Made by a program: the position numbers and the translations under genes | Part shown: piece by piece, positions 1 through 64,000 of the stretch | Layout: the number at the start of each line of letters is the position of its first letter | How positions within the stretch are numbered: the stretch's first letter is position 1 | Assembly: GCF_024700885.2 (NCBI RefSeq) | Contig: NZ_CP117016.1 | From: Escherichia coli | Lineage (GTDB): Bacteria > Pseudomonadota > Gammaproteobacteria > Enterobacterales > Enterobacteriaceae | Strand: one strand, 5' to 3' | Length of the DNA stretch: 64,000 nt | The notes under the pieces: generated by a model | What the model was told of the DNA's origin: nothing | The model's input: the letters and a program-made list of their open reading frames with translations, nothing else | Database searches by the model: none

Positions 1-11959: not shown

Positions 11960-13111
11960 TTACAGCATCTCAATAAAGGCCGCGACGCGGGTGCTGAGCT
12001 GCCCGACATCCGAGGTGGAGTAGTCTGTTTCAATAGCGATATAAGGAATGTTGTGCTGCTGGCGCACATGACGTTTAATCGCCAGCGATTCCACCGCGTA
12101 GGTATGGCACGCCTGCAAAATCACATCAACTACGCCATCGACCTGATATTCTTCCACCATCTGGCTGAGCATTTTCAGGCGCTGATCGTTCGGCGAAACA
12201 CAGGAGCAGCCAATCGCCAGATATTTATCCGCCAGCGCGTCGTAGACATCGCCCGTTTCTGCCACGCATTGCTCGGTCGCTTTCGCCCCGGTGCAGTTTT
12301 CATAACCGACAACCCAGCCGCCATTCTCTTCAATCGCGCGCACCACTTTTTCTGCTGCGCCGCCAATCGGGCAGCCGGTGATTAAAATGCGCGGACGCGG
12401 GTCCAGTCGCTGGCCTTCTTCCCACTGCTGACGAACGCGGGCGGTCATTGCATCCAGGTCATTGATCAACGCCTCTTTATCGAACCGGAAGGTTGCGCCG
12501 TAAACCACTTTCAGAATGTCGCTGCCGCTAAGCGCCGGAGGATTTAACTGCCCAAGATGATAAAAATTAGCCAGTGCGCGACGTTCGCGGTTTTTCAGCG
12601 CAATGGCATCGCGCAGAGCATCTTCGCTAATTTCGTGCCCAAAACGTTCTTCTACCGTTTTTTGCAAGCGCAGCATCTCGGCTTTCCATAACGCGCGTGA
12701 GGCATCGTCCTCGACGCTGTTTGGCAACTGCATCACATGAACGGGCTTAAACTCCGCCATGTATTCATACATTTTCTTTTTGCCGTCGCAGGTGGTTTCA
12801 CCGACCACCAGATCAGAAAAGTAGAAGTAGGGGCATTTATCGGTTTTGCCGAAGCCGTAGCTGCTTTTAATCAGCGGGCAGAGGTTGCGCGGCAGATCTT
12901 TCTCCGCTTCTTCAATGGTTTCATCAGAGGTGGAACAGAGCGAAACCACAACTGCACCGGCTGCCATCGGGATCTCTTGCGGCATAAAGGTGCAGTAGGT
13001 GCCAACCAGCGGAATGCCGCGCTCCTTGAGATCCATGACGGTGAGAAAGCCTTTCTGGCGAGCTTCAGAGAACTGATCAAAAATGGCGGGTAGATCGGTG
13101 ACAAGTGACAT
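11960..13111 (-). CDS. yjiM: Putative 2-hydroxyglutaryl-CoA dehydratase subunit-like protein YjiM
   Basis: ORF 11960-13132; likely start at MSLVTDL (13111); synteny with yjiL. Confidence 0.8.
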   Translation of the reverse strand: MSLVTDLPAIFDQFSEARQKGFLTVMDLKERGIPLVGTYCTFMPQEIPMAAGAVVVSLCSTSDETIEEAEKDLPRNLCPLIKSSYGFGKTDKCPYFYFSDLVVGETTCDGKKKMYEYMAEFKPVHVMQLPNSVEDDASRALWKAEMLRLQKTVEERFGHEISEDALRDAIALKNRERRALANFYHLGQLNPPALSGSDILKVVYGATFRFDKEALINDLDAMTARVRQQWEEGQRLDPRPRILITGCPIGGAAEKVVRAIEENGGWVVGYENCTGAKATEQCVAETGDVYDALADKYLAIGCSCVSPNDQRLKMLSQMVEEYQVDGVVDVILQACHTYAVESLAIKRHVRQQHNIPYIAIETDYSTSDVGQLSTRVAAFIEML

Positions 13112-13226
13112 GATTTTCCTTCCCCGTACCACGGGAGATAATGAAAAGAGGCCACATTATTACCATTCTTTTAGTGTGGTTTATTTGATCTCTCTCGCGG
13201 TTAGCCACTTAGTTTTTCATGGATTT

Positions 13227-14507
13227 CTAAAAATTGCCGAGGGGGAACAAGGCCGGGAGCTGCGACAGCAAATACAAAATTAGCCCAATACAACCGCCAA
13301 CCAGCGTACCGTTGACACGGATAAACTGCAGATCTTTGCCGATATTTAACTCGATTTGCCGCGACATATCCTGCGCATCCCAGCTTTTTACCGTATCGCT
13401 GATATGTCGCGTCAGGAATGCGGAAAACTCAGGCGCGACGCGGTGCGCGGCTTGTTCCAGATGACCATTTAACGACGCCCGCAAGGCATCATCGGCAATT
13501 AACGTTTCGCCAAACCATTGACCCGCCCGCGCGATACGTTCTTTCACACGAGAATCTTCACTGTTGATATCCGCTTTCAGCCATTCCCGTAAATCTCCCC
13601 ACAATTCACTGAGATAGCGGTTAAAAGCTTCATCTTCTTTCAGATAGCTTTTTACGGCATCGGCTCGCGCTGCCATTTCAGGATCGTTTTTCAGCTTGTC
13701 GATCAGGGCAAAGGTGGCGCGATCAAACGCATGGCGGATCTGATGCGCACGATCGCGGCTGATATCATCAAGCAAAGAATTCACCGCGTCAGAAACCAAC
13801 TCCGCGCTATGTTCGCCCAGCCATTCAGTGGGCAAAATTTTGGCTTTCAGTGGATGCTCGCTCTCCAGCCAGCGAACAATTTGCTGGGCGATAAACTTGC
13901 GCGATTTATCGCGCTGGAGAAGGGCGATCAACTGTGCGATCAGCGTATTGAGCAGCACCTGATGACGATCGTTTTTGGTCATACTCTCCAGCATCAACGC
14001 ACTGGTGCCAGAAAGATCAACCTTATCAATCGCCCGGTGGACCGCGCGCTTAAGCAGGCGCTGAATACGCGCATCATCGGTCAGTTCAAGAAAACCACTC
14101 ATGATCTGCAACAGATGCTGACCAACGCGGCGGGCGTTCTCCGGCTGACTAAACCAGTTGCCAATCAACAACGCCGGTTCGTGACGTCGAATCAATGCCA
14201 CCAGCGACTGGGTATCGAGAAATTTTTCCTGCACGAACTGACCGAGATTTTCGCCAATCCGGTCTTTATTACGCGGGATAATCGCCGTATGACGAGAAAT
14301 GATCGGAATCGGCACGCGGCGAAACAGCGCCACCACCGCAAACCAGTCCGCCAGCGCGCCGACCATCGCCGCTTCAGCAATCGCCTTCACGCCGCTCACC
14401 CAAAAATTGGGCGGCAAAAACAGCGTAACGACAAAGGTAGCAGCGGCGATAAGCAATAAAGAGAGCGCCAACATTTTGGCGCGTCTGAGTTCAATGAGTT
14501 TATTCAT
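13227..14507 (-). CDS. yjiN: DUF445 inner-membrane protein YjiN
   Basis: ORF extends to 14639, but the start at [12 protein letters not shown] (14507) gives the expected size; synteny next to mdtM. Confidence 0.75.
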
Positions 14508-14547
14508 AATGTTAAGAATAGAGCCTGACGGCAGGATCGCGCAAAAA

Positions 14548-15780
14548 TCACCGCTCCTCCGCCAGCTCGGCAGCCTGATGTTGGCGCACGCGATTAAGCA
14601 ATCCGGCCAGGGTGAAAACGACGATAACGCCTGCCACAACGGCTAACAGATGAAACGGCAAGCGACCGCCGTTAAACCACAGCCAGCGGCCGATTTCGAC
14701 CGAGACCGACATCACCATCAGGATCACCATATTTAGCGATGCGGAGACGGTCCCTTTCGGTAAGTTATTGGAAAACAGCGTAAAGCGGAATAAGGTCGGG
14801 AAGATCAAACCAATCCCGAAAGCATACAGACTGGTGCCCAGCACCGACCACAGCCAGACGTGCGGTGACAGCAGATTGCCGATAATCAACAGCGCGAGGC
14901 CAACCAGTTGAAGGGGTACGGCACGCCAGATAAAGCGCGGTTCGGTCGGATCTTTAACGAAACGCGCCACGATGGCATTCGCGACAATCACCGCGCCGAA
15001 CACCGGAACCTGTGTCCAGGCGAACTGCGAAGTTGTTAAGCCGCCTGCATCGATAAGGATCACCGGCGAGACAGCCACCCAACTCATCATCGGGATATAG
15101 CTTAAAGAGATGGTTGCTGCGCCAAAGAGGAACAGCCGATTGCAAAAGACATTACGAAAATCGCGCAAGACGCTTTTGGCGCTAAACGGAACCGCGCCGC
15201 GCTTCACCGTCTCTGGCATCGTCAGCAGTAAGCCAACAAATGAGATAAAACCCATAACCGCAATGATGGCAAAAAGGACTTTCCAGTGCATAAAGTGCAT
15301 CAGAGCTGCGCCGGAAAGCGGGCCGATAATCGGCGCAATCAGTACGATGGAGGTGATAATCGCCATCAACTTGATCCCTTTTGTCTGTCCGAACGCCTCC
15401 TGCACCGTGACATAACCAACGGTGGCAATAAAACAGATACTGGTGCCCTGAATTGCACGCGCGATAAGAAATTGTGTCATTGACGTGGTGAACATTGTCG
15501 CGGCGCAGGCAAGGGTAAAAATTAACGCCCCGGTAATCAGCACCGGCCTGCGGCCAATTCTGTCGGAAAGCGGCCCCAGCAGCCACTGTAACGCCATACC
15601 GCCAGCAAGATAGAGACTGACGGCAGCAGGGGCCAGACTGACATCGGCATTAAAATCACGGACCACATTAATGATCCCTGGCTGGATCAGATCCGTCGAC
15701 AGGTACGCGGCAAAATCATACAAAATCAACGCCATCGGGAAAAACAGCGTGGCGGCATGGCGGGCAAAAAAACGTGGCAT
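14548..15780 (-). CDS. mdtM: MFS multidrug efflux transporter MdtM
   Basis: Polytopic MFS protein beginning [14 protein letters not shown]; synteny. Confidence 0.85.
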
Positions 15781-16246
15781 AACAAACAACTCCTTGTCCG
15801 GAGAACCCCAATGGGGAAAACGAAATTCAATACCGTCGGTAATGACGAAAGGCAGGCGAGAAGGACAAATGTACTGAATTTCATGTAATCAACCACACTG
15901 CCTGTGAACACACAGACAGAAAAATACCTTCTGACTCCAGGTCAGAATGTATAACGATTACAAATAGTCATCAGCACATTACACCTCTTGAATTGATGGG
16001 TTGCATAGAAAATATACACCTTAAGTGTAATTAAAATTTGCGGTTAATCAAAAGAGTGCGGTGGAAAGGGGAATATCTGCCGGGTACAGGAAATGTAAAA
16101 TGCGAGCCTGTTTCCGAAAAAATGTATCGTTTGCAGAAGAATAAAAATAGCCTGGAAAGCACCTCGGGGAATGGGAAATTGCCGGGTGAGAATGGTTTTG
16201 TTAGTCGCTAAAGTCGGGCCATCTTATCAACAGGTGACGGATCGCC

Positions 16247-17203
16247 ATGACAAACTTCACGACCAGTACGCCGCATGACGCATTATTTAAATCCTTTCTC
16301 ACCCACCCTGACACCGCGCGGGATTTTATGGAGATCCACTTACCAATAGATTTACGTGAATTGTGCGATCTCGACAGCTTAAAACTGGAATCCGCCAGCT
16401 TCGTCGATGAAAAATTGCGGGCGCTACACTCCGATATTCTGTGGTCGGTAGAGACCCGTGAAGGTGATGGCTATATCTATGTGGTGATTGAACATCAGAG
16501 CCGTGAGGATATTCATATGGCCTTTCGCCTGATGCGCTATTCCATGGCGGTGATGCAGCGCCATATCGAGCATGATAAACGCCGGCCGCTACCGCTGGTC
16601 ATCCCGATGCTGTTTTATCACGGTAGCCGCAGTCCTTATCCCTGGTCCCTGTGCTGGCTGGACGAATTTGCCGACCCGGCTACCGCACGGAAAGTTTATA
16701 ACGCCGCGTTCCCGCTGGTGGATGTCACTGTCGTGCCAGACGACGAGATTGTGCAGCATCGCAGAGTCGCCCTGTTGGAGTTGATCCAAAAGCATATTCG
16801 CCAGCGCGATCTGATGGGGCTTATCGACCAACTGGTACTATTACTGGTTACAGAGTGTGCTAATGACAGCCAGATAACTGCGCTGTTAAATTACATTTTA
16901 CTGACTGGCGATGAAGCGCGTTTTAAAGAGTTTATCAGCGAACTAACCAGTCGAATGCCACAACAAAGGGAGCGAATAATGACGATTGCAGAGCGAATTC
17001 ATAATGATGGATGGCTGTTGGGAAGGGAGAGGGGGAGGAAAGAAGGGAAAGTAGAAGGGGAACGGAGCCTCCTCCGATTGTTGTTGCAGAATGGGGCAGA
17101 TCCTGAATGGATACAACGATATACCGGACTCTCGGCAGAGCAAATGCAGGCATTAGAGCAGCCCTTGCCTGAAAGCAAGCGCGATCCTTGGATCGAGTAC
17201 TAA
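16247..17203 (+). CDS. rpnD: Recombination-promoting nuclease RpnD (PD-(D/E)XK, YhgA-like), intact 318 aa
   Basis: N-terminal [11 protein letters not shown] motif typical of the Rpn/YhgA family; synteny between mdtM and yjiR. Confidence 0.8.
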
Positions 17204-17213
17204 TCAGAGACTG

Positions 17214-17247
17214 ATGACAAACGCAAAGCAGCCTGATGCGCTACGCT
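17214..17247. repeat. REP element
   Basis: gcctgatgcgctacgcttatcaggtctac, a canonical REP-like palindrome downstream of rpnD. Confidence 0.6.
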
Positions 17248-17445
17248 TATCAGGTCTACATAACCCATTTAATATATTGAACTTTAAAAATTTTGTAGAC
17301 CTGGTAAGGCGTTCACATGGCATCCGGCATGAACGAAGCGCATTTTGCCTAAGCCATGCTGGAACGTGGAGATGACCCTGCAAAGATAAAACGAGTCACA
17401 CGCTATTCGTGAGAGGAAATCAGGGGGCTCGCCACTATTTTGAAT

Positions 17446-18858
17446 TCATTCCATTGCCCGATACACGGCTTCGCCAATTTGCTTCAGTGCTTCGCGATAG
17501 GTTTCGCTGAGCGGCAAAGCGCAGTTGATGCGCAGACAATTACGGTATTTGCCGGAAGCTGAGAAAATCGAGCCTGCTGCCACCTGGATTTTCATGCGGC
17601 ACAGCTGCCGCGCGACGCAGACCATATCGACCTGTTCAGGCAATTCTATCCACAGTAAAAATCCGCCTTTCGGGCGCGTAATACAGATTTCGCAGGGAAA
17701 ATATTCCCGTATCCAGCAGGTATAAAGTGCCAGATTGCGCTGATAGATCTGCCGCATCCGCCGGATATGGCGATGATAGTGACCTTCCAGCACAAACGTT
17801 GCCGCCGCCATTTGCGTGGACGGCACATTAAAGCTGCTGATGGCGTATTTCATATGCATCAGTTTATCGTGATAACGCCCCGGTGCGACCCAACCCACGC
17901 GCAGGCCAGGTGCAATGCTTTTACTGAACGAGCTGCACAGCAGCACTCGCCCGTCGATATCCCAGGAATGAATGGTCCGCGGGCGCGGATACTCCGTTGC
18001 CAGTTCGCCGTAGACATCATCTTCAAAAATCACAATATCATGACGCTGAGCGAGAGAGAGAACGGCCCGTTTGCGCGCGTCCGGCATAATAAATCCCAGC
18101 GGATTATTACAGTTTGGCACCAGAATGATGCCTTTAATCGGCCACTGTTCCAGCGCCAGTTCCAGCGCTTCAACGCTGATGCCTGTTTCTGGATCGGTTG
18201 GGATTTCAATCACTTTCACGCCCATGCCACGCAGCATCTGCATCGAACCGTAATAACAGGGGGATTCGACCGCGACAATATCGCCCGGTTTACACACCGC
18301 CATTAACGCCAGCGACATCGAGTTATGGCAGCCGCTGGTAATGATGATGTCATCGGCGGTGACCACCGAGCCGCTGTCGAGCATCAGGCGGGCAATCTGC
18401 TCTCGCAACACTCGCTGACCGGCTAACAAGTCATAACCGAGAACGGTTTGCAGATTATGCTGCACCACCCGGCTTAGCTCCCGCCACAGCGGTTTCAGGC
18501 TGGGCGTTTCGACATCCGGCGTGCTTTTACTTAACGGAACAATGGAACTGTCGCTATGCGCCTCCAGCATATCCAGCACCTGATCCCACTGGGTAATTTC
18601 CACCGGGCGCTGCACCGGACGCGTCATCGGCGGTACTGGCGGCTGGGCTTTACGTTGTGCGACAAAATAACCCGAACGCGGCTGCGGAGTGATGAGCTTC
18701 ATCGTCTCCAGCGTCTGGTACGCCTGCTGCACGGTGCTGATGCTGACGCCGTGCTCCTGACTTAAGCTGCGCACCGACGGCAATTTCTCCCCGTGACGAT
18801 ACAGCCCTTGCTCAATCCGCTCGGCAAGTAGAGTCGCCAGATGTTGATAACGCGTCAT
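17446..18858 (-). CDS. yjiR: MocR/GntR-family PLP-dependent transcriptional regulator YjiR
   Basis: N-terminal HTH (GEKLPSVRSLSQEHGVSISTVQQAY) fused to an aminotransferase-like domain; 470 aa. Confidence 0.85.
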   Translation of the reverse strand: MTRYQHLATLLAERIEQGLYRHGEKLPSVRSLSQEHGVSISTVQQAYQTLETMKLITPQPRSGYFVAQRKAQPPVPPMTRPVQRPVEITQWDQVLDMLEAHSDSSIVPLSKSTPDVETPSLKPLWRELSRVVQHNLQTVLGYDLLAGQRVLREQIARLMLDSGSVVTADDIIITSGCHNSMSLALMAVCKPGDIVAVESPCYYGSMQMLRGMGVKVIEIPTDPETGISVEALELALEQWPIKGIILVPNCNNPLGFIMPDARKRAVLSLAQRHDIVIFEDDVYGELATEYPRPRTIHSWDIDGRVLLCSSFSKSIAPGLRVGWVAPGRYHDKLMHMKYAISSFNVPSTQMAAATFVLEGHYHRHIRRMRQIYQRNLALYTCWIREYFPCEICITRPKGGFLLWIELPEQVDMVCVARQLCRMKIQVAAGSIFSASGKYRNCLRINCALPLSETYREALKQIGEAVYRAME

Positions 18859-19034
18859 GCTGTGTTCCTTATTTGGACCATACAGAGAGAAAAACCGGTA
18901 CAGATGAGGCTAAAAAACCGGATGCAGATGCTGTTTTAACCTGTCTGTATGTTAAATAAAACTAATATTTGCATCTGTATTGTGAACTGCCAGAAGGCGG
19001 ATGATGAAGCCTCTGAAAGATGAGGAGGCAGCAG

Positions 19035-19199
19035 ATGGAATTTCACGAAAACAAAGCTAAAGCACCGTTTATTGGACTTGTGCAACTCTGGCAGGCAGTG
19101 AGGCGTTGGCGGCGGCAAATGCAGGCCCGGCGGGTGTTACAGCAGATGAGTGATGAGCGGTTGAGGGATATTGGGTTACGCAGGGAGGATGTGGAGTGA
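19035..19199 (+). CDS. yjiS: DUF1127 small protein YjiS (54 aa)
   Basis: Hand-translated ORF MEFHENKAKAPFIGLVQLWQAVRRWRRQMQARRVLQQMSDERLRDIGLRREDVE; below the ORF-track size cut-off. Confidence 0.7.
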   Translation: MEFHENKAKAPFIGLVQLWQAVRRWRRQMQARRVLQQMSDERLRDIGLRREDVE

Positions 19200-19555
19200 A
19201 CTATGGGCGGCGTGTTGGCAAATGCTGCCTGTCTGCATTCAAAATTGCTACAAAATCCAACCATAAAAGTCGTTTACAACATATTTTTCTGATTTACATA
19301 CAGATAATGACCTGAGCTGTCTCACTGGGGGTCATCATCTATGCGTCCGGGGGGCTGTCACAAAATGGAAAAGGAATAGAACAAAATCATCAGCGGTGAA
19401 TAAAGCGATTCGTTTTAGATCACATTAATGAAATTTTTGTATCAAAAATTAGTTATCGCGCTCACAGTTCATAATGAAACAATTCTCTGCAAATAGATAA
19501 CCGAAGCTTCGTTGCTAGTATCAATTCGCTAATTATACACCTGCCAGAGGATACA

Positions 19556-22096
19556 ATGAAAAATAGAAATCGTATGATCGTGAACTGTGTTACTGCTTCC
19601 CTGATGTATTATTGGAGCTTACCTGCACTGGCTGAGCAGTCGTCAAGTGAGATAAAGATTGTTCGCGATGAATACGGCATGCCGCATATTTATGCCAATG
19701 ATACATGGCACCTATTTTATGGCTATGGCTATGTAGTAGCACAAGATCGCCTTTTTCAGATGGAAATGGCACGTCGCAGTACTCAAGGGACTGTCGCGGA
19801 AGTGCTTGGCAAAGATTTTGTGAAATTTGATAAAGATATCCGTCGTAACTACTGGCCGGATGCTATCCGGGCGCAAATTGCTGCCCTTTCCCCAGAGGAT
19901 ATGTCCATTCTGCAAGGCTACGCTGATGGAATGAATGCCTGGATTGATAAGGTAAATACCAATCCAGAGACGCTCTTACCAAAACAGTTTAATACATTTG
20001 GCTTTACTCCTAAGCGCTGGGAACCGTTTGATGTCGCGATGATATTTGTGGGCACCATGGCAAACCGCTTCTCTGATAGCACTAGCGAAATTGATAATCT
20101 GGCACTGCTAACGGCTTTAAAAGATAAATATGGTGTATCACAAGGCATGGCGGTATTTAATCAGTTGAAATGGCTGGTAAACCCATCAGCGCCAACCACT
20201 ATTGCCGTACAAGAGAGTAGCTACCCACTTAAATTTAATCAGCAAAACTCGCAAACAGCAGCTCTGTTGCCACGCTACGATTTACCTGCACCAATGCTTG
20301 ACCGACCAGCAAAAGGGGCGGATGGCGCACTGCTGGCGTTAACAGCAGGGAAGAACCGGGAAACTATTGCTGCACAATTTGCACAGGGTGGTGCCAATGG
20401 TCTGGCGGGGTATCCAACGACCAGCAATATGTGGGTGATCGGCAAAAGCAAAGCCCAGGATGCGAAAGCAATCATGGTAAATGGTCCGCAGTTTGGCTGG
20501 TATGCGCCTGCGTATACTTATGGTATTGGTCTGCACGGTGCTGGTTATGATGTCACTGGCAATACACCATTTGCCTATCCTGGGCTGGTTTTTGGTCATA
20601 ATGGTGTGATTTCCTGGGGATCAACGGCAGGTTTCGGCGATGATGTCGATATTTTTGCTGAACGGCTGTCGGCAGAGAAACCAGGCTACTACTTGCATAA
20701 TGGTAAGTGGGTGAAAATGTTAAGCCGTGAGGAAACCATTACGGTGAAAAATGGTCAGGCAGAGACCTTTACTGTCTGGCGTACGGTGCATGGCAACATT
20801 CTCCAAACTGACCAGACGACACAAACGGCTTACGCTAAATCCCGCGCATGGGATGGTAAAGAGGTGGCGTCTTTGCTGGCCTGGACTCATCAGATGAAGG
20901 CCAAAAATTGGCAGGAGTGGACACAGCAGGCAGCGAAACAAGCACTGACCATCAACTGGTACTATGCTGATGTAAACGGCAATATTGGTTATGTTCATAC
21001 TGGTGCTTATCCAGATCGTCAATCAGGCCATGATCCGCGATTACCCGTTCCTGGTACGGGAAAATGGGACTGGAAAGGGCTATTGCCTTTTGAAATGAAC
21101 CCTAAGGTGTATAACCCCCTGTCGGGATATATTGCTAACTGGAACAATTCTCCCCAAAAAGATTATCCCGCTTCGGATCTGTTTGCCTTTTTGTGGGGGG
21201 GGGCAGATCGCGTTACGGAGATCGACCGACTGCTTGAGCAAAAGCCACGCTTAACTGCTGATCAGGCATGGGATGTTATTCGCCAAACCAGTCGTCAGGA
21301 TCTTAACCTGAGGCTTTTTTTACCTACTCTGCAAGCAGCGACATCTGGTTTGACACAGAGCGATCCGCGCCGTCAGTTGGTGGATACATTAACACGTTGG
21401 GATGGCATCAATTTGCTTAATGATGATGGTAAAACATGGCAGCAGCCAGGCTCTGCCATCCTGAACGTTTGGCTGACCAGTATGTTGAAGCGTACCGTAG
21501 TGGCTGCCGTACCTATGCCATTTGATAAGTGGTACAGCGCCAGTGGCTACGAAACAACCCAGGACGGCCCAACTGGTTCGCTGAATATAAGTGTTGGAGC
21601 AAAAATTTTGTATGAGGCGGTGCAGGGAGACAAATCACCAATCCCACAGGCGGTTGATCTGTTTGCTGGGAAACCACAGCAGGAGGTTGTGTTGGCTGCG
21701 CTGGAAGATACCTGGGAGACTCTTTCCAAACGCTATGGCAATAATGTGAGTAACTGGAAAACACCTGCAATGGCCTTAACGTTCCGGGCAAATAATTTCT
21801 TTGGTGTACCGCAGGCCGCAGCGGAAGAAACGCGTCATCAGGCGGAGTATCAAAACCGTGGAACAGAAAACGATATGATTGTTTTCTCACCAACGACAAG
21901 CGATCGTCCGGTGCTTGCCTGGGATGTGGTCGCACCCGGTCAGAGTGGGTTTATTGCTCCCGATGGAACAGTTGATAAGCACTATGAAGATCAGCTGAAA
22001 ATGTACGAAAATTTTGGTCGTAAGTCGCTCTGGTTAACGAAGCAGGATGTGGAGGCGCATAAGGAGTCGCAGGAAGTGTTGCACGTTCAGAGATAA
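19556..22096 (+). CDS. pac: Penicillin G acylase precursor (846 aa)
   Basis: Signal peptide ([26 protein letters not shown]), length and sequence match my memory of E. coli penicillin G amidase. Confidence 0.9.
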
Positions 22097-22173
22097 TTAA
22101 GCCCGAAAGCCCTCATATTCTGGAGGAATATGAGGGTGATAAAGTCTCAGGTATTGTGATGTTGGAGGGCTGG

Positions 22174-23130
22174 TTACTTTTTGAGTCCCGCAAACGCTGC
22201 CCGAATCTCTTCCTCCGGCAACTGAATCCCGATAAACACCATTGTGCTATGCGGTTTTTCATCGCCCCACGGGCGGTCCCAGTCGGCGCTGTAGAGGCGC
22301 TGGACGCCCTGGAACAGCAGGCGGTTAGGTTCGCCGTCAATCCACAGCATCCCTTTGTAACGCAGCAGTTTATCCGCCGATTCCAGCAGCAGGTTTTCCA
22401 TCACGCGGGAAACTTCGCTGATATCTACCGGGTAATCCAGTTCCACCACAATCGACGAAATATCGTTTTGTTTATCCGCGATAAAGTGGAAACGCGGTTT
22501 GGTACTGACGACGTTCTCTTCCAGCATAAAACCGTTGGTATTGAACAGCAGGGCCAGGTCGATGTCGCCGTGAGTGACGGTGTAGACCGGCGCGCGGGCG
22601 TTGATGCGTGCCAGGCGTTCACGCAGTTTTTCTGCTTCGCCTGCGACGTCGGTTTTAGTCAGCAGAATACGGTCAGCGTAGCCCACCTGGGACTGGGCGA
22701 TGGTGAACTGGTTCATCTGCTCATCGGCATGTACCGCATCCACCAGCGCAATCACGCCGTCCAGCAGGTAGCGCTGGCATAAAATCTCATGGGAGAAAAA
22801 GGTCTGAATAATCGGGCCGGGATCGGCCATGCCGGTGCATTCAATGACCAGACGGTCGAACTGAATATTGCCCTTGTCGAGATTGTCCAGCAGGTCGAGT
22901 AGTGCGTCTTCCAGCTCGTTGGAGCGCGAACAGCAGATGCAGCCGTTGGTCAGCGTTTTGATCTGCGTGGCGCGATCACCAATCAATTGATCATCAACGG
23001 AGACTTCGCCGAATTCGTTTTCAATCACGGCAATCTTGTAGCCGTGTTGTTCGTTAAGAATATGGCGCAGCAGGGTGGTTTTGCCCGCGCCTAAAAAACC
23101 GGTGAGTAGGGTAACTGCAATCGGGTTCAT
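22174..23130 (-). CDS. yjiA: CobW/P47K-family GTPase YjiA
   Basis: Walker A GFLGAGKTT; ORF runs to 23214, but MNPIAVTLL (23130) gives the expected 318 aa. Confidence 0.85.
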   Translation of the reverse strand: MNPIAVTLLTGFLGAGKTTLLRHILNEQHGYKIAVIENEFGEVSVDDQLIGDRATQIKTLTNGCICCSRSNELEDALLDLLDNLDKGNIQFDRLVIECTGMADPGPIIQTFFSHEILCQRYLLDGVIALVDAVHADEQMNQFTIAQSQVGYADRILLTKTDVAGEAEKLRERLARINARAPVYTVTHGDIDLALLFNTNGFMLEENVVSTKPRFHFIADKQNDISSIVVELDYPVDISEVSRVMENLLLESADKLLRYKGMLWIDGEPNRLLFQGVQRLYSADWDRPWGDEKPHSTMVFIGIQLPEEEIRAAFAGLKK

Positions 23131-23140
23131 GCTCTCTCCA

Positions 23141-23344
23141 TTAACAACAGCGCATACCGCCTTTACCATCGCCGCCGTAGCGCGCGTTCTGGCGTTCGCG
23201 GAAGAATTCTTCATAGCTCATGTACGGCTTGTCGGGATGGTTGGTCTTCATATGCTCGACGTAGTTGTCGTAGTCTGGAATGCCAATCAACATCTTCGCC
23301 GCCTGGCCGAGATATTTTTTTGCCTGTCCTAAGTTACCAAACAT
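23141..23344 (-). CDS. yjiX: DUF466 small protein YjiX (67 aa)
   Basis: 67-aa ORF immediately downstream of btsT. Confidence 0.8.
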
Positions 23345-23364
23345 AGTTCACTCTGATAAGAACA

Positions 23365-23384
23365 AAGCCCCGCCGAAGCGGGGC
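23365..23384 (-). terminator. GC-rich hairpin (agccccgccgaagcggggct) between btsT and yjiX; possible terminator or attenuator
   Basis: Perfect stem read directly; a T-rich tract follows on the minus strand. Confidence 0.45.
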
Positions 23385-23393
23385 TAAACACGG

Positions 23394-25544
23394 TTAGTGG
23401 TGCGAAGAGATCTTCACGCCGCCTTCCGGGATTGGAACGTACGGTGTTTCTTTGTCAGTACGTTTGTCGCTGTTACGCACCTTCAGCCAGGTTTTGAAAC
23501 CGTAGAAGATGATGCTGTACACCACAATCAGGAACAGAATACTCAGACCTGCGTTGGTGTAGTTGTTCACAATGATGTGGTTCATGTTGGCAATCTGCTG
23601 CGCCGTCAGGTCAGTACCGTTAGCAATCTTCTCTTTGTACTGGCTTGCCATGTAGAAGAAGCCTTCCATCTGCGGGTTGGTGCTGAACAGTTTCAGGCCC
23701 AGCGCCCAGGTGGTGCAGATAAGCAGCCATACAGCCGGAACAACAGTTACCCAGATGTATTGGGTGCGCTTCATCTTAATCAGCACAACGGTACCCAGTA
23801 CCAGCGCCACGGCTGCCAGCATCTGGTTGGAGATACCGAACAGCGGCCACAGGCTCTTAACGCCGCCCAGCGGATCGACCACGCCCTGATACAGCAGGTA
23901 GCCCCACAGACCCACACAGCCCGCAGTACCGATGATACCAGCAACCAGAGAGTCGGTTTTTTTCAGGAACGGGATGAAGTTACCCAGCAGGTCTTGCAGC
24001 ATAAAGCGGCCAGAACGGGTACCGGCATCCAGCGCGGTCAGGATGAACAGGGCTTCGAACAGAATACCGAAGTGATACCAGAAGCCCATGTCAGCCATCG
24101 GCAGCACTTTGTGGAACACGTGAGCGATACCTACCGCCAGTGTCGGCGCACCACCTGCACGGTTCAGGACAGAAGGCTCACCAATGTCTTTCGCGGTTTG
24201 CAGGATCTGCTCTGGCGAAATCACGAAGCCCCAGGAGCTGACGGTCGCCGCCGCGTGTGCGGTAACGTCTTTCAACTGCGCCATGATGATCGGCGCGTTC
24301 TCGCCACCCATTTCATGCAGGTTAGGCATGGTGATGCCAAGGCCCGCAGGCGGGGTGTTCATCGCGAAGTAAAGACCCGGTTCGATGATGGACGCTGCAA
24401 CCAGCGCCATAATCGCCACGAAGGACTCCATCAGCATTGCGCCGTAGCCAATGAAACGCGCGTCGGTTTCGTTAGCCAGCAGTTTCGGCGTCGTACCGGA
24501 AGAGATCAGTGCGTGGAAGCCAGATACCGCACCACAGGCGATGGTGATGAACAGGAACGGGAACAGAGCGCCTTTCCACAGCGGGCCAGTACCGTCAATG
24601 TACTGGGTCATCGCAGGCATTTTCAGTTCCGGGTTCAGCACCACGATACCCAGCGCCAGGCCGACGATAACACCGATTTTCAGGAAGGTTGCCAGATAGT
24701 CGCGCGGTGCGAGGATCAGCCACACCGGCAGCAGTGCGGAAACAAACGCATAGCCAATCAGCGCGAAGGTAATGGTGGTGTCTTTAAAGGTCAGTGCCGG
24801 ACCCCAGTACGGATCGTGAGCAATCACGCCACCGAAGTAGATAGAGGCAACCAGCAGCACGATACCAATGACAGAGACTTCACCCACACGCCCCGGACGG
24901 ATAAAGCGCATGTAGATACCCATAAACAGCGCAATTGGTACGGTTGAGCAAACGGTGAAGACACCCCACGGACTTTCGGCCAGGGCTTTAACCACAATCA
25001 GCGCCAGAACGGCGAGGATGATGATCATGATTAAGAAACAGCCAAACAGCGCGATAGTCCCCGGTACTGGTCCCATCTCTTCTTTGATCATCTCACCGAG
25101 AGATGCGCCGTTACGGCGAGAGGAGATAAACAGCACCATAAAGTCCTGAACCGCACCGGCCAGTACTACCCCCGCCAGCAGCCACAGCGTGCCAGGCAGG
25201 TAGCCCATCTGCGCGGCGAGCACCGGACCCACCAGCGGACCAGCACCGGCGATAGCGGCGAAGTGGTGACCAAACAACACGTAACGGTTGGTCGGAACGT
25301 AGTTCAGACCGTCGTTGTTAATAACCGCAGGCGTCGCGCGCGTGGGGTCGAGTTTCATCACCTTCTGGGCGATGTACAGACTGTAGTAGCGATACGCCAC
25401 CAGATACACCGACACAGAGGCGACCACGATCCACAGGGCGCTGACGTGCTCCCCCCGACGTAATGCAACTACCGCGAGGCAGAATGCACCGATGATTCCG
25501 AGAATCACCCAGGGTATGTGCTTGAATAGTTTTTTCGTATCCAT
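23394..25544 (-). CDS. btsT: Pyruvate/proton symporter BtsT (CstA family)
   Basis: Polytopic membrane protein; start at MDTKKLFKHIPW gives 716 aa; synteny. Confidence 0.85.
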   Translation of the reverse strand: MDTKKLFKHIPWVILGIIGAFCLAVVALRRGEHVSALWIVVASVSVYLVAYRYYSLYIAQKVMKLDPTRATPAVINNDGLNYVPTNRYVLFGHHFAAIAGAGPLVGPVLAAQMGYLPGTLWLLAGVVLAGAVQDFMVLFISSRRNGASLGEMIKEEMGPVPGTIALFGCFLIMIIILAVLALIVVKALAESPWGVFTVCSTVPIALFMGIYMRFIRPGRVGEVSVIGIVLLVASIYFGGVIAHDPYWGPALTFKDTTITFALIGYAFVSALLPVWLILAPRDYLATFLKIGVIVGLALGIVVLNPELKMPAMTQYIDGTGPLWKGALFPFLFITIACGAVSGFHALISSGTTPKLLANETDARFIGYGAMLMESFVAIMALVAASIIEPGLYFAMNTPPAGLGITMPNLHEMGGENAPIIMAQLKDVTAHAAATVSSWGFVISPEQILQTAKDIGEPSVLNRAGGAPTLAVGIAHVFHKVLPMADMGFWYHFGILFEALFILTALDAGTRSGRFMLQDLLGNFIPFLKKTDSLVAGIIGTAGCVGLWGYLLYQGVVDPLGGVKSLWPLFGISNQMLAAVALVLGTVVLIKMKRTQYIWVTVVPAVWLLICTTWALGLKLFSTNPQMEGFFYMASQYKEKIANGTDLTAQQIANMNHIIVNNYTNAGLSILFLIVVYSIIFYGFKTWLKVRNSDKRTDKETPYVPIPEGGVKISSHH

Positions 25545-25936
25545 AGTAAAACCTGGCATTTTACTCGTCGTCTTTTGGCTTACAGGTGCGGCAGCTGCGT
25601 TCGTTCACCTCTGTCACTTACTGTTGTAAGCTCCCGGGGATTCACTCACTTGCTGCCTTCCTGCAAACCAAAATCCATAGAGTAATTTGTTAATCATAGG
25701 CCGAAGCCGTTCTAGGTTTGCGTTGCGTTTGAGGAGGTAAATTGACCGCTATCCTGCAGTGATGTTGCCAGAGATACGCGCGCGTAAAGTAAGGTAAATA
25801 ACTGAGTGGTTATTTTAGGGATGTAAGCGGTCAGGAATGGCGGTGAGCGGTTGGGCAAGAATTATTCATCGGGTGGATATGTGATTGAGATCACAATAAA
25901 AATGCCCCTTCGACGAATGCGTGAAGGGGCTGGAGC

Positions 25937-26449
25937 TTAAATCGCAGCTTCCATTTCCAGCATCACCGGATGGAAACGGCGTTTAAAGTAGATAAGTCCG
26001 TGACCTTCTGCACTGAGGATGATGTTTTTAATCTCCACCAGATACACCAGATGTGTGCCAATTGCCTGCACATCGCGGATCTCACCTTCAAGACTGGCTA
26101 GCGAACCTTTTAGCACCGGCTGCGCCAGCGGACCTTTTTGCCAGCATGAGAGGCTAAAACGCTCTTCCATCGCCATGCCTGTCATGCCTGCGAAGTGGCG
26201 TGCCATCAGTTCCTGCTCATGGTTGAGGACGTTGACGCACAACTTGCCGTTGCCCTGAAAAACCGGGTTCATCGCACTGTTGGCGTTAATGCACACCATC
26301 AGCGACGGTGGTGTATCCGTGACCGAGCAGACGGCCGTTGCCGTAATCCCGCATTGTCCGGCGTCGCCCTCGGTGGTGATAATATTTACCGCTGCCGACA
26401 GGCTGGCCATCGCGTCACGAAAGCGCAGGCGTTGTTCATCTAATTGCAT
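25937..26449 (-). CDS. hpaC: 4-hydroxyphenylacetate 3-monooxygenase, flavin reductase component
   Basis: 170-aa protein downstream of hpaB; matches my recollection of HpaC. Confidence 0.85.
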   Translation of the reverse strand: MQLDEQRLRFRDAMASLSAAVNIITTEGDAGQCGITATAVCSVTDTPPSLMVCINANSAMNPVFQGNGKLCVNVLNHEQELMARHFAGMTGMAMEERFSLSCWQKGPLAQPVLKGSLASLEGEIRDVQAIGTHLVYLVEIKNIILSAEGHGLIYFKRRFHPVMLEMEAAI

Positions 26450-26466
26450 CTTAACCTCCTGCTGCG

Positions 26467-28029
26467 TTATTTCAGCAGCTTATCCAGCATGTTGATATCG
26501 TCGTTGTTGTGCAGGTGCGGCACAGTCCAGCCGTTCTGGTCGTATTCCGACAGGCAGCGATCAACCATCGCCATCATCTTGTCCATATTGCCGGAGCTTT
26601 GTGCCTGGCGCAGACACTGCAGGCGAATCTCATCCTGGCTACCGGAGTAGTTGATTTCATACAGTTCGTGACGACCACCAAATTCGCTGCCAATAGCATC
26701 CCACATCAGTTTGAGGATCTTGATGCGCTGGACGTGATCCATACCATTCGAACCGCGCACATACTTCGCCAGATACTGGTCGATCTGCGGATTGTTCAGG
26801 TCACGGGCACTGGAAGGAAGATAGATCAGGCCACTGGTAACGTTGCGTTCGATAATGTTTTTGATCTTCGCGTAGGCCATTGGTGCCAGTACGCGATAGG
26901 TTTGCAGTGCGGCATGATCCGGTAAATAAGCCCCGTTGACCCACGGCGTCGCTTCTGAGCACATCGAGTCACTCAATGCCCAGAAGGTGTTGCGCCACGC
27001 CACCACTTCACCGAGATCGGCCTGCACGCCCCGGAACTCCAGGGTGCCGGTACATTCAAGTGATTTTTTCAGCAGTGCCGTGATGAAATCGAGTTTCACT
27101 GCCAGGCGCACACAGGCTTGCAGCGGATACATACGGGCGAAACCGCCTTCCATCGTCCAGCGACGGCAGCGATCGAAATCGCGGTAGATCAACACGTTTT
27201 CCCACGGGATCAGTACGTTATCCATCACCAGAATCGCATCGTTCTCATCGAAGCGGCTGGAGAGCGGGTAGTCGTACGGCGAGCCGGTAGCACCCGCGAC
27301 CATCTCATAAGAGGCGCGGGAGATTAATTTCACGCCATCGGCATCCATTGGCGCAACGAACATCAGTGCGAAGTCCGGGTTTTCGCCCATCACTTGTGCC
27401 GAGCCGAAGCCAATCATGTTGTAGTGAGTCAGCGCCGAGTTGGTGGCAACCACTTTCGCACCGCTGACGATAATCCCGGCGTCAGTCTCTTTTTCCAGCT
27501 TGATGTAAACGTCTTTTACTTTATCGGTCGGCAAATGACGATCGATCGGTGGGTTAACAATCGCGTGGTTAAAGTAGAGGCCAGTTTCCTGAATACGGGT
27601 GTACCAGTTACGGGCGTTCTGCTCGAACTGACCGTAAAAGCCCGGATTCGCGCCCAGTGCGCAACCGAAAGCGGCTTTGTAGTCTGGGGTGCGGCCCATC
27701 CAGCCATAGCTCAGGCGTGACCACTCAGCGATGGCGTCGCGTTGCTGGCGCAGGTCGTCGGCACTTTTCGCCACGCGGAAGAATTTATGGGTATAGCCGC
27801 CGCTGCCGGTGTCGGTGTTCCAACACAGAGAGTCCTGCATCTCCGGTTTGTGCAGCGCGTCGTACAGTTGGGCAACAGACGCTGCCGCATTACGAAATGC
27901 CGGATGAGTGGTGACGTCTTTCACTCGCTCGCCATAGATATAGATCTCGCGACCATCCTGCAGGCTTTTCAGATACTCTTCCCCGGTGAACGGACGTTGG
28001 GTACTGGCGCGGAAATCTTCTGGTTTCAT
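26467..28029 (-). CDS. hpaB: 4-hydroxyphenylacetate 3-monooxygenase, oxygenase component
   Basis: 520 aa; recognised as HpaB. Confidence 0.9.
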   Translation of the reverse strand: MKPEDFRASTQRPFTGEEYLKSLQDGREIYIYGERVKDVTTHPAFRNAAASVAQLYDALHKPEMQDSLCWNTDTGSGGYTHKFFRVAKSADDLRQQRDAIAEWSRLSYGWMGRTPDYKAAFGCALGANPGFYGQFEQNARNWYTRIQETGLYFNHAIVNPPIDRHLPTDKVKDVYIKLEKETDAGIIVSGAKVVATNSALTHYNMIGFGSAQVMGENPDFALMFVAPMDADGVKLISRASYEMVAGATGSPYDYPLSSRFDENDAILVMDNVLIPWENVLIYRDFDRCRRWTMEGGFARMYPLQACVRLAVKLDFITALLKKSLECTGTLEFRGVQADLGEVVAWRNTFWALSDSMCSEATPWVNGAYLPDHAALQTYRVLAPMAYAKIKNIIERNVTSGLIYLPSSARDLNNPQIDQYLAKYVRGSNGMDHVQRIKILKLMWDAIGSEFGGRHELYEINYSGSQDEIRLQCLRQAQSSGNMDKMMAMVDRCLSEYDQNGWTVPHLHNNDDINMLDKLLK

Positions 28030-28279
28030 GTCGACCTCTACAGTATTAATCGGAATACGATTGTTAATTTTGTGTTTTGTTTTTGTTATTCAATTGAAGC
28101 TTGCAGGGGCGATTACGGGAAGACACTTTTGGGACAATGGCTGGTACTTTTCAGGTCGGGTACGGTTTTGTGATCGAGGTCGCTTTTCGCGATTTTTAAC
28201 GTTACTAAATCCCCTTGCTCCAGGCGGAGAAAGGGGAATAGCAGGTGGTGCCTGGTTTCCCGTTAAGGCTAAGGGATTT

Positions 28280-29170
28280 TCACGTCACAGGTACTTTTTT
28301 GGCACGATAAGCACTGGGCGAGCAACCGACTAAACGATTAAAAAAGCGCGCAAAATAAGCCGGATCCTTAAAACCGAGTTGCCAGGCAATATTGTTCACG
28401 GCGTTATCAGAAAACAGCAGCAGCCGCTTGGCTTCTCGTAGCTGCCTGTCGAAAATCAACCGTTTTGGCGGACGGTTGGCAAAGCGGCGGCAGATGTCCG
28501 TGAGGCGTGATTCGGTGATATGCAGTTCGTTAGCGTAATCCGGTACTGTCCAGTGCTGATGAAAATGGCTTTCAATCAGCATATTAAAACGCTGGAACAG
28601 TTTTAATTCTCCGCGCATTCCGCTGGCGGCATGGTCGTCGAGTTTTGCGTTACGCAGCAGTAGGGTGAACACTGCCTGTGCCAGTAACGTCAGGGTGTGT
28701 TCCCGTCCAGGCAGTTGTTCCACCGATTCCCGCTCTATCAGTTGCCAATAGTGTTCCAGCGCCGCCAGTTCGTCGGGTTTATCTGCCAGTGACAGGCAAA
28801 TCCCCGGCAGGCCGAAGGTTTCCCGAGTGCCCGGATAAAGAACTTCCAGCAGGGGCCAGATCAGATCTTCCCGTACCGTCAACACATGACCGTCGGCGTC
28901 AGACTCCGTAATAAACGCATGAGGTACTGACGGCGGCGTCAGGACAAACAGGGGCGCTTCCACCGAGTAGCGATGATCGTCAAGCTGTAGCTCAATCTGT
29001 CCGCTATTGAGGAAATGCATCTGAAAGTACTGTTCGTGGCGATGTGGCAGCATATGGCGGCCAAAAAATGCCGCCATGCGGGCGAATGACTGATAATGCA
29101 CATCGTCCGTGCCCAGGCTTTCATCGTACTCTTTGCTGATATCAATATTGGCAATCTGACGGTCACACAT
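28280..29170 (-). CDS. hpaA: AraC-family activator of hpaBC
   Basis: C-terminal AraC-type HTH; cluster position. Confidence 0.85.
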   Translation of the reverse strand: MCDRQIANIDISKEYDESLGTDDVHYQSFARMAAFFGRHMLPHRHEQYFQMHFLNSGQIELQLDDHRYSVEAPLFVLTPPSVPHAFITESDADGHVLTVREDLIWPLLEVLYPGTRETFGLPGICLSLADKPDELAALEHYWQLIERESVEQLPGREHTLTLLAQAVFTLLLRNAKLDDHAASGMRGELKLFQRFNMLIESHFHQHWTVPDYANELHITESRLTDICRRFANRPPKRLIFDRQLREAKRLLLFSDNAVNNIAWQLGFKDPAYFARFFNRLVGCSPSAYRAKKVPVT

Positions 29171-29179
29171 CGTCGTTCC

Positions 29180-30556
29180 TTACGGGGTCGCTCGCGGACG
29201 GGAGGACTGCATTGGAATCGCCCAGATAATCCCCGCACCAATCACCAGCAGCGCGGCAACAAACCACAATCCACTGTTAAAGCTGCCGGTCAGATCTTTC
29301 AACCAGCCGATCATAAACGGACTTAACGCTGAACCAATGTTGCCTGTGGCGTTGATCACCGCAATACCGATCGCTCTTGCCCGCAGGCTGATGGACTGAT
29401 CCGGTGTTGTCCAGAAAATCGCCATTGCGCTGAATGATCCGGTCGAAGCCATAATGATCCCCAGCATCTGGAGCATGTTGTGATCAGTTGCCGAAGCCAG
29501 TAACCAACCAGCGGCAGCGAACAAATAAGGAAGGGCGGTGTGATGCCTTCGTTCCTGGCGGCGATCTGAGTGACGGCTCCAGTAGATCATCCCGAGAATG
29601 GTACAAATCTGCGGTACGGCGGCCAGCAGGCCGATGGTGATATTACTGCTGCCCTGATTAAAGCTTTGCAGGATCTGCGGTGTCCAGATGCTGATCGCAC
29701 TAAGTGTGTTGGTCAGGCAGAAATACGCCAGGGTATACATCATCACCACCGGAGTGAAGATCTCCCGCCACATGCTGCGTTGTTGCATGGCATGGTGGCT
29801 GATGGCTCCCTCAGGCTGAACCAGCGTCAGACGATCGTTATCCATCATCTCTTGCAGGCATTTTTTGTCTTCTTTCGTCAGCCACTTAGCTTTGTCCGGT
29901 GAGTCATCAAGCCAGAACCACACCATGACGCCGAGTAATACCGACGGGAAGCCTTCCAGCAAAAACAGCCACTGCCAGCCTTTTAATGCCATTACGCCAT
30001 CCAGCGACAAAATGTAGCCGGAAACGATAGAGCCCAGCGCTGTCGTTACCGGCATTGCCACCATAAACAAGGCGTTGGCACGGGCGCGGAAATAGGCCGG
30101 AAACCAGAAGGTTAAATACAGCAGAATGCCAGGCAGAAAGCCGGCTTCGGTAATGCCAACCAGTATACGCAGTACGTACAAGCTGGTGGGGCCAGTGGCA
30201 AACATGGTAGCAGTAGAGGCGATGCCCCAAAGCACCATGATGGTGGCGATCCAGCGCCGTGCACCGACAATACTCAGCATAATGTTGCTGGGAATGCCGA
30301 AGATGACATAAGCGGCGTAGAACAGGGTGGTGGCGAGGCCAAACATGGTGGCGCTCAGACCGAGGTCGCGTCCCATCGTGAGTCCGGCAAAGCCGATGTT
30401 GATGCGATCAAGGAACGAGAAGATAAACAGCACGAACAGAAAGACGATCAGGCGGCGAAACAGCTTCTTAATAACCGCCTGTTGTCCGGTAGTCAGCGCT
30501 TTATGCTGATTCGCCGGATCGATACTCTCCGGTATGGCAGGTGAGGTGTCGCTCAT
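29180..30556 (-). CDS. hpaX: 4-hydroxyphenylacetate MFS transporter
   Basis: 458-aa MFS protein; cluster position. Confidence 0.85.
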   Translation of the reverse strand: MSDTSPAIPESIDPANQHKALTTGQQAVIKKLFRRLIVFLFVLFIFSFLDRINIGFAGLTMGRDLGLSATMFGLATTLFYAAYVIFGIPSNIMLSIVGARRWIATIMVLWGIASTATMFATGPTSLYVLRILVGITEAGFLPGILLYLTFWFPAYFRARANALFMVAMPVTTALGSIVSGYILSLDGVMALKGWQWLFLLEGFPSVLLGVMVWFWLDDSPDKAKWLTKEDKKCLQEMMDNDRLTLVQPEGAISHHAMQQRSMWREIFTPVVMMYTLAYFCLTNTLSAISIWTPQILQSFNQGSSNITIGLLAAVPQICTILGMIYWSRHSDRRQERRHHTALPYLFAAAGWLLASATDHNMLQMLGIIMASTGSFSAMAIFWTTPDQSISLRARAIGIAVINATGNIGSALSPFMIGWLKDLTGSFNSGLWFVAALLVIGAGIIWAIPMQSSRPRATP

Positions 30557-30600
30557 TTTTCTTCCTCTAATGGGATTTTTGTAGGGTACGACAAGGTTTA

Positions 30601-30670
30601 TGGCGGATGCGGCGTAAACGCCTTATCCGGCTACAGTTTGGTACTGCTGTAAGCCGGATAAGCGCATTCA
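30601..30670. repeat. REP/BIME-like palindromic elements between hpaX and hpaI
   Basis: ggcggatgcggcgtaaacgccttatccggc and gccggataagcgc motifs read directly. Confidence 0.55.
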
Positions 30671-30673
30671 GCA

Positions 30674-31462
30674 TTAATACACGCCGGGCTTAACGGTCGT
30701 GGCCTGCGCGCCAAACCGTGCTGCCAACGCTTCGGCGGCGCGGGCGAGCAGGGTGGTGTCAACGCCGACGGCGACAAACAGCGCGCCCAGTTCCAGATAG
30801 CGTTTTGCCAGTTGCTCATTGGCGATCAGGATCCCCGGCGCTTTGCCCGCTTCGCGGATCTGCACGATCGCCTGCTCAATGGCGACCTGTACTTCCGGGT
30901 GCTGTGGATTACCGGCATAACCCATATCGGCGCTCAGATCCGCCGGGCCGATAAACACGCCGTCGACCCCTTCCACGTCCAGAATCTGCGGTAAGTTCTT
31001 CATTGCCTCACGCGTTTCGATCTGCACCAGCACGCACATTTGATCGTTGGCTTTTTGCAGGTAATCAGGAATGCGATTCCAGCGCGAGGCGCGAGCCAGC
31101 GCACTGCCCACACCGCGAATACCGGCGGGGGGATAACGGGTGGCGCGTACCGCTTCACGGGCTTCGTCGGCGTTTTGTACCATCGGCACCAGTAAGGTTT
31201 GTGTGCCGACGTCCAGCAGTTGTTTGATTTGCACCGGATCGTTCCACGACGGACGTACTACCGGCTGGCTGGGGTAGGGCGCAATCGCCTGTAGCTGGGT
31301 GAGCACAGTTTGCACGTTATTCGGCGCGTGCTCACCGTCGATCAATAACCAGTCGAATCCTGCTCCGGCCAGTAACTCTGCGCTGTAGCTGCTACTTAGC
31401 CCCAGCCATAATCCGATCTGCGGGCGGCCTGCTTTCAGCGCCGCTTTAAAACTGTTTTCCAT
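30674..31462 (-). CDS. hpaI: 2,4-dihydroxyhept-2-ene-1,7-dioate aldolase
   Basis: ORF extends to 31603; start placed at [20 protein letters not shown] to match the expected size. Confidence 0.85.
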
Positions 31463-31472
31463 CGTTCTCTCC

Positions 31473-32276
31473 TTAAACAAAGCGGCAGCTAATGGAGCCC
31501 ATGTTGCCGTAATCGACGTGGAAGGTGTCGCCCTTACGCGCCGGAACCGGGCGGGTAAACGAACCGCCGAGAATGATTTGCCCGGCTTCCAGTTGTACGT
31601 CATACGGTGCGAGTTTGTTCGCCAGCCAGGCCACGCCGTTTGCCGGGTGATTCAGCACGCCAGCGGCGACGCCGGTTTCTTCAATCACGCCATTGCGATA
31701 CATCAGGGCGGAGATCCAACGTAGATCCAACTCATCGGGCTTAATGGGACGACCACCGAGGATCACCCCGGCATTGGCGGCGTTATCAGAAATGGTGTCG
31801 AACACTTTACGCGGGCGCTGGGTTTCCGGATCGATGTTGTGGCAGCGAGCGTCGATCAGCTCCAGCGCCGGGATCACATAGTCCGTGGCGTTGTAGACGT
31901 CGAACAGCGTGCAGTTTGGCCCACGCAGCGGTTTTGCCAGCACGAAAGCCAGCTCCACTTCAATGCGCGGCACGATAAAGCGATCGGTCGGGATATCGCT
32001 GCCATCGTGGAAGAACATGTCATCCAGCAGGGCACCATAATCCGGCTCGCTGATTTGCGAGCTGGCCTGCATCGCTTTCGAGGTCAGGCCGATTTTGTGG
32101 CCTTTCAGCGTACGGCCTTCGGCAATTTTCAGGCGGACCCATTCGCGCTGTACGGCGTAGGCATCTTCGATGGTGATCTCCGGGTAATCCAGCGAGATCG
32201 CGCGGATCTGTTCACGCTGTTTTTCTGCCTGATCCAGACGCTGGGCGATCAGGGTGTGGGTGTGTTTATCGAACAT
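31473..32276 (-). CDS. hpaH: 2-oxo-hept-3-ene-1,7-dioate hydratase
   Basis: ORF to 32294; start at [15 protein letters not shown]; cluster position. Confidence 0.85.
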
Positions 32277-32343
32277 GGCGATATCCTGTGGCATTGCCGG
32301 ATGCGGCTGCGCCTTATCATCCGGCCTGGAAGCTGGTGCAAAT

Positions 32344-32724
32344 TTATTTAAACAACGCGTGTACGTTGTTCTGTTTGAAATTCAACGTCGGGTGCAGCTC
32401 TGCAATCTCAAATGAAAGCGCCAGGTAACGGCTCTCCATCAGTGAGGCGAAGTGCGTTTTAATCAGATCAAACAGCATTTCGCCCACTTTCTGACGGCTT
32501 TCCAGACTGCGCCCGCTGCCGATTTTTAGCGTCATATGCACAAAGGCGTAATCGTGCTTGCCATCAGCCATTTGCCAGGTATCGATCCAGTGTGCCCGGC
32601 TACGTATTCCCCCAAGCGGAAAAATCCCCGTCGCCGCCAGTGCGGTGTTAACACTGGCAAACAGCTCAGGTAAGCGGGCTTCTTGACGAATATTTTCAGT
32701 ACATTCCACGATAAAGTGCGGCAT
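32344..32724 (-). CDS. hpaF: 5-carboxymethyl-2-hydroxymuconate isomerase
   Basis: 126 aa beginning [12 protein letters not shown]; cluster position. Confidence 0.85.
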
Positions 32725-32733
32725 GGTGGTTCC

Positions 32734-33585
32734 TTACGCGGGAAGCGGGAAAACAGCGTTAACCTGACCAGTACCGGAGCTTGGGAACAGCTCGGTAATA
32801 AACTCCACCTTGCCGTCGTATTTATCCCAGCCGAGCATCCCCAGCAGCATCACCGTGTCGTGCATATTGCCTTCGCCGTAGCAGTAGTCGGCGTACTCCG
32901 GCAGCATATTGCAGAACTCTTTGAACTGGCCTTCGCGCCACAGCTTCACCACGCGCTCGTCCATCTGGCGGTCGAACTCGCGGGTGTAGCTGTTCATCCC
33001 TTCTTCTGCACGCTGATCGTCAATAAAGCGGTGCGATAACGAACCGCTGGCAAGGACCGCCACGGTACCGTCGTACTGTTCGATCGCTTTCAGAATCGCT
33101 TCGCCCAGCTTGCGGCTGTCGGCAAAATCGTGAACCGTGCAGAAAGCCGAAATGGAGACCACTTTGAAGTGCTTGTCTTCATTCATGTAGCGCATTGGCA
33201 CCAGCGTGCCGTATTCCAGTTTCAGGCTGGGAATATTGTGCGCTTTTGCCCGCACGCCGAGTTTTAAGGCTTCATCGGCAATAAGCTGCCCCAACTCCGG
33301 GTTGCCCTCGTAGTTGTAGGTCATGTCACGAATAAAATGCGGCAGCTCGTTACTGGTGTAGACGCCTTCAAAATGGTCTGCACAGTTGATGTGATAAGCA
33401 CTGTTGACCAGCCAGTGGGTATCGAAAACGATAATGGTATCGACGCCCATTTCCCGGCAACGCTTGCTGATCTCTTTATGCCCGTCGATCGCGCCCTGGC
33501 GGCAACCGTGGTTTTTCCCTGGCAGTTCAGAGAGATACATCGACGGTACGTGCGTGATCTTGGCGGCTAACGCTAACTTACCCAT
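32734..33585 (-). CDS. hpaD: 3,4-dihydroxyphenylacetate 2,3-dioxygenase
   Basis: 283 aa; cluster position. Confidence 0.9.
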   Translation of the reverse strand: MGKLALAAKITHVPSMYLSELPGKNHGCRQGAIDGHKEISKRCREMGVDTIIVFDTHWLVNSAYHINCADHFEGVYTSNELPHFIRDMTYNYEGNPELGQLIADEALKLGVRAKAHNIPSLKLEYGTLVPMRYMNEDKHFKVVSISAFCTVHDFADSRKLGEAILKAIEQYDGTVAVLASGSLSHRFIDDQRAEEGMNSYTREFDRQMDERVVKLWREGQFKEFCNMLPEYADYCYGEGNMHDTVMLLGMLGWDKYDGKVEFITELFPSSGTGQVNAVFPLPA

Positions 33586-33586
33586 A

Positions 33587-35053
33587 TCAGACTCCCCATT
33601 TCGGAATTGGATGGTCGCCCATGGAAATGCAGACGTTCTTCATTTCCGCGAACACTTCGAAGCTGTACTCACCGCCTTCACGCCCGGTGCCGGAGGCTTT
33701 TACGCCGCCAAACGGCTGGCGCAGGTCGCGCACGTTCTGGGTGTTGACGAACACCATGCCTGCTTCAATGCCACGCGCCAGGCGTAACACTTTGCTGACA
33801 TCCTGCGTCCAGATGTACGATGCCAGGCCGTACTCCACGTCGTTTGCCAGGCGTAAGCCTTCGGCTTCGTCTTTAAACGGCAGCAGGCAGGCGACCGGCC
33901 CGAAAATCTCTTCCTGGGCGACGCGCATACGGTTATCTACGTCTGCCAGCACGGTTGGGCGCAGGAAGTTGCCGCCTTTCAGATGTGCAGGCAGGTCAGA
34001 CGGTTTATCCGGGCCGCCCGCCAGCAGGGTTGCGCCTTCTTCAATGCCGAGACGGATATAGCCAGAGACTTTTTCCCAGTGCTGCTGGCTGATAAGCGCC
34101 CCAACCTGGGTATTCGGATCGTTCGGATCGCCCACGCGCAGACGGTTGGCGCGTTCGGCAAAGCGTTTAACGAATTCCGGGTAGATGCTTTGCTGAATAA
34201 AGATGCGCGAACCGGCGGTGCAGCGCTCGCCGTTGATCGAGAAGATGGTGAACAGGGCAGCGTCCAGCGCGCGTTCAATATCGGCATCTTCAAAAATCAG
34301 CACCGGCGATTTACCGCCCAGTTCCATGGAGTATTTTTTCAGCCCGGCGTTTTTCATGATGTTGCGCCCGGTGGCCGTACCGCCGGTGAACGACACGGCA
34401 CGTACGTCATGATGACGAACCAGCGCATCGCCTGCGGTTGCGCCGTAGCCCTGTACCACGTTCAGCACGCCCGCCGGAATACCGGCTTCCAGCGCCAGCT
34501 CACCCAGGCGGTCAGCGGTCAGCGGGGAGAGTTCCGACATTTTCAACACCGCGGTATTGCCCAGCGCCAGACACGGCGCGACCTTCCATGTGGCGGTCAT
34601 AAACGGCACGTTCCACGGCGATACCAGCGCACAAACGCCTACCGGTTGCACCAGCGTGTAGTTGAGCATCTTGTCGTCAACCGGATAGGTCTTGCCGTTC
34701 ATCTGCTGGCAGACTTCCGCGAAAAATTCAAAGTTGTGAGAAGCGCGTGGGATCAACACATTTTTGGTCTGATGGATTGGCAGGCCCGTGTCAGCGGTTT
34801 CCATCGCGGCGATCTCAGGCACGTTCTGGTCGATCAGATCGCCCAGACGGCGCATCAGGCGCGCACGCTCTTTCATCGGCAGATTGGCCCATTTCGGGAA
34901 CGCCTCTTTCGCTGCCGCTACCGCCTGATTGATCTCCGCTTCACCGCCAGAGGCCACATCCGCCAGCACTTCACCCGTTGCCGGATTGGTGGTCTGGAAG
35001 TAGTCGTTACCTGCAACATTTTTGCCGTTGATCCAATGATTTACTTTTTTCAT
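33587..35053 (-). CDS. hpaE: 5-carboxymethyl-2-hydroxymuconate semialdehyde dehydrogenase
   Basis: 488-aa aldehyde dehydrogenase (ELGGKSP, catalytic-Cys motif region); cluster position. Confidence 0.9.
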   Translation of the reverse strand: MKKVNHWINGKNVAGNDYFQTTNPATGEVLADVASGGEAEINQAVAAAKEAFPKWANLPMKERARLMRRLGDLIDQNVPEIAAMETADTGLPIHQTKNVLIPRASHNFEFFAEVCQQMNGKTYPVDDKMLNYTLVQPVGVCALVSPWNVPFMTATWKVAPCLALGNTAVLKMSELSPLTADRLGELALEAGIPAGVLNVVQGYGATAGDALVRHHDVRAVSFTGGTATGRNIMKNAGLKKYSMELGGKSPVLIFEDADIERALDAALFTIFSINGERCTAGSRIFIQQSIYPEFVKRFAERANRLRVGDPNDPNTQVGALISQQHWEKVSGYIRLGIEEGATLLAGGPDKPSDLPAHLKGGNFLRPTVLADVDNRMRVAQEEIFGPVACLLPFKDEAEGLRLANDVEYGLASYIWTQDVSKVLRLARGIEAGMVFVNTQNVRDLRQPFGGVKASGTGREGGEYSFEVFAEMKNVCISMGDHPIPKWGV

Positions 35054-36339
35054 TTCGCTGTTTCCTCACTCACAATTCGGTTCACCAGGCGGCCCACGCC
35101 TTCTACTTCCACTACTACTTCATCGCCAGGCACCACGTCAGATAAGCCTTTTGGTGTGCCGGTGGCGATCATGTCGCCCGGATTCAGGGTCATAAATTCG
35201 CTTAAGTAGGCGATCAGGAAGGGCACGCTGAAGATCAGATCGGCGGTGGTGCCTTTCTGGCGTAACTCGCCGTTGACGAAGGTGCGAAGGGTCAGATTAT
35301 GCGGGTCCGGGATCGCCTCTTTCGGCACGATGGTTGAAAGCATCGGCGTCAGTCCGTCGCGGCTTTTTACCCGCAGGTTAGGGCGGTAGTAGTTTTCCAG
35401 ATAGTCGCGAATGGCGTAGTCGTTACACACGGTGTAGCCCGCGACATAATCCATAGCATCGGCTTCGCTGACGTTACGCGCCTGCTTGCCAATCACCACC
35501 ACCAGCTCCGCTTCGTAGTGCATATACTCAATATTGTTCGGGCGCACGGAGGTCTGGTTATCGCCAGTGAGGGTATTCGGCGCTTTCAGGAACACCAGCG
35601 GTTCTTCCGGTGGCTTAAATTCCAGTTCGCTGGCGTGGTCGGCGTAGTTCAGGCCGAGGGCAAACAGCGTGCCGTGCGGGTGTGGCTGCGTTGGGAAGCT
35701 CTTGCGCGTGGTCACTTCACGTTCGTCCACTACCGGATTTTCCAGTGGCGGGAAACCTTCAGCGAGAACACGAACGCGATCGCCTGGCTGTATTTCCACG
35801 CGCGCCTGTGGCGTGCCGAGCAGAATGGCATCGCCTGGATTCAGCGTGGCAAATTCGCTCAGAGCGCTCAGCAACTGCGCGGCATTACGTTGTAAATCGG
35901 CGGTGTTCCAGTGATCGGCAGGACGTCCGTTGATCTCGGTATAGATGGTCAGATTATCGACATTGCTGAGAGCCACGGTTTCGCCAATGGGGCAGAATCC
36001 ATCACGACATTTTGCTTTGATTGCCGGGCGGTAAAAGCTCTCTTCCGGCAGGCTGACGTCGTTAGCCAGCGCATATCCGGCGATGTACTCTGCTGCATCT
36101 TCTTCACGTACTTTCGTCGCCGTTTTTCCCACAATCAGCGCAACAGTCGCACCGCTCAGTACCTTTTCACCCTGTGGAAAGGGAATCGGTTCACCGCAAC
36201 CAATCACCGTATTGCGCGGTTTAATAAACCAGACCGCAGTTTTAGGCGGGGCTTTGTAGGGGGATTGCTGGAACGCTTCCTGCCATGCATCAAGTTGGCT
36301 GCGATGGTTCAACGCTACGGCGAAGATAGTGCCTTTCAT
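35050..36339 (-). CDS. hpaG: Bifunctional 5-oxopent-3-ene-1,2,5-tricarboxylate decarboxylase / 2-hydroxyhepta-2,4-diene-1,7-dioate isomerase (duplicated FAH-fold)
   Basis: Internally duplicated approx 430-aa protein; ORF 35050-36345, start likely MKGTIFAV. Confidence 0.85.
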   Translation of the reverse strand: MKGTIFAVALNHRSQLDAWQEAFQQSPYKAPPKTAVWFIKPRNTVIGCGEPIPFPQGEKVLSGATVALIVGKTATKVREEDAAEYIAGYALANDVSLPEESFYRPAIKAKCRDGFCPIGETVALSNVDNLTIYTEINGRPADHWNTADLQRNAAQLLSALSEFATLNPGDAILLGTPQARVEIQPGDRVRVLAEGFPPLENPVVDEREVTTRKSFPTQPHPHGTLFALGLNYADHASELEFKPPEEPLVFLKAPNTLTGDNQTSVRPNNIEYMHYEAELVVVIGKQARNVSEADAMDYVAGYTVCNDYAIRDYLENYYRPNLRVKSRDGLTPMLSTIVPKEAIPDPHNLTLRTFVNGELRQKGTTADLIFSVPFLIAYLSEFMTLNPGDMIATGTPKGLSDVVPGDEVVVEVEGVGRLVNRIVSEETAK

Positions 36340-36345
36340 TACCAC

Positions 36346-36610
36346 TCCTCGGATTCGATCATCTTAATCATTAATATGTTAATGATTACTTTTATTCCCG
36401 ATTGCGTAGTTTGGCAAAAGTAAGTGATGTAAATGTGATCTAATTAACAAACTATTTACATTTAAAGATAATAAAATATTAAATATCAGTAAGTTAACAA
36501 AACATGCTCAATTTTGATAAAATGAAGAATTGCAGGGGCAGCGCAGTCCCGGTAACGTGATGATTAACTGTTTCTATATTAATGATTTTGAATTTTTCAG
36601 GGGGAAGATA
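36346..36610. promoter_or_regulatory. Divergent hpaG / hpaR promoter-operator region
   Basis: AT-rich intergenic region between divergent hpaG operon and hpaR; function from known hpa cluster organisation; no site mapped here. Confidence 0.5.
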
Positions 36611-37057
36611 ATGCACGACTCACTAACCATTGCGTTGCTCCAGGCGCGAGAAGCGGCGATGAGTTATTTTCGCCCAATCGTTAAACGGCATAATTTGACA
36701 GAGCAACAGTGGCGCATCGTGCGTATTCTGGCGGAAAGCCCATCAATGGATTTTCACGATCTGGCGTATCGCGCCTGCATTTTGCGCCCAAGCCTGACCG
36801 GGATCCTCACGCGGATGGAACGCGACGGTTTAGTGTTGCGATTAAAGCCGATCAATGATCAGCGGAAGCTCTATATCTCGCTGACCAAAGAGGGGCAGGC
36901 CCTGTATAACCGCGCTCAGACACAGATTGAAGAAGCCTATCGGCAGATTGAAGCTCAGTTTACTGCCGAGAAAATGCAACAGTTAACCCATCTGTTAGAG
37001 GAATTTATTGCTCTGGGTAATTCCCGACAAGAAGACATTCCGGGCGATAATGAATAA
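36611..37057 (+). CDS. hpaR: MarR-family repressor of the hpa meta-cleavage operon
   Basis: 148-aa MarR-type protein; start at MHDSLTIALLQ, preceded by a ggggaag RBS-like motif. Confidence 0.85.
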   Translation: MHDSLTIALLQAREAAMSYFRPIVKRHNLTEQQWRIVRILAESPSMDFHDLAYRACILRPSLTGILTRMERDGLVLRLKPINDQRKLYISLTKEGQALYNRAQTQIEEAYRQIEAQFTAEKMQQLTHLLEEFIALGNSRQEDIPGDNE

Positions 37058-37175
37058 CTTTTTAGTATCTGATAACCAGCATCTGGTTTTTCCATGGATG
37101 GCGGGTTACACCTTTTCATAAAGTTTTTGCTTTCCAGGCCGAAAATCTTGCATCGGTCCACAGGAAAGAGAAACC

Positions 37176-38840
37176 ATGTTAAAACGTATCAAAATTGTGA
37201 CCAGCTTACTGCTGGTTTTGGCCGTTTTTGGCCTTTTACAACTGACATCAGGCGGTCTGTTCTTTAATGCCTTAAAGAATGACAAAGAAAATTTCACTGT
37301 TTTACAAACCATTCGCCAGCAGCAATCCACGCTGAATGGCAGCTGGGTCGCGTTGTTGCAGACGCGTAACACCCTCAACCGCGCGGGTATCCGCTACATG
37401 ATGGATCAGAATAATATTGGTAGCGGTTCAACCGTTGCTGAGCTGATGCAGAGTGCCAGTATTTCGCTGAAACAGGCGGAAAAAAACTGGGCGGATTACG
37501 AAGCGTTGCCGCGTGACCCGCGTCAGAGCACCGCCGCAGCGGCAGAGATCAAACGTAATTACGATATTTATCACAATGCGCTGGCGGAGCTGATCCAACT
37601 GTTAGGTGCAGGCAAAATCAACGAGTTCTTTGATCAGCCGACCCAGGGATATCAGGACGGTTTCGAGAAGCAGTATGTGGCTTACATGGAGCAAAACGAT
37701 CGGCTCTATGATATCGCCGTCAGCGATAATAATGCCTCCTACAGCCAGGCGATGTGGATTCTGGTGGGCGTGATGATCGTCGTACTGGCGGTCATCTTCG
37801 CCGTCTGGTTCGGTATTAAAGCCTCGTTGGTAGCGCCAATGAATCGCCTGATTGACAGCATTCGTCATATTGCAGGCGGCGATCTGGTGAAACCGATTGA
37901 GGTGGATGGCTCTAATGAGATGGGGCAACTGGCAGAGAGTTTGCGCCATATGCAGGGAGAGCTGATGCGTACCGTCGGTGATGTGCGCAACGGGGCCAAT
38001 GCCATTTATAGCGGTGCCAGCGAAATCGCTACCGGCAATAACGATCTCTCTTCGCGCACCGAGCAACAGGCCGCTTCGCTGGAAGAGACGGCAGCCAGCA
38101 TGGAGCAACTGACCGCAACGGTGAAACAGAACGCCGAGAATGCGCGCCAGGCCAGCCACCTGGCGTTAAGTGCTTCTGAAACGGCGCAACGCGGCGGCAA
38201 AGTGGTAGATAACGTGGTGCAGACTATGCGCGATATCTCCACCAGTTCGCAGAAAATCGCCGATATTATCAGCGTAATTGACGGTATTGCCTTCCAGACC
38301 AATATTCTGGCTTTGAACGCGGCGGTTGAAGCAGCGCGCGCGGGTGAGCAAGGGCGCGGTTTTGCGGTGGTCGCGGGCGAAGTGCGTAATCTGGCCCAGC
38401 GCAGCGCCCAGGCGGCTCGCGAAATTAAAAGCCTGATTGAAGACTCGGTGGGGAAAGTGGATGTTGACTCTACGCTGGTCGAAAGCGCCGGGGAAACAAT
38501 GGCGGAGATTGTCAGTGCTGTGACCCGCGTGACGGACATTATGGGCGAAATAGCTTCTGCTTCTGATGAGCAGAGCCGTGGTATCGATCAGGTTGGCTTA
38601 GCGGTCGCTGAGATGGACCGGGTAACTCAACAGAACGCTGCGCTGGTGGAAGAATCTGCCGCTGCCGCCGCCGCGCTGGAAGAGCAGGCCAGTCGCCTGA
38701 CCGAAGCTGTGGCAGTGTTCCGGATTCAGCAACAGCAGCAACATCAGCGTGAAACATCGGCTGTGGTAAAAACCGTGACGCCAGCTGCGCCGCGTAAAAT
38801 GGCCGTAGCAGATAGCGGGGAGAACTGGGAAACGTTTTAA
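37176..38840 (+). CDS. tsr: Methyl-accepting chemotaxis protein I (serine sensor)
   Basis: Two TM segments, HAMP, methylation helices, C-terminal NWETF pentapeptide. Confidence 0.9.
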
Positions 38841-38853
38841 TCGCCATAAAAAT

Positions 38854-38879
38854 GCCCGATAAGCAAAATGTTATCGGGC
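38854..38879. terminator. Bidirectional hairpin (gcccgataa..ttatcgggc) between convergent tsr and lgoT
   Basis: Inverted repeat read directly; a T-run follows on the minus strand. Confidence 0.5.
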
Positions 38880-38888
38880 ATAGGGAGT

Positions 38889-40250
38889 TTAATCTTTACG
38901 CGGGTCGTTGATCGGCTGACGAACCAGGAAGATGTACGCCAGTGCCCCCGCTGCGGTGACGCAACCGCAGATGATTAGTGCCAGACGGAATGAGTGGGTG
39001 GTATCAACAATAAAACCAGTAATGATCGGCGCGAAAGAGGCGCAGATGAAGCTGGCAAAGTTCTGGATACTGCCCACCGACGCCGTCATGCGAGAAGCAA
39101 CTGCGACGTGGATCAAGCCCCAGCAGGATGTTCCGGCAAAGTGAATACAAAACAGTGCCATGCCAATCAGCAGAACCGCTGTCATGGATGTTGTCGCTTG
39201 CGGTACGACCAGCGTAAAGGCGGCAGAACAGAACATCCCGGCAATAATGCAGATCTTACGGCTTTTAATCGGAGCCATTCCCCCTTTGACCAGCCAGTCG
39301 GTAACGTAACCGTTGACCAGCATCCCGGCAGCCCCAAACAGGAAAGGGATAGCAGCCATCAATCCTGTGCTTTTTAAATCCAGGTTATAGGCTGTTTGCA
39401 GGTAACCAGGAAGCCAGGCCAGATACAGCCACGCAGTGTAGTTGATGCCACTGAATCCGAGCATCATTCCCCACATTGTGCGGTTACGGAACAGGCTGCG
39501 CCATTCGGCAAAACTGAGCGGATCTCGGCGGGCATTGACGCTACCTGCATTGAGATAAGCTTGTTCAACGGCAGTCAGTTCTACGTGCTCGCGGTTGCGA
39601 TAGAGCATATACCAGCCGATGGCGAGAAAAATCCCCAGTACACCAATGGTAATAAACATCCCGCGCCAGCCCATCACCAGCATCATCGCCGCCAGAATCG
39701 GTGGGCTTACGGCAACGCCAATGGTAGAAGCTGCGTTGAAGAAGCCCATCGGGCGTCCGCGCTCTTTGATGTTGAACCAGTCGTTAATGACTTTTACACC
39801 GCATGGGTTCATCGGCGCTTCACCAATCCCCATACCGATACGCACCAACACGAACTGCGTAAAGCTGTGAACCATGCCAGACATTGCCTGGAACAGTGAC
39901 CAGAAGAACATCCCCAGTCCCAGCATCAGGCGTGGGCCTTTACGATCCAATAGTGGGCCGCAAGGAAGTTGCGCAATGCCGTAAGCGAGTGAAAACACGG
40001 AGAGCAAAGCGCCGATTTCGGTGGCACTTAATCCCAATTCTTCACGAATTGTTAAATTTGCTACCGACAGCGAACTGCGGTCGAGATAATTGATTACCGC
40101 CGCAAAAAATAATAACAACATGGCGGTGGTTTGAATGCGTTTAATTCGGGTGCTGCGTTGAACTAATCCATCTGGTGGCACGGGAATATCTGCCGACGAA
40201 GATGGAGTAAATGAAGAACGCGGATCGAGGGTGATATTTTCTTTTTCCAC
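38889..40250 (-). CDS. lgoT: L-galactonate:H+ symporter (MFS)
   Basis: 453-aa MFS protein; synteny (yjjL). Confidence 0.8.
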   Translation of the reverse strand: MEKENITLDPRSSFTPSSSADIPVPPDGLVQRSTRIKRIQTTAMLLLFFAAVINYLDRSSLSVANLTIREELGLSATEIGALLSVFSLAYGIAQLPCGPLLDRKGPRLMLGLGMFFWSLFQAMSGMVHSFTQFVLVRIGMGIGEAPMNPCGVKVINDWFNIKERGRPMGFFNAASTIGVAVSPPILAAMMLVMGWRGMFITIGVLGIFLAIGWYMLYRNREHVELTAVEQAYLNAGSVNARRDPLSFAEWRSLFRNRTMWGMMLGFSGINYTAWLYLAWLPGYLQTAYNLDLKSTGLMAAIPFLFGAAGMLVNGYVTDWLVKGGMAPIKSRKICIIAGMFCSAAFTLVVPQATTSMTAVLLIGMALFCIHFAGTSCWGLIHVAVASRMTASVGSIQNFASFICASFAPIITGFIVDTTHSFRLALIICGCVTAAGALAYIFLVRQPINDPRKD

Positions 40251-40464
40251 GCCGGACTCCTGTATTTATAATTTTAATTGTTTACGTAATTGTGCATTAC
40301 GCAAGGTTGACATTAACGGCAGGTTAAAGTTTTAGGACTTTACTACCGCTCACAAAAACATTTTTAGTCGACTGATTGTGAGCATAGGTAAGCGGGAATT
40401 TCCCGGTATTTATCTTTTGATAAAACCGTGCACCCGCTAATAGTTTGCTGTTTTTAATCCGTAC

Positions 40465-41379
40465 TTAATGAGCATAACGCGTGTTCTCATTAATGGATCG
40501 AATCATTGATTGTTTAGCTGAATTCAAATGGTTACGGAGCGCAAGGGTGGCATCCAGGTCACTGCGGCAAATCAGAGCACTGAGAATGGTCATATGTTCA
40601 TCGACGGCAATGATATTGCGCTGTTTAAGATCGCTTTCGTCCCATTGATAGTGAAAATGAAAGATGACTGAGATGATCTCAAGCGATTGATCAAAAAAGA
40701 TATTGTCGGCAGCTGAAAGCAGTAAGGAGTGAAAATCTCTGTCAAGTTGCGAGAACATGCGAAAGCTATTGCCGATGTTGTCACGCAGTAGCCGATGACG
40801 TTCGAGCATGGTTTTCGCCTGCAGCCAGCGAGGATCATGATCAGGCAGGTTGAGAAAGTGCTGAAGTGAATGAGTTTCGAGCATTTCGCGTAGCTCAAAC
40901 AGCTGCTCAGCGTAGGATTGATCGAATTGCTTCATGCTCCACTGGCCGCGCTTTTCGCTTTGAATAAGATTATAACGGCCGAATTTTAAAAGATATTCTC
41001 TTACTACAACCGGGCTGACACCCGCGGCCCGAGCCAGTTGCAGTTCAGAAAAAGTTTCCCCAGGGCGTAACTGGCGCTGGTTTATCATCGTGAAAAAAGC
41101 CTGCTCAAACACTTTGTTTTGTTCACTCATTGAAGCGGTAGTACAGGCGAAACCGTCATCATGGTCAGGTTTACGCGCAATAACATAGTCGTTTCCAACC
41201 TGCGTTAAGACGCCGCATTCGCGTAAGTGGCTGAGAATATGACGCACTGTAGTGCGGCTGATGTTGTACATTTCCGCCAGCGCACTTTGCGATGGAAGTG
41301 GGGAAGGGATATGACCCCGCGCCATATCATCAATGACCTGGTTAATCACATTGTGGCGTAAATTTTGTGAACGACTCAT
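40465..41379 (-). CDS. lgoR: GntR-family regulator of L-galactonate catabolism
   Basis: 304 aa, N-terminal HTH; synteny (yjjM). Confidence 0.8.
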   Translation of the reverse strand: MSRSQNLRHNVINQVIDDMARGHIPSPLPSQSALAEMYNISRTTVRHILSHLRECGVLTQVGNDYVIARKPDHDDGFACTTASMSEQNKVFEQAFFTMINQRQLRPGETFSELQLARAAGVSPVVVREYLLKFGRYNLIQSEKRGQWSMKQFDQSYAEQLFELREMLETHSLQHFLNLPDHDPRWLQAKTMLERHRLLRDNIGNSFRMFSQLDRDFHSLLLSAADNIFFDQSLEIISVIFHFHYQWDESDLKQRNIIAVDEHMTILSALICRSDLDATLALRNHLNSAKQSMIRSINENTRYAH

Positions 41380-41517
41380 ATTTTCCTCCTTGTGAGCCCA
41401 TTAAAACCCGATTTAAAACATTTTTATGCGTGTGTTTTCACAAAACAGATTTTCCGTTCCGCTGCCATTTTTCATTTTCATTGATATCTAAGGCAACAAA
41501 AAATGGAGAGCCGAATC

Positions 41518-42540
41518 ATGTCTACGATGAATGTTTTAATTTGCCAGCAGCCGAAAGAATTAGTCTGGAAACAACGCGAGATACCTATTCCGGGTGACAA
41601 TGAAGCATTAATAAAAATTAAGTCAGTCGGCATTTGTGGTACCGATATTCATGCCTGGGGTGGGAATCAACCATTTTTTAGTTATCCACGCGTTTTAGGC
41701 CATGAAATATGTGGGGAGATTGTTGGGCTGGGTAAAAATATTGCAAATCTTAAAAATGGACAGCAAGTAGCGGTGATCCCTTATGTTGCCTGTCAGCAAT
41801 GCCCGGCGTGTAAAAGCGGGCGTACCAATTGCTGTGAAAAAATTTCAGTCATTGGCGTGCATCAGGATGGCGGTTTTAGTGAGTATTTGAGCGTGCCGGT
41901 GGCGAACATTTTGCCCGCAGATGGTATTGACCCGCAGGCGGCAGCATTAATTGAACCTTTCGCTATTAGCGCTCATGCGGTGCGTCGCGCAGCCATTGCT
42001 CCCGGCGAGCAGGTGCTGGTGGTCGGGGCGGGGCCAATCGGTCTGGGCGCGGCGGCAATCGCTAAAGCCGATGGCGCACAGGTGGTGGTGGCGGATACCA
42101 GTCCGGCGCGCCGTGAACATGTGGCAACGCGTCTGGAATTACCTGTACTGGACCCGTCAGCCGAAGATTTTGACGCGCAGCTGCGGGCGCAGTTTGGTGG
42201 TTCGCTGGCGCAGAAAGTGATCGACGCGACAGGTAATCAACATGCGATGAATAACACCGTGAATCTGATTCGTCACGGCGGCACGGTGGTATTTGTCGGT
42301 CTGTTTAAAGGTGAGTTGCAGTTCTCCGATCCGGAATTCCATAAAAAAGAAACGACGATGATGGGTAGCCGCAACGCCACGCCGGAAGATTTCGCTAAAG
42401 TCGGTCGACTGATGGCGGAAGGGAAAATCACTGCCGACATGATGTTAACCCATCGCTATCCGTTCGCCACGCTGGCAGAAACCTACGAGCGCGATGTGAT
42501 TAACAATCGTGAGTTGATTAAGGGTGTAATTACTTTCTGA
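41518..42540 (+). CDS. lgoD: L-galactonate-5-dehydrogenase (Zn-dependent MDR family)
   Basis: Zn-ADH motifs (GHE, GxGxxG); ORF from 41503, start at MSTMNVLI; synteny (yjjN). Confidence 0.8.
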   Translation: MSTMNVLICQQPKELVWKQREIPIPGDNEALIKIKSVGICGTDIHAWGGNQPFFSYPRVLGHEICGEIVGLGKNIANLKNGQQVAVIPYVACQQCPACKSGRTNCCEKISVIGVHQDGGFSEYLSVPVANILPADGIDPQAAALIEPFAISAHAVRRAAIAPGEQVLVVGAGPIGLGAAAIAKADGAQVVVADTSPARREHVATRLELPVLDPSAEDFDAQLRAQFGGSLAQKVIDATGNQHAMNNTVNLIRHGGTVVFVGLFKGELQFSDPEFHKKETTMMGSRNATPEDFAKVGRLMAEGKITADMMLTHRYPFATLAETYERDVINNRELIKGVITF

Positions 42541-42566
42541 TAAGGCGAGATTATTAAAGTTGCCAT

Positions 42567-42602
42567 GCAGCGTCCGGGGAAGTGTTGGGCGCTGTTTTTT
42601 TT
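42567..42602 (+). terminator. Intrinsic terminator downstream of lgoD (short stem followed by T8)
   Basis: cagcg..cgctg stem followed by tttttttt, read directly. Confidence 0.45.
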
Positions 42603-42677
42603 GTTTCTTAATAGTGTGTTGTAAGCCGGAGAAGGCGTGTAGGTCGCACCTTATGCGACCTACACATCAGTCAGGAA

Positions 42678-44969
42678 TTACCCTTCACGTTCTACCACTT
42701 TAATTTCCACCATGCCGATCCCGAGCTTACGCGGCGAGTGTCCGAGGATATTCCCTTCGTTGGTTGAGACAGGTTCCGGCGGCACAATTACCAGCGTGTC
42801 GGCATCGGTTGGGTTATCGAAATGCAGCGTGGTGGTGGTCACTTCATTGCCCAGCACAAGAGTTTGTTCTTCATTGCCTACGCGTACCGGAATAGGACGG
42901 CTGGCGTTATTGCCGTATGCTTTGGCGGTAATCACCAGGTCAAATTTCTTCGGCAGCGGATGCTTGTACTCGATTTTTACTTCGTCGCCCAGTTGCGCGT
43001 TGGACCAGCGGCCCCACGACTCCGGACGGGAAATCCCGCTAAACTGTTTCACCTCTTCTGGCGCACCGGCGACGTTAAAGATGAAACTGTCGGCTTTGTA
43101 GCGAATATCGTTATCAACAATCTTCAGCGTATCGACATTGCCTTTGTAACGCGCCATGTCGATGACCGTATCTTTAAATGCCGTTTTGCCCTTCCACATT
43201 GTTTTATCAACATGCTGGACAATTTGCTGACCGCCAAGCTGCCCTTGCGAGACACACCAGTCGGTGGAGAGTGCCAGTTCCGGAGCCCAAAGTTGTGCCA
43301 TCTTGTAGCAACGGTCAACCCAGACGAAATTGTCGCGTGGAGCGAAATCGGCCAGCTGGAAACGCAGCGGTGCTGAGTATTCGCTTTCCGGCAGCGGTTC
43401 CACGCGTTTGTCTGAAACCCGCAACAGCAGCGGCAAACGGAAATGGCTACCCGAGAAGGCAATCATGTTTTTCTGCTGGTCGATGGTGAACTCTTTCATC
43501 TCTTTAGGGAATTTCCACAGGCGGATGATATCCGGCTTCCACGCCAATGTTTTCTCTTTGATATTGAGGAAGATTTCCGACATTGACTGCCCGGATAAAC
43601 TGCTACGACCAAGTCCGAGATAGTTATCGCCACCGAGAATGTCCAGCACCGTCGCGCCGTTATCCATCGTGTTACGCTTCACCGCCAGCGTCTCTTGCTG
43701 CGGCTTGTCGCCACGGATGACAAAAAACAGGTTATTGCGATCCTGTTTATTAAGGTATTTCCACGCCGTGTTGTTCATCGCTAAATGGTCAGAAGAGACG
43801 ACGATGACGGTATCTTTAAACCACGGTGACGCTTTGATTTTGTTGATAAACGTCGCGATATTCTCCTGGCTGCAACTTACCGCGCTGAATGACTGATTCG
43901 GCTTACCGTCAAAATCATATTTTTTGCGGTTACAGGTACGCGAGATAAAACCATCCGGGTGATGGGTATCGACTGTCAGGGTAAACAGTGAGAATCGCTG
44001 ACCTGAGCGGGAAAGCTCTTCAAACTTTTTCCACGCTTCATCGAGAACGGTATCGTCGTAGAATCCCCAGTCGTTGCGATAGTGCGGGTCGGCTACCACG
44101 CTTTTCAGCTCTTCTGAGCCGTATAAGTGGTCGAAGCCATGCGACTTCAGGAACACATCTTTACCGGCAAAACGCAGATTTGCGCCCTGCACGAAATAGT
44201 TCTGATAACCCGAGTTTTTCAGGATATCTCCCAGACAGATGTTCTGCGGGAAGAAGCTGGAGACAGAGGCGGAGGCGTTGCCTTCAAAGGGGGCAAACAG
44301 CGGTATGCCGCACTGAGAAGCCACCATGCCCGCAATCGTGTAATCCGTTCCTGGCAGCTGCTGCGTGTGGCTGAAATCCAGGCCTTCATTTTTCAACGCG
44401 CCCAGTTCAGGCGTGAGATCCGGGAAAGCCTCGTTATCAAAATAGGTCCGCTCGAGACTTTCGCCGTAGATATAAACCAGGTTGAGTTTCGGGTCAGGGA
44501 TAGTTTTCGACGGCTCTTTATAATAAGCCGCAAAGTCCGGGTCGCCGTCGCGTGACTGGGATTTCACTAGTTCCGTTATCTGACGAAATGCCGGGCTGGC
44601 ATCCACTGAACCCAGCGCCAGTAAGAGTGCCAGCAGGCTGTAACCAAAATGGTGCGGATGATGGCGACGACGGCGCAGGATCCAGCCCAGCGCACCGAAC
44701 ACCGCCGTCAGCCCCAGCACAATGCCGATACCAGGCAGGATGTATTTACTGACACCAGCACCGGTCAGGCTGTTGGTTAAGGTATAGAGAACCGCGTCGT
44801 TAATACCATCGCCAGTAAAATAGTCGCTGGCAAACAGGGTGATATTTAAAACGACAAATAGCCCCAGTACCGTTAATGTGGCTGCAAACCACCAGGTGTT
44901 ACGTCCCGCTTTCCATGCGTAAATCAGCACAGAGGCGAGAAAAAGGGCGAAAGAGAGTAGTTCTGACAA
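42678..44969 (-). CDS. opgB: Phosphoglycerol transferase I (OPG biosynthesis)
   Basis: 763 aa, N-terminal TM segments plus sulfatase-like domain; synteny. Confidence 0.9.
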
Positions 44970-45221
44970 CGGGCGATCCTCACTAAACCGGGCCGTTTAG
45001 CCAACGTTTAAGCTTTTTGAGAAGCACAATGTAATGGCGTCGCCATATTGCTGCAATTCTAGTGTCAAAAAAATGCGATGTTGTTAGGAATTAGTTTATA
45101 AACAGACTTTTTTGATTACGGTCGCTTCCCGTGTAACAGGGGAAAACCGTCCAGGAGCAGGGAAAAGGGCAGGAGAGAGCCGCGTCAGCCGGGTAACAGC
45201 TAAAACGCGGCGTTTCGCGGT

Positions 45222-45719
45222 TCAGGAAATGAAGTTCAGCCCCTGCTTTAACACCAGATCGCAGGCTTTGGTTTTCACCTTTTCTGCCAGCGGAGTCGTT
45301 CCGATATTATCCAGATTGAGTTGCTGACCATCTTTAGTTTTCAGCAACCCCTGAATGCCATCCAGATAATTGGTGTCTTCTTTTTGCTCTTCACTGTTCA
45401 GGCCCAGTTTTTCCAGTACCTGATTCTTGATGTTTTCGGCATCGGTTACCGAAGCCAGCTTTTGCTTCGCGCAGTATTGCAGAATGCCTGCGGCATTGTT
45501 CATGTTATCTGCGCTTAAGGCCTGGTTTCCGCTGCTAAGCAAGTTAGTTAATGACGCGAGCGACCAACCGCCTTCCTGTGTCGTGCTGTTTTGGTTGCCA
45601 AGTTCGCTGGCGGCGCTGGAGAGCGCATCTTTCCAGGACGCAGCATGCACCCCGGTGGAAATTAATGCGCTGGCGGCAATGGCACAGCACAGAAGATGTT
45701 TAACAGTTTTCATCATCAT
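45222..45719 (-). CDS. yjjA: DUF2501 periplasmic protein YjjA
   Basis: Signal peptide; about 165 aa; synteny. Confidence 0.75.
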   Translation of the reverse strand: MMMKTVKHLLCCAIAASALISTGVHAASWKDALSSAASELGNQNSTTQEGGWSLASLTNLLSSGNQALSADNMNNAAGILQYCAKQKLASVTDAENIKNQVLEKLGLNSEEQKEDTNYLDGIQGLLKTKDGQQLNLDNIGTTPLAEKVKTKACDLVLKQGLNFIS

Positions 45720-45764
45720 TACTCAAGGTGGAATTGTGTCGCAGTATACCGCCAGAAACGGGGA

Positions 45765-46502
45765 TTAATACTCTTTACCCGTTACCCGGCTACGGTAGCT
45801 ATCCCAGTTGAAGATCACCCACAAACTGTTACCCAGGCGCATACGGTCCATCACGCGTTCGCCCAGCAACTTGGTCATCTCTTCCATATTACTGTTGGTC
45901 AGCATCCCGGTTGGGCGTTTGGAAGAAGAGCGGCGATCGACGATCTGGTTGATGATCACTTTTTCGTATTTCGATTCGGTCTGCACGCCGATCTCATCGA
46001 TCACCAGCAGATCAACGTTGCTCAGATCGTTAAGCAGTTGTTCTTCGCTGGTACCGCTATTCCTGAAGGTATCTTTCATCGCCGACATAATATCGGCCAC
46101 GGTGATGATCAATACGGATTTACCGCGTAGCAGCAGCTCGTTGCAGATTGCCGCCGCCAGATGGTTTTTGCCGGTTCCTGGCTTACCAGAAAAGATGAAG
46201 CTGGCGATGTTGCCGTCAAACTCTTCGACATACTGGCGCGCTTTGCTTAACGCATTCATCTGCCCTTCACACTCAACGCGATAGTTCTCAAAGGAGCAGT
46301 TCTGATGCAGTGGACGAATACCGGAGCGGTTAAAGGTGCGCTGCATTTTCATCGCCCGATTTTCACGTTCGAGAGCGGCGGAGCGGATCGCCCCTTGTTC
46401 TTTCTGCCAGGCCAGTAGTTCTTCACCCGTTTTGAAAGCAGGTTTGATATGGGCAGGCATCATTTTTTGCAGGCGTTGCATCAGGTCGCCAACGTTTTTC
46501 AT
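45765..46502 (-). CDS. dnaC: DNA replication helicase loader DnaC
   Basis: 245 aa, Walker A GKPGTGKNHLAAAI. Confidence 0.9.
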   Translation of the reverse strand: MKNVGDLMQRLQKMMPAHIKPAFKTGEELLAWQKEQGAIRSAALERENRAMKMQRTFNRSGIRPLHQNCSFENYRVECEGQMNALSKARQYVEEFDGNIASFIFSGKPGTGKNHLAAAICNELLLRGKSVLIITVADIMSAMKDTFRNSGTSEEQLLNDLSNVDLLVIDEIGVQTESKYEKVIINQIVDRRSSSKRPTGMLTNSNMEEMTKLLGERVMDRMRLGNSLWVIFNWDSYRSRVTGKEY

Positions 46503-46504
46503 CG

Positions 46505-47044
46505 TTACCCTCTGAATCCTGGTGGAATTTGGCTGTCAGGTTCACTGACCGTATTCACATCTCGTTTCGGCAGTCCGCCGTTGCTGGCACGACCGATTTG
46601 CAGGCTGCGCGCCAGTTTTTGTTGCCACTGCACATGGTGAAAGACTTTACCTTCCGCCTGCCAGTAGGCAATGAATGAGGCCAGTTCTTCGGTGGTCACC
46701 GGCTCTCTTAGCGCCACGCCCCATAGCGCCGCCAGGCGGATAAAGTCGGCATCGGGTTGCCAGTCCGGATACATGGCGAATTTCCCCATGGGTACAGCTA
46801 CGGGAGCAGCTTGCGGTTCCTGATAGAGTTGATCGTCCAGAGCGACATCGCTTCCCGGACGCGCCAGCTTTTCTTCCAGCGCCAGCAGTTCAGCCAGGCG
46901 TGCAGGCGTGACGGCATAAAACGCCGGGGCATTGTTAGCAAATACGGCAACCACACCGCCTTCAGCTTTTGCCAGAACGGTTTGGTGATCGTGTACCAGG
47001 GCGTCAATACCAACGACGTCCGGGGTCAAAACTCTGGAAGACAT
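46505..47044 (-). CDS. dnaT: Primosomal protein DnaT
   Basis: Immediately upstream of dnaC; start at [12 protein letters not shown] gives 179 aa. Confidence 0.85.
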
Positions 47045-47150
47045 ACTGTTTCTCAAATATGGAACGATGAACGAGAAGGGAGATAACTTTTATAGTAACA
47101 CACGGAGGAGAGGAGGCTGTCTCTCATCCGTGTGCTTAAGCGAGGCAATT

Positions 47151-47624
47151 TTATACGCGAGGGCGCTTGCGGTACAACCATAATCCAGGAATGGAAAGAC
47201 CGATGGATAACGCACCAACAATTGATGAAGCTGTAAGAAAGTTGGTTAACAGGGTAATCATCAACGGTTCGCTGTAACCTAGTTGGCTGATTTTTACCGC
47301 CGAAATCATTGCGGTATAAGCCGATATGCCAGGGAACATAGGAATAACAGCCGCCACGGTAAACACTTTCGGATGCGCCAGATACCAGCGCGACCATTGA
47401 ATACCAATGGTGCCGACCAGCATAGAAGCCATAAAAGTTGACCACTCAATATTCAGCCCGCTGGTCATTAAGATCATTCGGGAACCATGACCTATCGAGC
47501 CAAGCAGCGCACACCAGCGTAACGCCCGCACGGGAACGTTGAACACCATCGCAAAGCCGACCGCAGGAATGGCGGCGAGGATCATATCCTGCGCCAACGC
47601 TAACAGAAATTCGATCACACCCAT
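47151..47624 (-). CDS. yjjB: Inner-membrane protein YjjB (ThrE-family partner)
   Basis: Hydrophobic protein of about 157 aa; synteny. Confidence 0.75.
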
Positions 47625-48385
47625 CCGCGTAGCCCCCAAATCGTCAGTGCCATCACTACGCCGACGCAGGTAGCCAGTGTCAGCAGACTGGCGATCGCCC
47701 AGCGTGCCAGTCCGGTATTGATGTGGCCTTTAAACATATCGGCGACGGCATTAATCAACGGAAAACCCGGCACCAGCAGCAGAACGCTGGCGGCCATCGC
47801 GATAGTGGGTGTATTGCTGAAAGTGGGAAGTTGCAAAAGCAAACCGGAAATGGTGGTGGCGGCGAAAGCGGTGAGGCAAAAGTTGATCTGTGGATGAAGA
47901 TGACGTTGTGCCAGCAGCTGGCGGATATACATCGCGACCGTACTGGCAAAGAAGGTGATGACGGCACCATCCCAGCCACCTTTATTGAGTTTACAGAAAC
48001 AGGCGCAAGAAAGGCCGACCATTAAGGCTACCAGCCATCTCGGGTAACGTAATGGCTGAATTTGGCTAAATCGTTTCTCTACACCTTTGTAATCCAGCAG
48101 ATGATGCTCCGCCAGAATCACAATGTGCTGGACTTCAGTCACCACATGCATATTAATGCCGCGATCGTGATTTTTTCGTGTCGATGTCAGGCATTGCCCA
48201 TCTTTAATGGTTGTCAGCACTATGGCGTTCGAAGAGATAGAACTTTCGACGCTGTCCATTCCCAGCGCCCGACCCAGTCGTGAGGAAAGCTCATCAACCA
48301 ACGCGCTTTCCGCACCATGTTGCAAAAGAAATAATCCACACTGGATACAAAGCCGTGTTACGGCTCGCTGTTGCTCAGTTTGCAT
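47615..48385 (-). CDS. yjjP: Inner-membrane protein YjjP (ThrE family)
   Basis: ORF to 48448; start at [12 protein letters not shown] gives 256 aa; synteny. Confidence 0.75.
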
Positions 48386-48448
48386 AACTCGCCCTTTGTC
48401 ATAGACGTGATGCGTATTGTTCAGATAATGAGAATCCATTTGTATCAT

Positions 48449-49003
48449 GAAGCACGGTTGTTTTGCGGTAGGTTAAGATCAAAATTGCGCTGATTAATCT
48501 TGGTTATCAGGAGAAGCTCGGTGATAAAAAGCGAATTATCTCTCGTCGCAAACAAATTATCACATGAATATTATCACTATAATGAATTTATTGTTTAGCC
48601 TTTACGAATCAGGATAAAAGATAACTGGGCGCGTTTTTTAATTTTTACAAGTTAAAACTATCAGATTTTATTGAATAAATATTGATTGTGTGATCCCGCA
48701 TTCTGCGGGAAGGGATATCAGTTAATTATAAATTAAATGAATGAGAATTCTGTTTTTCATTAAGTATTTCTAACAACTTAATGTAGATATTTTAAATGTC
48801 TCCAGGCTATTTCACCAGGTTATCATTTGATGCTAACCTTCTGACACATGCAGTGGAGTTGTTGTGCAGCAGGAGTATGCTGATATGAAAGTGAATGCTA
48901 AGGATAATTTATTCGCTTAATCTATTAATTTGCTGGAAACATTTAAGGAATGAATATCCTGAATAAACCATCATGATTTATAGACAGTGGATGTGGAGGA
49001 AAT
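48449..49003. promoter_or_regulatory. AT-rich divergent yjjP / yjjQ-bglJ control region (H-NS-silenced, LeuO-activated in K-12)
   Basis: Roughly 550 bp of very AT-rich non-coding DNA; regulatory role from established K-12 knowledge. Confidence 0.5.
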
Positions 49004-49729
49004 ATGTTGCCAGGATGCTGCAAAAATGGAATTGTTATCAGTAAAATACCTGTTATGCAAGCAGGGTTAAAAGAGGTCATGAGGACTCACTTCCCTGAAT
49101 ATGAAATAATATCCAGCGCCTCTGCGGAGGACCTTACCTTATTACAATTACGTCGTTCCGGATTAGTCATTGCTGATTTAGCCGGTGAAAGTGAAGATCC
49201 ACGTTCTGTTTGTGAACATTATTATTCTTTAATCTCACAATATCGGGAAATTCACTGGGTTTTCATGGTGTCACGTTCCTGGTATTCCCAGGCAGTAGAA
49301 TTGCTCATGTGCCCTACGGCGACGTTATTGTCTGATGTTGAACCCATTGAGAATCTGGTCAAGACCGTTCGTTCCGGCAATACGCACGCAGAGCGTATCA
49401 GCGCCATGCTGACCTCTCCGGCAATGACTGAAACTCATGATTTTAGCTATCGCTCCGTCATTCTCACTCTTTCAGAGCGTAAAGTGCTGCGGCTATTAGG
49501 TAAAGGATGGGGCATCAACCAGATAGCTTCATTGCTTAAGAAAAGTAATAAAACTATCAGCGCCCAAAAAAACAGTGCGATGCGTCGACTGGCAATTCAC
49601 AGCAACGCTGAAATGTATGCATGGATAAATAGCGCGCAGGGTGCAAGAGAACTTAACTTGCCTTCTGTTTATGGAGATGCCGCAGAATGGAACACAGCCG
49701 AATTAAGAAGAGAAATGTCGCACTCATAG
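49004..49729 (+). CDS. yjjQ: LuxR/FixJ-type transcriptional regulator YjjQ
   Basis: C-terminal LuxR-type HTH; 241 aa. Confidence 0.85.
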
Positions 49730-50364
49730 AAAAATGCGTCATGAGTAGTATCGGTATTGAGAGTTTATTCAGAAAGTTTGCGGGTAACCCTTATAAGCTC
49801 CATACCTATACCAGTCAGGAGTCATTTCAGGATGCCATGTCGCGGATCTCGTTTGCGGCGGTCATTTTTTCTTTTTCTGCCATGAGAAGTGAGCGCAGAG
49901 AGGGATTATCATGCCTGACTGAACTGGCGATTAAGTTCCCGCGTACCCGGCGTTTAGTTATTGCGGATGATGATATTGAAGCTCGGCTGATTGGTTCATT
50001 GTCGCCATCACCGCTGGACGGTGTATTAAGTAAAGCGTCAACGCTGGAGATTTTTCATCAGGAACTCTTTTTGTCATTAAATGGTGTACGTCAGGCGACC
50101 GACCGACTGAACAATCAGTGGTACATTAATCAAAGCCGAACGCTAAGCCCGACGGAGAGAGAAATATTGCGCTTTATGTCGCGTGGCTACTCAATGACAC
50201 AAATTGCCGAGCAGCTTAAACGCAATATCAAAACGATCCGTGCACATAAATTTAATGTGATGTCGAAACTGGGCGTCAGTTCTGATGCAGGGTTGTTGGA
50301 GGCCGCAGATATTCTGTTATGTATGCGGCATTGCGAAGCAAGTAATGTGTTGCATCCCTATTAA
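49687..50364 (+). CDS. bglJ: LuxR/FixJ-type regulator BglJ
   Basis: 225 aa, C-terminal LuxR HTH; overlaps the yjjQ 3' end. Confidence 0.85.
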
Positions 50365-50401
50365 TCCGCATGATGCCGGGTTTACTTCCCCGGCAGTGCT
50401 T

Positions 50402-51190
50402 TCATTTCAGCGTACAATCGCCACATTGCTGCACATCCGGTAACCGATAACGCTGGCAGCAAGTGCGGCGCACCAGCAGGCCGTCGCGCAGTACCACGGT
50501 ACGCCAGAGTGGATTATCTTCACCGTTCGTGAGCATTTTCTCAAAAAAGAGGGCATGGCGCAGCGATTCAACCGTCGCCTCGCCAAGCAGCTGCTTCATC
50601 TCAGTGAGATACCAGTTGATCAAATAACCGGTATTACTCCAGATAAGTTTGCCGTTGATCTCTCCCGTCGCTTCTAATGCCTGCACAACCGGAACCAGCG
50701 CCTGGCTGATTAACGTTTCCATTCGCTGCTGCGGCGAATGTAGTGTTGCGTTTTTATCTTCACACACATCGACCCAGAAACAGGCGGCGCGTCCGGTTTC
50801 GTGAAACTCAACGTGGAAATGTTCCGGCGACACATCTAATGCTTTTTCCTGCGTCAGCAGCGCCAACATTAATGGTTGCACCATCAGGCCGATATACCAT
50901 TGCGCCCATAGTGAGATCAGCGGTTTGTTCTCGCGGATCATCGTTGGTTGGTTGCGATAGATATGATCGGAATAGACCGCCAGTAGAGAACTTAGCGCAT
51001 TCGTTGATGACCATTGCGCCAGCGTCATGGCGTTAAGCGGAGCGGGTTCATCCAGGCGGATAAACTCGAGCAAATGTTCACGATGTTCGGCGATCGTCGT
51101 CCGTATGGCTTGTGCAAGCCCAGCATCCTGCGGCTGGAGATGCGTTCGCCAGATAACATCTTCATAGAGCGGTGCGGAACGATAGGCCAT
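50402..51190 (-). CDS. fhuF: Ferric-siderophore reductase FhuF
   Basis: 262 aa with C-terminal Cys cluster (C-C-x10-C-x2-C); synteny. Confidence 0.85.
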   Translation of the reverse strand: MAYRSAPLYEDVIWRTHLQPQDAGLAQAIRTTIAEHREHLLEFIRLDEPAPLNAMTLAQWSSTNALSSLLAVYSDHIYRNQPTMIRENKPLISLWAQWYIGLMVQPLMLALLTQEKALDVSPEHFHVEFHETGRAACFWVDVCEDKNATLHSPQQRMETLISQALVPVVQALEATGEINGKLIWSNTGYLINWYLTEMKQLLGEATVESLRHALFFEKMLTNGEDNPLWRTVVLRDGLLVRRTCCQRYRLPDVQQCGDCTLK

Positions 51191-51204
51191 AATCGGGATA
51201 GTAA

Positions 51205-51228
51205 TCTAAATGATAATGATTGCTAATC
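51205..51228. promoter_or_regulatory. Fur box upstream of fhuF
   Basis: aaatgataatgattgctaatc resembles the GATAATGATAATCATTATC consensus. Confidence 0.55.
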
Positions 51229-51274
51229 CTAGCGATAGGTTTACCCGATAGCAAGGGATTTCTCTGGCTTGCAA

Positions 51275-51312
51275 ATGATAAAAATTATCATATGATATTA
51301 GTTATCATTATC
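51275..51312. promoter_or_regulatory. Fur box(es) upstream of yjjZ
   Basis: atgataaaaattatcatatgatattagttatcattatc contains overlapping Fur-like hexamer repeats. Confidence 0.55.
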
Positions 51313-51330
51313 AATGAAAGAGATGAAACC

Positions 51331-51567
51331 ATGTTGCAACGTACGCTGGGCAGTGGCTGGGGAGTGTTGCTGCCGGGATTGCTGATTGCAGGGCTGATGT
51401 ATGCGGATTTATCGCCGGATCAGTGGCGGATTGTCATTCTGATGGGATTAATATTGACGCCGGTGATGCTGTATCACAAACAGTTGCGGCATTACGTTTT
51501 GCTGCCATCGTGCCTGGCGCTTATTGCTGGCATCATGCTGATGATAATGAATTTGAATCAGGGATGA
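51331..51567 (+). CDS. yjjZ: Small membrane protein YjjZ (78 aa)
   Basis: Start at MLQRTLGSGW inside the longer annotated ORF; hydrophobic; synteny. Confidence 0.7.
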   Translation: MLQRTLGSGWGVLLPGLLIAGLMYADLSPDQWRIVILMGLILTPVMLYHKQLRHYVLLPSCLALIAGIMLMIMNLNQG

Positions 51568-51605
51568 AAAATCAGGGAAGAAACAAGAAAGGAAGTAAAG
51601 ATAAT

Positions 51606-51692
51606 TGGTGCGAGGGGGGGGACTTGAACCCCCACGTCCGTAAGGACACTAACACCTGAAGCTAGCGCGTCTACCAATTCCGCCACCTTCGC
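51606..51692 (-). tRNA. leuV: tRNA-Leu (CAG)
   Basis: 87-nt reverse complement of the tRNA-Leu(CAG) sequence as I recall it; copy-to-name assignment tentative. Confidence 0.85.
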
Positions 51693-51726
51693 ACAGTCAT
51701 CTTACTTTTTTTGATATCGCCTCGTT

Positions 51727-51813
51727 TGGTGCGAGGGGGGGGACTTGAACCCCCACGTCCGTAAGAACACTAACACCTGAAGCTAGCGCGTCTACCAATT
51801 CCGCCACCTTCGC
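51727..51813 (-). tRNA. leuP: tRNA-Leu (CAG), variant copy
   Basis: Differs from the flanking copies by one base (gtaagaacac vs gtaaggacac). Confidence 0.85.
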
Positions 51814-51841
51814 CCAGTGCGAGCAATATCAACGTGGTTTT

Positions 51842-51928
51842 TGGTGCGAGGGGGGGGACTTGAACCCCCACGTCCGTAAGGACACTAACACCTGAAGCTA
51901 GCGCGTCTACCAATTCCGCCACCTTCGC
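51842..51928 (-). tRNA. leuQ: tRNA-Leu (CAG)
   Basis: Identical to the first copy; copy-to-name assignment tentative. Confidence 0.85.
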
Positions 51929-52033
51929 ATACCATCAATTCTTAAAAAGAATTGCTACCACGGAGGCGCATTCTAGTGGTTTTCAGCTTTTCGTCAATAG
52001 TTAATTATCGCCGGAGGTGTAATTGCTGGAAAA

Positions 52034-52210
<177 letters not shown>

Positions 52211-52228
52211 AGGCTTGCGGCGGGATAC

Positions 52229-53260
52229 TTAACCTTTCTTCGCCTGGCGGGTCATAATGGCGCGATACACCTTGAAGCGCCCGGTTTGCGCGATCACTTC
52301 ATGGAAGCCAAATGTCTCATCCAGCACGTCCGGATAAGGCAGGAAGGCGTTCGCTACAATTCGCAGCTCGCCGCCGCTATTAAGATGACGCACCGCGCCG
52401 CGAATCAGCGTTTGCGCCGCATCGAGGCTGGTTTGCATCCCATCGTGGAACGGCGGGTTGGAGATGATCATATCAAAACGACCTTTCACCTCGGAAAAGA
52501 CGTTACTGGCAAAGACTTCACCTTCAACACCGTTGGCCGCAAGTGTTGCGCGGCTGGCTTCTACCGCTGGCGCAGAGACATCGCACAGAGTGAGACGAAT
52601 TTTCGGCGAATGGCGCGCAAAGGCAACAGAAAGCACGCCCGCGCCACAGCCGACATCCAGCACTTTACCTTTCGTGTGCGGAGTTAACGTCGAGAGCAGT
52701 AACTGGCTACCGACATCCAGACCGTCGCGGCTAAACACGCCCGGCAGCGTTTTGACCGTCAGGCCATCCACGTTATATTCGCCCCAGAATTTATCCGCAT
52801 CAAATTCCGGCTGTTTTTCCAGACGACCAAAATAGAGGCCGCAGCGACGGGCGCTGTCGACTTTATTCAACGGCGCATAATCTGCCAGCATCTGTTCGGC
52901 GCTGCGCACGCCGCTGCGGTTCTCGCCAACGACAAAAATATCCGTGCCCACCGGCAGCAGAGAAAGTAAATTCATCAACTGGAACTGGGCTTCCGGTTTA
53001 TTCTTCGGCCAGTAGTAGATCAGCGTATCGCAATCTGCGACGTCATCTGCCGTTGCGACCAGACTAAAACGGGCGTTATCCCCCATCTGGCGGCTTAACA
53101 CCTGCCAATGGTGGAATTGCTGGGTATGAGCACGGCTGGCCGCGGTATCTAAACGCGCGGGCAGGTCATCCTGTAAGTCTCCGGCAAACAGAATACGGCT
53201 TTGTTCGAAATCATCACTGTGACGCAGCAAGACTTCACTTGCCGGGGTAAATGCAGACAT
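52229..53260 (-). CDS. rsmC: 16S rRNA (guanine1207-N2)-methyltransferase
   Basis: 343 aa with SAM-binding [11 protein letters not shown] motif; synteny. Confidence 0.85.
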
Positions 53261-53362
53261 GGAATGCTCCTCAATTGATACTGGCGGCGATTATAGCCAT
53301 ATGTTGGCGCGGTATCGACGAATTTGCTATATTTGCGCCCCTGACAACAGGAGCGATTCGCT

Positions 53363-53776
53363 ATGACATCCCGACGAGACTGGCAGTTACAGCAACTGGG
53401 CATTACCCAGTGGTCGCTGCGTCGCCCTGGCGCGTTGCAGGGGGAGATTGCCATTGCGATCCCGGCACACGTCCGTCTGGTGATGGTGGCAAACGATCTT
53501 CCCGCCCTGACTGATCCTCTGGTGAGCGATGTTCTGCGCGCATTAACCGTCAGCCCCGATCAAGTGCTGCAACTGACGCCAGAAAAAATCTCGATGCTGC
53601 CACAAGGCAGTCGCTGCAACAGCTGGCGGTTGGGTACTGACGAACCGCTATCACTGGAAGGCGCTCAGGTGGCATCACCGGCGCTCACCGAATTACGGGC
53701 AAACCCAACGGCACGCGCCGCGTTATGGCAACAAATTTGCACATATGAACACGATTTCTTCCCTCGAAACGACTGA
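53363..53776 (+). CDS. holD: DNA polymerase III psi subunit
   Basis: 137 aa; overlaps the rimI start; synteny. Confidence 0.85.
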   Translation: MTSRRDWQLQQLGITQWSLRRPGALQGEIAIAIPAHVRLVMVANDLPALTDPLVSDVLRALTVSPDQVLQLTPEKISMLPQGSRCNSWRLGTDEPLSLEGAQVASPALTELRANPTARAALWQQICTYEHDFFPRND

Positions 53777-54191
53777 TTTACCAGCGGCTTACCACATTGA
53801 ACAACGCGCCCACGCCTTTCCGTGGAGTGAGAAAACCTTTGCCAGCAACCAGGGCGAGCGTTATCTCAACTTTCAGTTAACGCAAAACGGCAAAATGGCG
53901 GCGTTTGCGATTACGCAAGTGGTGCTGGATGAAGCTACATTGTTCAATATTGCGGTCGATCCTGACTATCAGCGTCAGGGATTGGGAAGGGCGCTGCTGG
54001 AACATCTGATCGACGAACTGGAAAAACGCGGCGTGGCGACGCTATGGCTGGAAGTCCGTGCCTCAAACGCTGCCGCCATTGCACTGTACGAAAGTTTAGG
54101 CTTTAACGAGGCGACGATTCGCCGCAATTACTACCCCACCACGGACGGTCGCGAAGACGCCATCATCATGGCGTTGCCAATCAGTATGTAA
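53745..54191 (+). CDS. rimI: Ribosomal-protein-S18 alanine N-acetyltransferase (GNAT)
   Basis: 148-aa GNAT fold ([10 protein letters not shown] motif); synteny. Confidence 0.85.
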
Positions 54192-54205
54192 GACAAGGTG
54201 GAATA

Positions 54206-54883
54206 ATGAAGTGGGACTGGATTTTCTTTGATGCCGATGAAACGCTGTTTACCTTTGACTCATTCACCGGCCTGCAGCGGATGTTTCTTGATTACAGCGT
54301 CACCTTTACCGCTGAAGATTTTCAGGACTATCAGGCCGTTAACAAGCCACTGTGGGTGGATTATCAAAACGGCGCGATCACTTCATTACAGCTTCAGCAC
54401 GGGCGGTTTGAGAGCTGGGCCGAACGGCTGAACGTCGAGCCGGGTAAACTCAACGAAGCCTTTATTAATGCGATGGCGGAAATCTGTACGCCGCTGCCGG
54501 GCGCGGTTTCTCTGCTTAACGCCATTCGTGGCAACGCTAAAATTGGCATCATCACCAACGGCTTTAGCGCCTTGCAGCAAGTGCGTCTGGAACGCACGGG
54601 CCTGCGTGATTATTTCGATTTGCTGGTGATTTCCGAAGAAGTTGGCGTTGCCAAACCGAATAAGAAAATTTTCGATTATGCGCTGGAACAGGCGGGCAAT
54701 CCTGACCGTTCACGCGTGCTGATGGTTGGCGACACTGCCGAGTCCGATATTCTCGGTGGCATCAACGCCGGGCTTGCGACCTGCTGGCTGAATGCGCACA
54801 ATCGCGAGCAACCAGAAGGCATCGCGCCTACCTGGACCGTTTCTTCGTTGCACGAACTGGAGCAGCTCCTGTGTAAACACTGA
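54206..54883 (+). CDS. yjjG: HAD-family pyrimidine 5'-nucleotidase YjjG
   Basis: HAD motif I (FFDADETLF); 225 aa; synteny. Confidence 0.85.
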
Positions 54884-54973
54884 TTGCCTCCCCCCCGTTG
54901 ATGGGTAAAATAGCCGCAATTTTTCGTTTTCAACAAGCGCGGCGCGATGCCGCTTACTCAAGAAGAAAGAATT

Positions 54974-55048
54974 ATGACGTTGTCTCCTTATTTGCAAGAG
55001 GTGGCGAAGCGCCGCACTTTTGCCATTATTTCTCACCCCAATAATTAA
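54974..55048 (+). pseudogene. prfC: prfC 5' fragment (first 22 codons of peptide chain release factor 3, then NN-stop) at the prophage junction
   Basis: [22 protein letters not shown] matches the RF3 N-terminus as I recall it; the frame then reads AAT AAT TAA instead of continuing DAGKTT. Confidence 0.6.
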
Positions 55049-55202
55049 GCCAAAATTAAAGCTCTTTTACTCTTTCAAAATCCTTTCAGTTAATTGAGGT
55101 TGAGCCATATAACTCATTTAAATACATTTAGTTATGTGGCTTCTTTAATTGAAAATTCTTTCATGTAACTTTAAATCGATCTGCTTGCTTTCATCAAAAA
55201 TC

Positions 55203-55259
55203 TGTACATGTGCTTGTACATAATGTACAAAACAGCAGAGGTGTTTTTTTATTTGTACA
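55203..55259. promoter_or_regulatory. Four TGTACA hexamers within 57 bp immediately upstream of the integrase gene
   Basis: tgtaca at 55203, 55215, 55224 and 55254, read directly; candidate recombinase or regulator binding sites. Confidence 0.4.
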
Positions 55260-55268
55260 AGGTGAGTA

Positions 55269-56486
55269 ATGGCGCTGTCTGATGCGTGGTTGCGTTCAGT
55301 CGTTGGAAAGGAACGTGATAAGGTTTTGGTTAAATCCGATCGTGATGGTCTGTCTGTCAGAGTATCACCGAAAGGTCGCGTAGTGTTCCAATATCGTTAT
55401 CAATGGGCAGGGAAAGGTGAGCGCCTTGATATCGGAACTTACCCGGCAACTGGATTAAAAGAGGCCAGAGAAGAAGTTATCCGTCTCCGTGGTGAACTCG
55501 AGTCAAACCGCAATCCACGATTAGTCAGGCAGGCTGAAAAACGAAAAGCTACTGAAGCCATGACGGTAGAGTCTGTGATCCGTGCCTGGTATGAAGCATA
55601 TTGTGTAAAAAATAAAAAAGGTTCTGAACAGATACTCCGCTCGTTTGAGCTGCACCTGTTCTCTAAAATCGGGAATATCCCTCACGATGCAGCTACATTG
55701 CATGATTGGTTAGAAGTCCTGGAGCCTCTTAGCACTAAGACTCCAGCAATAGCAGACCGATTGCTAATTAACGCAAAGCAGGCCCATGTCTGGGCGTATA
55801 AGAGAAAGCTCATTGAAACTCGCCCACTGTCGGATATCACGGGTAAAGATATGGATATCCGTAAAGGTCAGAAGAAACGGTTTCTGACACATGATGAAAT
55901 TAAAATCCTTTATGCTGCGATCGATGGTTCTCGAATGGTTCCTAAATACCGGGCCTTCATTAAACTATTGCTGCATTTTGGCTGCCGTAGTTCAGAGCTA
56001 ATTACCGCCAGGGTGGACGATTTTGATTTCATTAATAAAGTATGGACTGTACCACCAGAACGACATAAGACTGGGGAGATAACAGGCGAACCGCTAAAGC
56101 GGCCCATTATTGAACCGGTTGAAGAGCTTATAAAGTACGCTATTTCTATGAACAATGGTTCCGATATGCTTTTTACTAAGGAAGGAAGCAGGGAACCCGT
56201 TGGTCGGACATCATTGCAGTCGCTGCCTTACAATTTAATGCAGTACGCATGGCGGCGTTTGGGGTATCAATTCCCTCATTGGTCTCTTCATGATTTGAGG
56301 CGAACAGCACGAACAAACTTTTCTGATCTTACTGCGCCTCATATTGCAGAAATAATGCTAGGTCATAAACTGCCAGGGGTATGGCAGGTTTATGACAAGA
56401 GCGATTATTTAGATGAACAGCGTAAAGCTTACCAGGCATGGTGGGAGAGAGTTGAATCGATAGTTACTTGTACTTGTTCAGACTAG
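55269..56486 (+). CDS. int: Tyrosine-type phage integrase (P4-like family)
   Basis: 405 aa; N-terminal arm-binding-like region and C-terminal catalytic motifs (..HDLRRTARTN.., ..LGHK..); sits at the junction with truncated prfC. Confidence 0.85.
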   Translation: MALSDAWLRSVVGKERDKVLVKSDRDGLSVRVSPKGRVVFQYRYQWAGKGERLDIGTYPATGLKEAREEVIRLRGELESNRNPRLVRQAEKRKATEAMTVESVIRAWYEAYCVKNKKGSEQILRSFELHLFSKIGNIPHDAATLHDWLEVLEPLSTKTPAIADRLLINAKQAHVWAYKRKLIETRPLSDITGKDMDIRKGQKKRFLTHDEIKILYAAIDGSRMVPKYRAFIKLLLHFGCRSSELITARVDDFDFINKVWTVPPERHKTGEITGEPLKRPIIEPVEELIKYAISMNNGSDMLFTKEGSREPVGRTSLQSLPYNLMQYAWRRLGYQFPHWSLHDLRRTARTNFSDLTAPHIAEIMLGHKLPGVWQVYDKSDYLDEQRKAYQAWWERVESIVTCTCSD

Positions 56487-56619
56487 AACTGACATTTTGC
56501 ATAGGCAGAACGCAATTATGCATATTGCGGTATAATCCCCTTCTTAAAACTGTAAGAACTGCTTGCTAATCCTTGCAGTTTTTGATTATAACATTTTTAT
56601 TTGTTTATTAGGATTTTTG

Positions 56620-64000: not shown

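Follow-up and report, generated by a model that had tools for sequence, protein, structure and literature searches.

Does this stretch of the Escherichia coli chromosome carry a complete rpnD gene where K-12 has a broken one and, if so, what does the complete gene encode? The stretch, referred to below as the window, comprises 64,000 nucleotides of contig NZ_CP117016.1 (assembly GCF_024700885.2). We reanalyzed the rpnD region of the window by comparison with K-12, with other complete E. coli genomes, and with the published work on the Rpn family. All of our observations on rpnD match published descriptions and are in this sense already known. They allow, however, a correct reading of a gene for which K-12 is a misleading guide.

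Identity of the gene

According to the list of open reading frames, positions 16247-17203 of the plus strand form one continuous frame of 318 amino acids from ATG to TAA, as originally predicted. The product matches PF04754 (Transposase_31, YhgA-like) with residues 8-210 on profile positions 1-202 of 203 (E 1.2e-85; 286.6 bits against a cutoff of 21) and TIGR01784 (Rpn family recombination-promoting nuclease/putative transposase) with 170.6 bits against a cutoff of 52.1. These matches speak both for the frame and for its assignment to the Rpn/YhgA-like PD-(D/E)XK family, which had been proposed at the outset and which the conservation of the residues essential in RpnA supports as well (see below). 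With the NCBIfam equivalog model for RpnA, the product scores 374 bits, below the cutoff of 583, and the window gene is therefore not RpnA.

Identical DNA (100% over 1651 bases) is found in NZ_AP022087.1, where the gene encodes WP_000181151.1, named [quoted passage not shown] in RefSeq. The gene order yjiN, mdtM, rpnD, yjiR, yjiS is the same in the window, in NZ_AP022087.1 and in MG1655. Upstream of rpnD, yjiN and mdtM lie on the minus strand; downstream, yjiR lies on the minus and yjiS on the plus strand. Judged by sequence and gene order, 16247-17203 is a real gene rather than a chance ORF, and it is the orthologue of rpnD, formerly yjiP/yjiQ. The features of the locus are collected in Table 1.

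Table 1. Features of the rpnD locus, in window coordinates.
Feature	Position	Strand	Basis
rpnD long frame (RpnD_L)	16247..17203	+	ORF list, PF04754, TIGR01784, identical RefSeq locus
Transposase_31 / YhgA-like domain, with PD-(D/E)XK core	16268..16876	+	Pfam match, residues 8-210
Catalytic-core codons D63 (16433-16435), E82 (16490-16492), Q84 (16496-16498)	16433..16498	+	Alignment with RpnA
Codon 104, CAG (Gln); TAG in the K-12 lineage	16556..16558	+	Alignment, 41-mer counts
Candidate internal promoter, sigma-70-like ATGACA-18-TAAATT, TG-extended	16863..16892	+	Consensus scan; 87 bases upstream of the internal start
Shine-Dalgarno-like AGGGAG	16967..16972	+	Sequence reading; GGGAG kept in K-12
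Predicted intragenic RpnD_S, 74 aa, in frame from M245	16979..17203	+	ATG with Shine-Dalgarno sequence, alignment with RpnA
Tract of four-residue units, 36 bases (three units) absent from K-12	17012..17071	+	Alignment with K-12
REP-like palindromic sequence, rpnD-yjiR intergenic, marking the rpnD 3' boundary	17228..17308		Inverted repeat, sub-threshold Rfam match

The stop codon in K-12 is the exception

In MG1655, rpnD (b4584, NC_000913.3 4568998-4569918) is annotated as a pseudogene. It occupies the same site as the window gene, between mdtM and yjiR, and the two loci are collinear except for a single indel, with a mean column identity of 95% including the flanks. Pairwise alignment and codon extraction place the decisive difference at codon 104 (16556-16558 in the window), which is CAG in the window and TAG in K-12. 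The stop codon cuts K-12 rpnD into frames of 103 and 190 amino acids, which are the old yjiP and yjiQ. The K-12 defect is thus a single nonsense substitution and not a frameshift. An identical intact ORF was looked for in K-12 by alignment, and K-12 does not carry one; the split K-12 copy and the intact window copy of the original prediction are accounted for by TAG versus CAG at this codon. Leaving the stop codon out of consideration, residues 1-244 of the K-12 protein are about 96% identical to those of the window protein, with 10 replacements.

The distribution of the two alleles was assessed with 41-base probes centred on this codon. With the 28-base word of megablast, the central mismatch blocks cross-matching, so that the TAG and CAG sets are separate. 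Among 5426 complete E. coli genomes, the K-12 probe with TAG matched 339, and the same probe with CAG matched at least 3455. When evenly spaced rows of the TAG set were listed, 29 of 30 bore K-12, laboratory-strain or K-12-like names, among them MG1655, DH1, DH5a, J53, EMG2, ER strains and NBRC 3301. An intact gene is normal for the species, with K-12 as the exception, and this has been in print since 2015: most E. coli encode complete YjiP, with a premature stop in K-12 (Kingston et al., 2015, PMC4498929). The initial emphasis on a frame intact in this strain, as something distinctive, must therefore be given up.

We had considered that amber suppression (glnX44 in NEB strains, MG1655-derived constructs) might be the main source of the published RpnD activity. 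This idea was dropped because the 2015 paper used a synthesised yjiP allele without the stop codon (PMC4498929).

The nuclease domain

RpnA (YhgA; Kingston 2017, Zhong 2023, PDB 7TH0) is 54% identical to the window protein over the whole length, although it is a paralogue that, unlike the window gene, resides at the feoC-bioH locus. Mutagenesis of RpnA identified D11, D63, E82, Q84 and R94 as essential, and the D63A, E82A and Q84K proteins lost all activity (PMC5350276). All five residues are conserved in the window protein with identical numbering (BLASTP against K-12 RpnA). The PDDE motif is also present, and the residues of the catalytic core are invariant or nearly so in 42 homologues. In the comparison of codons 1-244 between window and K-12, dN is 0.018 and dS 0.171, for a ratio of 0.10 that is comparable to the 0.12 found for mdtM. 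The nuclease domain is under strong purifying selection.

Divalent-cation-dependent DNA endonuclease activity and toxicity on overexpression are known from in vitro work on RpnA and from in vivo work on repaired K-12 RpnD (PMC5350276, PMC4498929). Overexpression of rpnD raised RecA-independent recombination about 4.7-fold (PMC5350276), or 4.5-4.7-fold when the values for repaired K-12 yjiP/rpnD from both papers are taken together (PMC4498929, PMC5350276). It was accompanied by a 94% loss of recipient viability, measured as CFU, and overexpressed rpnD was among the quickest inducers of an SOS reporter (PMC5350276).

An internal start and a predicted small protein

The original prediction had suggested looking for an internal in-frame start near the 3' end of the gene, and there is one. 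The in-frame ATG at 16979-16981 encodes M245 and is preceded, six bases upstream, by AGGGAG (16967-16972), a good Shine-Dalgarno sequence. The last 120 codons contain two further in-frame ATGs, for M237 and, near the 3' end, M300; a Shine-Dalgarno sequence is found at M245 only. Internal start and Shine-Dalgarno sequence occur likewise in K-12 rpnD. M245 aligns with RpnA M244, the equivalent internal methionine, and the motif MTIAER is common to both proteins. No exchange of M245, T246 or A248 occurs in 42 homologues, which extend to 60% identity and belong to Escherichia, Citrobacter, Salmonella and Klebsiella.

Published experiments on K-12 concern the same kind of start. Mutation of the ribosome-binding site and M244 of RpnA abolished RpnA_S (Zhong et al., 2023, PMC10400941). 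Ribosome profiling with retapamulin showed that each of the five K-12 rpn genes, rpnD included, has an internal site of in-frame initiation (bioRxiv 10.1101/520783), and small proteins from all five were detected by tagging (PMC10400941). Long forms were detected by tagging only for RpnB, RpnC and RpnE (PMC10400941); for RpnD_L in MG1655, the stop codon explains the failure. All K-12 rpn genes have internal transcription start sites, and their short transcripts outnumber the full-length ones (PMC10400941). Together, these points suggest that the window most likely encodes a 74-amino-acid RpnD_S, nested in frame within RpnD_L.

The promoters are less clear from the sequence. A consensus scan found three sigma-70-like sites where shuffled sequences led us to expect 2.9, which is chance level, and the internal promoter in Table 1 is a candidate on these terms. 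Upstream of 16247, the scan found no promoter-like site on the plus strand. A 16-base inverted repeat (16184-16199 and 16289-16304, 88% complementary, 89 bases apart) spans the rpnD start codon and could lead to folding at the 5' end of the long mRNA.

Repeat polymorphism in the C-terminal tail

Compared with the 49-residue tail of RpnA, the tail of the window protein has additional repeat units and is extended by 13 residues at the C-terminus; counted from M245, it comprises 74 residues. The tract of four-residue units accounts for 20 of these residues, starting at residue 12 of RpnD_S, 11 residues past M245; K-12 has YIKG EQRI there, and its tail is 12 residues, or three four-residue units, shorter than that of the window. 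Published Rpn_S repeat units consist of one hydrophobic residue and three charged or glycine residues, and the variation begins 8-20 residues past the internal methionine, in the first helix (PMC10400941). The number of repeats decides which short form neutralises which long form (PMC10400941).

Length variation in steps of four is also what we see among relatives. Close homologues have full lengths of 306, 310, 314, 318 and 322 amino acids, and Escherichia tails have 62, 66, 70, 74 and 77. In relatives from Citrobacter, Salmonella and Klebsiella, the tails range from 53 to 81 amino acids in steps of four, with units such as LQEG and KQEG. At the DNA level the units are degenerate, and only protein alignments reveal them: Tandem Repeats Finder, run on 16900-17210 with a score as low as 30, reported no tandem repeat. 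The length class of 318 amino acids is common. A 151-base query across the tract matched over the same span in 10 of 30 evenly spaced rows, with at least 96.7% identity, and over a span 12 bases shorter in 9 of 30. The 90%-identity cluster nearest to the window protein has 3918 member sequences.

Compared with K-12, the tail is a local hot spot of divergence. Two 150-base segments covering it are 68.7% and 86% identical to K-12, in contrast to mostly 96-99% in the flanks, and 21 nonsynonymous differences fall in 62 aligned codons. The resulting dN of 0.159 is 9-fold higher than the 0.018 of the domain.

A Pfam scan of the 74-residue tail and of the K-12 tail returned only noise, with E of about 0.1; a newer family, PF27070, is listed on RpnD-type proteins in a large protein database. 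Structure prediction for RpnD_S from 23 tails gave a long helix over the repeats (residues 3-37) and two short helices (42-49 and 53-60), with a pLDDT of 66.8. Against 350,542 PDB chains, the top match of this model was 7TH0, “Escherichia coli RpnA-S”, with a probability of 0.91 but an E-value of 0.44, a TM-score of 0.63 normalised to the target, and 32% identity. The match is consistent with RpnD_S being similar to RpnA_S, but is not proof of it. The full-length AlphaFold2 model, from a 42-sequence alignment, has a mean pLDDT of 63 and is too uncertain to use; its Foldseek search against the PDB returned nothing below E 0.03, with Tdp2 and SLFN12 as uninterpretable top matches. When the sequence of the whole protein was searched against PDB chains, none reached E <= 0.01. 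This search misses RpnA-S because RpnA-S is too short and too diverged.

A probable toxin-antitoxin pair and its rivals

We consider it likely that intact rpnD encodes a nuclease toxin, RpnD_L, together with an intragenic antitoxin, RpnD_S, in the manner of other Rpn genes. This interpretation builds on the intact frame, the family, the catalytic residues, the synteny, the internal start with its Shine-Dalgarno sequence, the conservation and the repeat polymorphism, all observed here. Nuclease activity, toxicity, antitoxin action and a role in defence are attributed to RpnD by analogy with RpnA, RpnB, RpnC, RpnP2 and repaired K-12 RpnD. In particular, antitoxin action has been demonstrated for RpnA and would apply to RpnD by analogy, and the published tests of antitoxin function and phage defence concern RpnA, RpnB, RpnC and plasmid RpnP2 (PMC10400941). 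RpnP2_LS (Zhong 2023), compared here by description only, resembles RpnD in family and gene-within-gene layout; it is plasmid-borne and protects experimentally against T-even phages, whereas RpnD is chromosomal. The PADLOC 2023 defence models did not match rpnD.

By this analogy, the 318-residue frame would give rise to RpnD_L, a Mg-dependent and largely sequence-nonspecific DNA endonuclease of the PD-(D/E)XK type; when free, it would cause DNA damage and be toxic. The 74-residue RpnD_S would be translated from an internal transcript, beginning at M245 (ATG 16979), and is identical in sequence to the C-terminal tail of RpnD_L. The long first helix of RpnD_S could then pair with this tail and hold the nuclease inactive, and the number of four-residue units in the helix, three more than in K-12, would set which long and short forms pair. 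If RpnD_L were released, for example when a phage infects, the resulting DNA damage would abort the infection. Freed RpnD_L may also stimulate RecA-independent recombination.

This last step is the core of a rival explanation, according to which RpnD is mainly a recombination-promoting nuclease for horizontal transfer rather than a defence toxin-antitoxin. It would nick or cut near the adjoining variable region and so promote RecA-independent replacement of that region. The increase in recombination on overexpression of the repaired K-12 gene fits this idea, as does the position of rpnD at the border of a slot whose content varies between strains. However, deletion of rpnA-D left the basal recombination frequency unchanged (PMC5350276), the effect is confined to overexpression and may arise secondarily from DNA damage, and the conserved internal start and repeat polymorphism are accounted for by the toxin-antitoxin model instead. 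We judge recombination unlikely to be the main function, although the two explanations are compatible and not mutually exclusive. Still less likely, in our view, is that the frame is open but RpnD_L is not made or is inactive, leaving the small C-terminal protein as an orphan regulator, as in K-12. K-12 indeed makes the small protein despite its broken long frame, short K-12 rpn transcripts are more abundant than full-length ones (PMC10400941), and the lack of a promoter-like site on the plus strand upstream of 16247 points the same way. Against it speak the dN/dS of 0.10 in the nuclease domain, the retention of every catalytic residue, and a frame that is open in most genomes.

The possibility that the product is an insertion-sequence transposase is close to negligible, and we rejected it. 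It stems from family names only (Pfam “Transposase_31”, NCBIfam “ISNCY family transposase”), to which the patchy distribution of rpn genes among bacteria (PMC10400941) may be added. With the NCBIfam ISNCY equivalog NF007418, the product scores 391.4 bits, below the cutoff of 583. No inverted or direct repeats or target duplications bracket rpnD, and the gene has one conserved chromosomal site, with a median of one place per genome in 4719 genomes. Nor did the published analysis find evidence for autonomous transposition (PMC10400941).

The toxin-antitoxin interpretation can be taken a step further, to a version that we find rather doubtful: the 318-residue allele would be an active chromosomal phage-defence toxin-antitoxin, and the series of 306, 310, 314, 318 and 322 residues would represent mutually incompatible “lock and key” types. 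If this were true, a strain acquiring a foreign rpnD tail through recombination where the variable region begins could poison itself, rpnD would limit or guard exchange at this hot spot, and K-12 would represent a natural state with an orphan antitoxin.

Consequences for annotation

The correct annotation of the window gene is intact rpnD with a nested 74-residue rpnD_S, and not “putative transposase”. The K-12 pseudogene is unfit as a reference state for rpnD, and strains of this kind suit work on native RpnD_L and RpnD_S better than K-12 does. The nuclease toxin of this strain is potentially active, while the functional data come from the repaired K-12 allele with its shorter tail. Beyond the right annotation of rpnD, the significance of the finding is small.

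Surroundings of the locus

The rpnD locus has some match in 4719 of 5426 genomes, with at least 80% of it covered in 3501. Comparison of loci agrees with the observation, made from the window sequence at the start, that rpnD lies beside the variable yjiS-yjiA slot, although the link of rpn to a variable island had been described before (PMC5350276, PMC12707154). K-12 has the restriction cluster yjiT-mcrBC-symE-hsd in this slot. In the window, the slot between yjiS (19020-19199) and yjiA contains an intact penicillin G acylase gene, pga (846 amino acids, 19556-22096, plus strand), and not defence genes, so that there is no local defence-island context. Other strains differ further. ExPEC XM (NZ_CP025328.1) is without mdtM, yjiR and yjiS, and its intact 306-residue rpnD abuts DUF262/GmrSD, symE and hsdS. 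WCHEC005215 (NZ_CP092973.1) is without rpnD, yjiR and yjiS and has IS1 and brnT/brnA beside yjiA. The boundary of the rpnD locus varies among strains.

Several minor observations concern the neighbouring DNA. In the pga-yjiA-yjiX-btsT arrangement, at least 80% of the query was covered in 1068 of 5426 genomes; pga is open in the window and annotated as frameshifted in NZ_AP022087.1, otherwise the closest genome. The REP-like element between rpnD and yjiR contains an 18-base inverted repeat (17246-17263 and 17291-17308, 89% complementary) and overlaps a sub-threshold minus-strand match to Rfam ES036 at 17252-17294 (28.8 against 37.6 bits); nothing in an Rfam scan of 15700-19600 reached the gathering score. 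Upstream of rpnD, a 57-residue ORF with a TTG start (16038-16211, plus strand) is uninterrupted in the window as well as in K-12, and the two versions differ by several amino acids. It is not annotated in K-12, where the 11-residue ytiE is annotated nearby on the opposite strand, and it is probably a chance ORF.

Farther away, 4-hydroxyphenylacetate genes (a reductase subunit, hpaB, hpaA and the start of hpaX) lie at about 26467-29449, downstream of btsT. Their names come from an annotated genome stretch with 99.7% identity, which reaches as far as window position 29449; minus-strand ORFs continue past this point to about 36345. Between yjiK and a ytiA-like gene, a 758-residue ORF with internal repeats (8381-10657, minus strand) is about 95% identical to a “pentapeptide repeat-containing protein” of NZ_AP022087.1 and has no counterpart in the compared K-12 stretch. 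A 1746-residue ORF at 575-5815, also on the minus strand, corresponds to the inverse autotransporter IatD according to the annotation of a related genome.

Follow-up and report, generated by a model that had tools for sequence, protein, structure and literature searches.

The immigration control region (ICR) of Escherichia coli is known as a variable core set between the framework genes yjiPRS and yjiAXY, with frequent homologous exchange (PMC4498929). In K-12 MG1655, the interval between yjiS and yjiA is occupied by yjiT, yjiV', mcrC, mcrB, symE, symR, hsdS, hsdM, hsdR, and mrr. Cargo other than defence genes has also been described: a 2025 review (PMC12707154) includes a "penicillinase" and an aldehyde dehydrogenase, and Archer et al. 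2011 (PMC3032704) reported that in E. coli W the gene pac replaces the hsd-mcr-mrr cluster. The pac-in-ICR arrangement has thus been on record since that 2011 paper, and the present analysis is an accurate rediscovery of it. To this we add genome counts, exact breakpoints, a trough of diversity, and synteny across genera, which leave the overall picture unchanged.

We analyzed a 64,000-nucleotide stretch of E. coli DNA (contig NZ_CP117016.1; hereafter, the window), in which a sequence-only reading had placed penicillin G acylase at the position of the K-12 restriction cluster. The features of the locus are given below by coordinates and strand.

16247-17203, plus strand: yjiP/rpnD, intact Rpn-family nuclease gene (NCBIfam RpnA/Rpn family match), left framework gene
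17446-18858, minus strand: yjiR, MocR-like PLP-dependent regulator/aminotransferase, left framework gene
19035-19199, plus strand: yjiS, DUF1127 protein of 54 aa (Pfam DUF1127), left slot edge
19200-19405, no strand: AT-rich spacer of the pac cassette, found in pac-positive genomes only
19406-19555, plus strand: pac regulatory region with ribosome-binding site, conserved across genera
19556-22096, plus strand: pac, penicillin G acylase precursor of 846 aa
22110-22136, no strand: inverted repeat between the convergent genes pac and yjiA, perfect over 11 bp with a 5-nt loop
22174-23130, minus strand: yjiA, COG0523 GTPase (NCBIfam PRK11537, 682 bits), right slot edge
23141-25544, minus strand: yjiX and btsT (yjiY), right framework genes
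25937-37057, no strand assigned: hpa cluster for 4-hydroxyphenylacetate catabolism, as annotated in a genome identical at this locus

By BLAST, the left stretch of similarity between the window and K-12 reaches position 19199 and the right one starts at 22187; with the thousands of complete E. coli genomes that lack pac, these positions are 19199 and 22174. Because similarity breaks off at 19199 and restarts at 22174, the interval 19200-22173 is exactly the variable segment, and its edges are the stop codons of yjiS on the left and yjiA on the right. Compared with the pac-less genomes, the sequence is unrelated within these edges and conserved beyond them. The bordering genes are yjiP-yjiR-yjiS on the left and yjiA-yjiX-yjiY (btsT) on the right, the framework by which the ICR is defined in PMC4498929. 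The hypervariable slot proposed in the sequence-only reading is thereby delimited. On the left, positions 17052-19199 share 95.9% DNA identity with K-12, and rpnD, annotated as a pseudogene in K-12, is intact in the window.

The window and the K-12 ICR are alike in being chromosomal slots with the same framework genes and with breakpoints where yjiS and yjiA end. However, the variable slot of MG1655 spans 16 kb and holds restriction and toxin-antitoxin genes, whereas that of the window spans 2,974 bp with a single metabolic gene, and the two interiors have no detectable sequence in common. Searches by tblastn (E ≤ 1e-3) found no homologue of YjiT, McrB, McrC, SymE, HsdS, HsdM, HsdR, or Mrr in the 64 kb. 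Since the pac cassette extends from the yjiS stop codon all the way to that of yjiA, the restriction genes are absent at this locus, in line with what had been stated from the sequence. The position given there for the K-12 cluster, between yjiS and yjiA, also agrees with the MG1655 annotation, although the genes yjiT and the yjiV pseudogene had been left out; in the alignment, K-12 has no pac in this interval.

The only gene between yjiS and yjiA is pac, as had been claimed, and this held to the base: 19200-22173 contains one long open reading frame (19556-22096, plus strand, 846 aa), and the remaining listed frames inside the cassette are at most 140 aa and unannotated in RefSeq genomes. The product matches Pfam Penicil_amidase (PF01804) over residues 33-834 with 462.8 bits (cut-off 21.3); NCBIfam has no dedicated penicillin G acylase model, and its PvdQ match is weak and far under the cut-off. 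The protein aligns end to end with chains of known structure from E. coli penicillin G acylase and shows the layout of the precursor, with signal peptide 1-26, alpha subunit 27-235, spacer 236-289, and beta subunit 290-846. The 1E3A precursor chains align to residues 27-286 and 287-846, and the beta subunit differs from 1GK9_B at 2 of 557 residues. Ser290 (...PTT|SNMWVIG...) corresponds to residue 1 of 1GK9_B, the N-terminal nucleophile of the beta subunit. With the E. coli W enzyme, 843 of 846 residues are identical (99.6%, three amino acid substitutions), so hydrolysis of penicillin G and other phenylacetyl amides is predicted from the identity to this industrial enzyme. These matches bear out the presence of a metabolic gene in place of the restriction cluster. 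In the cell, the product would act as a periplasmic Ntn-hydrolase that frees phenylacetate or hydroxyphenylacetate from amides and esters, a physiological role that we infer.

The closest described locus is that of E. coli W (ATCC 9637/ATCC 11105), in which pac lies at the same site and the genes follow the same order (rpn-yjiR-yjiS-pac-yjiA-yjiX-btsT-hpa cluster-tsr), as the comparison suggested by the sequence-only reading confirmed. The cassette DNA of the two strains is about 99.5% identical, while the flanks differ by 2 to 4%. In the spacer, the window has a 6-bp insertion (19363-19368) and a 1-bp deletion (19354) relative to E. coli W. Further left, the window carries iatD and a pentapeptide-repeat gene, both of which E. 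coli W lacks.

We may describe the 2,974-bp cassette as an AT-rich spacer of about 200 bp, a conserved regulatory region of about 150 bp, pac, and a 77-bp tail that contains a hairpin. The upstream region had been called AT rich, and 19200-19555 indeed has 38.8% GC against 49.6% for the whole window. Neither the left spacer (19200-19405) nor the right spacer (22097-22173) matched K-12, other genera (including Kluyvera for the left spacer), or any other part of the window; the DNA resembling that of Kluyvera and other genera spans only 19399/19407-22096. By blastn-short and tblastx, neither spacer gave an E value better than 0.05 to 0.4 against the K-12 ICR genes or against the AraC, LysE, aldehyde dehydrogenase, and YfaZ genes of Kluyvera, and remnants of these were rejected. 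A structured RNA in 19200-19410 was also rejected (fold z-scores of +0.55 and +0.40, with no credible Rfam match), as was a small gene, the frames there being just 20 to 39 aa and none credible. A BLAST alignment to Silvania spanned the pac-yjiA spacer, but MAFFT shows no real similarity, and common ancestry of this spacer was discarded.

In the roughly 150 bp upstream of pac, a seven-sequence alignment covering 7 genera shows the invariant blocks GATTC, TCACA, CTCACAGTTC, and GCTAGTAT..ATACACCTGC.AGAGGATACAATG. Control of the pac promoter by PaaX and cAMP-CRP is described in the passage of PMC9493321 that cites Galan 2004 and Kim 2004. At the other end, the fold of region 22090-22180 has an energy of -29.2 kcal/mol (z -2.78), and from its sequence the hairpin at 22110-22136 is probably the shared transcript end of pac and yjiA, though it has no T-run. 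A canonical intrinsic terminator after pac was rejected, since without a T-run the hairpin was not called in the terminator scan.

The cassette is present in 1,074 of 5,426 complete E. coli genomes, about one in five, and 1,037 of these 1,074 are at least 99% identical to the window. In 1,068 genomes, yjiR-yjiS-pac-yjiA-btsT is contiguous over 7 kb, a measure in which an insert of more than about 4 kb beside pac would split the match; pac is accordingly the sole occupant in about 1,068, and the pac cassette and restriction cassettes thus act as alternative alleles that exclude each other. The cassette boundaries are the same in about 1,070 genomes of varied serotypes and hosts. The gene is not always intact: three of the five relatives sampled have a frameshift in it, and in O111 strains IS1203 interrupts it. 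For some lineages, this speaks against the enzyme being under strong selection.

The hpa pathway begins 3.8 kb from pac, is missing from K-12, and comprises hpaC, B, A, X, I, H, an isomerase gene, D, E, G, and R. Requiring at least 80% coverage of a query running from pac through hpaCB, we found hpaCB in 1,071 of the 1,074 pac-positive genomes (99.7%), compared with 2,071 of all 5,426 (38%). This co-occurrence fits an acylase that scavenges phenylacetyl-type compounds, and 4-hydroxyphenylacetate freed by the enzyme could feed the nearby pathway; it could also stem from physical linkage and population structure rather than from selection for a shared function. Given the predicted acylase substrates and the neighbouring hpa pathway, the cargo of this slot would be metabolic rather than defensive: the pac allele sits in an ICR slot and yet is no defence cassette.

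To assess variation along the locus, we aligned seven pac-positive genomes: the window, E. coli W, 042, RM9872, O91 RM7190, Z1323CEC0019, and CI5. The mean pairwise difference is 1.95% in yjiR, 2.11% in the yjiR-yjiS region, 0.30% in the region upstream of pac, 0.52% in the pac coding sequence, and 1.92% in yjiA. In 200-bp windows, this difference falls abruptly at the left junction, from 2.38% to 0.39%. Within 150 nt to either side of a junction, there are 12 against 1 segregating sites across the left one and 2 against 9 across the right. High flank diversity at this locus has other known causes, so the low ratio of cassette to flank diversity is in itself no proof of transfer; nevertheless, a young allele in diverse flanks is the expected product of cassette exchange through recombination in the framework genes. 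Cassette exchange is what we infer from the sequences of these seven genomes, compared in pairs and without a phylogeny. Most likely, the cassette would transfer whole between E. coli lineages, with crossovers in yjiPRS on the left and yjiAXY on the right, and an incoming cassette would displace the prior occupant with no need of transposition or site-specific integration. We consider the interval to be the pac allele of the ICR slot, a metabolic cargo most likely moved as a unit by recombination in its flanks, and we put the probability of this reading at about 0.88.

The slot is not confined to E. coli. In a species-level scan, pac orthologues show 80 to 87% amino acid identity. In six Kluyvera species (loci L003-L006, L012, and L013), they are flanked by yjiR/yjiS and yjiA-yjiX-btsT, and in Lelliottia and Silvania pac adjoins yjiA-yjiX-btsT, with yjiR and yjiS not found in the 8 kb upstream. 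Leclercia has a candidate pac-like match at the expected place, and in Buttiauxella pac is located elsewhere. The Kluyvera, Lelliottia, and Silvania loci resemble ours in having pac in the yjiS-to-yjiA slot together with the common upstream region of about 150 bp, but the Kluyvera-type loci add genes for a LysE-type exporter, an AraC regulator, an aldehyde dehydrogenase, and YfaZ, and the spacers are unrelated. Base composition also separates them: pac has 58% GC in these loci, similar to the hosts, and 48% in E. coli, where its GC3 is 0.457 against 0.63 to 0.69 for the neighbouring genes, while Kluyvera pac has the composition of its host.

A wider reading, possible in our view and held only tentatively, is that the yjiS-yjiA slot is by nature no defence island but a site of exchange across genera, where restriction modules alternate with a metabolic module of the type seen in Kluyvera, Lelliottia, and Silvania (pac with or without aldehyde dehydrogenase, AraC, LysE, and YfaZ). 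The E. coli pac cassette would then be a compositionally foreign, low-diversity import that came through the flanks from an unsampled enterobacterial lineage and was retained with hpa as a functional unit. As to the source, the proportion of synonymous differences (pS) between E. coli and Kluyvera is 0.72 for pac, which is saturated, and 0.40 to 0.65 for the flanks. Since pac has diverged from Kluyvera at least as far as the flanks have, no recent import from Kluyvera, Lelliottia, or Silvania took place. We favour an origin outside E. coli, in which the cassette was taken up from an unsampled lineage and then spread through the species, and treat ancient polymorphism as a minority alternative.

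That alternative deserves consideration, although we regard it as rather unlikely. It holds that pac and its regulatory region are the older, native occupant of the slot across genera, that the restriction clusters came later, and that the allele persists as an ancient polymorphism in about 20% of E. coli. The orthologues in the same slot of Kluyvera and beside yjiA-yjiX-btsT in Lelliottia and Silvania speak for it, as do the 150-bp upstream region conserved across genera and a pac divergence from Kluyvera as deep as that of the flanks or deeper. However, the GC3 of E. coli pac is atypical where that of Kluyvera pac is host-like, the saturated pS of pac exceeds that of the flanks, both spacers (19200-19405 and 22097-22173) are without likeness in other genera, and the species-level scan returned no representative of any other Escherichia species. 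An old balanced allele also predicts the opposite of the diversity of E. coli pac, which is about fourfold below that of its flanks.

Returning to the exchange of a pac allele through its flanks, the signatures of other routes are missing. No insertion sequence, integrase, tRNA, or meaningful flanking repeat was found at the cassette, and by transposase or integrase, terminal or direct repeats, and a tRNA target the interval does not qualify as a mobile element. The remnants of flanking repeats that the sequence-only reading proposed to look for in 19200-19555 and 22097-22173 were not found. Repeats or target duplications at the junctions occur at chance level only; for example, the 11-mer AGGATGTGGAG is present at 19186 and 22044, and about 1.5 such matches are expected by chance in 3.6 kb. 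As for a plasmid vehicle, the only near-identical records labelled as plasmids are 0.4 to 4.8 Mb long and evidently chromosomal, and this candidate was set aside. It is thus very improbable that a mobile element, or an illegitimate deletion plus insertion, placed pac here and destroyed the restriction cluster in this lineage. In favour of such an event, the AT-rich 200-bp spacer and the atypical GC3 do suggest foreign DNA, and 2 kb to the left is an intact gene for an Rpn-family nuclease. Against it, the locus lacks terminal repeats, target duplications, a transposase, an integrase, and a tRNA; it retains no piece of a K-12 cluster gene; the boundaries recur across diverse serotypes and hosts; and YjiP was not found to direct replacement to the ICR (PMC4498929). 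Least probable of all is a role of pac in defence or competition, such as quenching of acyl-homoserine lactones, which would explain its residence in a defence island and is in keeping with the defence genes that otherwise occupy the slot and with the degradation of these lactones by Kluyvera penicillin G acylase reported in a reference listed in PMC5474475, but which is at odds with the lack of any PADLOC match (for the acylase, YjiS, YjiA, or Rpn), with the frequent pseudogenisation of pac, and with the tight hpa linkage and the PaaX/CRP regulation described in that part of PMC9493321, both of which point to aromatic-acid scavenging.

Absence of the K-12 restriction systems at this locus does not necessarily equal a defenceless strain. 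Positions 56620-58752 of the window match the Borvo defence protein BovA (E 1e-241). Over the parts compared (1-25000 and 36569-64000), strain MLI114 matches the window at 100% identity, and its neighbouring island beyond fim and nan encodes a phosphorothioate-dependent restriction endonuclease and a helicase/methyltransferase/SNF2 cluster. The Borvo gene adjoins a prophage integrase.

For the biology of E. coli, the locus is a clean and quantified example of a defence-island slot with a non-defence allele in about 20% of the species, a point that had already been published. The strain bears an industrially important penicillin G acylase beside the hpa pathway, and at the usual locus it is without the K-12-type EcoKI, McrBC, and Mrr barriers, which bears on its transformability and DNA uptake.

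The pac copy of the window is intact. Among five sampled pac-carrying genomes, three (042, O91 RM7190 and Z1323CEC0019) have the gene annotated as frameshifted, and these apparent frameshifts may stem from sequencing error. The 042 and O91 RM7190 copies share an additional G at window-equivalent position 21194, and the Z1323CEC0019 copy lacks one nucleotide at window-equivalent 21566 and has six inserted at 19717; in O111 strains, IS1203 lies inside pac. Alignment with six other pac-carrying genomes revealed that the spacer upstream of pac in the window lacks one nucleotide at 19354 and contains six extra ones (AAATGG) at 19363-19368.

Three PLSDB "plasmid" records of 0.4-4.8 Mb carry the gene (NZ_OL790696.1, CP061270.1 and NZ_AP023206.1), and they look like chromosomal sequence entered as plasmids. 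In NZ_CM135829.1, labelled E. coli DH5alpha, pac adjoins yjiA; one would not expect this in a K-12 derivative, and it suggests a wrongly labelled strain.

Beyond pac, the following features of the window were considered:

575-5815, minus strand, inverse autotransporter iatD, 1746 aa
8381-10657, minus strand, pentapeptide-repeat protein, 758 aa
16247-17203, plus strand, Rpn-family nuclease yjiP/rpnD, 318 aa, intact
25937-37057, complete hpa (4-hydroxyphenylacetate) catabolic cluster, between btsT and tsr
55269-56486, plus strand, tyrosine integrase
56620-58752, plus strand, 710-aa CHAT-domain protein matching BovA (PADLOC Borvo defence)

Unlike the window, E. coli W lacks both iatD and the pentapeptide-repeat gene at the corresponding places. 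The pentapeptide-repeat region shows just 90-95% identity between the window and TUM14759, and PADLOC returned no match for the 758-aa protein. The yjiP/rpnD gene is whole in the window, whereas K-12 has only a pseudogene; PMC4498929 reports that this gene stimulates RecA-independent recombination.

Upstream of btsT, the window has 127 nt more than K-12 (25560-25686). The minus-strand core of this insertion, GTGAATCCCCGGGAGCTTACAACAGTAAGTGACAGAGGTG, resembles an ERIC/IRU repeat; it shows 86% similarity to a copy that K-12 has between hsdM and hsdR (18139-18211 of the MG1655 stretch, L001), and Rfam gave a weak V_AS5 match for it. K-12 also lacks the hpa cluster; of 5426 E. coli genomes, 2071 have this cluster, and it occurs in nearly all of those with pac (1071/1074).

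About 20-30 kb left of the window start, the MLI114 genome, which is 100% identical to the window over the parts compared, holds a neighbouring island (19412-30363 of its stretch, L025) with a gene for a phosphorothioated-DNA-binding restriction endonuclease and a cluster of DEAD/DEAH helicase, DNA methyltransferase and SNF2 genes. Next to this island is a CP4-57-like element, which carries genes for antirestriction and toxin-antitoxin functions.

At the right end of the window, the CHAT-domain protein matches Borvo BovA in PADLOC (802 bits, E 1e-241). Its gene follows the tyrosine integrase and precedes prophage-like genes, named yfdPQR and ymfKTL in the MLI114 annotation, which run to about 64000. 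In TUM14759, yjjG is directly followed by prfC, whereas in the window the integrase, the BovA-like gene and the prophage-like genes lie beyond yjjG. The BovA-like gene is a prophage-borne defence gene in the same window as pac.

Follow-up and report, generated by a model that had tools for sequence, protein, structure and literature searches.

The eleven-gene hpa cluster beside btsT in Escherichia coli: an intact and probably old resident of its locus

Introduction

Escherichia coli chromosomes differ in what lies between btsT and tsr, and a genome that carries the hpa genes at this site raises the question of whether they were inserted there or have long been resident and were lost elsewhere. 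The hpa genes, eleven in number, make up the canonical and long-established E. coli cluster that serves growth on 3- and 4-hydroxyphenylacetate (HPA), located beside btsT. The cluster is missing from K-12 (PMC3032704), and its loss from K-12 has already been proposed (PMC7201708, citing Diaz 2001). Here the question is addressed for a 64-kb stretch of DNA (the window), which is the reverse complement of positions 4495569-4559568 of NZ_CP117013.1 with 0 mismatches and is identical to E. coli MLI114. An earlier note on the window had described a complete cluster inserted between btsT and tsr that, together with pac, pointed to a W/B/C-type background.

Gene content and integrity of the cluster

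Gene coordinates follow the open reading frame list and the RefSeq features of NZ_CP117013.1. The cluster spans positions 25937-37057, with btsT (23394-25544, minus strand) as its left and tsr (37176-38840, plus strand) as its right neighbour (Table 1). All eleven hpa reading frames translate without internal stops, and each of the eleven proteins matches its own NCBIfam equivalog end to end with a score above the curated cut-off, e.g., HpaC over residues 1-170 of 170 (NF012030) and HpaG over residues 1-429 of 429 (NF011750). The six genes of the meta operon, hpaG-E-D-F-H-I, lie on one strand in canonical order, spaced -4 to 67 nt apart, hpaR is divergent from hpaG, and hpaA is located upstream of hpaBC, as is characteristic of an E. 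coli-type hpa cluster. The claim that all eleven genes are present in the canonical order thus holds, and missing or frameshifted genes were not found among the eleven.

Table 1. Positions in the window of the hpa genes and of the sequence features within and beside the cluster (scores and cut-offs in bits)
Feature	Position	Strand	Description
Putative hpaBC terminator	25905-25929	-	stem-loop 3' of hpaC, -18 kcal/mol, z = -3.8, followed by U-run CAUUUUUAUU
hpaC	25937-26449	-	flavin reductase component of 4-HPA 3-monooxygenase; NF012030 equivalog, 385.6 (cut-off 315)
hpaB	26467-28029	-	oxygenase component of 4-HPA 3-monooxygenase; TIGR02310, 1109.6 (885)
hpaA	28280-29170	-	AraC-type activator of hpaBC; TIGR02297, 390 (275)
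hpaX	29180-30556	-	MFS 4-HPA permease; TIGR02332, 892 (615)
REP pair, hpaX-hpaI spacer	30602-30672		full REP 30602-30636; inverted, partly truncated REP 30647-30672
hpaI	30674-31462	-	4-hydroxy-2-oxoheptanedioate aldolase; TIGR02311, 432 (369)
hpaH	31473-32276	-	2-oxo-hept-4-ene-1,7-dioate hydratase; TIGR02312, 465 (351)
REP-like unit, hpaH-hpaF spacer	32296-32329		GCCGGATGCGGCTGCGCCTTATCATCCGGCCTGG
hpaF	32344-32724	-	5-carboxymethyl-2-hydroxymuconate isomerase, B-like allele class; NF011605, 263 (215)
hpaD	32734-33585	-	homoprotocatechuate 2,3-dioxygenase; TIGR02298, 550 (316)
hpaE	33587-35053	-	CHMS dehydrogenase; TIGR02299, 739 (638)
hpaG	35050-36339	-	bifunctional OPET decarboxylase and HHDD isomerase; NF011750, 978 (811)
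Candidate HpaR operator	36365-36388		perfect palindrome TAATCATTAA-TATG-TTAATGATTA in hpaG-hpaR divergent region
hpaR	36611-37057	+	MarR-type repressor of meta operon; TIGR02337, 201 (121)
ERIC-like repeat, 123 nt	25562-25684		between btsT start codon and btsT promoter region; linked to hpa-bearing allele
btsT control region	25824-25895		direct repeats TAAGCGGT (25824) and TGAGCGGT (25844); CRP-like site TGTGATTGAGATCACA (25880-25895)
Right border of variable segment	37113-37145	+	identity to K-12 and O157 alleles resumes here

Expected function and regulation

In the pathway of E. coli W and C, 3- or 4-hydroxyphenylacetate is imported by HpaX and converted to 3,4-dihydroxyphenylacetate by the two-component flavin monooxygenase HpaBC. 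The ring is then opened by HpaD, and HpaE, HpaF, HpaG, HpaH and HpaI convert the ring-cleavage product to pyruvate and succinic semialdehyde. Expression of hpaBC is activated by HpaA, an AraC-type protein, while the divergent hpaGEDFHI operon is repressed by the MarR-type protein HpaR. From family membership and the literature, we infer the same enzymatic functions and regulation for the genes of the window. Residue 379 of HpaB is Arg in the window, whereas it is Cys in E. coli B REL606 (PMC7201708). The Arg379 form permits growth on 3-HPA as well as on 4-HPA (PMC7201708), and its presence predicts that the host uses both isomers.

The palindrome between hpaG and hpaR (10+10, with a TTAA-N4-TTAA core) is a candidate HpaR operator. 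HpaR sites called "similar to E. coli W" have the same core (PMC7180172), and a second copy, 75% identical, forms a repeat family with the first and lies 200 bp off at 36564-36587. At the other end of the cluster, the stem-loop that follows hpaC is likely the intrinsic terminator of hpaBC. That the cluster is present but decayed in an MLI114-type strain, i.e., silently pseudogenised or regulatorily dead, is extremely improbable. No sign of decay was found that would favour this, although REL606 shows that one HpaB substitution can narrow the substrate range (PMC7201708); against it, all eleven reading frames are full length and score above the equivalog cut-offs, seven proteins are identical to their W counterparts, HpaB has Arg379, and the operator-like palindrome and the predicted terminators are intact.

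REP and ERIC repeats

Two spacers of the cluster contain short repeats, which we take to be REP elements from their resemblance to the REP consensus (extragenic imperfect palindromes of ~35 nt, often in inverted pairs), an assignment supported by the recurrence of a 25-nt REP core in the window (2 occurrences against 0 expected). The pair in the hpaX-hpaI spacer, which had been recognised before at 30601-30670 and is read here at 30602-30672, can form a hairpin with a folding energy of -33.2 kcal/mol (z = -4.97), and a REP-like unit in the hpaH-hpaF spacer had been overlooked. E. coli W differs from the window by one extra REP in the hpaX-hpaI spacer and an extra REP unit in the hpaH-hpaF spacer, which is 110 nt long in W and 67 nt in the window. 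Upstream of btsT, the 123-nt ERIC-like repeat fits the description of ERIC, an extragenic element of ~125 nt with a central inverted repeat and several copies per genome: E. coli genomes contain a median of 9 copies, and in 2056 genomes there is one with >=95% identity. It matches the ERIC1R and ERIC2 primers at 20/22 and 18/22 positions, respectively. This repeat is an indel, missing in the K-12 and O157 alleles and in other genera.

Three alleles of the btsT-tsr gap in E. coli

The gap between btsT and tsr exists as three alleles in E. coli. The hpa allele is found in 2067 of 5426 complete genomes (38%), counted as those covering >=80% of a btsT-hpa-tsr query, and the locus is fixed, since ~2067 of the 2071 hpaF carriers have hpa at this position. 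The short K-12-type allele, present in ~55% of genomes, contains ~140 bp of unrelated sequence in place of hpa, and the O157-type allele, present in 7%, an AT-rich stretch of 0.7 kb that includes an orphan ORF. In K-12 MG1655 the gap measures only 377 bp, and the cluster is missing there, as the earlier note had stated. At the level of phylogroups, hpaB has been reported in A, B1 and C and is absent from B2 and G (PMC12444784).

The proposed W/B/C-type background is not supported by these frequencies: hpa occurs in 38% of genomes, and E. coli B has hpa without pac, with an hsd-mcr-mrr region where the window has pac. The latter gene is found in 1074 of the 5426 genomes (20%), and in 1071 of the 1074 it is linked to hpa. 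Nor does hpaF support a W/C-type background: at the nucleotide level, the gene of the window shares 99% identity with the B allele but just 80% with that of W. The window agrees with E. coli B (REL606, BL21) in locus, gene order, hpaF class (99%) and the 67-nt hpaH-hpaF spacer. The closest solved structure to the window HpaF is 1OTG, the CHM isomerase from the hpc genes of E. coli C, which belong to the same pathway. It aligns over HpaF residues 2-126, but on inspection of the alignment its sequence follows the W-type hpaF allele and not that of the window. Within E. coli, this hpaF dimorphism is roughly 50:50.

E. coli W (Prieto et al., 1996; reviewed in Diaz et al., 2001) shares with the window all eleven genes, their order and orientation, and the chromosomal order pac-yjiA-yjiX-btsT-hpa-tsr, so that in W, too, the cluster is at this position and not at another locus. 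Seven of the eleven proteins have the same WP accession in both, and the accessions of HpaC and HpaR are common to the window, W and B. The exception to the high similarity is a ~0.4-0.6-kb hpaF patch (core 32319-32707) that is only 76-80% identical. Overall the cluster is ~98.4% identical to that of W at the nucleotide level, which is ordinary for different lineages; by segment, the cluster is 97-99% identical (hpaF patch 80%) and the flanks 97.4-99%.

Borders of the cluster and the question of insertion

On the left, the btsT control region (25824-25895) is retained in all three alleles, and the variable segment has its border there; on the right, all three retain the predicted tsr promoter. 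The direct repeats at 25824 and 25844 are putative BtsR sites, by their resemblance to the YehT motif, and TAAAG-N15-GCCGAAAA at 37119-37145 is a putative sigma-28-type promoter of tsr by its match to the consensus. Expression of btsT requires CRP and BtsS/BtsR (PMC7730263).

Neither border carries a signature of insertion. The longest words shared by the two junctions, which the earlier note had suggested inspecting for direct repeats, are of 7-8 nt and inside the shuffle range. There is no tRNA gene in 18000-42000 and no Rfam RNA near the cluster, and no GC step is seen at the borders (cluster 54.5%, btsT 56.1%, tsr 54.3%). As the earlier note had stated, no integrase or transposase flanks the cluster, and no recombinase gene does so either, since btsT and tsr directly adjoin it. 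The nearest genes of this kind, an Rpn-family gene (16247-17203, 9 kb away) and a prophage integrase (55269-56486, 18 kb away), belong to other units. None of the features expected of an integrative island or mobile element was seen, i.e., a border integrase, tRNA site, direct repeats, GC break or variable location.

The cluster might be a horizontally acquired island that was inserted into an empty, K-12-like btsT-tsr gap in the ancestor of W/B/C-type strains. This would fit with its presence and absence among E. coli strains, a GC content (54.5%) above the window mean (49.6%) and the REP and ERIC repeats within and beside it, and Prieto and colleagues in 1996 reportedly treated the cluster as a mobilisable cassette. 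However, such an origin is very unlikely, given the missing integrase, tRNA gene and junction repeat, the lack of a compositional step against the immediate neighbours, the fixed locus in essentially all carriers, and the fact that the empty allele has its own ~140 bp, so that the two states differ by replacement and not by simple insertion.

Synteny and divergence in other genera

A further argument against an inserted island comes from other genera. The hpa cluster adjoins btsT-yjiX-yjiA in Citrobacter, Klebsiella, Raoultella, Enterobacter, Pseudocitrobacter and Pseudenterobacter, and the linkage hpaC-btsT-yjiX-yjiA was found at eleven loci in at least six other genera. Divergence is core-like: the hpa genes are 76-89% identical to those of other genera at the nucleotide level, and btsT and yjiA 82-89%. 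In Klebsiella, Citrobacter, Raoultella, Enterobacter and Pseudocitrobacter, gene set and order are as in the window, although in some of their clusters a full-length hpaG is not matched as one gene and the hpaR-side genes differ. The homologous clusters of Salmonella and Photorhabdus have the meta operon, hpaX and hpaA but no btsT linkage, and in Salmonella enterica subsp. arizonae hpaBC adjoins hpaR in inverted orientation. At the left border, 78 nt of the hpa allele show a mean identity to the outgroups of 65%, compared with 58% for the K-12 and 57% for the O157 allele, and the hpa allele shares its 16-nt CRP-like site, without any mismatch, with Klebsiella, Raoultella and Pseudocitrobacter. 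In the O157 allele, the left arm can be aligned with hpa-type sequence as far as 25896 at 86% identity, which suggests that this allele derives from an hpa-bearing one.

The description of the cluster as inserted is therefore not upheld: without a border signature, and with recurrent btsT linkage at flank-like divergence, the cluster is most likely ancestral at this site, and K-12-type strains have most likely lost or replaced it. Some observations speak against ancestry. Outside E. coli, linkage to tsr was found in one non-coli Escherichia species representative, whose cluster lies next to tsr with 94-96% nucleotide identity, and in a single Enterobacter, Enterobacter sp. RIT418, where the complete order tsr-hpa-btsT is preserved; beyond these two genera it is not conserved. 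The neighbours of hpaR in Citrobacter, Klebsiella and Pseudocitrobacter are genes other than tsr. A genome scan for HpaX with exact peptide words and one genome per species, in which absences are uncertain, matched a single non-coli species among the Escherichia representatives. Those of E. albertii, E. fergusonii and further species may be without the cluster, in which case one would have to assume either several losses or that it was gained in the E. coli stem. Nor does the K-12 allele look like the product of a clean deletion, since for ~140 bp of it, from the second TGAGCGG repeat to the tsr promoter, no relative could be detected in the cluster.

Inter-genus exchange does occur at the locus. 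In Pseudocitrobacter vendiensis, ~5 kb of the meta operon are 91-99.7% identical to E. coli inside surroundings of 75-85%, i.e., a 5-kb exchange between E. coli and Pseudocitrobacter. Separately, the hpaF patch of the W type shares 93% identity with the gene of Pseudocitrobacter.

The whole cluster might also have been gained by homologous allelic replacement, via flanking homology and without an integrase, from an enterobacterial genus that already had the btsT-hpa-tsr arrangement. The Pseudocitrobacter stretch, the W-type hpaF patch and the complete synteny in Enterobacter sp. RIT418 all favour this origin. Nevertheless, we consider it unlikely: none of the sampled genera resembles E. coli more in the cluster as a whole than in the flanks, the 94-96% identity of the non-coli Escherichia cluster beside tsr is what vertical descent predicts, and among E. 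coli strains the cluster is just as diverse as its flanks.

Concluding remarks

The region is the canonical hpa (homoprotocatechuate meta-cleavage) cluster, intact and presumably functional, and most likely an old resident anchored to btsT instead of a recent insertion. We infer that the direction of change was loss and not gain. The anchoring of the cluster to btsT would predate the split of the enterobacterial genera, the cluster would have diverged in step with its neighbours, and the K-12 state would represent loss of hpa by segment replacement. Lineages probably exchange the gap alleles through homologous recombination in the core genes on either side, which would explain why no mobility gene is visible at the locus.

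Gene content and integrity of the hpa cluster

The stretch is the reverse complement of positions 4495569-4559568 of E. coli MLI114 (NZ_CP117013.1; human stool, Mali), with 0 mismatches. The eleven hpa ORFs lie between btsT and tsr, and their coordinates agree exactly with the span claimed by the earlier note (see the table below). Each ORF matches its own hpa-specific NCBIfam equivalog along its entire length and scores higher than the curated cut-off (e.g., 1109.6 bits against 885 for HpaB and 978 against 811 for HpaG), and none of the eleven contains an internal stop codon. The order is also canonical and as in E. coli W, with the divergent hpaR followed along transcription by hpaG-E-D-F-H-I, hpaX-hpaA and hpaB-C. 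The cluster is absent from the site in K-12, in which btsT and tsr of MG1655 are only 377 bp apart. As an observation, the earlier note is thus confirmed in every particular, and the region is a textbook accessory catabolic cluster that is already known: the cluster, its eleven genes, its location close to pac and tsr and the fact that K-12 lacks it reportedly appeared in literature of 1996-2001, in work by Prieto from 1996 and by Diaz from 2001.

Positions of the features discussed in the text
Feature	Position	Strand	Context
iatD (inverse autotransporter gene, 5.2 kb)	575-5815		among yji genes
Pentapeptide-repeat protein, 758 residues	8381-10657		among yji genes
Region around pac	17500-22190		contains pac
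pac (penicillin G acylase)	19556-22096		between yjiS and yjiA
btsT	23394-25544	-	left flank of the hpa ORFs
ERIC-like repeat, 123 nt	25562-25684		between the btsT start codon and promoter region (putative BtsR/CRP control sites)
hpa cluster	25937-37057		between btsT and tsr
Complete REP	30602-30636		inside the cluster
Inverted, partly truncated REP	30647-30672		partner of the complete REP
Extra REP-like unit	32296-32329		hpaH-hpaF spacer
Dimorphic patch	32319-32707		hpaF and hpaH-hpaF spacer
Perfect palindrome	36365-36388		directly upstream of hpaG
tsr	37176-38840	+	right flank of the hpa ORFs
Tyrosine integrase	55269-56486		next to yjjG
CHAT-domain protein	56620-58752		next to yjjG
Prophage-like genes	to 64000		next to yjjG

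The REP elements that had been reported inside the cluster were recovered as a complete unit and an inverted, partly truncated partner, and folding predicts that, within the hpaGEDFHI transcript, this pair (30602-30672) forms a -33 kcal/mol hairpin. An extra REP-like unit occurs in the hpaH-hpaF spacer. E. coli W differs from the window by having one REP more in both this spacer and the hpaX-hpaI spacer. Elsewhere in the window, a tyrosine integrase, a CHAT-domain protein and prophage-like genes (ymfK, ymfT, ymfL, yfdP-R), all with coordinates carried over from the identical MLI114 record, are unrelated to hpa. Neither iatD nor the pentapeptide-repeat gene is found in the matching stretch of E. 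coli W.

Borders of the cluster

The earlier note described the cluster as inserted between btsT and tsr and proposed that the junctions be inspected for direct repeats. When 25820-25960 was compared with 37030-37150, shared words reached no more than 7 nt in direct and 8 nt in inverted orientation, which is what shuffled sequence yields (6-8 nt), and no target duplication was found at these junctions. As the note had stated, neither an integrase nor a transposase gene borders the cluster within the window, and no tRNA genes or RNA families were detected near it with ARAGORN and with Rfam at gathering thresholds. The GC content of the cluster (54.5%) stands beside 56.1% for btsT, 54.3% for tsr and 54.2% for yjiA. 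In alignments of the hpa allele with the empty site, near-identity extends on the left up to ~25850 and resumes on the right at ~37113-37115, and between these shared arms the short allele carries ~140 bp of its own sequence. The hpa and empty states therefore differ via replacement rather than by a simple indel.

The shared left arm holds two direct repeats, TAAGCGGT and TGAGCGGT, which we take to fit the BtsR/YehT recognition repeat, and a CRP-like site is present in all alleles at an identical distance from these repeats. The shared right arm begins at what is presumably, judging by the general consensus, a sigma-28-type tsr promoter. The variable segment would therefore be bounded by the control regions of both flanking genes. 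Expression of btsT is known to depend on CRP and BtsS/BtsR (PMC7730263).

Three alleles between btsT and tsr

Among 5426 complete E. coli genomes, hpa occurs between btsT and tsr in 2067 (38%) and hpaF occurs anywhere in 2071, and the locus is therefore effectively fixed. Two of 2077 hpaF matches in this collection are on plasmids. Besides the hpa and short alleles, a third one, typical of O157:H7, is present in 363 of the 5426 genomes; its gap (1546-2608 of locus L047) is 1063 bp long, AT-rich and contains a 180-residue orphan ORF (WP_000934391.1) without a match to any Pfam family. The left arm of the O157 allele aligns to hpa-type sequence up to 25896 with 86% identity, which suggests that this allele arose from an hpa-bearing one. 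The ~55% of genomes that match neither the hpa nor the O157-type segment presumably carry the short allele, which was directly confirmed in K-12, ATCC 25922 and three further sampled strains. A published survey recorded hpaB from phylogroups A, B1 and C but found none in B2 or G (PMC12444784).

The ERIC-like repeat in front of btsT is also found in W and B; it is not present in the K-12 or O157 alleles nor in the other genera compared. E. coli genomes have a median of 9 copies of this repeat, and a copy at ≥95% identity occurs in 2056 genomes, nearly equal to the number of hpa carriers. The copy at this site thus tracks the hpa haplotype.

Remnants of hpa in the K-12 allele were sought by blastn with 7-nt words, comparing the short and O157 intergenic alleles with 25400-37300; this returned only the shared flanks and chance words of 13-19 nt. 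One K-12 stretch, AATGGCTTTTTAAATTCAGAG, resembles the sequence right after the hpaR stop codon, but the likeness is weak and not significant and is not claimed here.

The cluster in other genera

One genome per species was scanned with HpaX, 10-kb flanks were taken and the window proteins were compared with these loci by tblastn. An unbroken hpaC-btsT-yjiX-yjiA arrangement occurs in Citrobacter (L006, L019), Enterobacter spp. (L008, L024), Pseudocitrobacter (L009, L010), Klebsiella (L011, L012, L014), Raoultella (L043) and Pseudenterobacter (L023). On the other side, tsr and hpaR are contiguous in Enterobacter sp. RIT418 (L024) and in a non-coli Escherichia representative (L016; nucleotide identity of 93-96% between its hpa genes and those of the window), and a tsr promoter motif directly follows hpaR in both loci as in the window. 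Nucleotide identity to the other genera falls in a comparable range for the hpa genes (76-89%) and for btsT and yjiA (82-89%), and within E. coli, divergence from W is about the same for the cluster as for its flanks. At the left border, 78 nt of the hpa allele have a mean identity of 65% to the outgroups, against 58% for the K-12 allele and 57% for the O157 allele, and the 16-nt CRP-like site of the hpa allele is the same as in Klebsiella, Raoultella and Pseudocitrobacter. The hpaC-btsT spacer of Pseudenterobacter timonensis (L023) has grown to 592 nt through about eight tandem, GC-rich palindromic units of ~45 nt (…CCCCAAAGGGGAGAGGGGAATGATCGAGCCCGCTTTTCTC…), and single related units occupy the same spot in Pseudocitrobacter and Klebsiella.

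The simplest reading of these comparisons is that the cluster would have stood beside btsT since before these genera split and that the K-12-type allele would be derived; loss of the cluster from K-12 has already been proposed (PMC7201708). Two findings call for caution with respect to loss. Only one non-coli Escherichia representative was matched in the HpaX scan, at one genome per species, and only the btsT side is conserved in Citrobacter, Klebsiella and Pseudocitrobacter. In the first 3.5 kb of L019, L012 and L009, hpaR is accompanied by FAD oxidoreductases in Citrobacter, by an amidohydrolase and an aldolase in Klebsiella, and by a dehydrogenase and unknown ORFs in Pseudocitrobacter. The borders show no sign of an insertion and the linkage to btsT recurs in other genera, so the term "inserted" is not supported. 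The wording should most likely be that of an ancestral cluster, kept here and lost in K-12-type strains. The absence of mobility genes is to be expected of such an old syntenic resident with a derived K-12 state, and the region need not be flagged as an unexplained insertion.

Dimorphism of hpaF and exchange between genera

A patch covering hpaF and the hpaH-hpaF spacer occurs in two classes that are ~20% apart in nucleotides, with 1083 genomes in the window class and 986 in the W class (~52:48 among hpa-bearing E. coli). The class shared by the window and B is closest to the non-coli Escherichia locus L016 (96-97% identity), and the W class is closest to Pseudocitrobacter (93%). Judged by eye from the alignment, the isomerase of E. 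coli C that was crystallised as 1OTG appears to follow the W class. In Pseudocitrobacter vendiensis (L009), a ~5-kb part of the meta operon (hpaI to mid-hpaG), corresponding to 30650-35890 of the window, shows 91-99.7% identity to E. coli, as against 75-85% for the remaining cluster and the flanks (75-87% for the remaining cluster and btsT). From these identities recombination between genera, in either direction, is the clear reading. It would be going much further, and we regard it as improbable, to propose that homologous exchange of patches, both inside a genus and from one genus to another, drives evolution of the hpa locus with no part played by mobile elements, that the two hpaF classes (~20% apart, one common to non-coli Escherichia and the other to Pseudocitrobacter) are held at ~50:50 through a functional difference, and that the three btsT-tsr alleles are kept by selection and not drift. 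The dimorphism and the exchange between E. coli and Pseudocitrobacter are small leads for population genomics.

pac and strain background

From hpa together with pac, the earlier note had deduced a W/B/C-type background. E. coli W has the same hpa arrangement and neighbors, being bordered by pac-yjiA-yjiX-btsT and, at the opposite end, by tsr-lgoT, and seven of its hpa proteins are identical by accession to those of the window. B (REL606) has the cluster at the same site, but has the hsd-mcr-mrr restriction region in the place that pac takes in the window and in W (PMC3032704). K-12, like B, has this immigration control region at the pac site. The pac gene is present in 1074 of the 5426 complete genomes (20%) and linked to hpa in 1071 of these 1074, and is therefore nearly confined to the hpa-bearing haplotype. 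In 1037 genomes pac is ≥99% identical to the window copy; it is far less diverse than hpa and therefore looks far younger. The hpaF of the window belongs to the B class (99%) and not to the W class (80%), and the strain is thus a mosaic, whose features are found together in no single laboratory strain. The proposed background is not supported: the combination of the cluster with pac is common in nature, B lacks pac, hpa plus pac is not a strain-type marker, and the cluster tells little about background.

Predicted pathway and regulation

Based on family membership and the literature (PMC7201708; PMC7180172), HpaX would import 3- or 4-hydroxyphenylacetate (HPA), HpaBC would hydroxylate it to homoprotocatechuate, HpaD would cleave the ring, and HpaE, F, G, H and I would convert the cleavage product to pyruvate and succinic semialdehyde, with HpaA as the probable activator of hpaBC and HpaR as the probable repressor of the meta operon. 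Directly upstream of hpaG there is a perfect palindrome, TAATCATTAA-TATG-TTAATGATTA, with a second copy (75%; 36564-36587) 200 bp off in front of hpaR. Both contain the TTAA-N4-TTAA core reported from HpaR sites (PMC7180172) and are candidate HpaR operators. Downstream of hpaC, folding indicates a stem-loop with a U-run (-18 kcal/mol, z = -3.8). A promoter and terminator consensus scan gave counts not above shuffle expectation and did not pick up this probable hpaBC terminator, whose loop is longer than the scan allows; folding was used in its place.

Residue 379 of HpaB distinguishes, in B strains, users of both HPA isomers from 4-HPA-only strains (PMC7201708). This residue is Arg in the window, and together with the palindromes and the hpaC stem-loop it appears to fit the proposed scheme of pathway and regulation. 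Both 3-HPA and 4-HPA arise in the gut when tyrosine and flavonoids are broken down, and the strain is predicted from its sequence to use both.

Follow-up and report, generated by a model that had tools for sequence, protein, structure and literature searches.

Described Systems Closest to the Locus

H-NS/LeuO control of the spacer between yjjP and yjjQ is already known from work on Escherichia coli K-12. As a sequence-only reading of the DNA examined here had also stated, the yjjQ-bglJ operon of that strain is under repression by H-NS, and LeuO activates it (PMC5025477; PMC3950696; PMC2646131; each citing Stratmann et al. 2008). The spacer is bound by H-NS, which keeps the units on both sides repressed (PMC3946193, PMC5025477, PMC3950696). 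Genomic SELEX places both H-NS and the RpoD holoenzyme on the spacer (PMC3946193), and a peak of the RpoS holoenzyme lies there as well (PMC5493296). The two genes are co-transcribed in K-12 according to the literature (PMC5025477). BglJ is a partner of RcsB (PMC3950696), the targets of BglJ-RcsB being leuO, bgl, and other loci; BglJ-RcsB activates leuO, and yjjQ-bglJ belongs to a feedback circuit with LeuO and H-NS (PMC5025477). When the native operon is activated by LeuO under laboratory conditions, BglJ stays too low to matter (PMC5025477). An increase of bglJ in serum has been described for an ExPEC strain (PMC4145685), and YjjQ is a reported repressor of flagellar and capsule genes (EcoCyc table). 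Insertions of IS elements in the spacer are recurrent and beneficial in the mouse gut, with yjjP expression raised twofold (PMC5094792).

Unusually long AT-rich spacers before a gene for a GerE/LuxR-type regulator are also found at csgD and gadE, where H-NS and several other factors are bound (csgD is described in PMC3946193). In comparison, far fewer regulators are documented for yjjQ-bglJ, and no inducing condition is described (PMC5025477). The bgl silencer and the leuO region, where LeuO or BglJ-RcsB antagonizes H-NS, are likewise AT-rich, repressed by H-NS, relieved by LeuO or by IS elements, and part of the same network (PMC5025477, PMC3950696, PMC2646131). Unlike these two, the yjjP/yjjQ spacer controls a divergent pair of transcription units and hardly varies across E. 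coli on its yjjQ side. Work by Nagarajavel et al. in 2007 is said to place an extra, downstream H-NS site inside the transcription unit of bgl.

Extent and Orientation of the Spacer

The DNA analyzed here is a single stretch of 64,000 nucleotides, referred to as the window. A 2.8-kb part of it around the spacer is 100% identical to strain MLI114 and is found in 5424 of 5426 complete E. coli genomes; judged by these matches, the stretch is E. coli chromosome. The spacer itself was found in 5422 of the 5426. In both MLI114 and K-12 MG1655, the RefSeq gene order is dnaC-dnaT-yjjB-yjjP on the minus strand, yjjQ-bglJ on the plus strand, and fhuF, and the names yjjQ and bglJ follow RefSeq in the identical strain and in K-12. 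Over 801 bp that span the spacer, identity to K-12 is 98%, with the same gene order and annotation, and positions 48771-48974 are identical. The alignment bears out the earlier assignment to the K-12 operon and shows the locus to be orthologous to yjjP/yjjQ-bglJ of K-12. The genes and the spacer between them are as follows.

47615-48385, minus strand: yjjP coding sequence, 256 aa, ThrE-family exporter subunit (Pfam ThrE, E = 1.5e-69; RefSeq, K-12 and MLI114)
48386-49003, no strand: yjjP-yjjQ intergenic control region, 618 bp, of which the 555 bp noted earlier are the right-hand part
49004-49729, plus strand: yjjQ coding sequence, 241 aa, LuxR/GerE-type helix-turn-helix regulator (Pfam GerE, E = 6.6e-08; RefSeq)
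49687-50364, plus strand: bglJ coding sequence, 225 aa, LuxR/GerE-type regulator (Pfam GerE, E = 1.3e-12; RefSeq)

The C-terminal helix-turn-helix model PF00196 (GerE) scores YjjQ at 32.5 bits and BglJ at 47.5 bits, with a cutoff of 23.5. For the left end of the spacer, the sequence-only reading had used position 48449, a border that follows from the longest possible yjjP open reading frame (ORF), which reaches 48448. The RefSeq start of yjjP lies 63 nt further in, at 48385, and the spacer therefore measures 618 bp (48386-49003). In the sequence, AAGGG lies six bases upstream of the ATG at 48385, and nothing comparable precedes the ATG at 48448. The 63-nt N-terminal extension was rejected, as it has no Shine-Dalgarno sequence and is interrupted by a frameshift or a stop codon in one strain of E. 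coli and two other Escherichia species. The 2008 abstract of Stratmann, Madhusudan, and Schnetz reportedly gives a 555-bp intergenic region with H-NS bound at its center; we take the 555 bp noted earlier to be this same spacer length, based on an older, longer yjjP start.

The description of this DNA as a control region upstream of yjjQ-bglJ holds for yjjQ but is incomplete. Since yjjP is encoded on the minus strand, the spacer is a shared divergent (bidirectional) control region that serves yjjP as well. In our view, yjjP(-yjjB) and the yjjQ-bglJ operon very likely share the 618-bp AT-rich spacer as their control region, for which we propose the following mechanism. H-NS would nucleate on the AT-rich core through shape readout, with no specific sequence, and would spread or bridge over the flanking promoters. 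LeuO would bind specific sites (the candidates being 48939-48957 and a half-site at 48565-48571) and restructure the H-NS complex, whereupon RNA polymerase could use the promoter CTGATA-17-GATAAT (48880-48908). Finally, bglJ would be translated by ribosomes coupled to the translation of yjjQ via a 43-nt overlap. The interpretation as a region under H-NS/LeuO control is supported, and the sequence features are consistent with it as had been claimed; binding of H-NS and LeuO to this particular allele is putative and transferred from K-12. Our additions to the K-12 picture are modest refinements, namely, corrections of border and orientation, a family-wide architecture, the contrast between core and flanks, the placement of a MarA box, and a cross-genus element. 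They concern a locus that encodes two regulators, YjjQ and BglJ, within the LeuO/H-NS feedback circuit.

Base Composition of the Spacer

Over the 555 bp from 48449 to 49003, GC content is 32.8%, compared to 49.6% for the whole 64-kb window, so the region is far from GC-normal and the earlier claim of about 550 bp of AT-rich DNA before yjjQ is confirmed. This value corresponds to the 2nd percentile among all 555-bp windows of the stretch, and the lowest 200-bp GC content, 27%, occurs at 48600-48799. Four tracts in the window fall below 38% GC, of which the yjjP/yjjQ spacer is the only non-coding, core-genome one; the remaining three are accessory coding DNA. Given the low percentile and the accessory coding nature of the other tracts, the AT-richness of 48449-49003 is real and not a chance fluctuation. 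Among the accessory tracts, one contains genes for pentapeptide-repeat and SdiA-regulated-domain proteins; the rest surround a gene with a CHAT domain that adjoins an integrase.

A Hypervariable Core between Conserved Flanks

Differences from K-12 (about 24 positions) are not spread evenly but cluster in 48500-48770, where divergence is about 9%. This part of the spacer constitutes its AT-rich core and includes an allele-specific hairpin.

48500-48770, no strand: AT-rich core, 29.9% GC, 25.8 A/T tracts per kb
48693-48711, no strand: perfect hairpin TCCCGCA-TTC-TGCGGGA, specific to this allele (left arm TTTTGCA in K-12)

Nucleotide diversity was calculated from an alignment of nine diverse E. 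coli strains. The core has a diversity of 0.067, compared to 0.018 at all sites and 0.046 at third codon positions for yjjP, and 0.010 and 0.023, respectively, for yjjQ; core diversity is thus at or above the local neutral (synonymous-site) proxy. On the yjjQ side, the diversity of 48784-48883 is 0.000, and the 131 bp of 48784-48914 contain no variable site among the nine strains. The same contrast is seen in the larger genome collection. Of 5418 E. coli genomes, 5365 carry 48784-48914 with an identity of 99% or more. For a core sample of equal length (48600-48730, 131 bp), only 13 of 5416 complete genomes match this allele at that level, 669 match it at 95-99%, 3694 at 90-95%, and 1037 at 80-90%. 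Between Escherichia species, the core is unalignable, and its AT-richness is retained. The spacer is a mosaic: conserved blocks next to the promoters flank a core that is hypervariable yet AT-rich throughout.

Such a mosaic would fit a protein that reads composition or shape on the core and sequence-specific elements at the flanks. We presume the core to be the zone of H-NS nucleation and spreading; shape readout by H-NS would explain how its sequence can drift freely while composition is kept. As a secondary possibility, diversifying or relaxed selection may act on the core and tune the strength of silencing between lineages. The high-affinity H-NS motif TCGATAAATT was not enriched above composition-matched shuffles of the spacer (4 matches versus 1.6 expected, P = 0.09), and its matches, although 4.8 times denser in the spacer than in the window, are explained by composition alone. 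In a search for direct and inverted repeats, only short, chance-like AT-rich pairs were retrieved. The perfect hairpin, which is present in this allele only and not in K-12, is not followed by a T-run and is probably incidental.

The rapid turnover of the core also raises the question of whether the spacer is unconstrained junk whose AT-richness reflects mutational drift, as would be suggested by a core that evolves at or above the synonymous-site proxy and cannot be aligned between species. We find this extremely improbable: AT-richness and length are kept in 48 species despite the turnover of sequence, the flanks are strongly conserved, and protein binding and regulation are documented for K-12 (PMC5025477, PMC3950696, PMC3946193, PMC5684230, PMC5493296).

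Insertion sequences have also entered the spacer in natural isolates. One complete genome carries IS1 in place of most of the spacer and the 5' end of yjjQ, and another strain has IS10-family copies inserted at about 48831. Together with the insertions obtained in the mouse gut, these fit a relief of silencing by disruption of the region.

Candidate LeuO Sites and the yjjP Side

To search for LeuO sites, we inferred the core motif ATATTCA-N5-TGAATAT from the K-12 cas and leuO spacers, following the description in PMC6698644. In K-12, the motif is perfect in the cas spacer and carries one half-site mismatch in the leuO spacer. The best match to it and two conserved blocks on the yjjP side are as follows.

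48939-48957, no strand: candidate LeuO core-type palindrome ACATTTA-AGGAA-TGAATAT, agreeing at 12 of 14 positions with the self-inferred motif
48471-48496, minus strand: yjjP-proximal block GGTTAAGATCAAAATTGCGCTGATTA, invariant in 7 Escherichia sequences
48564-48577, minus strand: TATGAATATTATCA, conserved in Escherichia

Only one other site of this kind exists in the 64 kb, and shuffling of the spacer gives P = 0.013 for the palindrome. Exact TGAATAT half-sites occur at 48951 and at 48565, the latter (48565-48571) within TATGAATATTATCA. The palindrome and the half-sites are candidate LeuO sites on the strength of these matches. For K-12, the Stratmann abstract reportedly places LeuO sites at the center of the intergenic region and over the yjjP promoter.

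In addition to the half-site, TATGAATATTATCA holds a promoter-like yjjP -10 hexamer, GATAAT (minus strand, 48570-48575), with TAAACA at 48592-48597, and may thus contribute to a yjjP promoter. Closer to the gene, GGTTAAGATCAAAATTGCGCTGATTA includes TTGATC (minus strand, 48477-48482), which is invariant in all 18 aligned sequences, from about 13 genera; this block is a candidate promoter or operator element of yjjP.

The Near-Invariant yjjQ-Proximal Block

The conserved DNA on the yjjQ side comprises the following features.

48784-48914, plus strand: near-invariant block of the yjjQ-proximal regulatory region, 131 bp (nine strains and 5365 of 5418 genomes)
48880-48908, plus strand: sigma-70 promoter-like CTGATA-17-GATAAT of yjjQ-bglJ, from a consensus scan, conserved in Escherichia
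48819-48833, minus strand: marbox GCATCAAATGATAAC, an exact match to a reported MarA site, with 0.02 chance matches expected
48995-48999, plus strand: Shine-Dalgarno sequence GGAGG, 4 nt before the yjjQ ATG, its GGAG invariant in 20 of 20 aligned sequences

CTGATA-17-GATAAT is also listed as the yjjQ-bglJ promoter in the literature (PMC3946193). Transcription is predicted to start near 48915, which would give a leader of about 88 nt. Neither of the two leader RNAs folded better than shuffles (z = -0.50 and +0.41). The marbox falls inside the invariant block. In a MarA ChIP-seq study of the ETEC strain H10407, a strong peak is reported between yjjP and yjjQ, with the predicted box gcatcaaatgataac (PMC5684230); this 15-mer is present exactly at 48819-48833, and the binding of MarA was shown in H10407, which is another strain. 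Other Escherichia species show 1-2 mismatches in the marbox. The box is centered about 89 bp upstream of the start predicted near 48915. To our knowledge, this distance is not a usual position for an activating marbox.

A block of such constancy might also represent an unannotated gene, for a small protein or a small RNA, hidden in the spacer. The best case for a hidden gene is a 30-aa ORF at 48796-48888, which lies inside the invariant block and is intact in 9 of 9 E. coli strains, in L011, and in E. albertii. However, on a reading of the sequence this ORF has no Shine-Dalgarno sequence, and three other Escherichia lineages carry indels that disrupt it. More generally, none of the small ORFs in the spacer stays intact across Escherichia species, and the spacer encodes no conserved protein whose presence would have spoken against the control region that had been proposed. 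For a small RNA, an Rfam scan of 48000-50600 returned no match at E <= 1, a terminator scan of 48200-49200 returned no terminator-like site, and the folding of the leaders is no better than that of shuffles. The K-12 annotation is empty in the spacer, and the block is occupied by the promoter and by a marbox verified by ChIP. A hidden gene is therefore very unlikely, and we continue to regard the block as part of the shared control region.

For practical purposes, the comparison yields a map of the drifting part of the spacer (the core) and of its frozen parts (48784-48914 and 48760-48799), with a published MarA site placed in a frozen part. The frozen parts are the places to mutate in a search for the missing inducing signal.

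A 40-bp Element Shared across Genera

Apart from the GGAGG, a single non-coding sequence on the yjjQ side could be aligned across genera.

48760-48799, plus strand: bipartite element TTAAGTATTTCTAAC...ATATTTTAAATGT, 40 bp, conserved across genera

Box 1 of the element is an inverted repeat of the TTAG-N5-CTAA type. A position weight matrix was trained on 20 species, with the 95th percentile of shuffles as the threshold. It retrieved a match in 45 of 54 species outside the training set, at a median start of -247 from the yjjQ ATG, and the TTAG-N5-CTAA palindrome with at most one mismatch was found in 52 of 73 species (26% expected), concentrated at -250 to -200; these counts overstate independence because the species are related, yet the sequence surrounding the element has diverged beyond alignment. 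A hand-written regular expression for the two boxes matched in 4 of 74 species.

Several known factors were considered for the element and rejected. A BglJ-RcsB site is represented by only the 6-mer TTCTAA, which fits the TTc-AA core and is weak in AT-rich DNA. The element bears no resemblance to the LeuO core ATATTCA-N5-TGAATAT. As a sigma-70 promoter, its best arrangement (CTAACA-17-TAAATG) agrees with the consensus at no more than 7 of 12 positions, and conservation between genera does not extend to the final base of the -10 hexamer. Autoregulation by YjjQ via TTAG-N5-CTAA was rejected as well, as no match was found (1.5 expected) in 1901 bp of upstream regions of reported YjjQ targets (flhD, ompC, gfcA, yfiR/yfiL, ybhL, and ymiA). 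The target list reportedly goes back to an abstract of Wiebe et al. from 2015.

Both the near-invariance of the 131 bp and the existence of the cross-genus element suggest that, besides H-NS and LeuO, factors recognizing specific sequences act here. In the strong form of this idea, such regulators (MarA/SoxS/Rob at the marbox and a further factor at 48760-48799) would dominate, and H-NS/LeuO would form a background layer. This reading is partly complementary to control by H-NS and LeuO. We give it some, if limited, credence. A block that is near-invariant in 99% of E. coli genomes is more than H-NS and LeuO, with their degenerate specificity, would call for, and the 40-bp element recurs at about -250 in most genera, even with pobR as the upstream neighbor. 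In addition, the exact box from the MarA ChIP-seq study is present (PMC5684230), LeuO alone yields too little BglJ (PMC5025477), and bglJ rises in serum in ExPEC (PMC4145685). On the other hand, the accessible part of the MarA study reports no effect of MarA on the expression of yjjQ or yjjP (PMC5684230), the center of the marbox lies some 89 bp upstream of the predicted start, the box carries 1-2 mismatches in other Escherichia, and the species counts come from relatives and are not independent.

More specifically, the yjjQ-proximal spacer could be the docking platform of a further sequence-specific regulator, a proposal that we regard as rather doubtful. If it were true, the identity of this factor would reveal by which natural signal the cryptic yjjQ-bglJ operon is turned on and then, via BglJ-RcsB, leuO, bgl, and other loci.

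The yjjQ-bglJ Overlap

The sequence-only reading had put the overlap of yjjQ and bglJ at about 40 bp in different frames, which agrees with the borders of the two coding sequences.

49687-49729, plus strand: yjjQ/bglJ overlap, 43 nt, with bglJ in frame +2 relative to yjjQ

Consistent with a single operon, the frames overlap and 48200-49200 holds no terminator-like site. The arrangement resembles translationally coupled overlapping pairs in that bglJ starts inside yjjQ and has a GGAG of its own (49673-49676, 10 nt upstream of the ATG at 49687) and in that overlap and frame are conserved across genera. The common coupled pairs, however, overlap by 1 or 4 nt, whereas yjjQ and bglJ overlap by 37-106 nt, which is much longer, and coupling is putative here. 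RNA of the overlap is no more structured than shuffles and, if anything, less so (z = +1.67); this weak structure is compatible with ribosomes reaching the bglJ start.

Across species, the overlap was followed in 70 loci, which derive from the best 80 of 112 YjjQ relatives. A frame +2 overlap was present in 68 of the 70, and the length across the loci analyzed is 37-55 nt, or up to 106 nt when counted from the first ATG. The two exceptions are a truncated yjjQ and a locus in which no start codon was detected. Truncation of yjjQ was seen in SCPM-O-B-8794, a genome of the species scan, and yjjQ is a pseudogene in two of the nine sampled E. coli strains.

Conservation across Enterobacteriaceae

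The species scan, with one genome per species, located YjjQ relatives in 112 places, of which the best 80 were analyzed. The arrangement yjjB-yjjP<>yjjQ-bglJ...fhuF occurs in Escherichia, Citrobacter, Salmonella, Klebsiella, Enterobacter, Kluyvera, Raoultella, and others, and among the best 80 of the 112, about 70 Enterobacteriaceae species share this synteny together with an AT-rich spacer and the frame +2 overlap. There are 48 species in which yjjP and yjjQ adjoin each other directly in divergent orientation, separated by a spacer of 387-709 bp with 32-44% GC, in loci of 47-56% GC. In 22 species, pobA lies between yjjP and yjjQ, accompanied by pobR in the locus examined. Because AT-richness, spacer length, and the overlap are kept across species, we view them as conserved features of an ancestral locus.

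Identities between genera are 55-74% for YjjQ, 39-69% for BglJ, and 83-91% for YjjP; on these figures, YjjQ and BglJ evolve much faster than YjjP. The GC contents of yjjQ (44.5%) and bglJ (45.3%) are below the window mean of 49.6%, and H-NS is a known silencer of foreign DNA (PMC2646131). Composition, rapid evolution, and silencing could all be accommodated if the spacer and yjjQ-bglJ were a recently acquired foreign islet that H-NS silences as xenogeneic DNA. This origin is highly unlikely in view of the distribution of the locus, which is present in 5422 of 5426 E. coli genomes with no patchiness, has no flanking mobility genes, and keeps its synteny in about 70 species (from the best 80 of the 112 relatives). 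Kept synteny, the lack of mobility genes, and near-universal presence instead identify the shared control region and its operon as ancestral, family-level DNA.

Conserved and variable elements of the yjjP-yjjQ spacer

The divergent spacer between yjjP and yjjQ (48386-49003) contains an AT-rich, hypervariable core (48500-48770) and the following short elements:

48477-48482: hexamer GATCAA (TTGATC on the yjjP strand), which contains a GATC site and lies roughly 90 nt before the yjjP start codon
48693-48711: perfect hairpin with a 7-bp stem, TCCCGCA-TTC-TGCGGGA
48760-48799: bipartite 40-bp element with a TTAG-N5-CTAA-type palindrome
48819-48833, minus strand: marbox, identical to the box that MarA ChIP-seq gave for the yjjP-yjjQ spacer of ETEC H10407

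The 40-bp element is kept 5' of yjjQ in most Enterobacteriaceae genera, at about -250 from the gene, among comparison loci L011 to L090 (the best 80 of 112 YjjQ relatives, one genome per species). As a LeuO core site, the element was rejected, as it does not match the core palindrome ATATTCA-N5-TGAATAT that we inferred from the K-12 cas and leuO spacers. Nor was its palindrome found in the promoters of reported YjjQ targets (flhD, ompC, gfcA, yfiR/yfiL, ybhL and ymiA). On the yjjP side, the hexamer is unchanged in 18 of 18 aligned sequences (approximately 13 genera) and may act on yjjP as an operator or as part of its promoter. The marbox lies inside a 131-bp block (48784-48914) that is near-invariant across E. 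coli.

For the core, a sample (48600-48730) diverged by 5 to 20% from the window allele in 4,731 of 5,416 E. coli genomes, and its diversity is comparable to or greater than that at third codon positions of the flanking genes. This diversity may stem from a relaxed constraint on the core, from a bias in mutation or from alleles that are old. The hairpin within the core is specific to the window's rare allele (the K-12 left arm carries TTT instead of CCC), and no T-run follows it.

Rearrangement and gene disruption at the locus

Natural insertion sequence rearrangements of the control region, similar to laboratory bglJ-constitutive transposon alleles, were observed in two comparison loci. In L010 (FDAARGOS_943; 3073-3836), an IS1 stands in place of most of the spacer and of the 210 nt at the 5' end of yjjQ, while L091 (TUM14759; 1-2500) carries IS10/ISVsa5 copies inserted approximately 173 bp upstream of yjjQ. 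In addition, several natural isolates retain an intact bglJ next to a yjjQ that is truncated or a pseudogene (frameshift or internal stop):

L008 1520-2246: yjjQ pseudogene, E. coli strain of the nine-strain sample
L009 1520-2245: yjjQ pseudogene, E. coli strain of the same sample
L013 4001-4435: truncated yjjQ, species-scan locus (strain SCPM-O-B-8794)

Gene content also varies among species. In 22 of 70 species, ∼1.8 to 2.6 kb separates yjjP and yjjQ (e.g., L078, 1653-3735, and L038, 2455-3645). This DNA encodes pobA (4-hydroxybenzoate hydroxylase) in the two of these loci examined, and in Klebsiella it includes an AraC-type pobR besides pobA. Between bglJ and fhuF, most genera except Escherichia carry ∼1 to 2 kb of additional genes (one YbaK-like and one PTS EIIC-like in Enterobacter).

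Other sites in the window

The remaining tracts of low GC content in the window consist of accessory coding DNA:

8240-11063: pentapeptide-repeat and SdiA-regulated-domain genes, flanked by yjiL and yjiJ
56287-59074: CHAT-domain gene adjoining a tyrosine integrase and prophage-like genes

Besides the candidate LeuO site at 48939-48957 in the spacer, the window holds a single sequence that departs from the inferred core palindrome at no more than two positions, at 25862-25880 (TTATTCATCGGGTGGATAT).

Follow-up and report, generated by a model that had tools for sequence, protein, structure and literature searches.

Identity of a leuQ-leuP-leuV tRNA operon of Escherichia coli with that of K-12, and the distribution of the single-base difference in leuP

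We analyzed a tandem array of three tRNA-Leu(CAG) genes in a 64,000-nt stretch of DNA, the whole of which is called the window here, and conclude that the array is almost certainly the chromosomal leuQ-leuP-leuV operon of Escherichia coli, with a K-12-like mechanism and with a variant in leuP that is old and inherited. The evidence lies in the gene calls, the identity with K-12, the synteny, the position of the variant in the tRNA structure, and the occurrence of the variant in E. coli and in other genera, all of which were observed directly.

The array and its identity with K-12

Exactly three tRNA genes were called by ARAGORN in the 64-kb window, all of them tRNA-Leu(CAG) on the minus strand with the anticodon cag at position 35, and each of the three copies also matched Rfam RF00005 with a score of 48.5 bits (gathering score 29). 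These calls bear out the initial annotation, which had claimed three tandem tRNA-Leu(CAG) genes at 51606-51928. By ARAGORN and Rfam, every copy forms a class II cloverleaf with acceptor, D, anticodon, and T arms and a long variable arm, and every copy has the discriminator base A73 and an encoded 3′ CCA (ending ...CTCGC-A-CCA). Within the window, the 30-nt 3′ end of the tRNA is found three times, and it was absent from all 100 shuffles, indicating that the array is not a product of chance. Unconstrained minimum-free-energy folds of the single genes gave no cloverleaf, as is usual for unmodified tRNA sequences, and the structure-aware calls of ARAGORN and Rfam were used instead. A run of eight G:C pairs is intact in all three genes; a mutation-accumulation study identified this run, present once per gene, as a hotspot for indels in mismatch-repair-defective cells (PMC8510543). 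Transcription proceeds from leuQ through leuP to leuV (Table 1), which refines the earlier description: the genes lie on the minus strand, and what had been called copy 3 is leuQ, the first gene, while copy 1 is leuV, the last.

Direct alignment with leuQ-leuP-leuV of K-12 MG1655 (b4370-b4369-b4368) gave 0 differences from 18 nt upstream of the -35 element to ~40 nt past leuV, a stretch that covers the promoter, the leader, the three genes, both spacers, the T of leuP, and the start of the 3′ flank. The array is flanked by yjjZ and rsmC and shares the strand of rsmC in the annotation of K-12 and in that of E. coli MLI114 (NZ_CP117013.1, 4495569-4559568, reverse complement), a record to which the whole 64-kb window is 100% identical. 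Its neighbors in the window are thus those of K-12, its orientation is the same, and the suggestion that this is the known leuV/leuP/leuQ arrangement holds down to the variant base of leuP. In K-12, the operon is oriented head-on to replication (PMC8510543), and the plus strand has a weakly positive GC skew, as would fit a head-on orientation of the array in the window. Given the 100% identity of the genes with those of K-12, LeuRS would be expected to charge all three tRNAs with leucine for use in translation.

Around the array, the window and K-12 differ only outside the operon, by two upstream substitutions and one extra REP unit. The substitutions are located ~16-18 nt upstream of the -35 element (~52012 and 52014, minus strand; CCTCCGGCG against CCTCTGTCG), and they fall in an A/T-rich stretch ahead of this element, the usual site of upstream activating elements in stable-RNA promoters. 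The extra REP unit (33 nt) belongs to a REP/BIME repeat cluster at 52040-52200, between the stop codon of rsmC and the leuQ promoter, which contains one unit more than the K-12 cluster. Rfam calls naRNA4 within this cluster (52068-52150, plus strand, 70.3 bits), a match that is most likely due to the REP repeat family and not to one particular gene.

The codon CUG, read by tRNA-Leu1 (CAG), is the commonest in E. coli, and leuQPV holds three of the four tRNA-Leu1 (CAG) genes. The fourth, leuT, is found at another locus, outside the window, and in E. coli its 87-nt sequence is that of leuQ and leuV. Unlike leuQPV, it sits in a mixed tRNA operon (argX-hisR-leuT-proM) that is processed by RNase E (PMC2190699). 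The 'leuV operon' of tRNA-Leu1 was first sequenced in 1981 (Duester, Campen and Holmes, as cited in PMC2190699).

Table 1. Features of the leuQPV array and its surroundings, in window coordinates
Feature	Position	Strand	Basis
yjjZ, convergent with the array	51331-51567	plus	
3′ trailer, unstructured, C/T-rich, G-poor; presumed region of Rho-dependent termination; overlaps the 3′ end of yjjZ	51556-51605	minus	
leuV, tRNA-Leu(CAG), distal copy, C at position 48	51606-51692	minus	ARAGORN, Rfam; identical to K-12 leuV
leuP-leuV spacer, 34 nt	51693-51726	minus	identical to K-12; position-specific conservation across genera
leuP, tRNA-Leu(CAG), middle copy, T at position 48	51727-51813	minus	ARAGORN; identical to K-12 leuP
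leuQ-leuP spacer, 28 nt, AAAACCACGTTGATATTGCTCGCACTGG	51814-51841	minus	identical to K-12; position-specific conservation across genera
leuQ, tRNA-Leu(CAG), promoter-proximal copy, C at position 48	51842-51928	minus	ARAGORN, Rfam; identical to K-12 leuQ
Region between the -10 element and the mature 5′ end of leuQ, including the 5′ leader removed by RNase P	51929-51969	minus	PMC2190699 for RNase P
Predicted sigma-70 promoter: -35 TTGACG, 16-nt spacer, -10 TAGAAT, then G+C-rich discriminator GCGCCTCC	51970-51997	minus	consensus scan 10/12
rsmC	52229-53260	minus	
Prophage tyrosine integrase	55269-56486	plus	Pfam Phage_integrase, Arm-DNA-bind_3

Predicted transcription, processing, and termination

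Judged by its sequence, the operon has a single predicted sigma-70 promoter upstream of leuQ, with a discriminator rich in G+C. Discriminators of this kind are typical of stringently controlled stable-RNA promoters. The promoter function of the leuV operon is known from the literature (Duester et al., 1981, as cited in PMC2190699). Transcription probably starts near 51962-51964. The leader contains a hairpin of 7 bp (51936-51954, minus strand; -8.3 kcal/mol in a single-sequence fold) that stops 7 nt short of the RNase P site, and its stem is retained in ten Enterobacteriaceae genera, with compensatory changes at two of its pairs (A:U/G:C and A:U/U:A; RNAalifold). We found no mention of this hairpin in PMC2190699.

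In K-12, RNase P divides the tricistronic leuQPV transcript without any need for RNase E, termination depends on Rho, and PNPase and RNase II remove the leuV trailer (PMC2190699). Since the sequence is identical to that of K-12, the same processing and termination would be expected, and we carry promoter activity, RNase P processing, and Rho-dependent termination over from the published K-12 work on that ground. A strong sigma-70 stable-RNA promoter would thus give rise to one tricistronic minus-strand transcript, cleavage by RNase P at the 5′ end of each tRNA would release three separate precursors, and transcription would end through Rho in the unstructured, C-rich trailer, from which 3′ exonucleases would trim back to the encoded CCA. 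Several features of the window can be set beside this scheme. The bases that follow CCA are AAAACC in leuQ and AACGAG in leuP, with no U in either, as reported in PMC2190699. The first 50 nt of the trailer comprise 13 C, 3 G, and 28 T, and a similar pyrimidine-rich, G-poor trailer was seen in other genera when the alignment was inspected by eye. A scan of the minus strand found no intrinsic terminator after leuV, which agrees with the published Rho-dependent termination.

The leuP difference in E. coli and in other genera

Alignment of the three 87-nt genes yields a single variable column at tRNA position 48, where the two outer copies have C and the middle one has T. The base lies at position 51766 of the window, where the plus strand has A instead of G in gtaag[g/a]acac and the coding strand changes from C to T, just as the initial annotation had described it, with identical outer copies. 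In the ARAGORN cloverleaf, position 48 belongs to the third pair of the 4-bp variable-arm stem, a C48:G55 pair in leuQ and leuV vs. a U48·G55 wobble in leuP. The variant costs ~3 kcal/mol in the evaluated energy of the cloverleaf, and the variable arm is retained. From this preserved pairing we infer neutrality; the variant would most probably have little or no functional effect. The single-nucleotide difference of LeuP has been described (PMC12472396), and a tRNA-sequencing study set leuP apart from the identical leuQ/leuT/leuV (bioRxiv 10.1101/2020.02.21.958157). That leuP might be a pseudogene was considered and rejected, as the pair is kept as U·G and all other positions are the same as in the sister copies.

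The two forms were counted in complete E. coli genomes with 55-nt queries centered on the variable base, so that every 28-base megablast seed had to contain that base. The C form was found in 5425 of the 5426 genomes, with a median of 3 copies, and the T form in 4852, with a median of 1. With a junction query built from an O157:H7 genome, collapse of the leuQPV array to one gene was counted in 509 of the 5426 genomes (~9%), among them the sampled O157:H7 strains. The collapsed O157:H7 locus (F6321 and PV15-279) has the same leuQ leader, leuV trailer and 3′ flank, and neighbors as the full array, but contains one gene of the C form vs. the full three-gene form in the window. This single-gene locus presumably arose by recombination between the repeats, and the leuQPV array does recombine within the species. 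The statement in the initial annotation that tandem tRNA arrays are recombination hotspots is therefore supported for the species by the 509 collapsed loci, and does not apply to the window, which has the full three-gene form. In PV15-279, the one O157:H7 genome checked for it, leuT is duplicated in argX-hisR-leuT-proM; the CAG genes of O157:H7 number three, against the usual four, and none of them is of the leuP form, both leuT copies being of the C form.

Beyond E. coli, one genome per species was scanned with a 42-nt T-form pattern, which returned at least 120 loci; the sample is one of loci carrying a T, and the frequency of C-C-C arrays is not derivable from it. Among the matches listed, 31 arrays have the order C-T-C, and those with enough flanking sequence adjoin homologs of rsmC and yjjZ. 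The arrangement rsmC / C-T-C / yjjZ occurs, among the same matches, in Escherichia albertii, Salmonella enterica subsp. arizonae, Citrobacter, Klebsiella, and Raoultella, as well as in Kosakonia, Phytobacter, Pseudocitrobacter, Intestinirhabdus, and others. When ten genera were aligned, the core promoter and discriminator proved nearly invariant, both spacers were conserved, each at its own position, and the C-T-C order was conserved as well. This shared conservation of promoter, discriminator, spacers, and base order shows that the array was passed on as a unit. In Proteus, Morganella, and Xenorhabdus, the array beside rsmC comprises two genes, one of the C form and one of the T form. At the leuT position, the T form is present in Enterobacter, Citrobacter, Klebsiella, Raoultella, Morganella, Xenorhabdus, and Escherichia whittamii, vs. 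the C form of E. coli leuT. We conclude that the leuP difference is older than the divergence of the genera that share the C-T-C array.

Neighboring elements, alternative explanations, and significance

The nearest mobile element is a lambdoid-type prophage in prfC, which occupies 55038-64000; homology with K-12 stops at 55038, and the other junction lies beyond the window. Its tyrosine integrase, the only integrase in the window and ~3.3 kb from the array, is directly followed on the plus strand (56620-58752) by a gene for a 710-aa protein with a CHAT domain (Pfam CHAT), and genes annotated as yfdP/Q/R and ymfK/T/L (YmfL, a YdaS-family HTH protein, and a LexA-family protein) come after the integrase up to the end of the window. 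The 710-aa protein gives a full-length match to the BovA model of PADLOC (E 1e-241). BovA is the single-gene Borvo anti-phage system, and by its sequence the gene looks like a defense gene carried by the prophage. Elsewhere in the window are the hpa cluster for 4-hydroxyphenylacetate catabolism (~25937-37057) and a gene for penicillin G acylase (19556-22096). Both are presumably absent from K-12 and known in E. coli B, C, and W, and they are ordinary accessory content.

Because tRNA genes are common integration targets, and because a tyrosine integrase is present in the window, it might be supposed that the array serves as an attachment site, into which an island is inserted now or was inserted formerly. 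We give this idea hardly any credence. The integrase is that of the prophage, which has its junction at 55038, 65 nt into prfC, and rsmC, holD, rimI, and yjjG separate the integrase and its prophage from the array. Neither an integrase adjoining the array nor a direct repeat of the tRNA 3′ end was found within the 64-kb window; the 3′ end is limited to its three occurrences in the array, partial tRNA-Leu repeats are absent from the rest of the window, and the flanks are collinear with K-12. On these grounds (no adjoining integrase, no partial tRNA repeats, a prophage junction inside prfC), integration at the array was rejected. The array consists of three complete class II tRNAs with CCA, none of its genes is disrupted, as had been claimed, and no mobile element touches it. 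An error of sequencing or assembly at the middle base, or a mutation private to the strain, is practically inconceivable. Near-identical tandem repeats are generally prone to errors of assembly and polishing, but the same T is found in leuP of K-12 MG1655, in the 4852 E. coli genomes counted above, and in the middle gene of syntenic arrays of many other genera, and the difference has been described for LeuP (PMC12472396). The base is an old inherited difference, neither a mutation nor an error of this strain.

A weightier alternative concerns not the age of the difference but its meaning, namely that leuP is a functionally distinct isodecoder, differing for example in stability, modification, processing order, or the production of tRNA fragments, and that the U·G wobble has been selected in the middle gene instead of being a neutral escapee from gene conversion. 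Such a role would fit the recurrence of C-T-C in 31 arrays of many genera among the matches listed, which stands in spite of the recombination demonstrable within the array in E. coli, and the coexistence of C and T forms in the two-gene arrays adjacent to rsmC in Proteus, Morganella, and Xenorhabdus. We nevertheless regard it as very unlikely. The pairing of the variable arm is preserved in leuP, and the variable-arm sequence is not known from published identity studies to serve E. coli LeuRS as an identity element. The T form is absent from 574 of the 5426 E. coli genomes (~11%), including the successful O157:H7 lineage with its single C gene, and other orders (C-C-T, T-T-C, T first or last) occur in other genera. 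Moreover, leuT carries T in many genera and C in E. coli, which makes the two forms look interchangeable. The recurrence of C-T-C across genera must also be read against a sample that was conditioned on the presence of a T. The broader proposition that selection, beyond descent alone, has kept the C-U-C pattern across the Enterobacteriaceae appears to us about as improbable, or slightly more so; were it true, leuP would have a role distinct from those of leuQ, leuV, and leuT, e.g., in processing order, stability, or tRNA fragments.

The preferred reading thus remains that of a K-12-like operon with an old, inherited, and most probably neutral difference in its middle gene. The operon is unchanged from K-12, and its sequence, its processing, its mutation behavior, and the leuP difference have all been published already; the value of the present analysis as a discovery is small. 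It confirms an intact array in this strain that does not serve as an integration site, establishes the strand and the order of its genes, shows that the one-base difference is old and widely shared, and puts a number on how often the array has collapsed within E. coli.

Follow-up and report, generated by a model that had tools for sequence, protein, structure and literature searches.

Known systems that integrate at prfC and at other conserved gene starts

Integration of a mobile element into prfC, the gene for release factor 3 (RF3), with restoration of the gene by the element itself, is already known. Such gene-restoring integration was described for an Stx1 phage (Ogura 2007), and the same arrangement was described for SXT (Hochhut and Waldor 1999). 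Stx1a/Stx2c phages integrated at prfC were also reported in the CC119 study (PMC10132054). Smyshlyaev et al. 2021 (PMC8138268) placed the integrases of the cdt1 phage and of SXT in one prfC-targeting cluster. For the locus studied here, which lies in a 64-kb stretch of Escherichia coli DNA (hereafter the window, meaning the whole stretch that was analysed), the closest described systems are phage cdtI (AB285204; Asakura 2007) and phage Ayreon (MF807953). Their integrase, attP, prfC core and replacement N-terminus are as in the window prophage, and bovA lies next to int in all three. The cargo differs: the cdtI and stx phages carry cdt or stx genes, whereas the window prophage instead carries a DinI-like gene, a SLATT gene and a UG17 reverse transcriptase (RT) at its far end.

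[quoted passage not shown] However, these elements are conjugative, measure about 100 kb, and carry tra genes and a nearly invariant IntSXT, whereas the window element is a lambdoid phage of about 45 kb. No conjugation genes (tra, setCD/setR backbone) are annotated in the corresponding element of E. coli MLI114. Because it is a phage without conjugation genes, the window element is not a member of SXT/R391. A tblastn search against plasmids, aimed at R391/SXT, gave no close relative. The features of the SXT cluster of the IntSXT subgroup, namely N-terminal arm-binding, central and catalytic domains, the R-K-H-R-H-Y residues and insertion in prfC, were found for the window integrase, which would be expected to cluster with IntSXT given the placement of the cdt1 phage integrase in PMC8138268.

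Two further systems resemble the locus in part. The integrase of SW-37, a Salmonella phage of Gifsy-1 type that targets lepA, is 46% identical end to end to that of the window, and its target occupies the same structural position as that of the prfC phage, the strand leading into the GTPase P-loop. It differs in the target gene (lepA/EF4) and in its arm repeats, which are of TGTCCA type and not TGTACA. Gifsy-1 has been reported to leave lepA function unchanged (PMC4632033). The dusA-specific elements (Farrugia 2015; Durand 2021) also hit a conserved gene 5' end and supply a new promoter and an altered N-terminus, but their target gene and integrase lineage are unrelated, and they are mobilisable islands rather than phages.

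The left junction, the attachment core and the integrase region

The window runs from E. coli chromosomal genes into a prophage through the following features.

64-kb window, before the junction: rsmC, holD, rimI and yjjG, E. coli chromosomal genes
54206..54883, + strand: yjjG, the final intact gene on the host side (ORF; RefSeq name in identical genomes)
54884..54973, + strand: native prfC promoter/leader, the yjjG-prfC intergenic region, identical to the K-12 sequence upstream of attB
54974..55048, + strand: prfC 5' stub, 22 native codons plus Asn-Asn-stop from the phage P' arm (translation; K-12 prfC alignment)
55019..55038, no strand: attachment core, 20-bp block TTTGCCATTATTTCTCACCC, identical in attB and Ayreon attP
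55039..55268, + strand: phage P' arm, 100% identical to Ayreon attP, covering the probable int promoter region
55269..56486, + strand: tyrosine integrase of the prfC-targeting (cdtI/SXT) cluster (405-aa ORF; Pfam domains)
56620..58752, + strand: bovA, CHAT-domain cargo next to int (PADLOC BovA, Borvo anti-phage system, E = 1e-241, full length)
58860..59054, - strand: excisionase, a recombination directionality factor (phrog_1553, E = 1.9e-35)
55039..64000, no strand: left end of the lambdoid prophage, which runs about 36 kb past the window to attR (MLI114 annotation)

When the window was compared with the uninterrupted prfC of K-12, the host sequence was found to stop after ...CACCC at 55038. 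Past TTTGCCATTATTTCTCACCC, K-12 reads GGACGCCGGTAAG (D-A-G-K, the P-loop), whereas the window reads CAATAATTAA. From 55030 to 58800 the window matches the free phage Ayreon at 100% identity and phage cdtI at 99%. The junction is composed of the left half of K-12 attB, the core and the right half of Ayreon attP, and it is the true attL of a cdtI/Ayreon-type lambdoid prophage; a near-identical integrase, a junction that is the product of attP and attB, and lambdoid gene content all place the element in this type. A preliminary description of the locus had proposed a prophage-host junction here, with an intact yjjG-prfC intergenic region, an attachment core inside the prfC 5' coding region and a tyrosine integrase beginning about 220 bp past the stop. 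All of this was borne out: positions 54884-54973 are identical to K-12, the core lies at 55019-55038 by comparison of attB, attP, attL and attR, and the integrase ORF starts 220 nt after the stub stop. The comparison with an uninterrupted prfC that it had recommended gave the K-12 match ending at 55038. It was also right that 22 intact prfC codons are followed by divergence and a stop, but its codon placement was one base off; the ATG lies at 54974, and the 22 native codons occupy 54974-55039.

RefSeq labels the prfC stub as an incomplete pseudogene in MLI114 and in WP2-S18-ESBL-08. Upstream of the stub, a promoter scan found a promoter-like site, TTGCCT-16-TAAAAT, at 54884-54911 in the native prfC leader. 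Integration has parted this leader from the main portion of prfC, and it now faces the stub and int. A terminator scan of the stretch from the stub to int gave no terminator-like site, so that transcription from the orphaned native prfC promoter may continue into int. In the interval 55269-59054, int and bovA (+ strand) converge on xis and the early-left genes (- strand). Given this orientation, the early-left promoter could not drive int, whose transcription would have to depend either on the P' arm or on read-in across the att site.

The 20-bp block TTTGCCATTATTTCTCACCC occurs once in the window. The core that the preliminary description had proposed, tttgccattatttctcacccc, proved correct except that its final base belongs to the phage. 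A minimal block of 14 bp, ATTATTTCTCACCC (55025-55038), is common to attB, the cdtI-type attP and the attR of MLI114; in agreement with this, LC727876, the record of an Stx2c phage, annotates a 'duplication due to insertion' of 14 bp. The difference between the two lengths lies in a C/A polymorphism at 55024: attB and attL read TTTGCCATT, and the cdtI attP and the MLI114 attR read TTTGCAATT. Ayreon attP has C at this position, and its block of identity is thereby 20 bp. Since the C/A difference has been kept with its own flank, strand exchange must have taken place to the right of it, within ATTATTTCTCACCC. The core covers prfC codons 16/18-22, which encode the beta-strand leading into the GTPase P-loop (AIISHP|DAGKT).

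In the P' arm, the hexamer TGTACA occurs four times just before int, starting at 55203, 55215, 55224 and 55254 (span 55203-55259). The 460-bp attP holds eight copies, four in each arm, compared with eight in the entire 64-kb window, and GTACA-type repeats are kept before int in distant relatives. Because the integrase has an arm-binding domain, these repeats are likely to be arm-type Int binding sites, for which we regard them as candidates.

The integrase contains the Pfam domains Arm-DNA-bind_3 (PF13356), Phage_int_M (PF22022) and Phage_integrase (PF00589). It is identical to the Int of phage cdtI at 401 of 405 residues, and the int and bovA region is 100% identical to Ayreon at the nucleotide level over 3,771 nt. 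Residues R240, K267, H341, R344, H366 and Y375 are invariant across 12 integrase relatives; from their positions and general knowledge, we take these to be the R-K-H-R-H-Y catalytic residues. The excisionase, on the strand opposite int, is a weak match to Gifsy-1 Xis. The bovA product carries the RefSeq name 'CHAT domain-containing protein'; bovA is also present in Ayreon and cdtI, whose annotations call it simply hypothetical.

The rebuilt prfC at the far junction

The far end of the prophage was read in E. coli MLI114 (NZ_CP117013.1). The window matches this genome over 59,832 nt with 0 mismatches (100.0% over 16 kb), and because there is no mismatch over this length, MLI114 can serve as a proxy for the window's own genome. 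In MLI114 the prophage measures about 44.7 kb from core to core, which places attR outside the window, as the preliminary description had expected. At this end RefSeq annotates a 1,587-bp prfC without a pseudogene flag, and the genome has a single prfC locus. The attR consists of the phage arm, an ATG, 21 phage codons, the core and then host sequence (GAC GCC GGT AAG...), and the chimeric prfC is in frame with no stop for 528 codons. This attR is the reciprocal recombination product of attL, and the direct core repeat that the preliminary description had suggested seeking is present as the 14-bp ATTATTTCTCACCC, common to attL and the MLI114 attR. Its headline claim, that RF3 is truncated, was rejected once this attR had been read, which gives an uninterrupted, in-frame RF3 of 528 aa. 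The alternative that it had itself named, a replacement 5' end supplied by the element, is what was found: such an end is present in attP and is fused to prfC at attR. For the window genome this settles an annotation question: the prophage does not knock out prfC, the real gene, whose start comes from the phage, is the one at the far junction, and the stub is a by-product.

The source of this start can be read in the free phages. In both Ayreon and cdtI, attP holds a phage ATG and 21 codons to the left of the core, and the Asn-Asn-stop lies past the core. The sequence to the left of the core is AAAGAGACAGCAATT ATG ACA AGC CTT TTG GCC GCA GAG GTA GCG AAA AGA AGA ACC TTT GCC/A ATT ATT TCT CAC CC. 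The phage-borne 5' end is one codon shorter than the native one, so that the rebuilt RF3 has one residue fewer. Its only differences from the native protein fall within its first 7 residues, MTSLLAA, which stand in place of native residues 1-8, MTLSPYLQ. This segment also varies across genera (MSNSPFLQ in Xenorhabdus, MTKQAA in Pseudomonas, MSNTPFLS in Vibrio). Over codons 9-17 (EVAKRRTFA), host and phage differ at 8 nucleotides, and all 8 differences are synonymous (host/phage GTG/GTA, AAG/AAA, CGC/AGA twice, ACT/ACC and GCC/GCA). When random sets of 8 substitutions were drawn, none of 1,000,000 preserved the peptide. By this comparison, the synonymous-only pattern implies that the peptide encoded by the replacement 5' end has probably been under selection.

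The same arrangement was found in many other strains. The attL junction with the integrase was present in 698 of 5,426 complete E. coli genomes, and an attR joining the phage arm to prfC was likewise present in 698 of the 5,426. Of these 698 attR junctions, 4 were read base by base; besides MLI114, the three genomes concerned have an in-frame attR without a pseudogene flag, one of them with an A7T variant. About 13% of complete E. coli genomes thus carry the arrangement, which is relevant to pangenome and prophage surveys. These data also bear on the possibility that natural variation in prfC or an assembly error produced the Asn-Asn-stop, with an integrase that merely happens to lie nearby. 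We consider this extremely improbable. To the right of 55038 the sequence is 100% that of the Ayreon attP right arm and to the left it is identical to K-12 attB; the reciprocal junction lies about 44.7 kb away in the identical genome MLI114, and both junctions recur in the 698 complete genomes. A natural variant, which the preliminary description had allowed for, is ruled out by comparing attB, attP, attL and attR. What was observed directly is the anatomy of these four sites, the fusion in frame and its occurrence in 698 genomes.

Taken together, these data favor the reading, to which we would give a probability of roughly 85%, that the junction in the window is the attL of a cdtI/Ayreon-type prophage whose attP-borne 5' end rebuilds a full-length prfC at the far junction, so that RF3 is restored. 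On this reading the phage integrated by tyrosine-recombinase site-specific recombination at the 14-20 bp core in prfC. The part of attP to the left of the core contributes a short leader of its own, an ATG and 21 codons imitating the prfC 5' end. Integration therefore leaves a dead 24-codon stub beside int, as seen in the window, and at the far junction the remainder of prfC acquires the 5' end brought by the phage and is again a full-length RF3 ORF. The rebuilt gene would be transcribed from the phage arm and would yield active RF3. As such, the locus is a clean example of a mobile element that uses highly conserved coding sequence as a reliable target and, because it brings a spare gene end along, keeps the burden on its host small.

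Expression is the step at which lysogens could nevertheless lose RF3 function: the rebuilt ORF no longer has the authentic promoter and ribosome-binding site and might be silent or far too weakly expressed. In the attR of MLI114, direct reading revealed a Shine-Dalgarno-like sequence, AAGAG, 9 nt before the phage-borne ATG. On the prfC strand of the phage P arm, a strict scan found no sigma-70 promoter, and a relaxed scan found only candidates matching at 8 of 12 positions, which would be weak promoters and would accord with a loss of RF3. Ogura 2007 (PMC2323221) left the transcription and translation of the rebuilt gene open, prfC being non-essential, and Bobay et al. 2013 (PMC3603311) listed prfC among the genes disrupted by phage integration. 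Because prfC is non-essential, an intact ORF by itself is no proof of function. Nonetheless, we regard a functional loss of RF3 as unlikely. The wholly synonymous differences over codons 9-17 argue against it, as do the intact rebuilt prfC ORF at every attR read, the recurrence of a recoded gene start in the attP of the lepA-targeting phage SW-37, and the report that SXT supplies a working promoter at prfC. There is also room for a promoter. In MLI114 and the three sampled genomes, the rebuilt prfC has as its upstream neighbour a DinI-like gene in divergent orientation (frameshifted in one), so that any promoter of the rebuilt gene would have to lie within about 220 bp of phage arm, and this arm is conserved. 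From the synonymous-only pattern, the intact ORFs and the SXT precedent, we infer that the rebuilt prfC is expressed and active, and the 'disrupted' label of Bobay et al. 2013 (PMC3603311) is misleading for this cdtI/Ayreon-type element.

Two LexA-box-like palindromes (CTGT-N8-ACAG) were seen between the DinI-like gene and the rebuilt prfC, at about 4470-4520 of the attR-side sequence of MLI114. Through them, the stretch ahead of the rebuilt prfC might be linked to the SOS response. A terminator-like match at 4520-4499 on the same side was set aside as a prfC terminator, having been reread as one of these two palindromes, which lie in front of the DinI-like gene.

Up to the rebuilt prfC, RefSeq annotates in the MLI114 prophage a lambdoid set comprising repressor/cro, antiterminator, lysis, terminase, portal, capsid and long-tail genes. 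This set speaks to the idea that the element is a decayed, immobile remnant and the junction a fossil without recombination function. In favor of such decay, the cargo regions are unlike those of Ayreon, with DRT/SLATT genes at the far end. Yet the two arms, int and xis are intact and show full identity to Ayreon, whose deposited record is that of a free phage (host E. coli K12), and the lambdoid gene set of MLI114 is complete, with no pseudogene flags in the region. A remnant is therefore quite improbable, and if the element were one, the conclusion on prfC would not change. The far-end cargo, at 5004-6903 of the attR-side sequence of MLI114, consists of a SLATT-domain protein and a reverse transcriptase that matches PADLOC RT_UG17 (E = 6e-158), a defence-associated RT system. 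This cargo adjoins attR in the position held by the cdt genes in cdtI.

Integrase relatives and a second GTPase gene

Relatives of the integrase were surveyed by a species-dereplicated scan, which yielded 80 loci. A prfC stub was found at 44 of the 80, and a lepA stub (...IRNFSIIAHI) at 11; SW-37 is an additional lepA case. The other sites were a LysR-type 5' end, MDIKQLIYL (3 loci), the 3' end of alaS upstream of int (5 loci) and other or unassigned sequences (15 loci), and 2 loci had too little upstream sequence to be placed. The non-GTPase targets were identified by eye from peptide sequences; by this inspection, the 23 loci without a GTPase stub include some with an alaS 3' end, some with a plsX 3' end and some with a LysR-type fragment or 5' end. 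In all cases, stubs of GTPase genes end 196-235 nt before int. Integrases with 85-50% identity to that of the window, from Salmonella, Xenorhabdus, Shewanella, Pseudomonas, Acidovorax and Vibrio, are preceded by a prfC stub ending ...AIISHP.

The attP of SW-37 shows how the lepA case is built. It holds a mini-ORF (MKNIRNFSIIAHIDN, then a stop) at positions 654-701 of the extracted sequence, 198 nt before the integrase gene. This mini-ORF reads MKNIRNFSIIAHID-N-stop and encodes exactly the first 14 residues of LepA, synonymously recoded. Both attP types that were read (prfC in Ayreon/cdtI, lepA in SW-37) thus carry a synonymously recoded replacement 5' end. The prfC and lepA target DNAs have 13 of 20 consensus positions in common because both encode the same GTPase motif. 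In a neighbor-joining tree with 100 bootstraps, whose deep backbone was poorly supported, the enterobacterial lepA group received 98 and the Acinetobacter lepA group 100, and a clade joining the two received 0. This topology suggests more than one switch between prfC and lepA targets.

These findings raise the possibility, which we advance only tentatively, that this integrase clade repeatedly uses the P-loop-leading codons (F-x-I-I-x-H) at the 5' ends of paralogous translational GTPase genes. The census suggests that the spare-gene-end solution extends to a second GTPase gene, lepA, and the targeting of paralogous GTPases is a modest lead. No paper linking the prfC and lepA targets was found in the literature searched, coverage of which was incomplete. 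Two scans of viral contigs returned only integrases at least 97% identical, mostly on contigs cut at int, and gave no diversity of attP; a megablast search with the SW-37 attP against E. coli genomes gave no match.

Both phage-borne gene starts, the prfC type and the lepA type of SW-37, recode arginine from CGC/CGT to AGA, and the two AGA codons of the prfC mimic stand side by side (codons 11-12). AGA is a rare codon in E. coli. The recoding fits the AT-rich composition of phages and might lower translation of the rebuilt genes; for prfC, the AGA-AGA pair is in this respect a point against restored RF3 function.

Several individual loci deserve mention. In Moraxella phage Mcat15 (Int 41% identical), no GTPase stub was found upstream of int; the upstream sequence, judged by eye, ends in an acyl-CoA thioesterase-like 3' end. 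DYWT01000186.1, a 3.2-kb contig labelled as part of a Sporosarcina psychrophila MAG, encodes an integrase with 98% identity and also holds a prfC stub of E. coli type; it is probably a mis-binned Escherichia contig. Finally, Xenorhabdus hominickii has three copies of a 48%-identical integrase on three contigs of a single genome, with upstream sequences identical over the 420 nt inspected. Each copy adjoins, as judged by eye, a fragment of a LysR-type regulator, which suggests a multi-copy element or a repeated target.

Follow-up and report, generated by a model that had tools for sequence, protein, structure and literature searches.

In phage lambda, attP carries short non-core repeats on both of its arms (P1, P2 and P'1-P'3), arranged in tandem about one helical turn apart, and the integrase, a heterobivalent tyrosine recombinase, reads them through a separate domain at its N-terminus. 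In the prophage KplE1, attL and the promoter of intS overlap, and both IntS and TorI repress this promoter, with a similar situation in P4 (PMC2951348). For Gifsy-1, only the Xis sites have been mapped, as three direct imperfect repeats (PMC2603039), and the integrase of the cdtI phage has been classed in the DUF4102-bearing IntSXT subgroup, within the cluster that targets prfC (PMC8138268). In the full texts that we searched on TGTACA in connection with integrases or attP, and on prfC phages, we found no description of the arm sites considered here, and we therefore present these sites as newly described, on a principle that is already known.

Here, we analyze a 64-kb stretch of Escherichia coli chromosome (hereafter "the window"), which contains a lambdoid prophage in the 5' end of prfC, with four TGTACA hexamers ("boxes") just upstream of its integrase gene, int. 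These boxes belong to the int/att module of a heterobivalent integrase, the attP of which bears such boxes on either side of its core. Judging from the comparisons presented below, they are most likely arm-type (accessory) binding sites of the prophage's own integrase, and, by analogy with KplE1 and P4, we put the chances at about even that they are also autoregulatory sites of int. No new mechanism is revealed, and specialists would anticipate such sites ahead of an integrase gene that faces outward.

The prophage in prfC and its TGTACA boxes

The same element is found in an identical genome (NZ_AP021946), where a 45.1-kb prophage lies between two copies of ATTATTTCTCACCC. This sequence is annotated in Stx phage records as a 14-bp insertion duplication, and is present once in the attP of free phages. 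In the window, 5,424 of 5,426 E. coli genomes match up to position 55038, beyond which homology to those with an unoccupied site is lost. The same int occupies the prfC site in 698 of the 5,426 complete E. coli genomes, and it is also found in phages Ayreon, cdtI and 2H10 and in Stx1a and Stx2c phages. The stump of prfC that remains at this end carries the annotation of a partial pseudogene in NZ_AP021946. The core lies to the left of an int gene that is read outward, which places the boxes in the 230 bp of att arm separating the two. The features at this end of the prophage are as follows, in coordinates of the window:

54974-55042, + strand: truncated prfC 5' fragment, with 22 native codons, 2 phage-derived codons and a stop
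55025-55038, + strand: attL core and crossover identity, ATTATTTCTCACCC, 14 bp, repeated at attR
55039-55268, + strand: int-proximal att arm, 230 bp, 29% G+C, from the core to the int start
55202-55209, + strand: box 1, cTGTACAT, putative arm-type site in forward orientation, invariant in 21 variants
55214-55221, + strand: box 2, TTGTACAT, putative arm-type site, 12 bp after box 1, with which it forms a tandem pair
55223-55230, - strand: box 3, TTGTACAT, putative arm-type site, pairing with box 2
55253-55260, orientation ambiguous: box 4, TTGTACAA, 15 bp before the int ATG
55269-56486, + strand: int, heterobivalent tyrosine integrase of 405 aa, read away from attL

The hexamers themselves start at 55203, 55215, 55224 and 55254, forming a 57-bp cluster (55203-55259); the int ATG follows at 55269, such that the boxes precede it by 66 to 15 bp. 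A perfect 17-bp palindrome, TTGTACATAATGTACAA (55214-55230), is made up of boxes 2 and 3, and box 4 abuts the Shine-Dalgarno sequence of int, AGGTGAG (55260-55266). When oriented by their flanks, the boxes share the consensus TTGTACAT followed by A or T. A sequence-only reading of this DNA had called attention to four TGTACA hexamers within 57 bp just upstream of the int start; they are indeed there, and their clustering goes beyond anything obtained by simulation. Specifically, the largest number of TGTACA copies in any 57 bp was two in whole-window first-order Markov simulations (n = 200), and none of 20,000 simulations with the AT-rich arm's own dinucleotide content reached four. The 64-kb window as a whole holds eight copies, compared to 11.5 expected, and four of these eight fall within the cluster.

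We note that the boxes are also well conserved. In an alignment of the attL arm across 21 distinct variants, all of them from related prophages, each of the 24 box positions is invariant, with substitutions falling in the gaps that separate box 1 from box 2 and box 3 from box 4; relatives on viral contigs are 98-99% identical, and many of these end at the int start. Since the whole arm is ~93-95% identical among relatives, the power of this conservation is limited, and we take it as supporting, not decisive.

The integrase is equipped with a domain of the kind that binds such sites. Residues 3-90 match PF13356 (Arm-DNA-bind_3) with E = 1.9e-16 and 60.4 bits, against a cut-off of 27, and this N-domain, which also matches the solved N-domains of the CP4-like integrases 3JTZ and 3JU0, is followed by central and catalytic domains (PF22022 and PF00589, respectively).

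Both ends of the prophage carry additional genes. Directly downstream of int lies a gene for a 710-aa CHAT-domain protein (56620-58752, + strand), which is possibly a defense or moron gene, and this slot is one of variable cargo, being taken up by a 720-nt ORF in 2H10 and by an unrelated 438-aa ORF on the other strand in the Stx1a phage. Just inside attR of the identical genome, an annotated TIR-domain anti-phage reverse transcriptase (L002 21689-23293) is a further cargo or defense gene at the prophage end. It sits beside a dinI-like gene, the promoter of which is overlapped by a LexA-box-like CTGT-N8-ACAG at this far end of the prophage (L002 about 21020-21045, next to attR).

Boxes on both arms of attP and in distant homologues

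As the phage is integrated, only the int-proximal half of attP is present in the window, and this half is attL. At attR of the identical prophage, four further TGTACA copies are found within ~120 bp of the core, the last of them shortly before the start codon of the rebuilt prfC. The complete arrangement can be seen in free phages with the same integrase, namely Ayreon (Int 100% identical), cdtI (99%) and 2H10 (98%), in each of which four boxes, the core, four further boxes and int form one contiguous stretch. In the case of Ayreon, the far-arm boxes are found at 8574, 8643, 8671 and 8683, the core at 8757, and the int-proximal boxes at 8935, 8947, 8956 and 8986, with int starting at 9001. We excluded one more TGTACA, the ninth, from this count, because its position (8528) is to the left of where homology to other phages ends. 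The far-arm homology among phages ends just outside the outermost box, which is the expected boundary of a functional attP module. These positions would thus delimit a functional attP of ~430 bp for a common group of prfC-inserting lambdoid phages, including Cdt-I, Stx1a and Stx2c converting phages, and they yield a concrete list of predicted sites for the integrase of this group.

Each arm contains a 23-bp double-box module with 12-bp spacing (TTGTACATATGATTGTACATAAT and CTGTACATGTGCTTGTACATAAT), and the two modules are identical at 19 of the 23 positions. Along attP, the far-arm boxes point left, left, right and right, and those of the int-proximal arm right, right and left, followed by the last box of ambiguous orientation. 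The core ATTATTTCTCACCC and its flanks are without TGTACA-like sequence, and neither arm of attP contains a match to the strict IHF consensus (WATCAR-N4-TTR).

With four boxes at each end, the arms account for 8 of the 14 TGTACA copies in the complete prophage (45,122 bp in NZ_AP021946), all of these at a distance of no more than 230 bp from an att core, compared to six copies, or 0.13 per kb, in the other 44.6 kb. A comparable density across the whole element, which the sequence-only reading had named as grounds for refutation, is therefore not what is seen.

We also drew distant homologues of the integrase from phage GenBank records. For integrases that are 31-46% identical, attP adjoins int, and int is read away from attP, just as in the window. 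The layout shared by these distant phages comprises a tandem pair of boxes 11-12 bp apart, situated 40-75 bp before the int start codon, together with an RBS-proximal box like box 4 in most of the homologues examined and a further pair of boxes on the other arm. The box motifs are as follows:

SPN3UB (Gifsy-1-like) and Klebsiella phage 5: GTGTCCA
An Stx2a phage: GTGTACA(C)
Sf101 and MagusPhagus: GTGTACCA(AAT)
phi296 (a Traversvirus, Sepvirinae) and two Klebsiella phages: G-N-GTACA

The boxes of SPN3UB are non-palindromic, and within its pairs they are repeated in the same direction, as would suit arm-binding domains that act as monomers but not a repressor that binds as a symmetric dimer. In all pairs of phages but one, the N-terminal 70 residues of Int are more similar (38-80% identical) than the rest of the protein (27-60%). 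Sf101 and MagusPhagus have the same box motif, and their Int N-domains are 61% identical, whereas the rest of Int is 31% identical and the excisionases are ~30% identical, which points to the Int N-domain, not the excisionase, as the reader of the boxes. Taken together, these comparisons suggest that the DUF4102-type arm domain of this integrase subfamily reads GTAC-centered boxes in a conserved pattern, and such a pattern could help to predict att arms in related prophages and islands.

As a separate observation, SPN3UB and Klebsiella phage 5 both carry a LexA-box-like CTGT-N8-ACAG, TACTGTTTGCATGTACAGT, ~30 bp upstream of the first int box (L011 1377-1395 and L012 about 108-126), hinting at SOS control of int in these two phages.

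The sequence-only reading had offered, as one of its two suggestions, that the hexamers are arm-type integrase sites, and this suggestion gains support from the presence of boxes on both arms, from the arm-binding domain of Int, from the co-inheritance of the boxes with int/att (discussed below) and from the layout in the homologues. In the resulting model, attP comprises four far-arm boxes, a 14-bp core with strand exchange inside prfC, and four int-proximal boxes. By analogy with lambda, the N-terminal Arm-DNA-binding domain of Int would hold the boxes while its C-terminal domains hold the core, such that Int and DNA-bending proteins could fold the arms into an intasome, leading to integration; the intasome together with an AlpA/Xis-like factor would lead to excision. 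Int, and possibly the excisionase, bound to the arm boxes would also damp the expression of int, for which there is precedent in KplE1 IntS and P4 Int.

Other candidate readers of the boxes

The alternative that fares best against these data, although we regard it as improbable, is that the boxes are the sites of the RDF, a 64-aa AlpA/Xis-like protein, which would bend the arm for excision and repress int. The relevant features are the following:

58860-59054, - strand: AlpA/Xis-like HTH protein of 64 aa, candidate RDF, convergent with int, in the early-left transcript
55072, 55083, 55158 and 55188 (55072-55193), + strand: four CTTTCA repeats, candidate excisionase/RDF sites

The AlpA/Xis-like gene is the only excisionase candidate and lies on the opposite strand, 2.4 kb from int; its product has an HTH_17 match below the family cut-off and is 28% identical to the Gifsy-1-type Xis of SPN3UB. 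The gene is always found with int in close relatives (in Stx phages, it co-occurs with int at ~91% DNA identity), and distant homologues also carry weakly related small HTH proteins. Because the excisionase is inherited with int in all close relatives, co-inheritance alone does not tell which of the two proteins reads the boxes. There is also precedent for sites of this kind, as excisionases of the same family bind repeated attP sites, of which the three direct imperfect repeats bound by Gifsy-1 Xis are an example, and TorI binds five attL sites and represses intS. However, characterized excisionase sites are head-to-tail repeats on one arm, about one helical turn apart, whereas the TGTACA boxes are present on both arms and in both orientations, and, as seen with Sf101 and MagusPhagus, the box motif tracks the Int N-domain better than it does the excisionase.

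The CTTTCA repeats provide a better candidate set for the excisionase. All four are on the same strand of the int-proximal arm and absent from the far arm; the two nearest the core, from which they are 34 bp away, have a spacing of 11 bp. Nearly all of the 21 variants keep them: three of the copies have a substitution in a single variant, and the copy at 55158 is invariant. Judged by their arrangement, these repeats fit the one-arm direct-repeat pattern of RDF sites better than the TGTACA boxes do, and they may be the sites of the AlpA/Xis-like excisionase.

Far less probable is a host dimeric regulator that would bind the TGTACA-N6-TGTACA pairs, which resemble a TyrR box, and control both int and the phage-supplied prfC start. 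The TyrR box consensus is TGTAAA-N6-TTTACA, and the TGTACA-N6-TGTACA module, which is found on both arms, matches it at 10 of the 12 specified positions. However, the homologues in Salmonella and Klebsiella phages keep the spacing with non-palindromic direct repeats (GTGTCCA and GTGTACCA), which are unfit for a symmetric host dimer and thus make the resemblance to TyrR sites only a minor rival. In addition, boxes 3 and 4 and two of the far-arm boxes lie outside such pairs.

LexA and CRP sites within the boxes were considered by eye and rejected, the former because CTGT-N8-TTGT does not qualify as a LexA box, and the latter because TGTGA-N6-TCACA is absent.

We give still less credence to the possibility that CI or Cro binds both its operators and the int boxes through a common TGTAC half-site, thereby coupling int to the lysis-lysogeny switch. 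The starting point for this proposal is a TGTACC-N5-GGTACA palindrome that the sequence-only reading had placed between the repressor and cro-like genes, 8 kb away from the cluster. The palindrome is present at 63303-63319, where it is one of three CI-type operators in the immunity region:

62549-62565: CI-type operator TGTATCTCAAGGGTACA, OL side, just downstream of cI, kept in SfV and Ayreon, outside the att system
62611-63285, - strand: S24-peptidase (CI/LexA-type) repressor gene
63303-63319: CI-type operator TGTACCGATAAGGTACA, OR, outside the att system
63353-63369: CI-type operator TGTATATCGGAGGTACA, OR, adjoining the cro start
63376-63576, + strand: cro-like gene

These three operators (62549, 63303 and 63353) are exactly the 17-bp TGTAY-N7-GTACA sequences of the immunity region, and they are found at the same places in SfV and Ayreon; the SfV record marks its cI-cro gap, within which the counterpart of the palindrome lies, as a "putative operator region". 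When up to one mismatch is allowed, a scan for TGTAY-N7-GTACA returns the three operators and one chance site at 30164, and the sole match in the int region has two mismatches and is not a box pair. While the operator half-site does resemble TGTAC/GTACA, and boxes 2 and 3 do form a perfect 17-bp palindrome, the operators have N7 spacing, whereas the boxes are spaced by N5 (the palindrome at 55214-55230) or N8 (boxes 1 and 2), and never by N7.

The mosaic structure of related phages leads to the same conclusion. The Stx1a phage LC727891 has the same int/att, with an arm that is ~93% identical, and keeps all eight boxes, four at each end, although its CI is only 32% identical and the gap between its cI and cro genes, which has repeats of GATAAAT type, is devoid of TGTAC sites. 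SfV presents the converse case: it has the same repressor, cro and three operators (95% identity), but a different int, in an int-xis module of lambda/P22 style, and its attP region lacks TGTACA altogether. By this comparison, the boxes are inherited with int/att and not with the immunity region, and, given both the different spacing and the independent inheritance, the shared TGTAC would be a coincidence of two independent modules. The homologous phages whose boxes are non-palindromic direct repeats likewise argue against CI or Cro. The idea that one regulator, either the repressor or the AlpA-like protein, co-regulates immunity and int is therefore contradicted by the spacing and by the LC727891 and SfV mosaics, and a tempting link from the immunity switch to int is removed as false.

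Two other sequences in this part of the window deserve mention. The first is a dyad, TTGAAGGTTCATTTCAA (TTGAA-N7-TTCAA), which lies at 63326-63342 between the two OR operators and has N7 spacing with other half-sites; it is nearly identical in SfV, with one substitution, in the spacer, and might be a lower-affinity third operator, a Cro site or promoter sequence. The second is an isolated TGTACA at 62110, the only copy in the prophage part of the window outside the cluster, which forms part of GGTACC-N13-TGTACA-N4-GGTACC (62091-62125) in an untranslated stretch upstream of a yfdP-like gene.

Finally, a functionless chance cluster in AT-rich DNA, for which one could invoke the easier recurrence of short AT-rich palindromes in an arm of 29% G+C, has a negligible probability in view of the 0 of 20,000 local-composition simulations with four copies, the second four-box cluster at the other end of the prophage, and boxes that are invariant in 21 variants, in a layout kept in distant relatives.

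Expression of int and comparison with known systems

The reading of the boxes as arm-type sites of Int also bears on the control of int. The order of elements is like that of KplE1 and P4, with the core followed by the boxes (55203-55259) and the int ATG at 55269 on the + strand, and with the excisionase candidate located apart. As int is read away from attL through the boxes, with box 4 touching the RBS, Int probably damps its own gene. In a scan of the + strand for a consensus sigma-70 promoter, covering 54950-55350, the free-phage attP and the attR side, no candidate passed; sub-threshold + strand candidates were seen by eye at 55149-55176 (TTGAAA-16-TTAAAT) and at 55219-55224 (CATAAT). With no promoter placed in the arm, the regulatory half of our model is weaker than the recombination half. 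We note, moreover, a candidate for the prfC promoter at 54884-54911, and as no terminator was found between this candidate and int, read-through from the prfC promoter into int is possible in the lysogen.

One further element of the arm may be relevant to this read-through:

55092-55152, + strand: hypervariable inverted repeat, with a stem formed by 55103-55114 and 55130-55141

These 61 bp occur in 17 versions among the 21 variants, with flanks that are ~95% conserved. Across the variants, the + strand hairpin shows 95.6% pairing, with three compensatory pairs and many G-U pairs. The compensatory series are G-C/A-U and C-G/U-G/U-A, and there is an invariant U-G pair that becomes a mismatch if the repeat is read on the other strand. 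The calculated fold is -20.1 kcal/mol (z = -4.8) for the + strand, compared to -11.3 kcal/mol for the - strand; an Rfam scan of 54700-55400 gave no match. The inverted repeat may act as RNA in the int leader, or it may be a dyad that co-evolves with a protein bound to it; as a cis-acting RNA, the hairpin could insulate int from read-through from the prfC promoter.

At the other end of the prophage, the phage supplies prfC with a new start and eight different N-terminal residues (MTSLLAAE... vs MTLSPYLQE...; L002 20790-20860, - strand), and two TGTACA boxes lie 19-41 bp upstream of this new start. Given this proximity, binding of Int there might affect the expression of host RF3. A dual use of the boxes, both in building the intasome and in repression by Int at the two ends (of its own int at attL and of prfC at attR), appears unlikely to us; if true, it would tie host release factor 3 to the recombination state of the prophage.

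Taking the above into account, the att system of this prophage can be compared with those already described. It resembles that of lambda in the short non-core repeats on both arms, with tandem copies about one helical turn apart, and in a heterobivalent tyrosine integrase that is predicted to read these repeats through a distinct N-terminal domain. It differs in having eight boxes and an attP of ~430 bp, compared to five and ~240 bp in lambda, in a motif that is palindromic at its center (TGTACA), and in an arm domain that is of the DUF4102/Arm-DNA-bind_3 type and not lambda's. In addition, int is here read away from att, beside the arm, whereas that of lambda is read towards att from pL/pI.

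In gene order, the closer parallels are KplE1 (CPS-53), with IntS and TorI, and P4, with Int and Vis, in both of which int lies beside attL, is read outward and is uncoupled from the excisionase gene, with arm-type sites occupying the stretch from the core to the start of int. It is from this likeness that we predict negative autoregulation by Int and the excisionase. Both of these elements insert at tRNA genes, whereas the present prophage inserts inside the coding sequence of prfC, the 5' end of which is rebuilt, and the site motifs of KplE1 also differ, as the P' sites of IntS share TAAA.

The closest studied homologue of the integrase itself is that of Gifsy-1 (46.6% identity), the core of which is also 14 bp long, and the Gifsy-1-like phage SPN3UB similarly has 2+2 boxes upstream of int and a pair on the other arm, although its box motif is GTGTCCA, compared to TTGTACAT here, and its target gene is a different one. 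The integrase of the SXT/R391 ICEs falls into the same cluster as the cdtI integrase, which is 99% identical to that of the window and bears the DUF4102 domain (PMC8138268); SXT likewise inserts at the 5' end of prfC, for which it provides a substitute, but is a conjugative element, whereas the element in the window is a phage. The likeness to SfV is that of the immunity module only, where the CI/Cro operators at 62549, 63303 and 63353 are found at the same places. The att system of the window is thus the lambda-type arm-site principle in an integrase of DUF4102/IntSXT type, combined with a gene order of the KplE1/P4 type.
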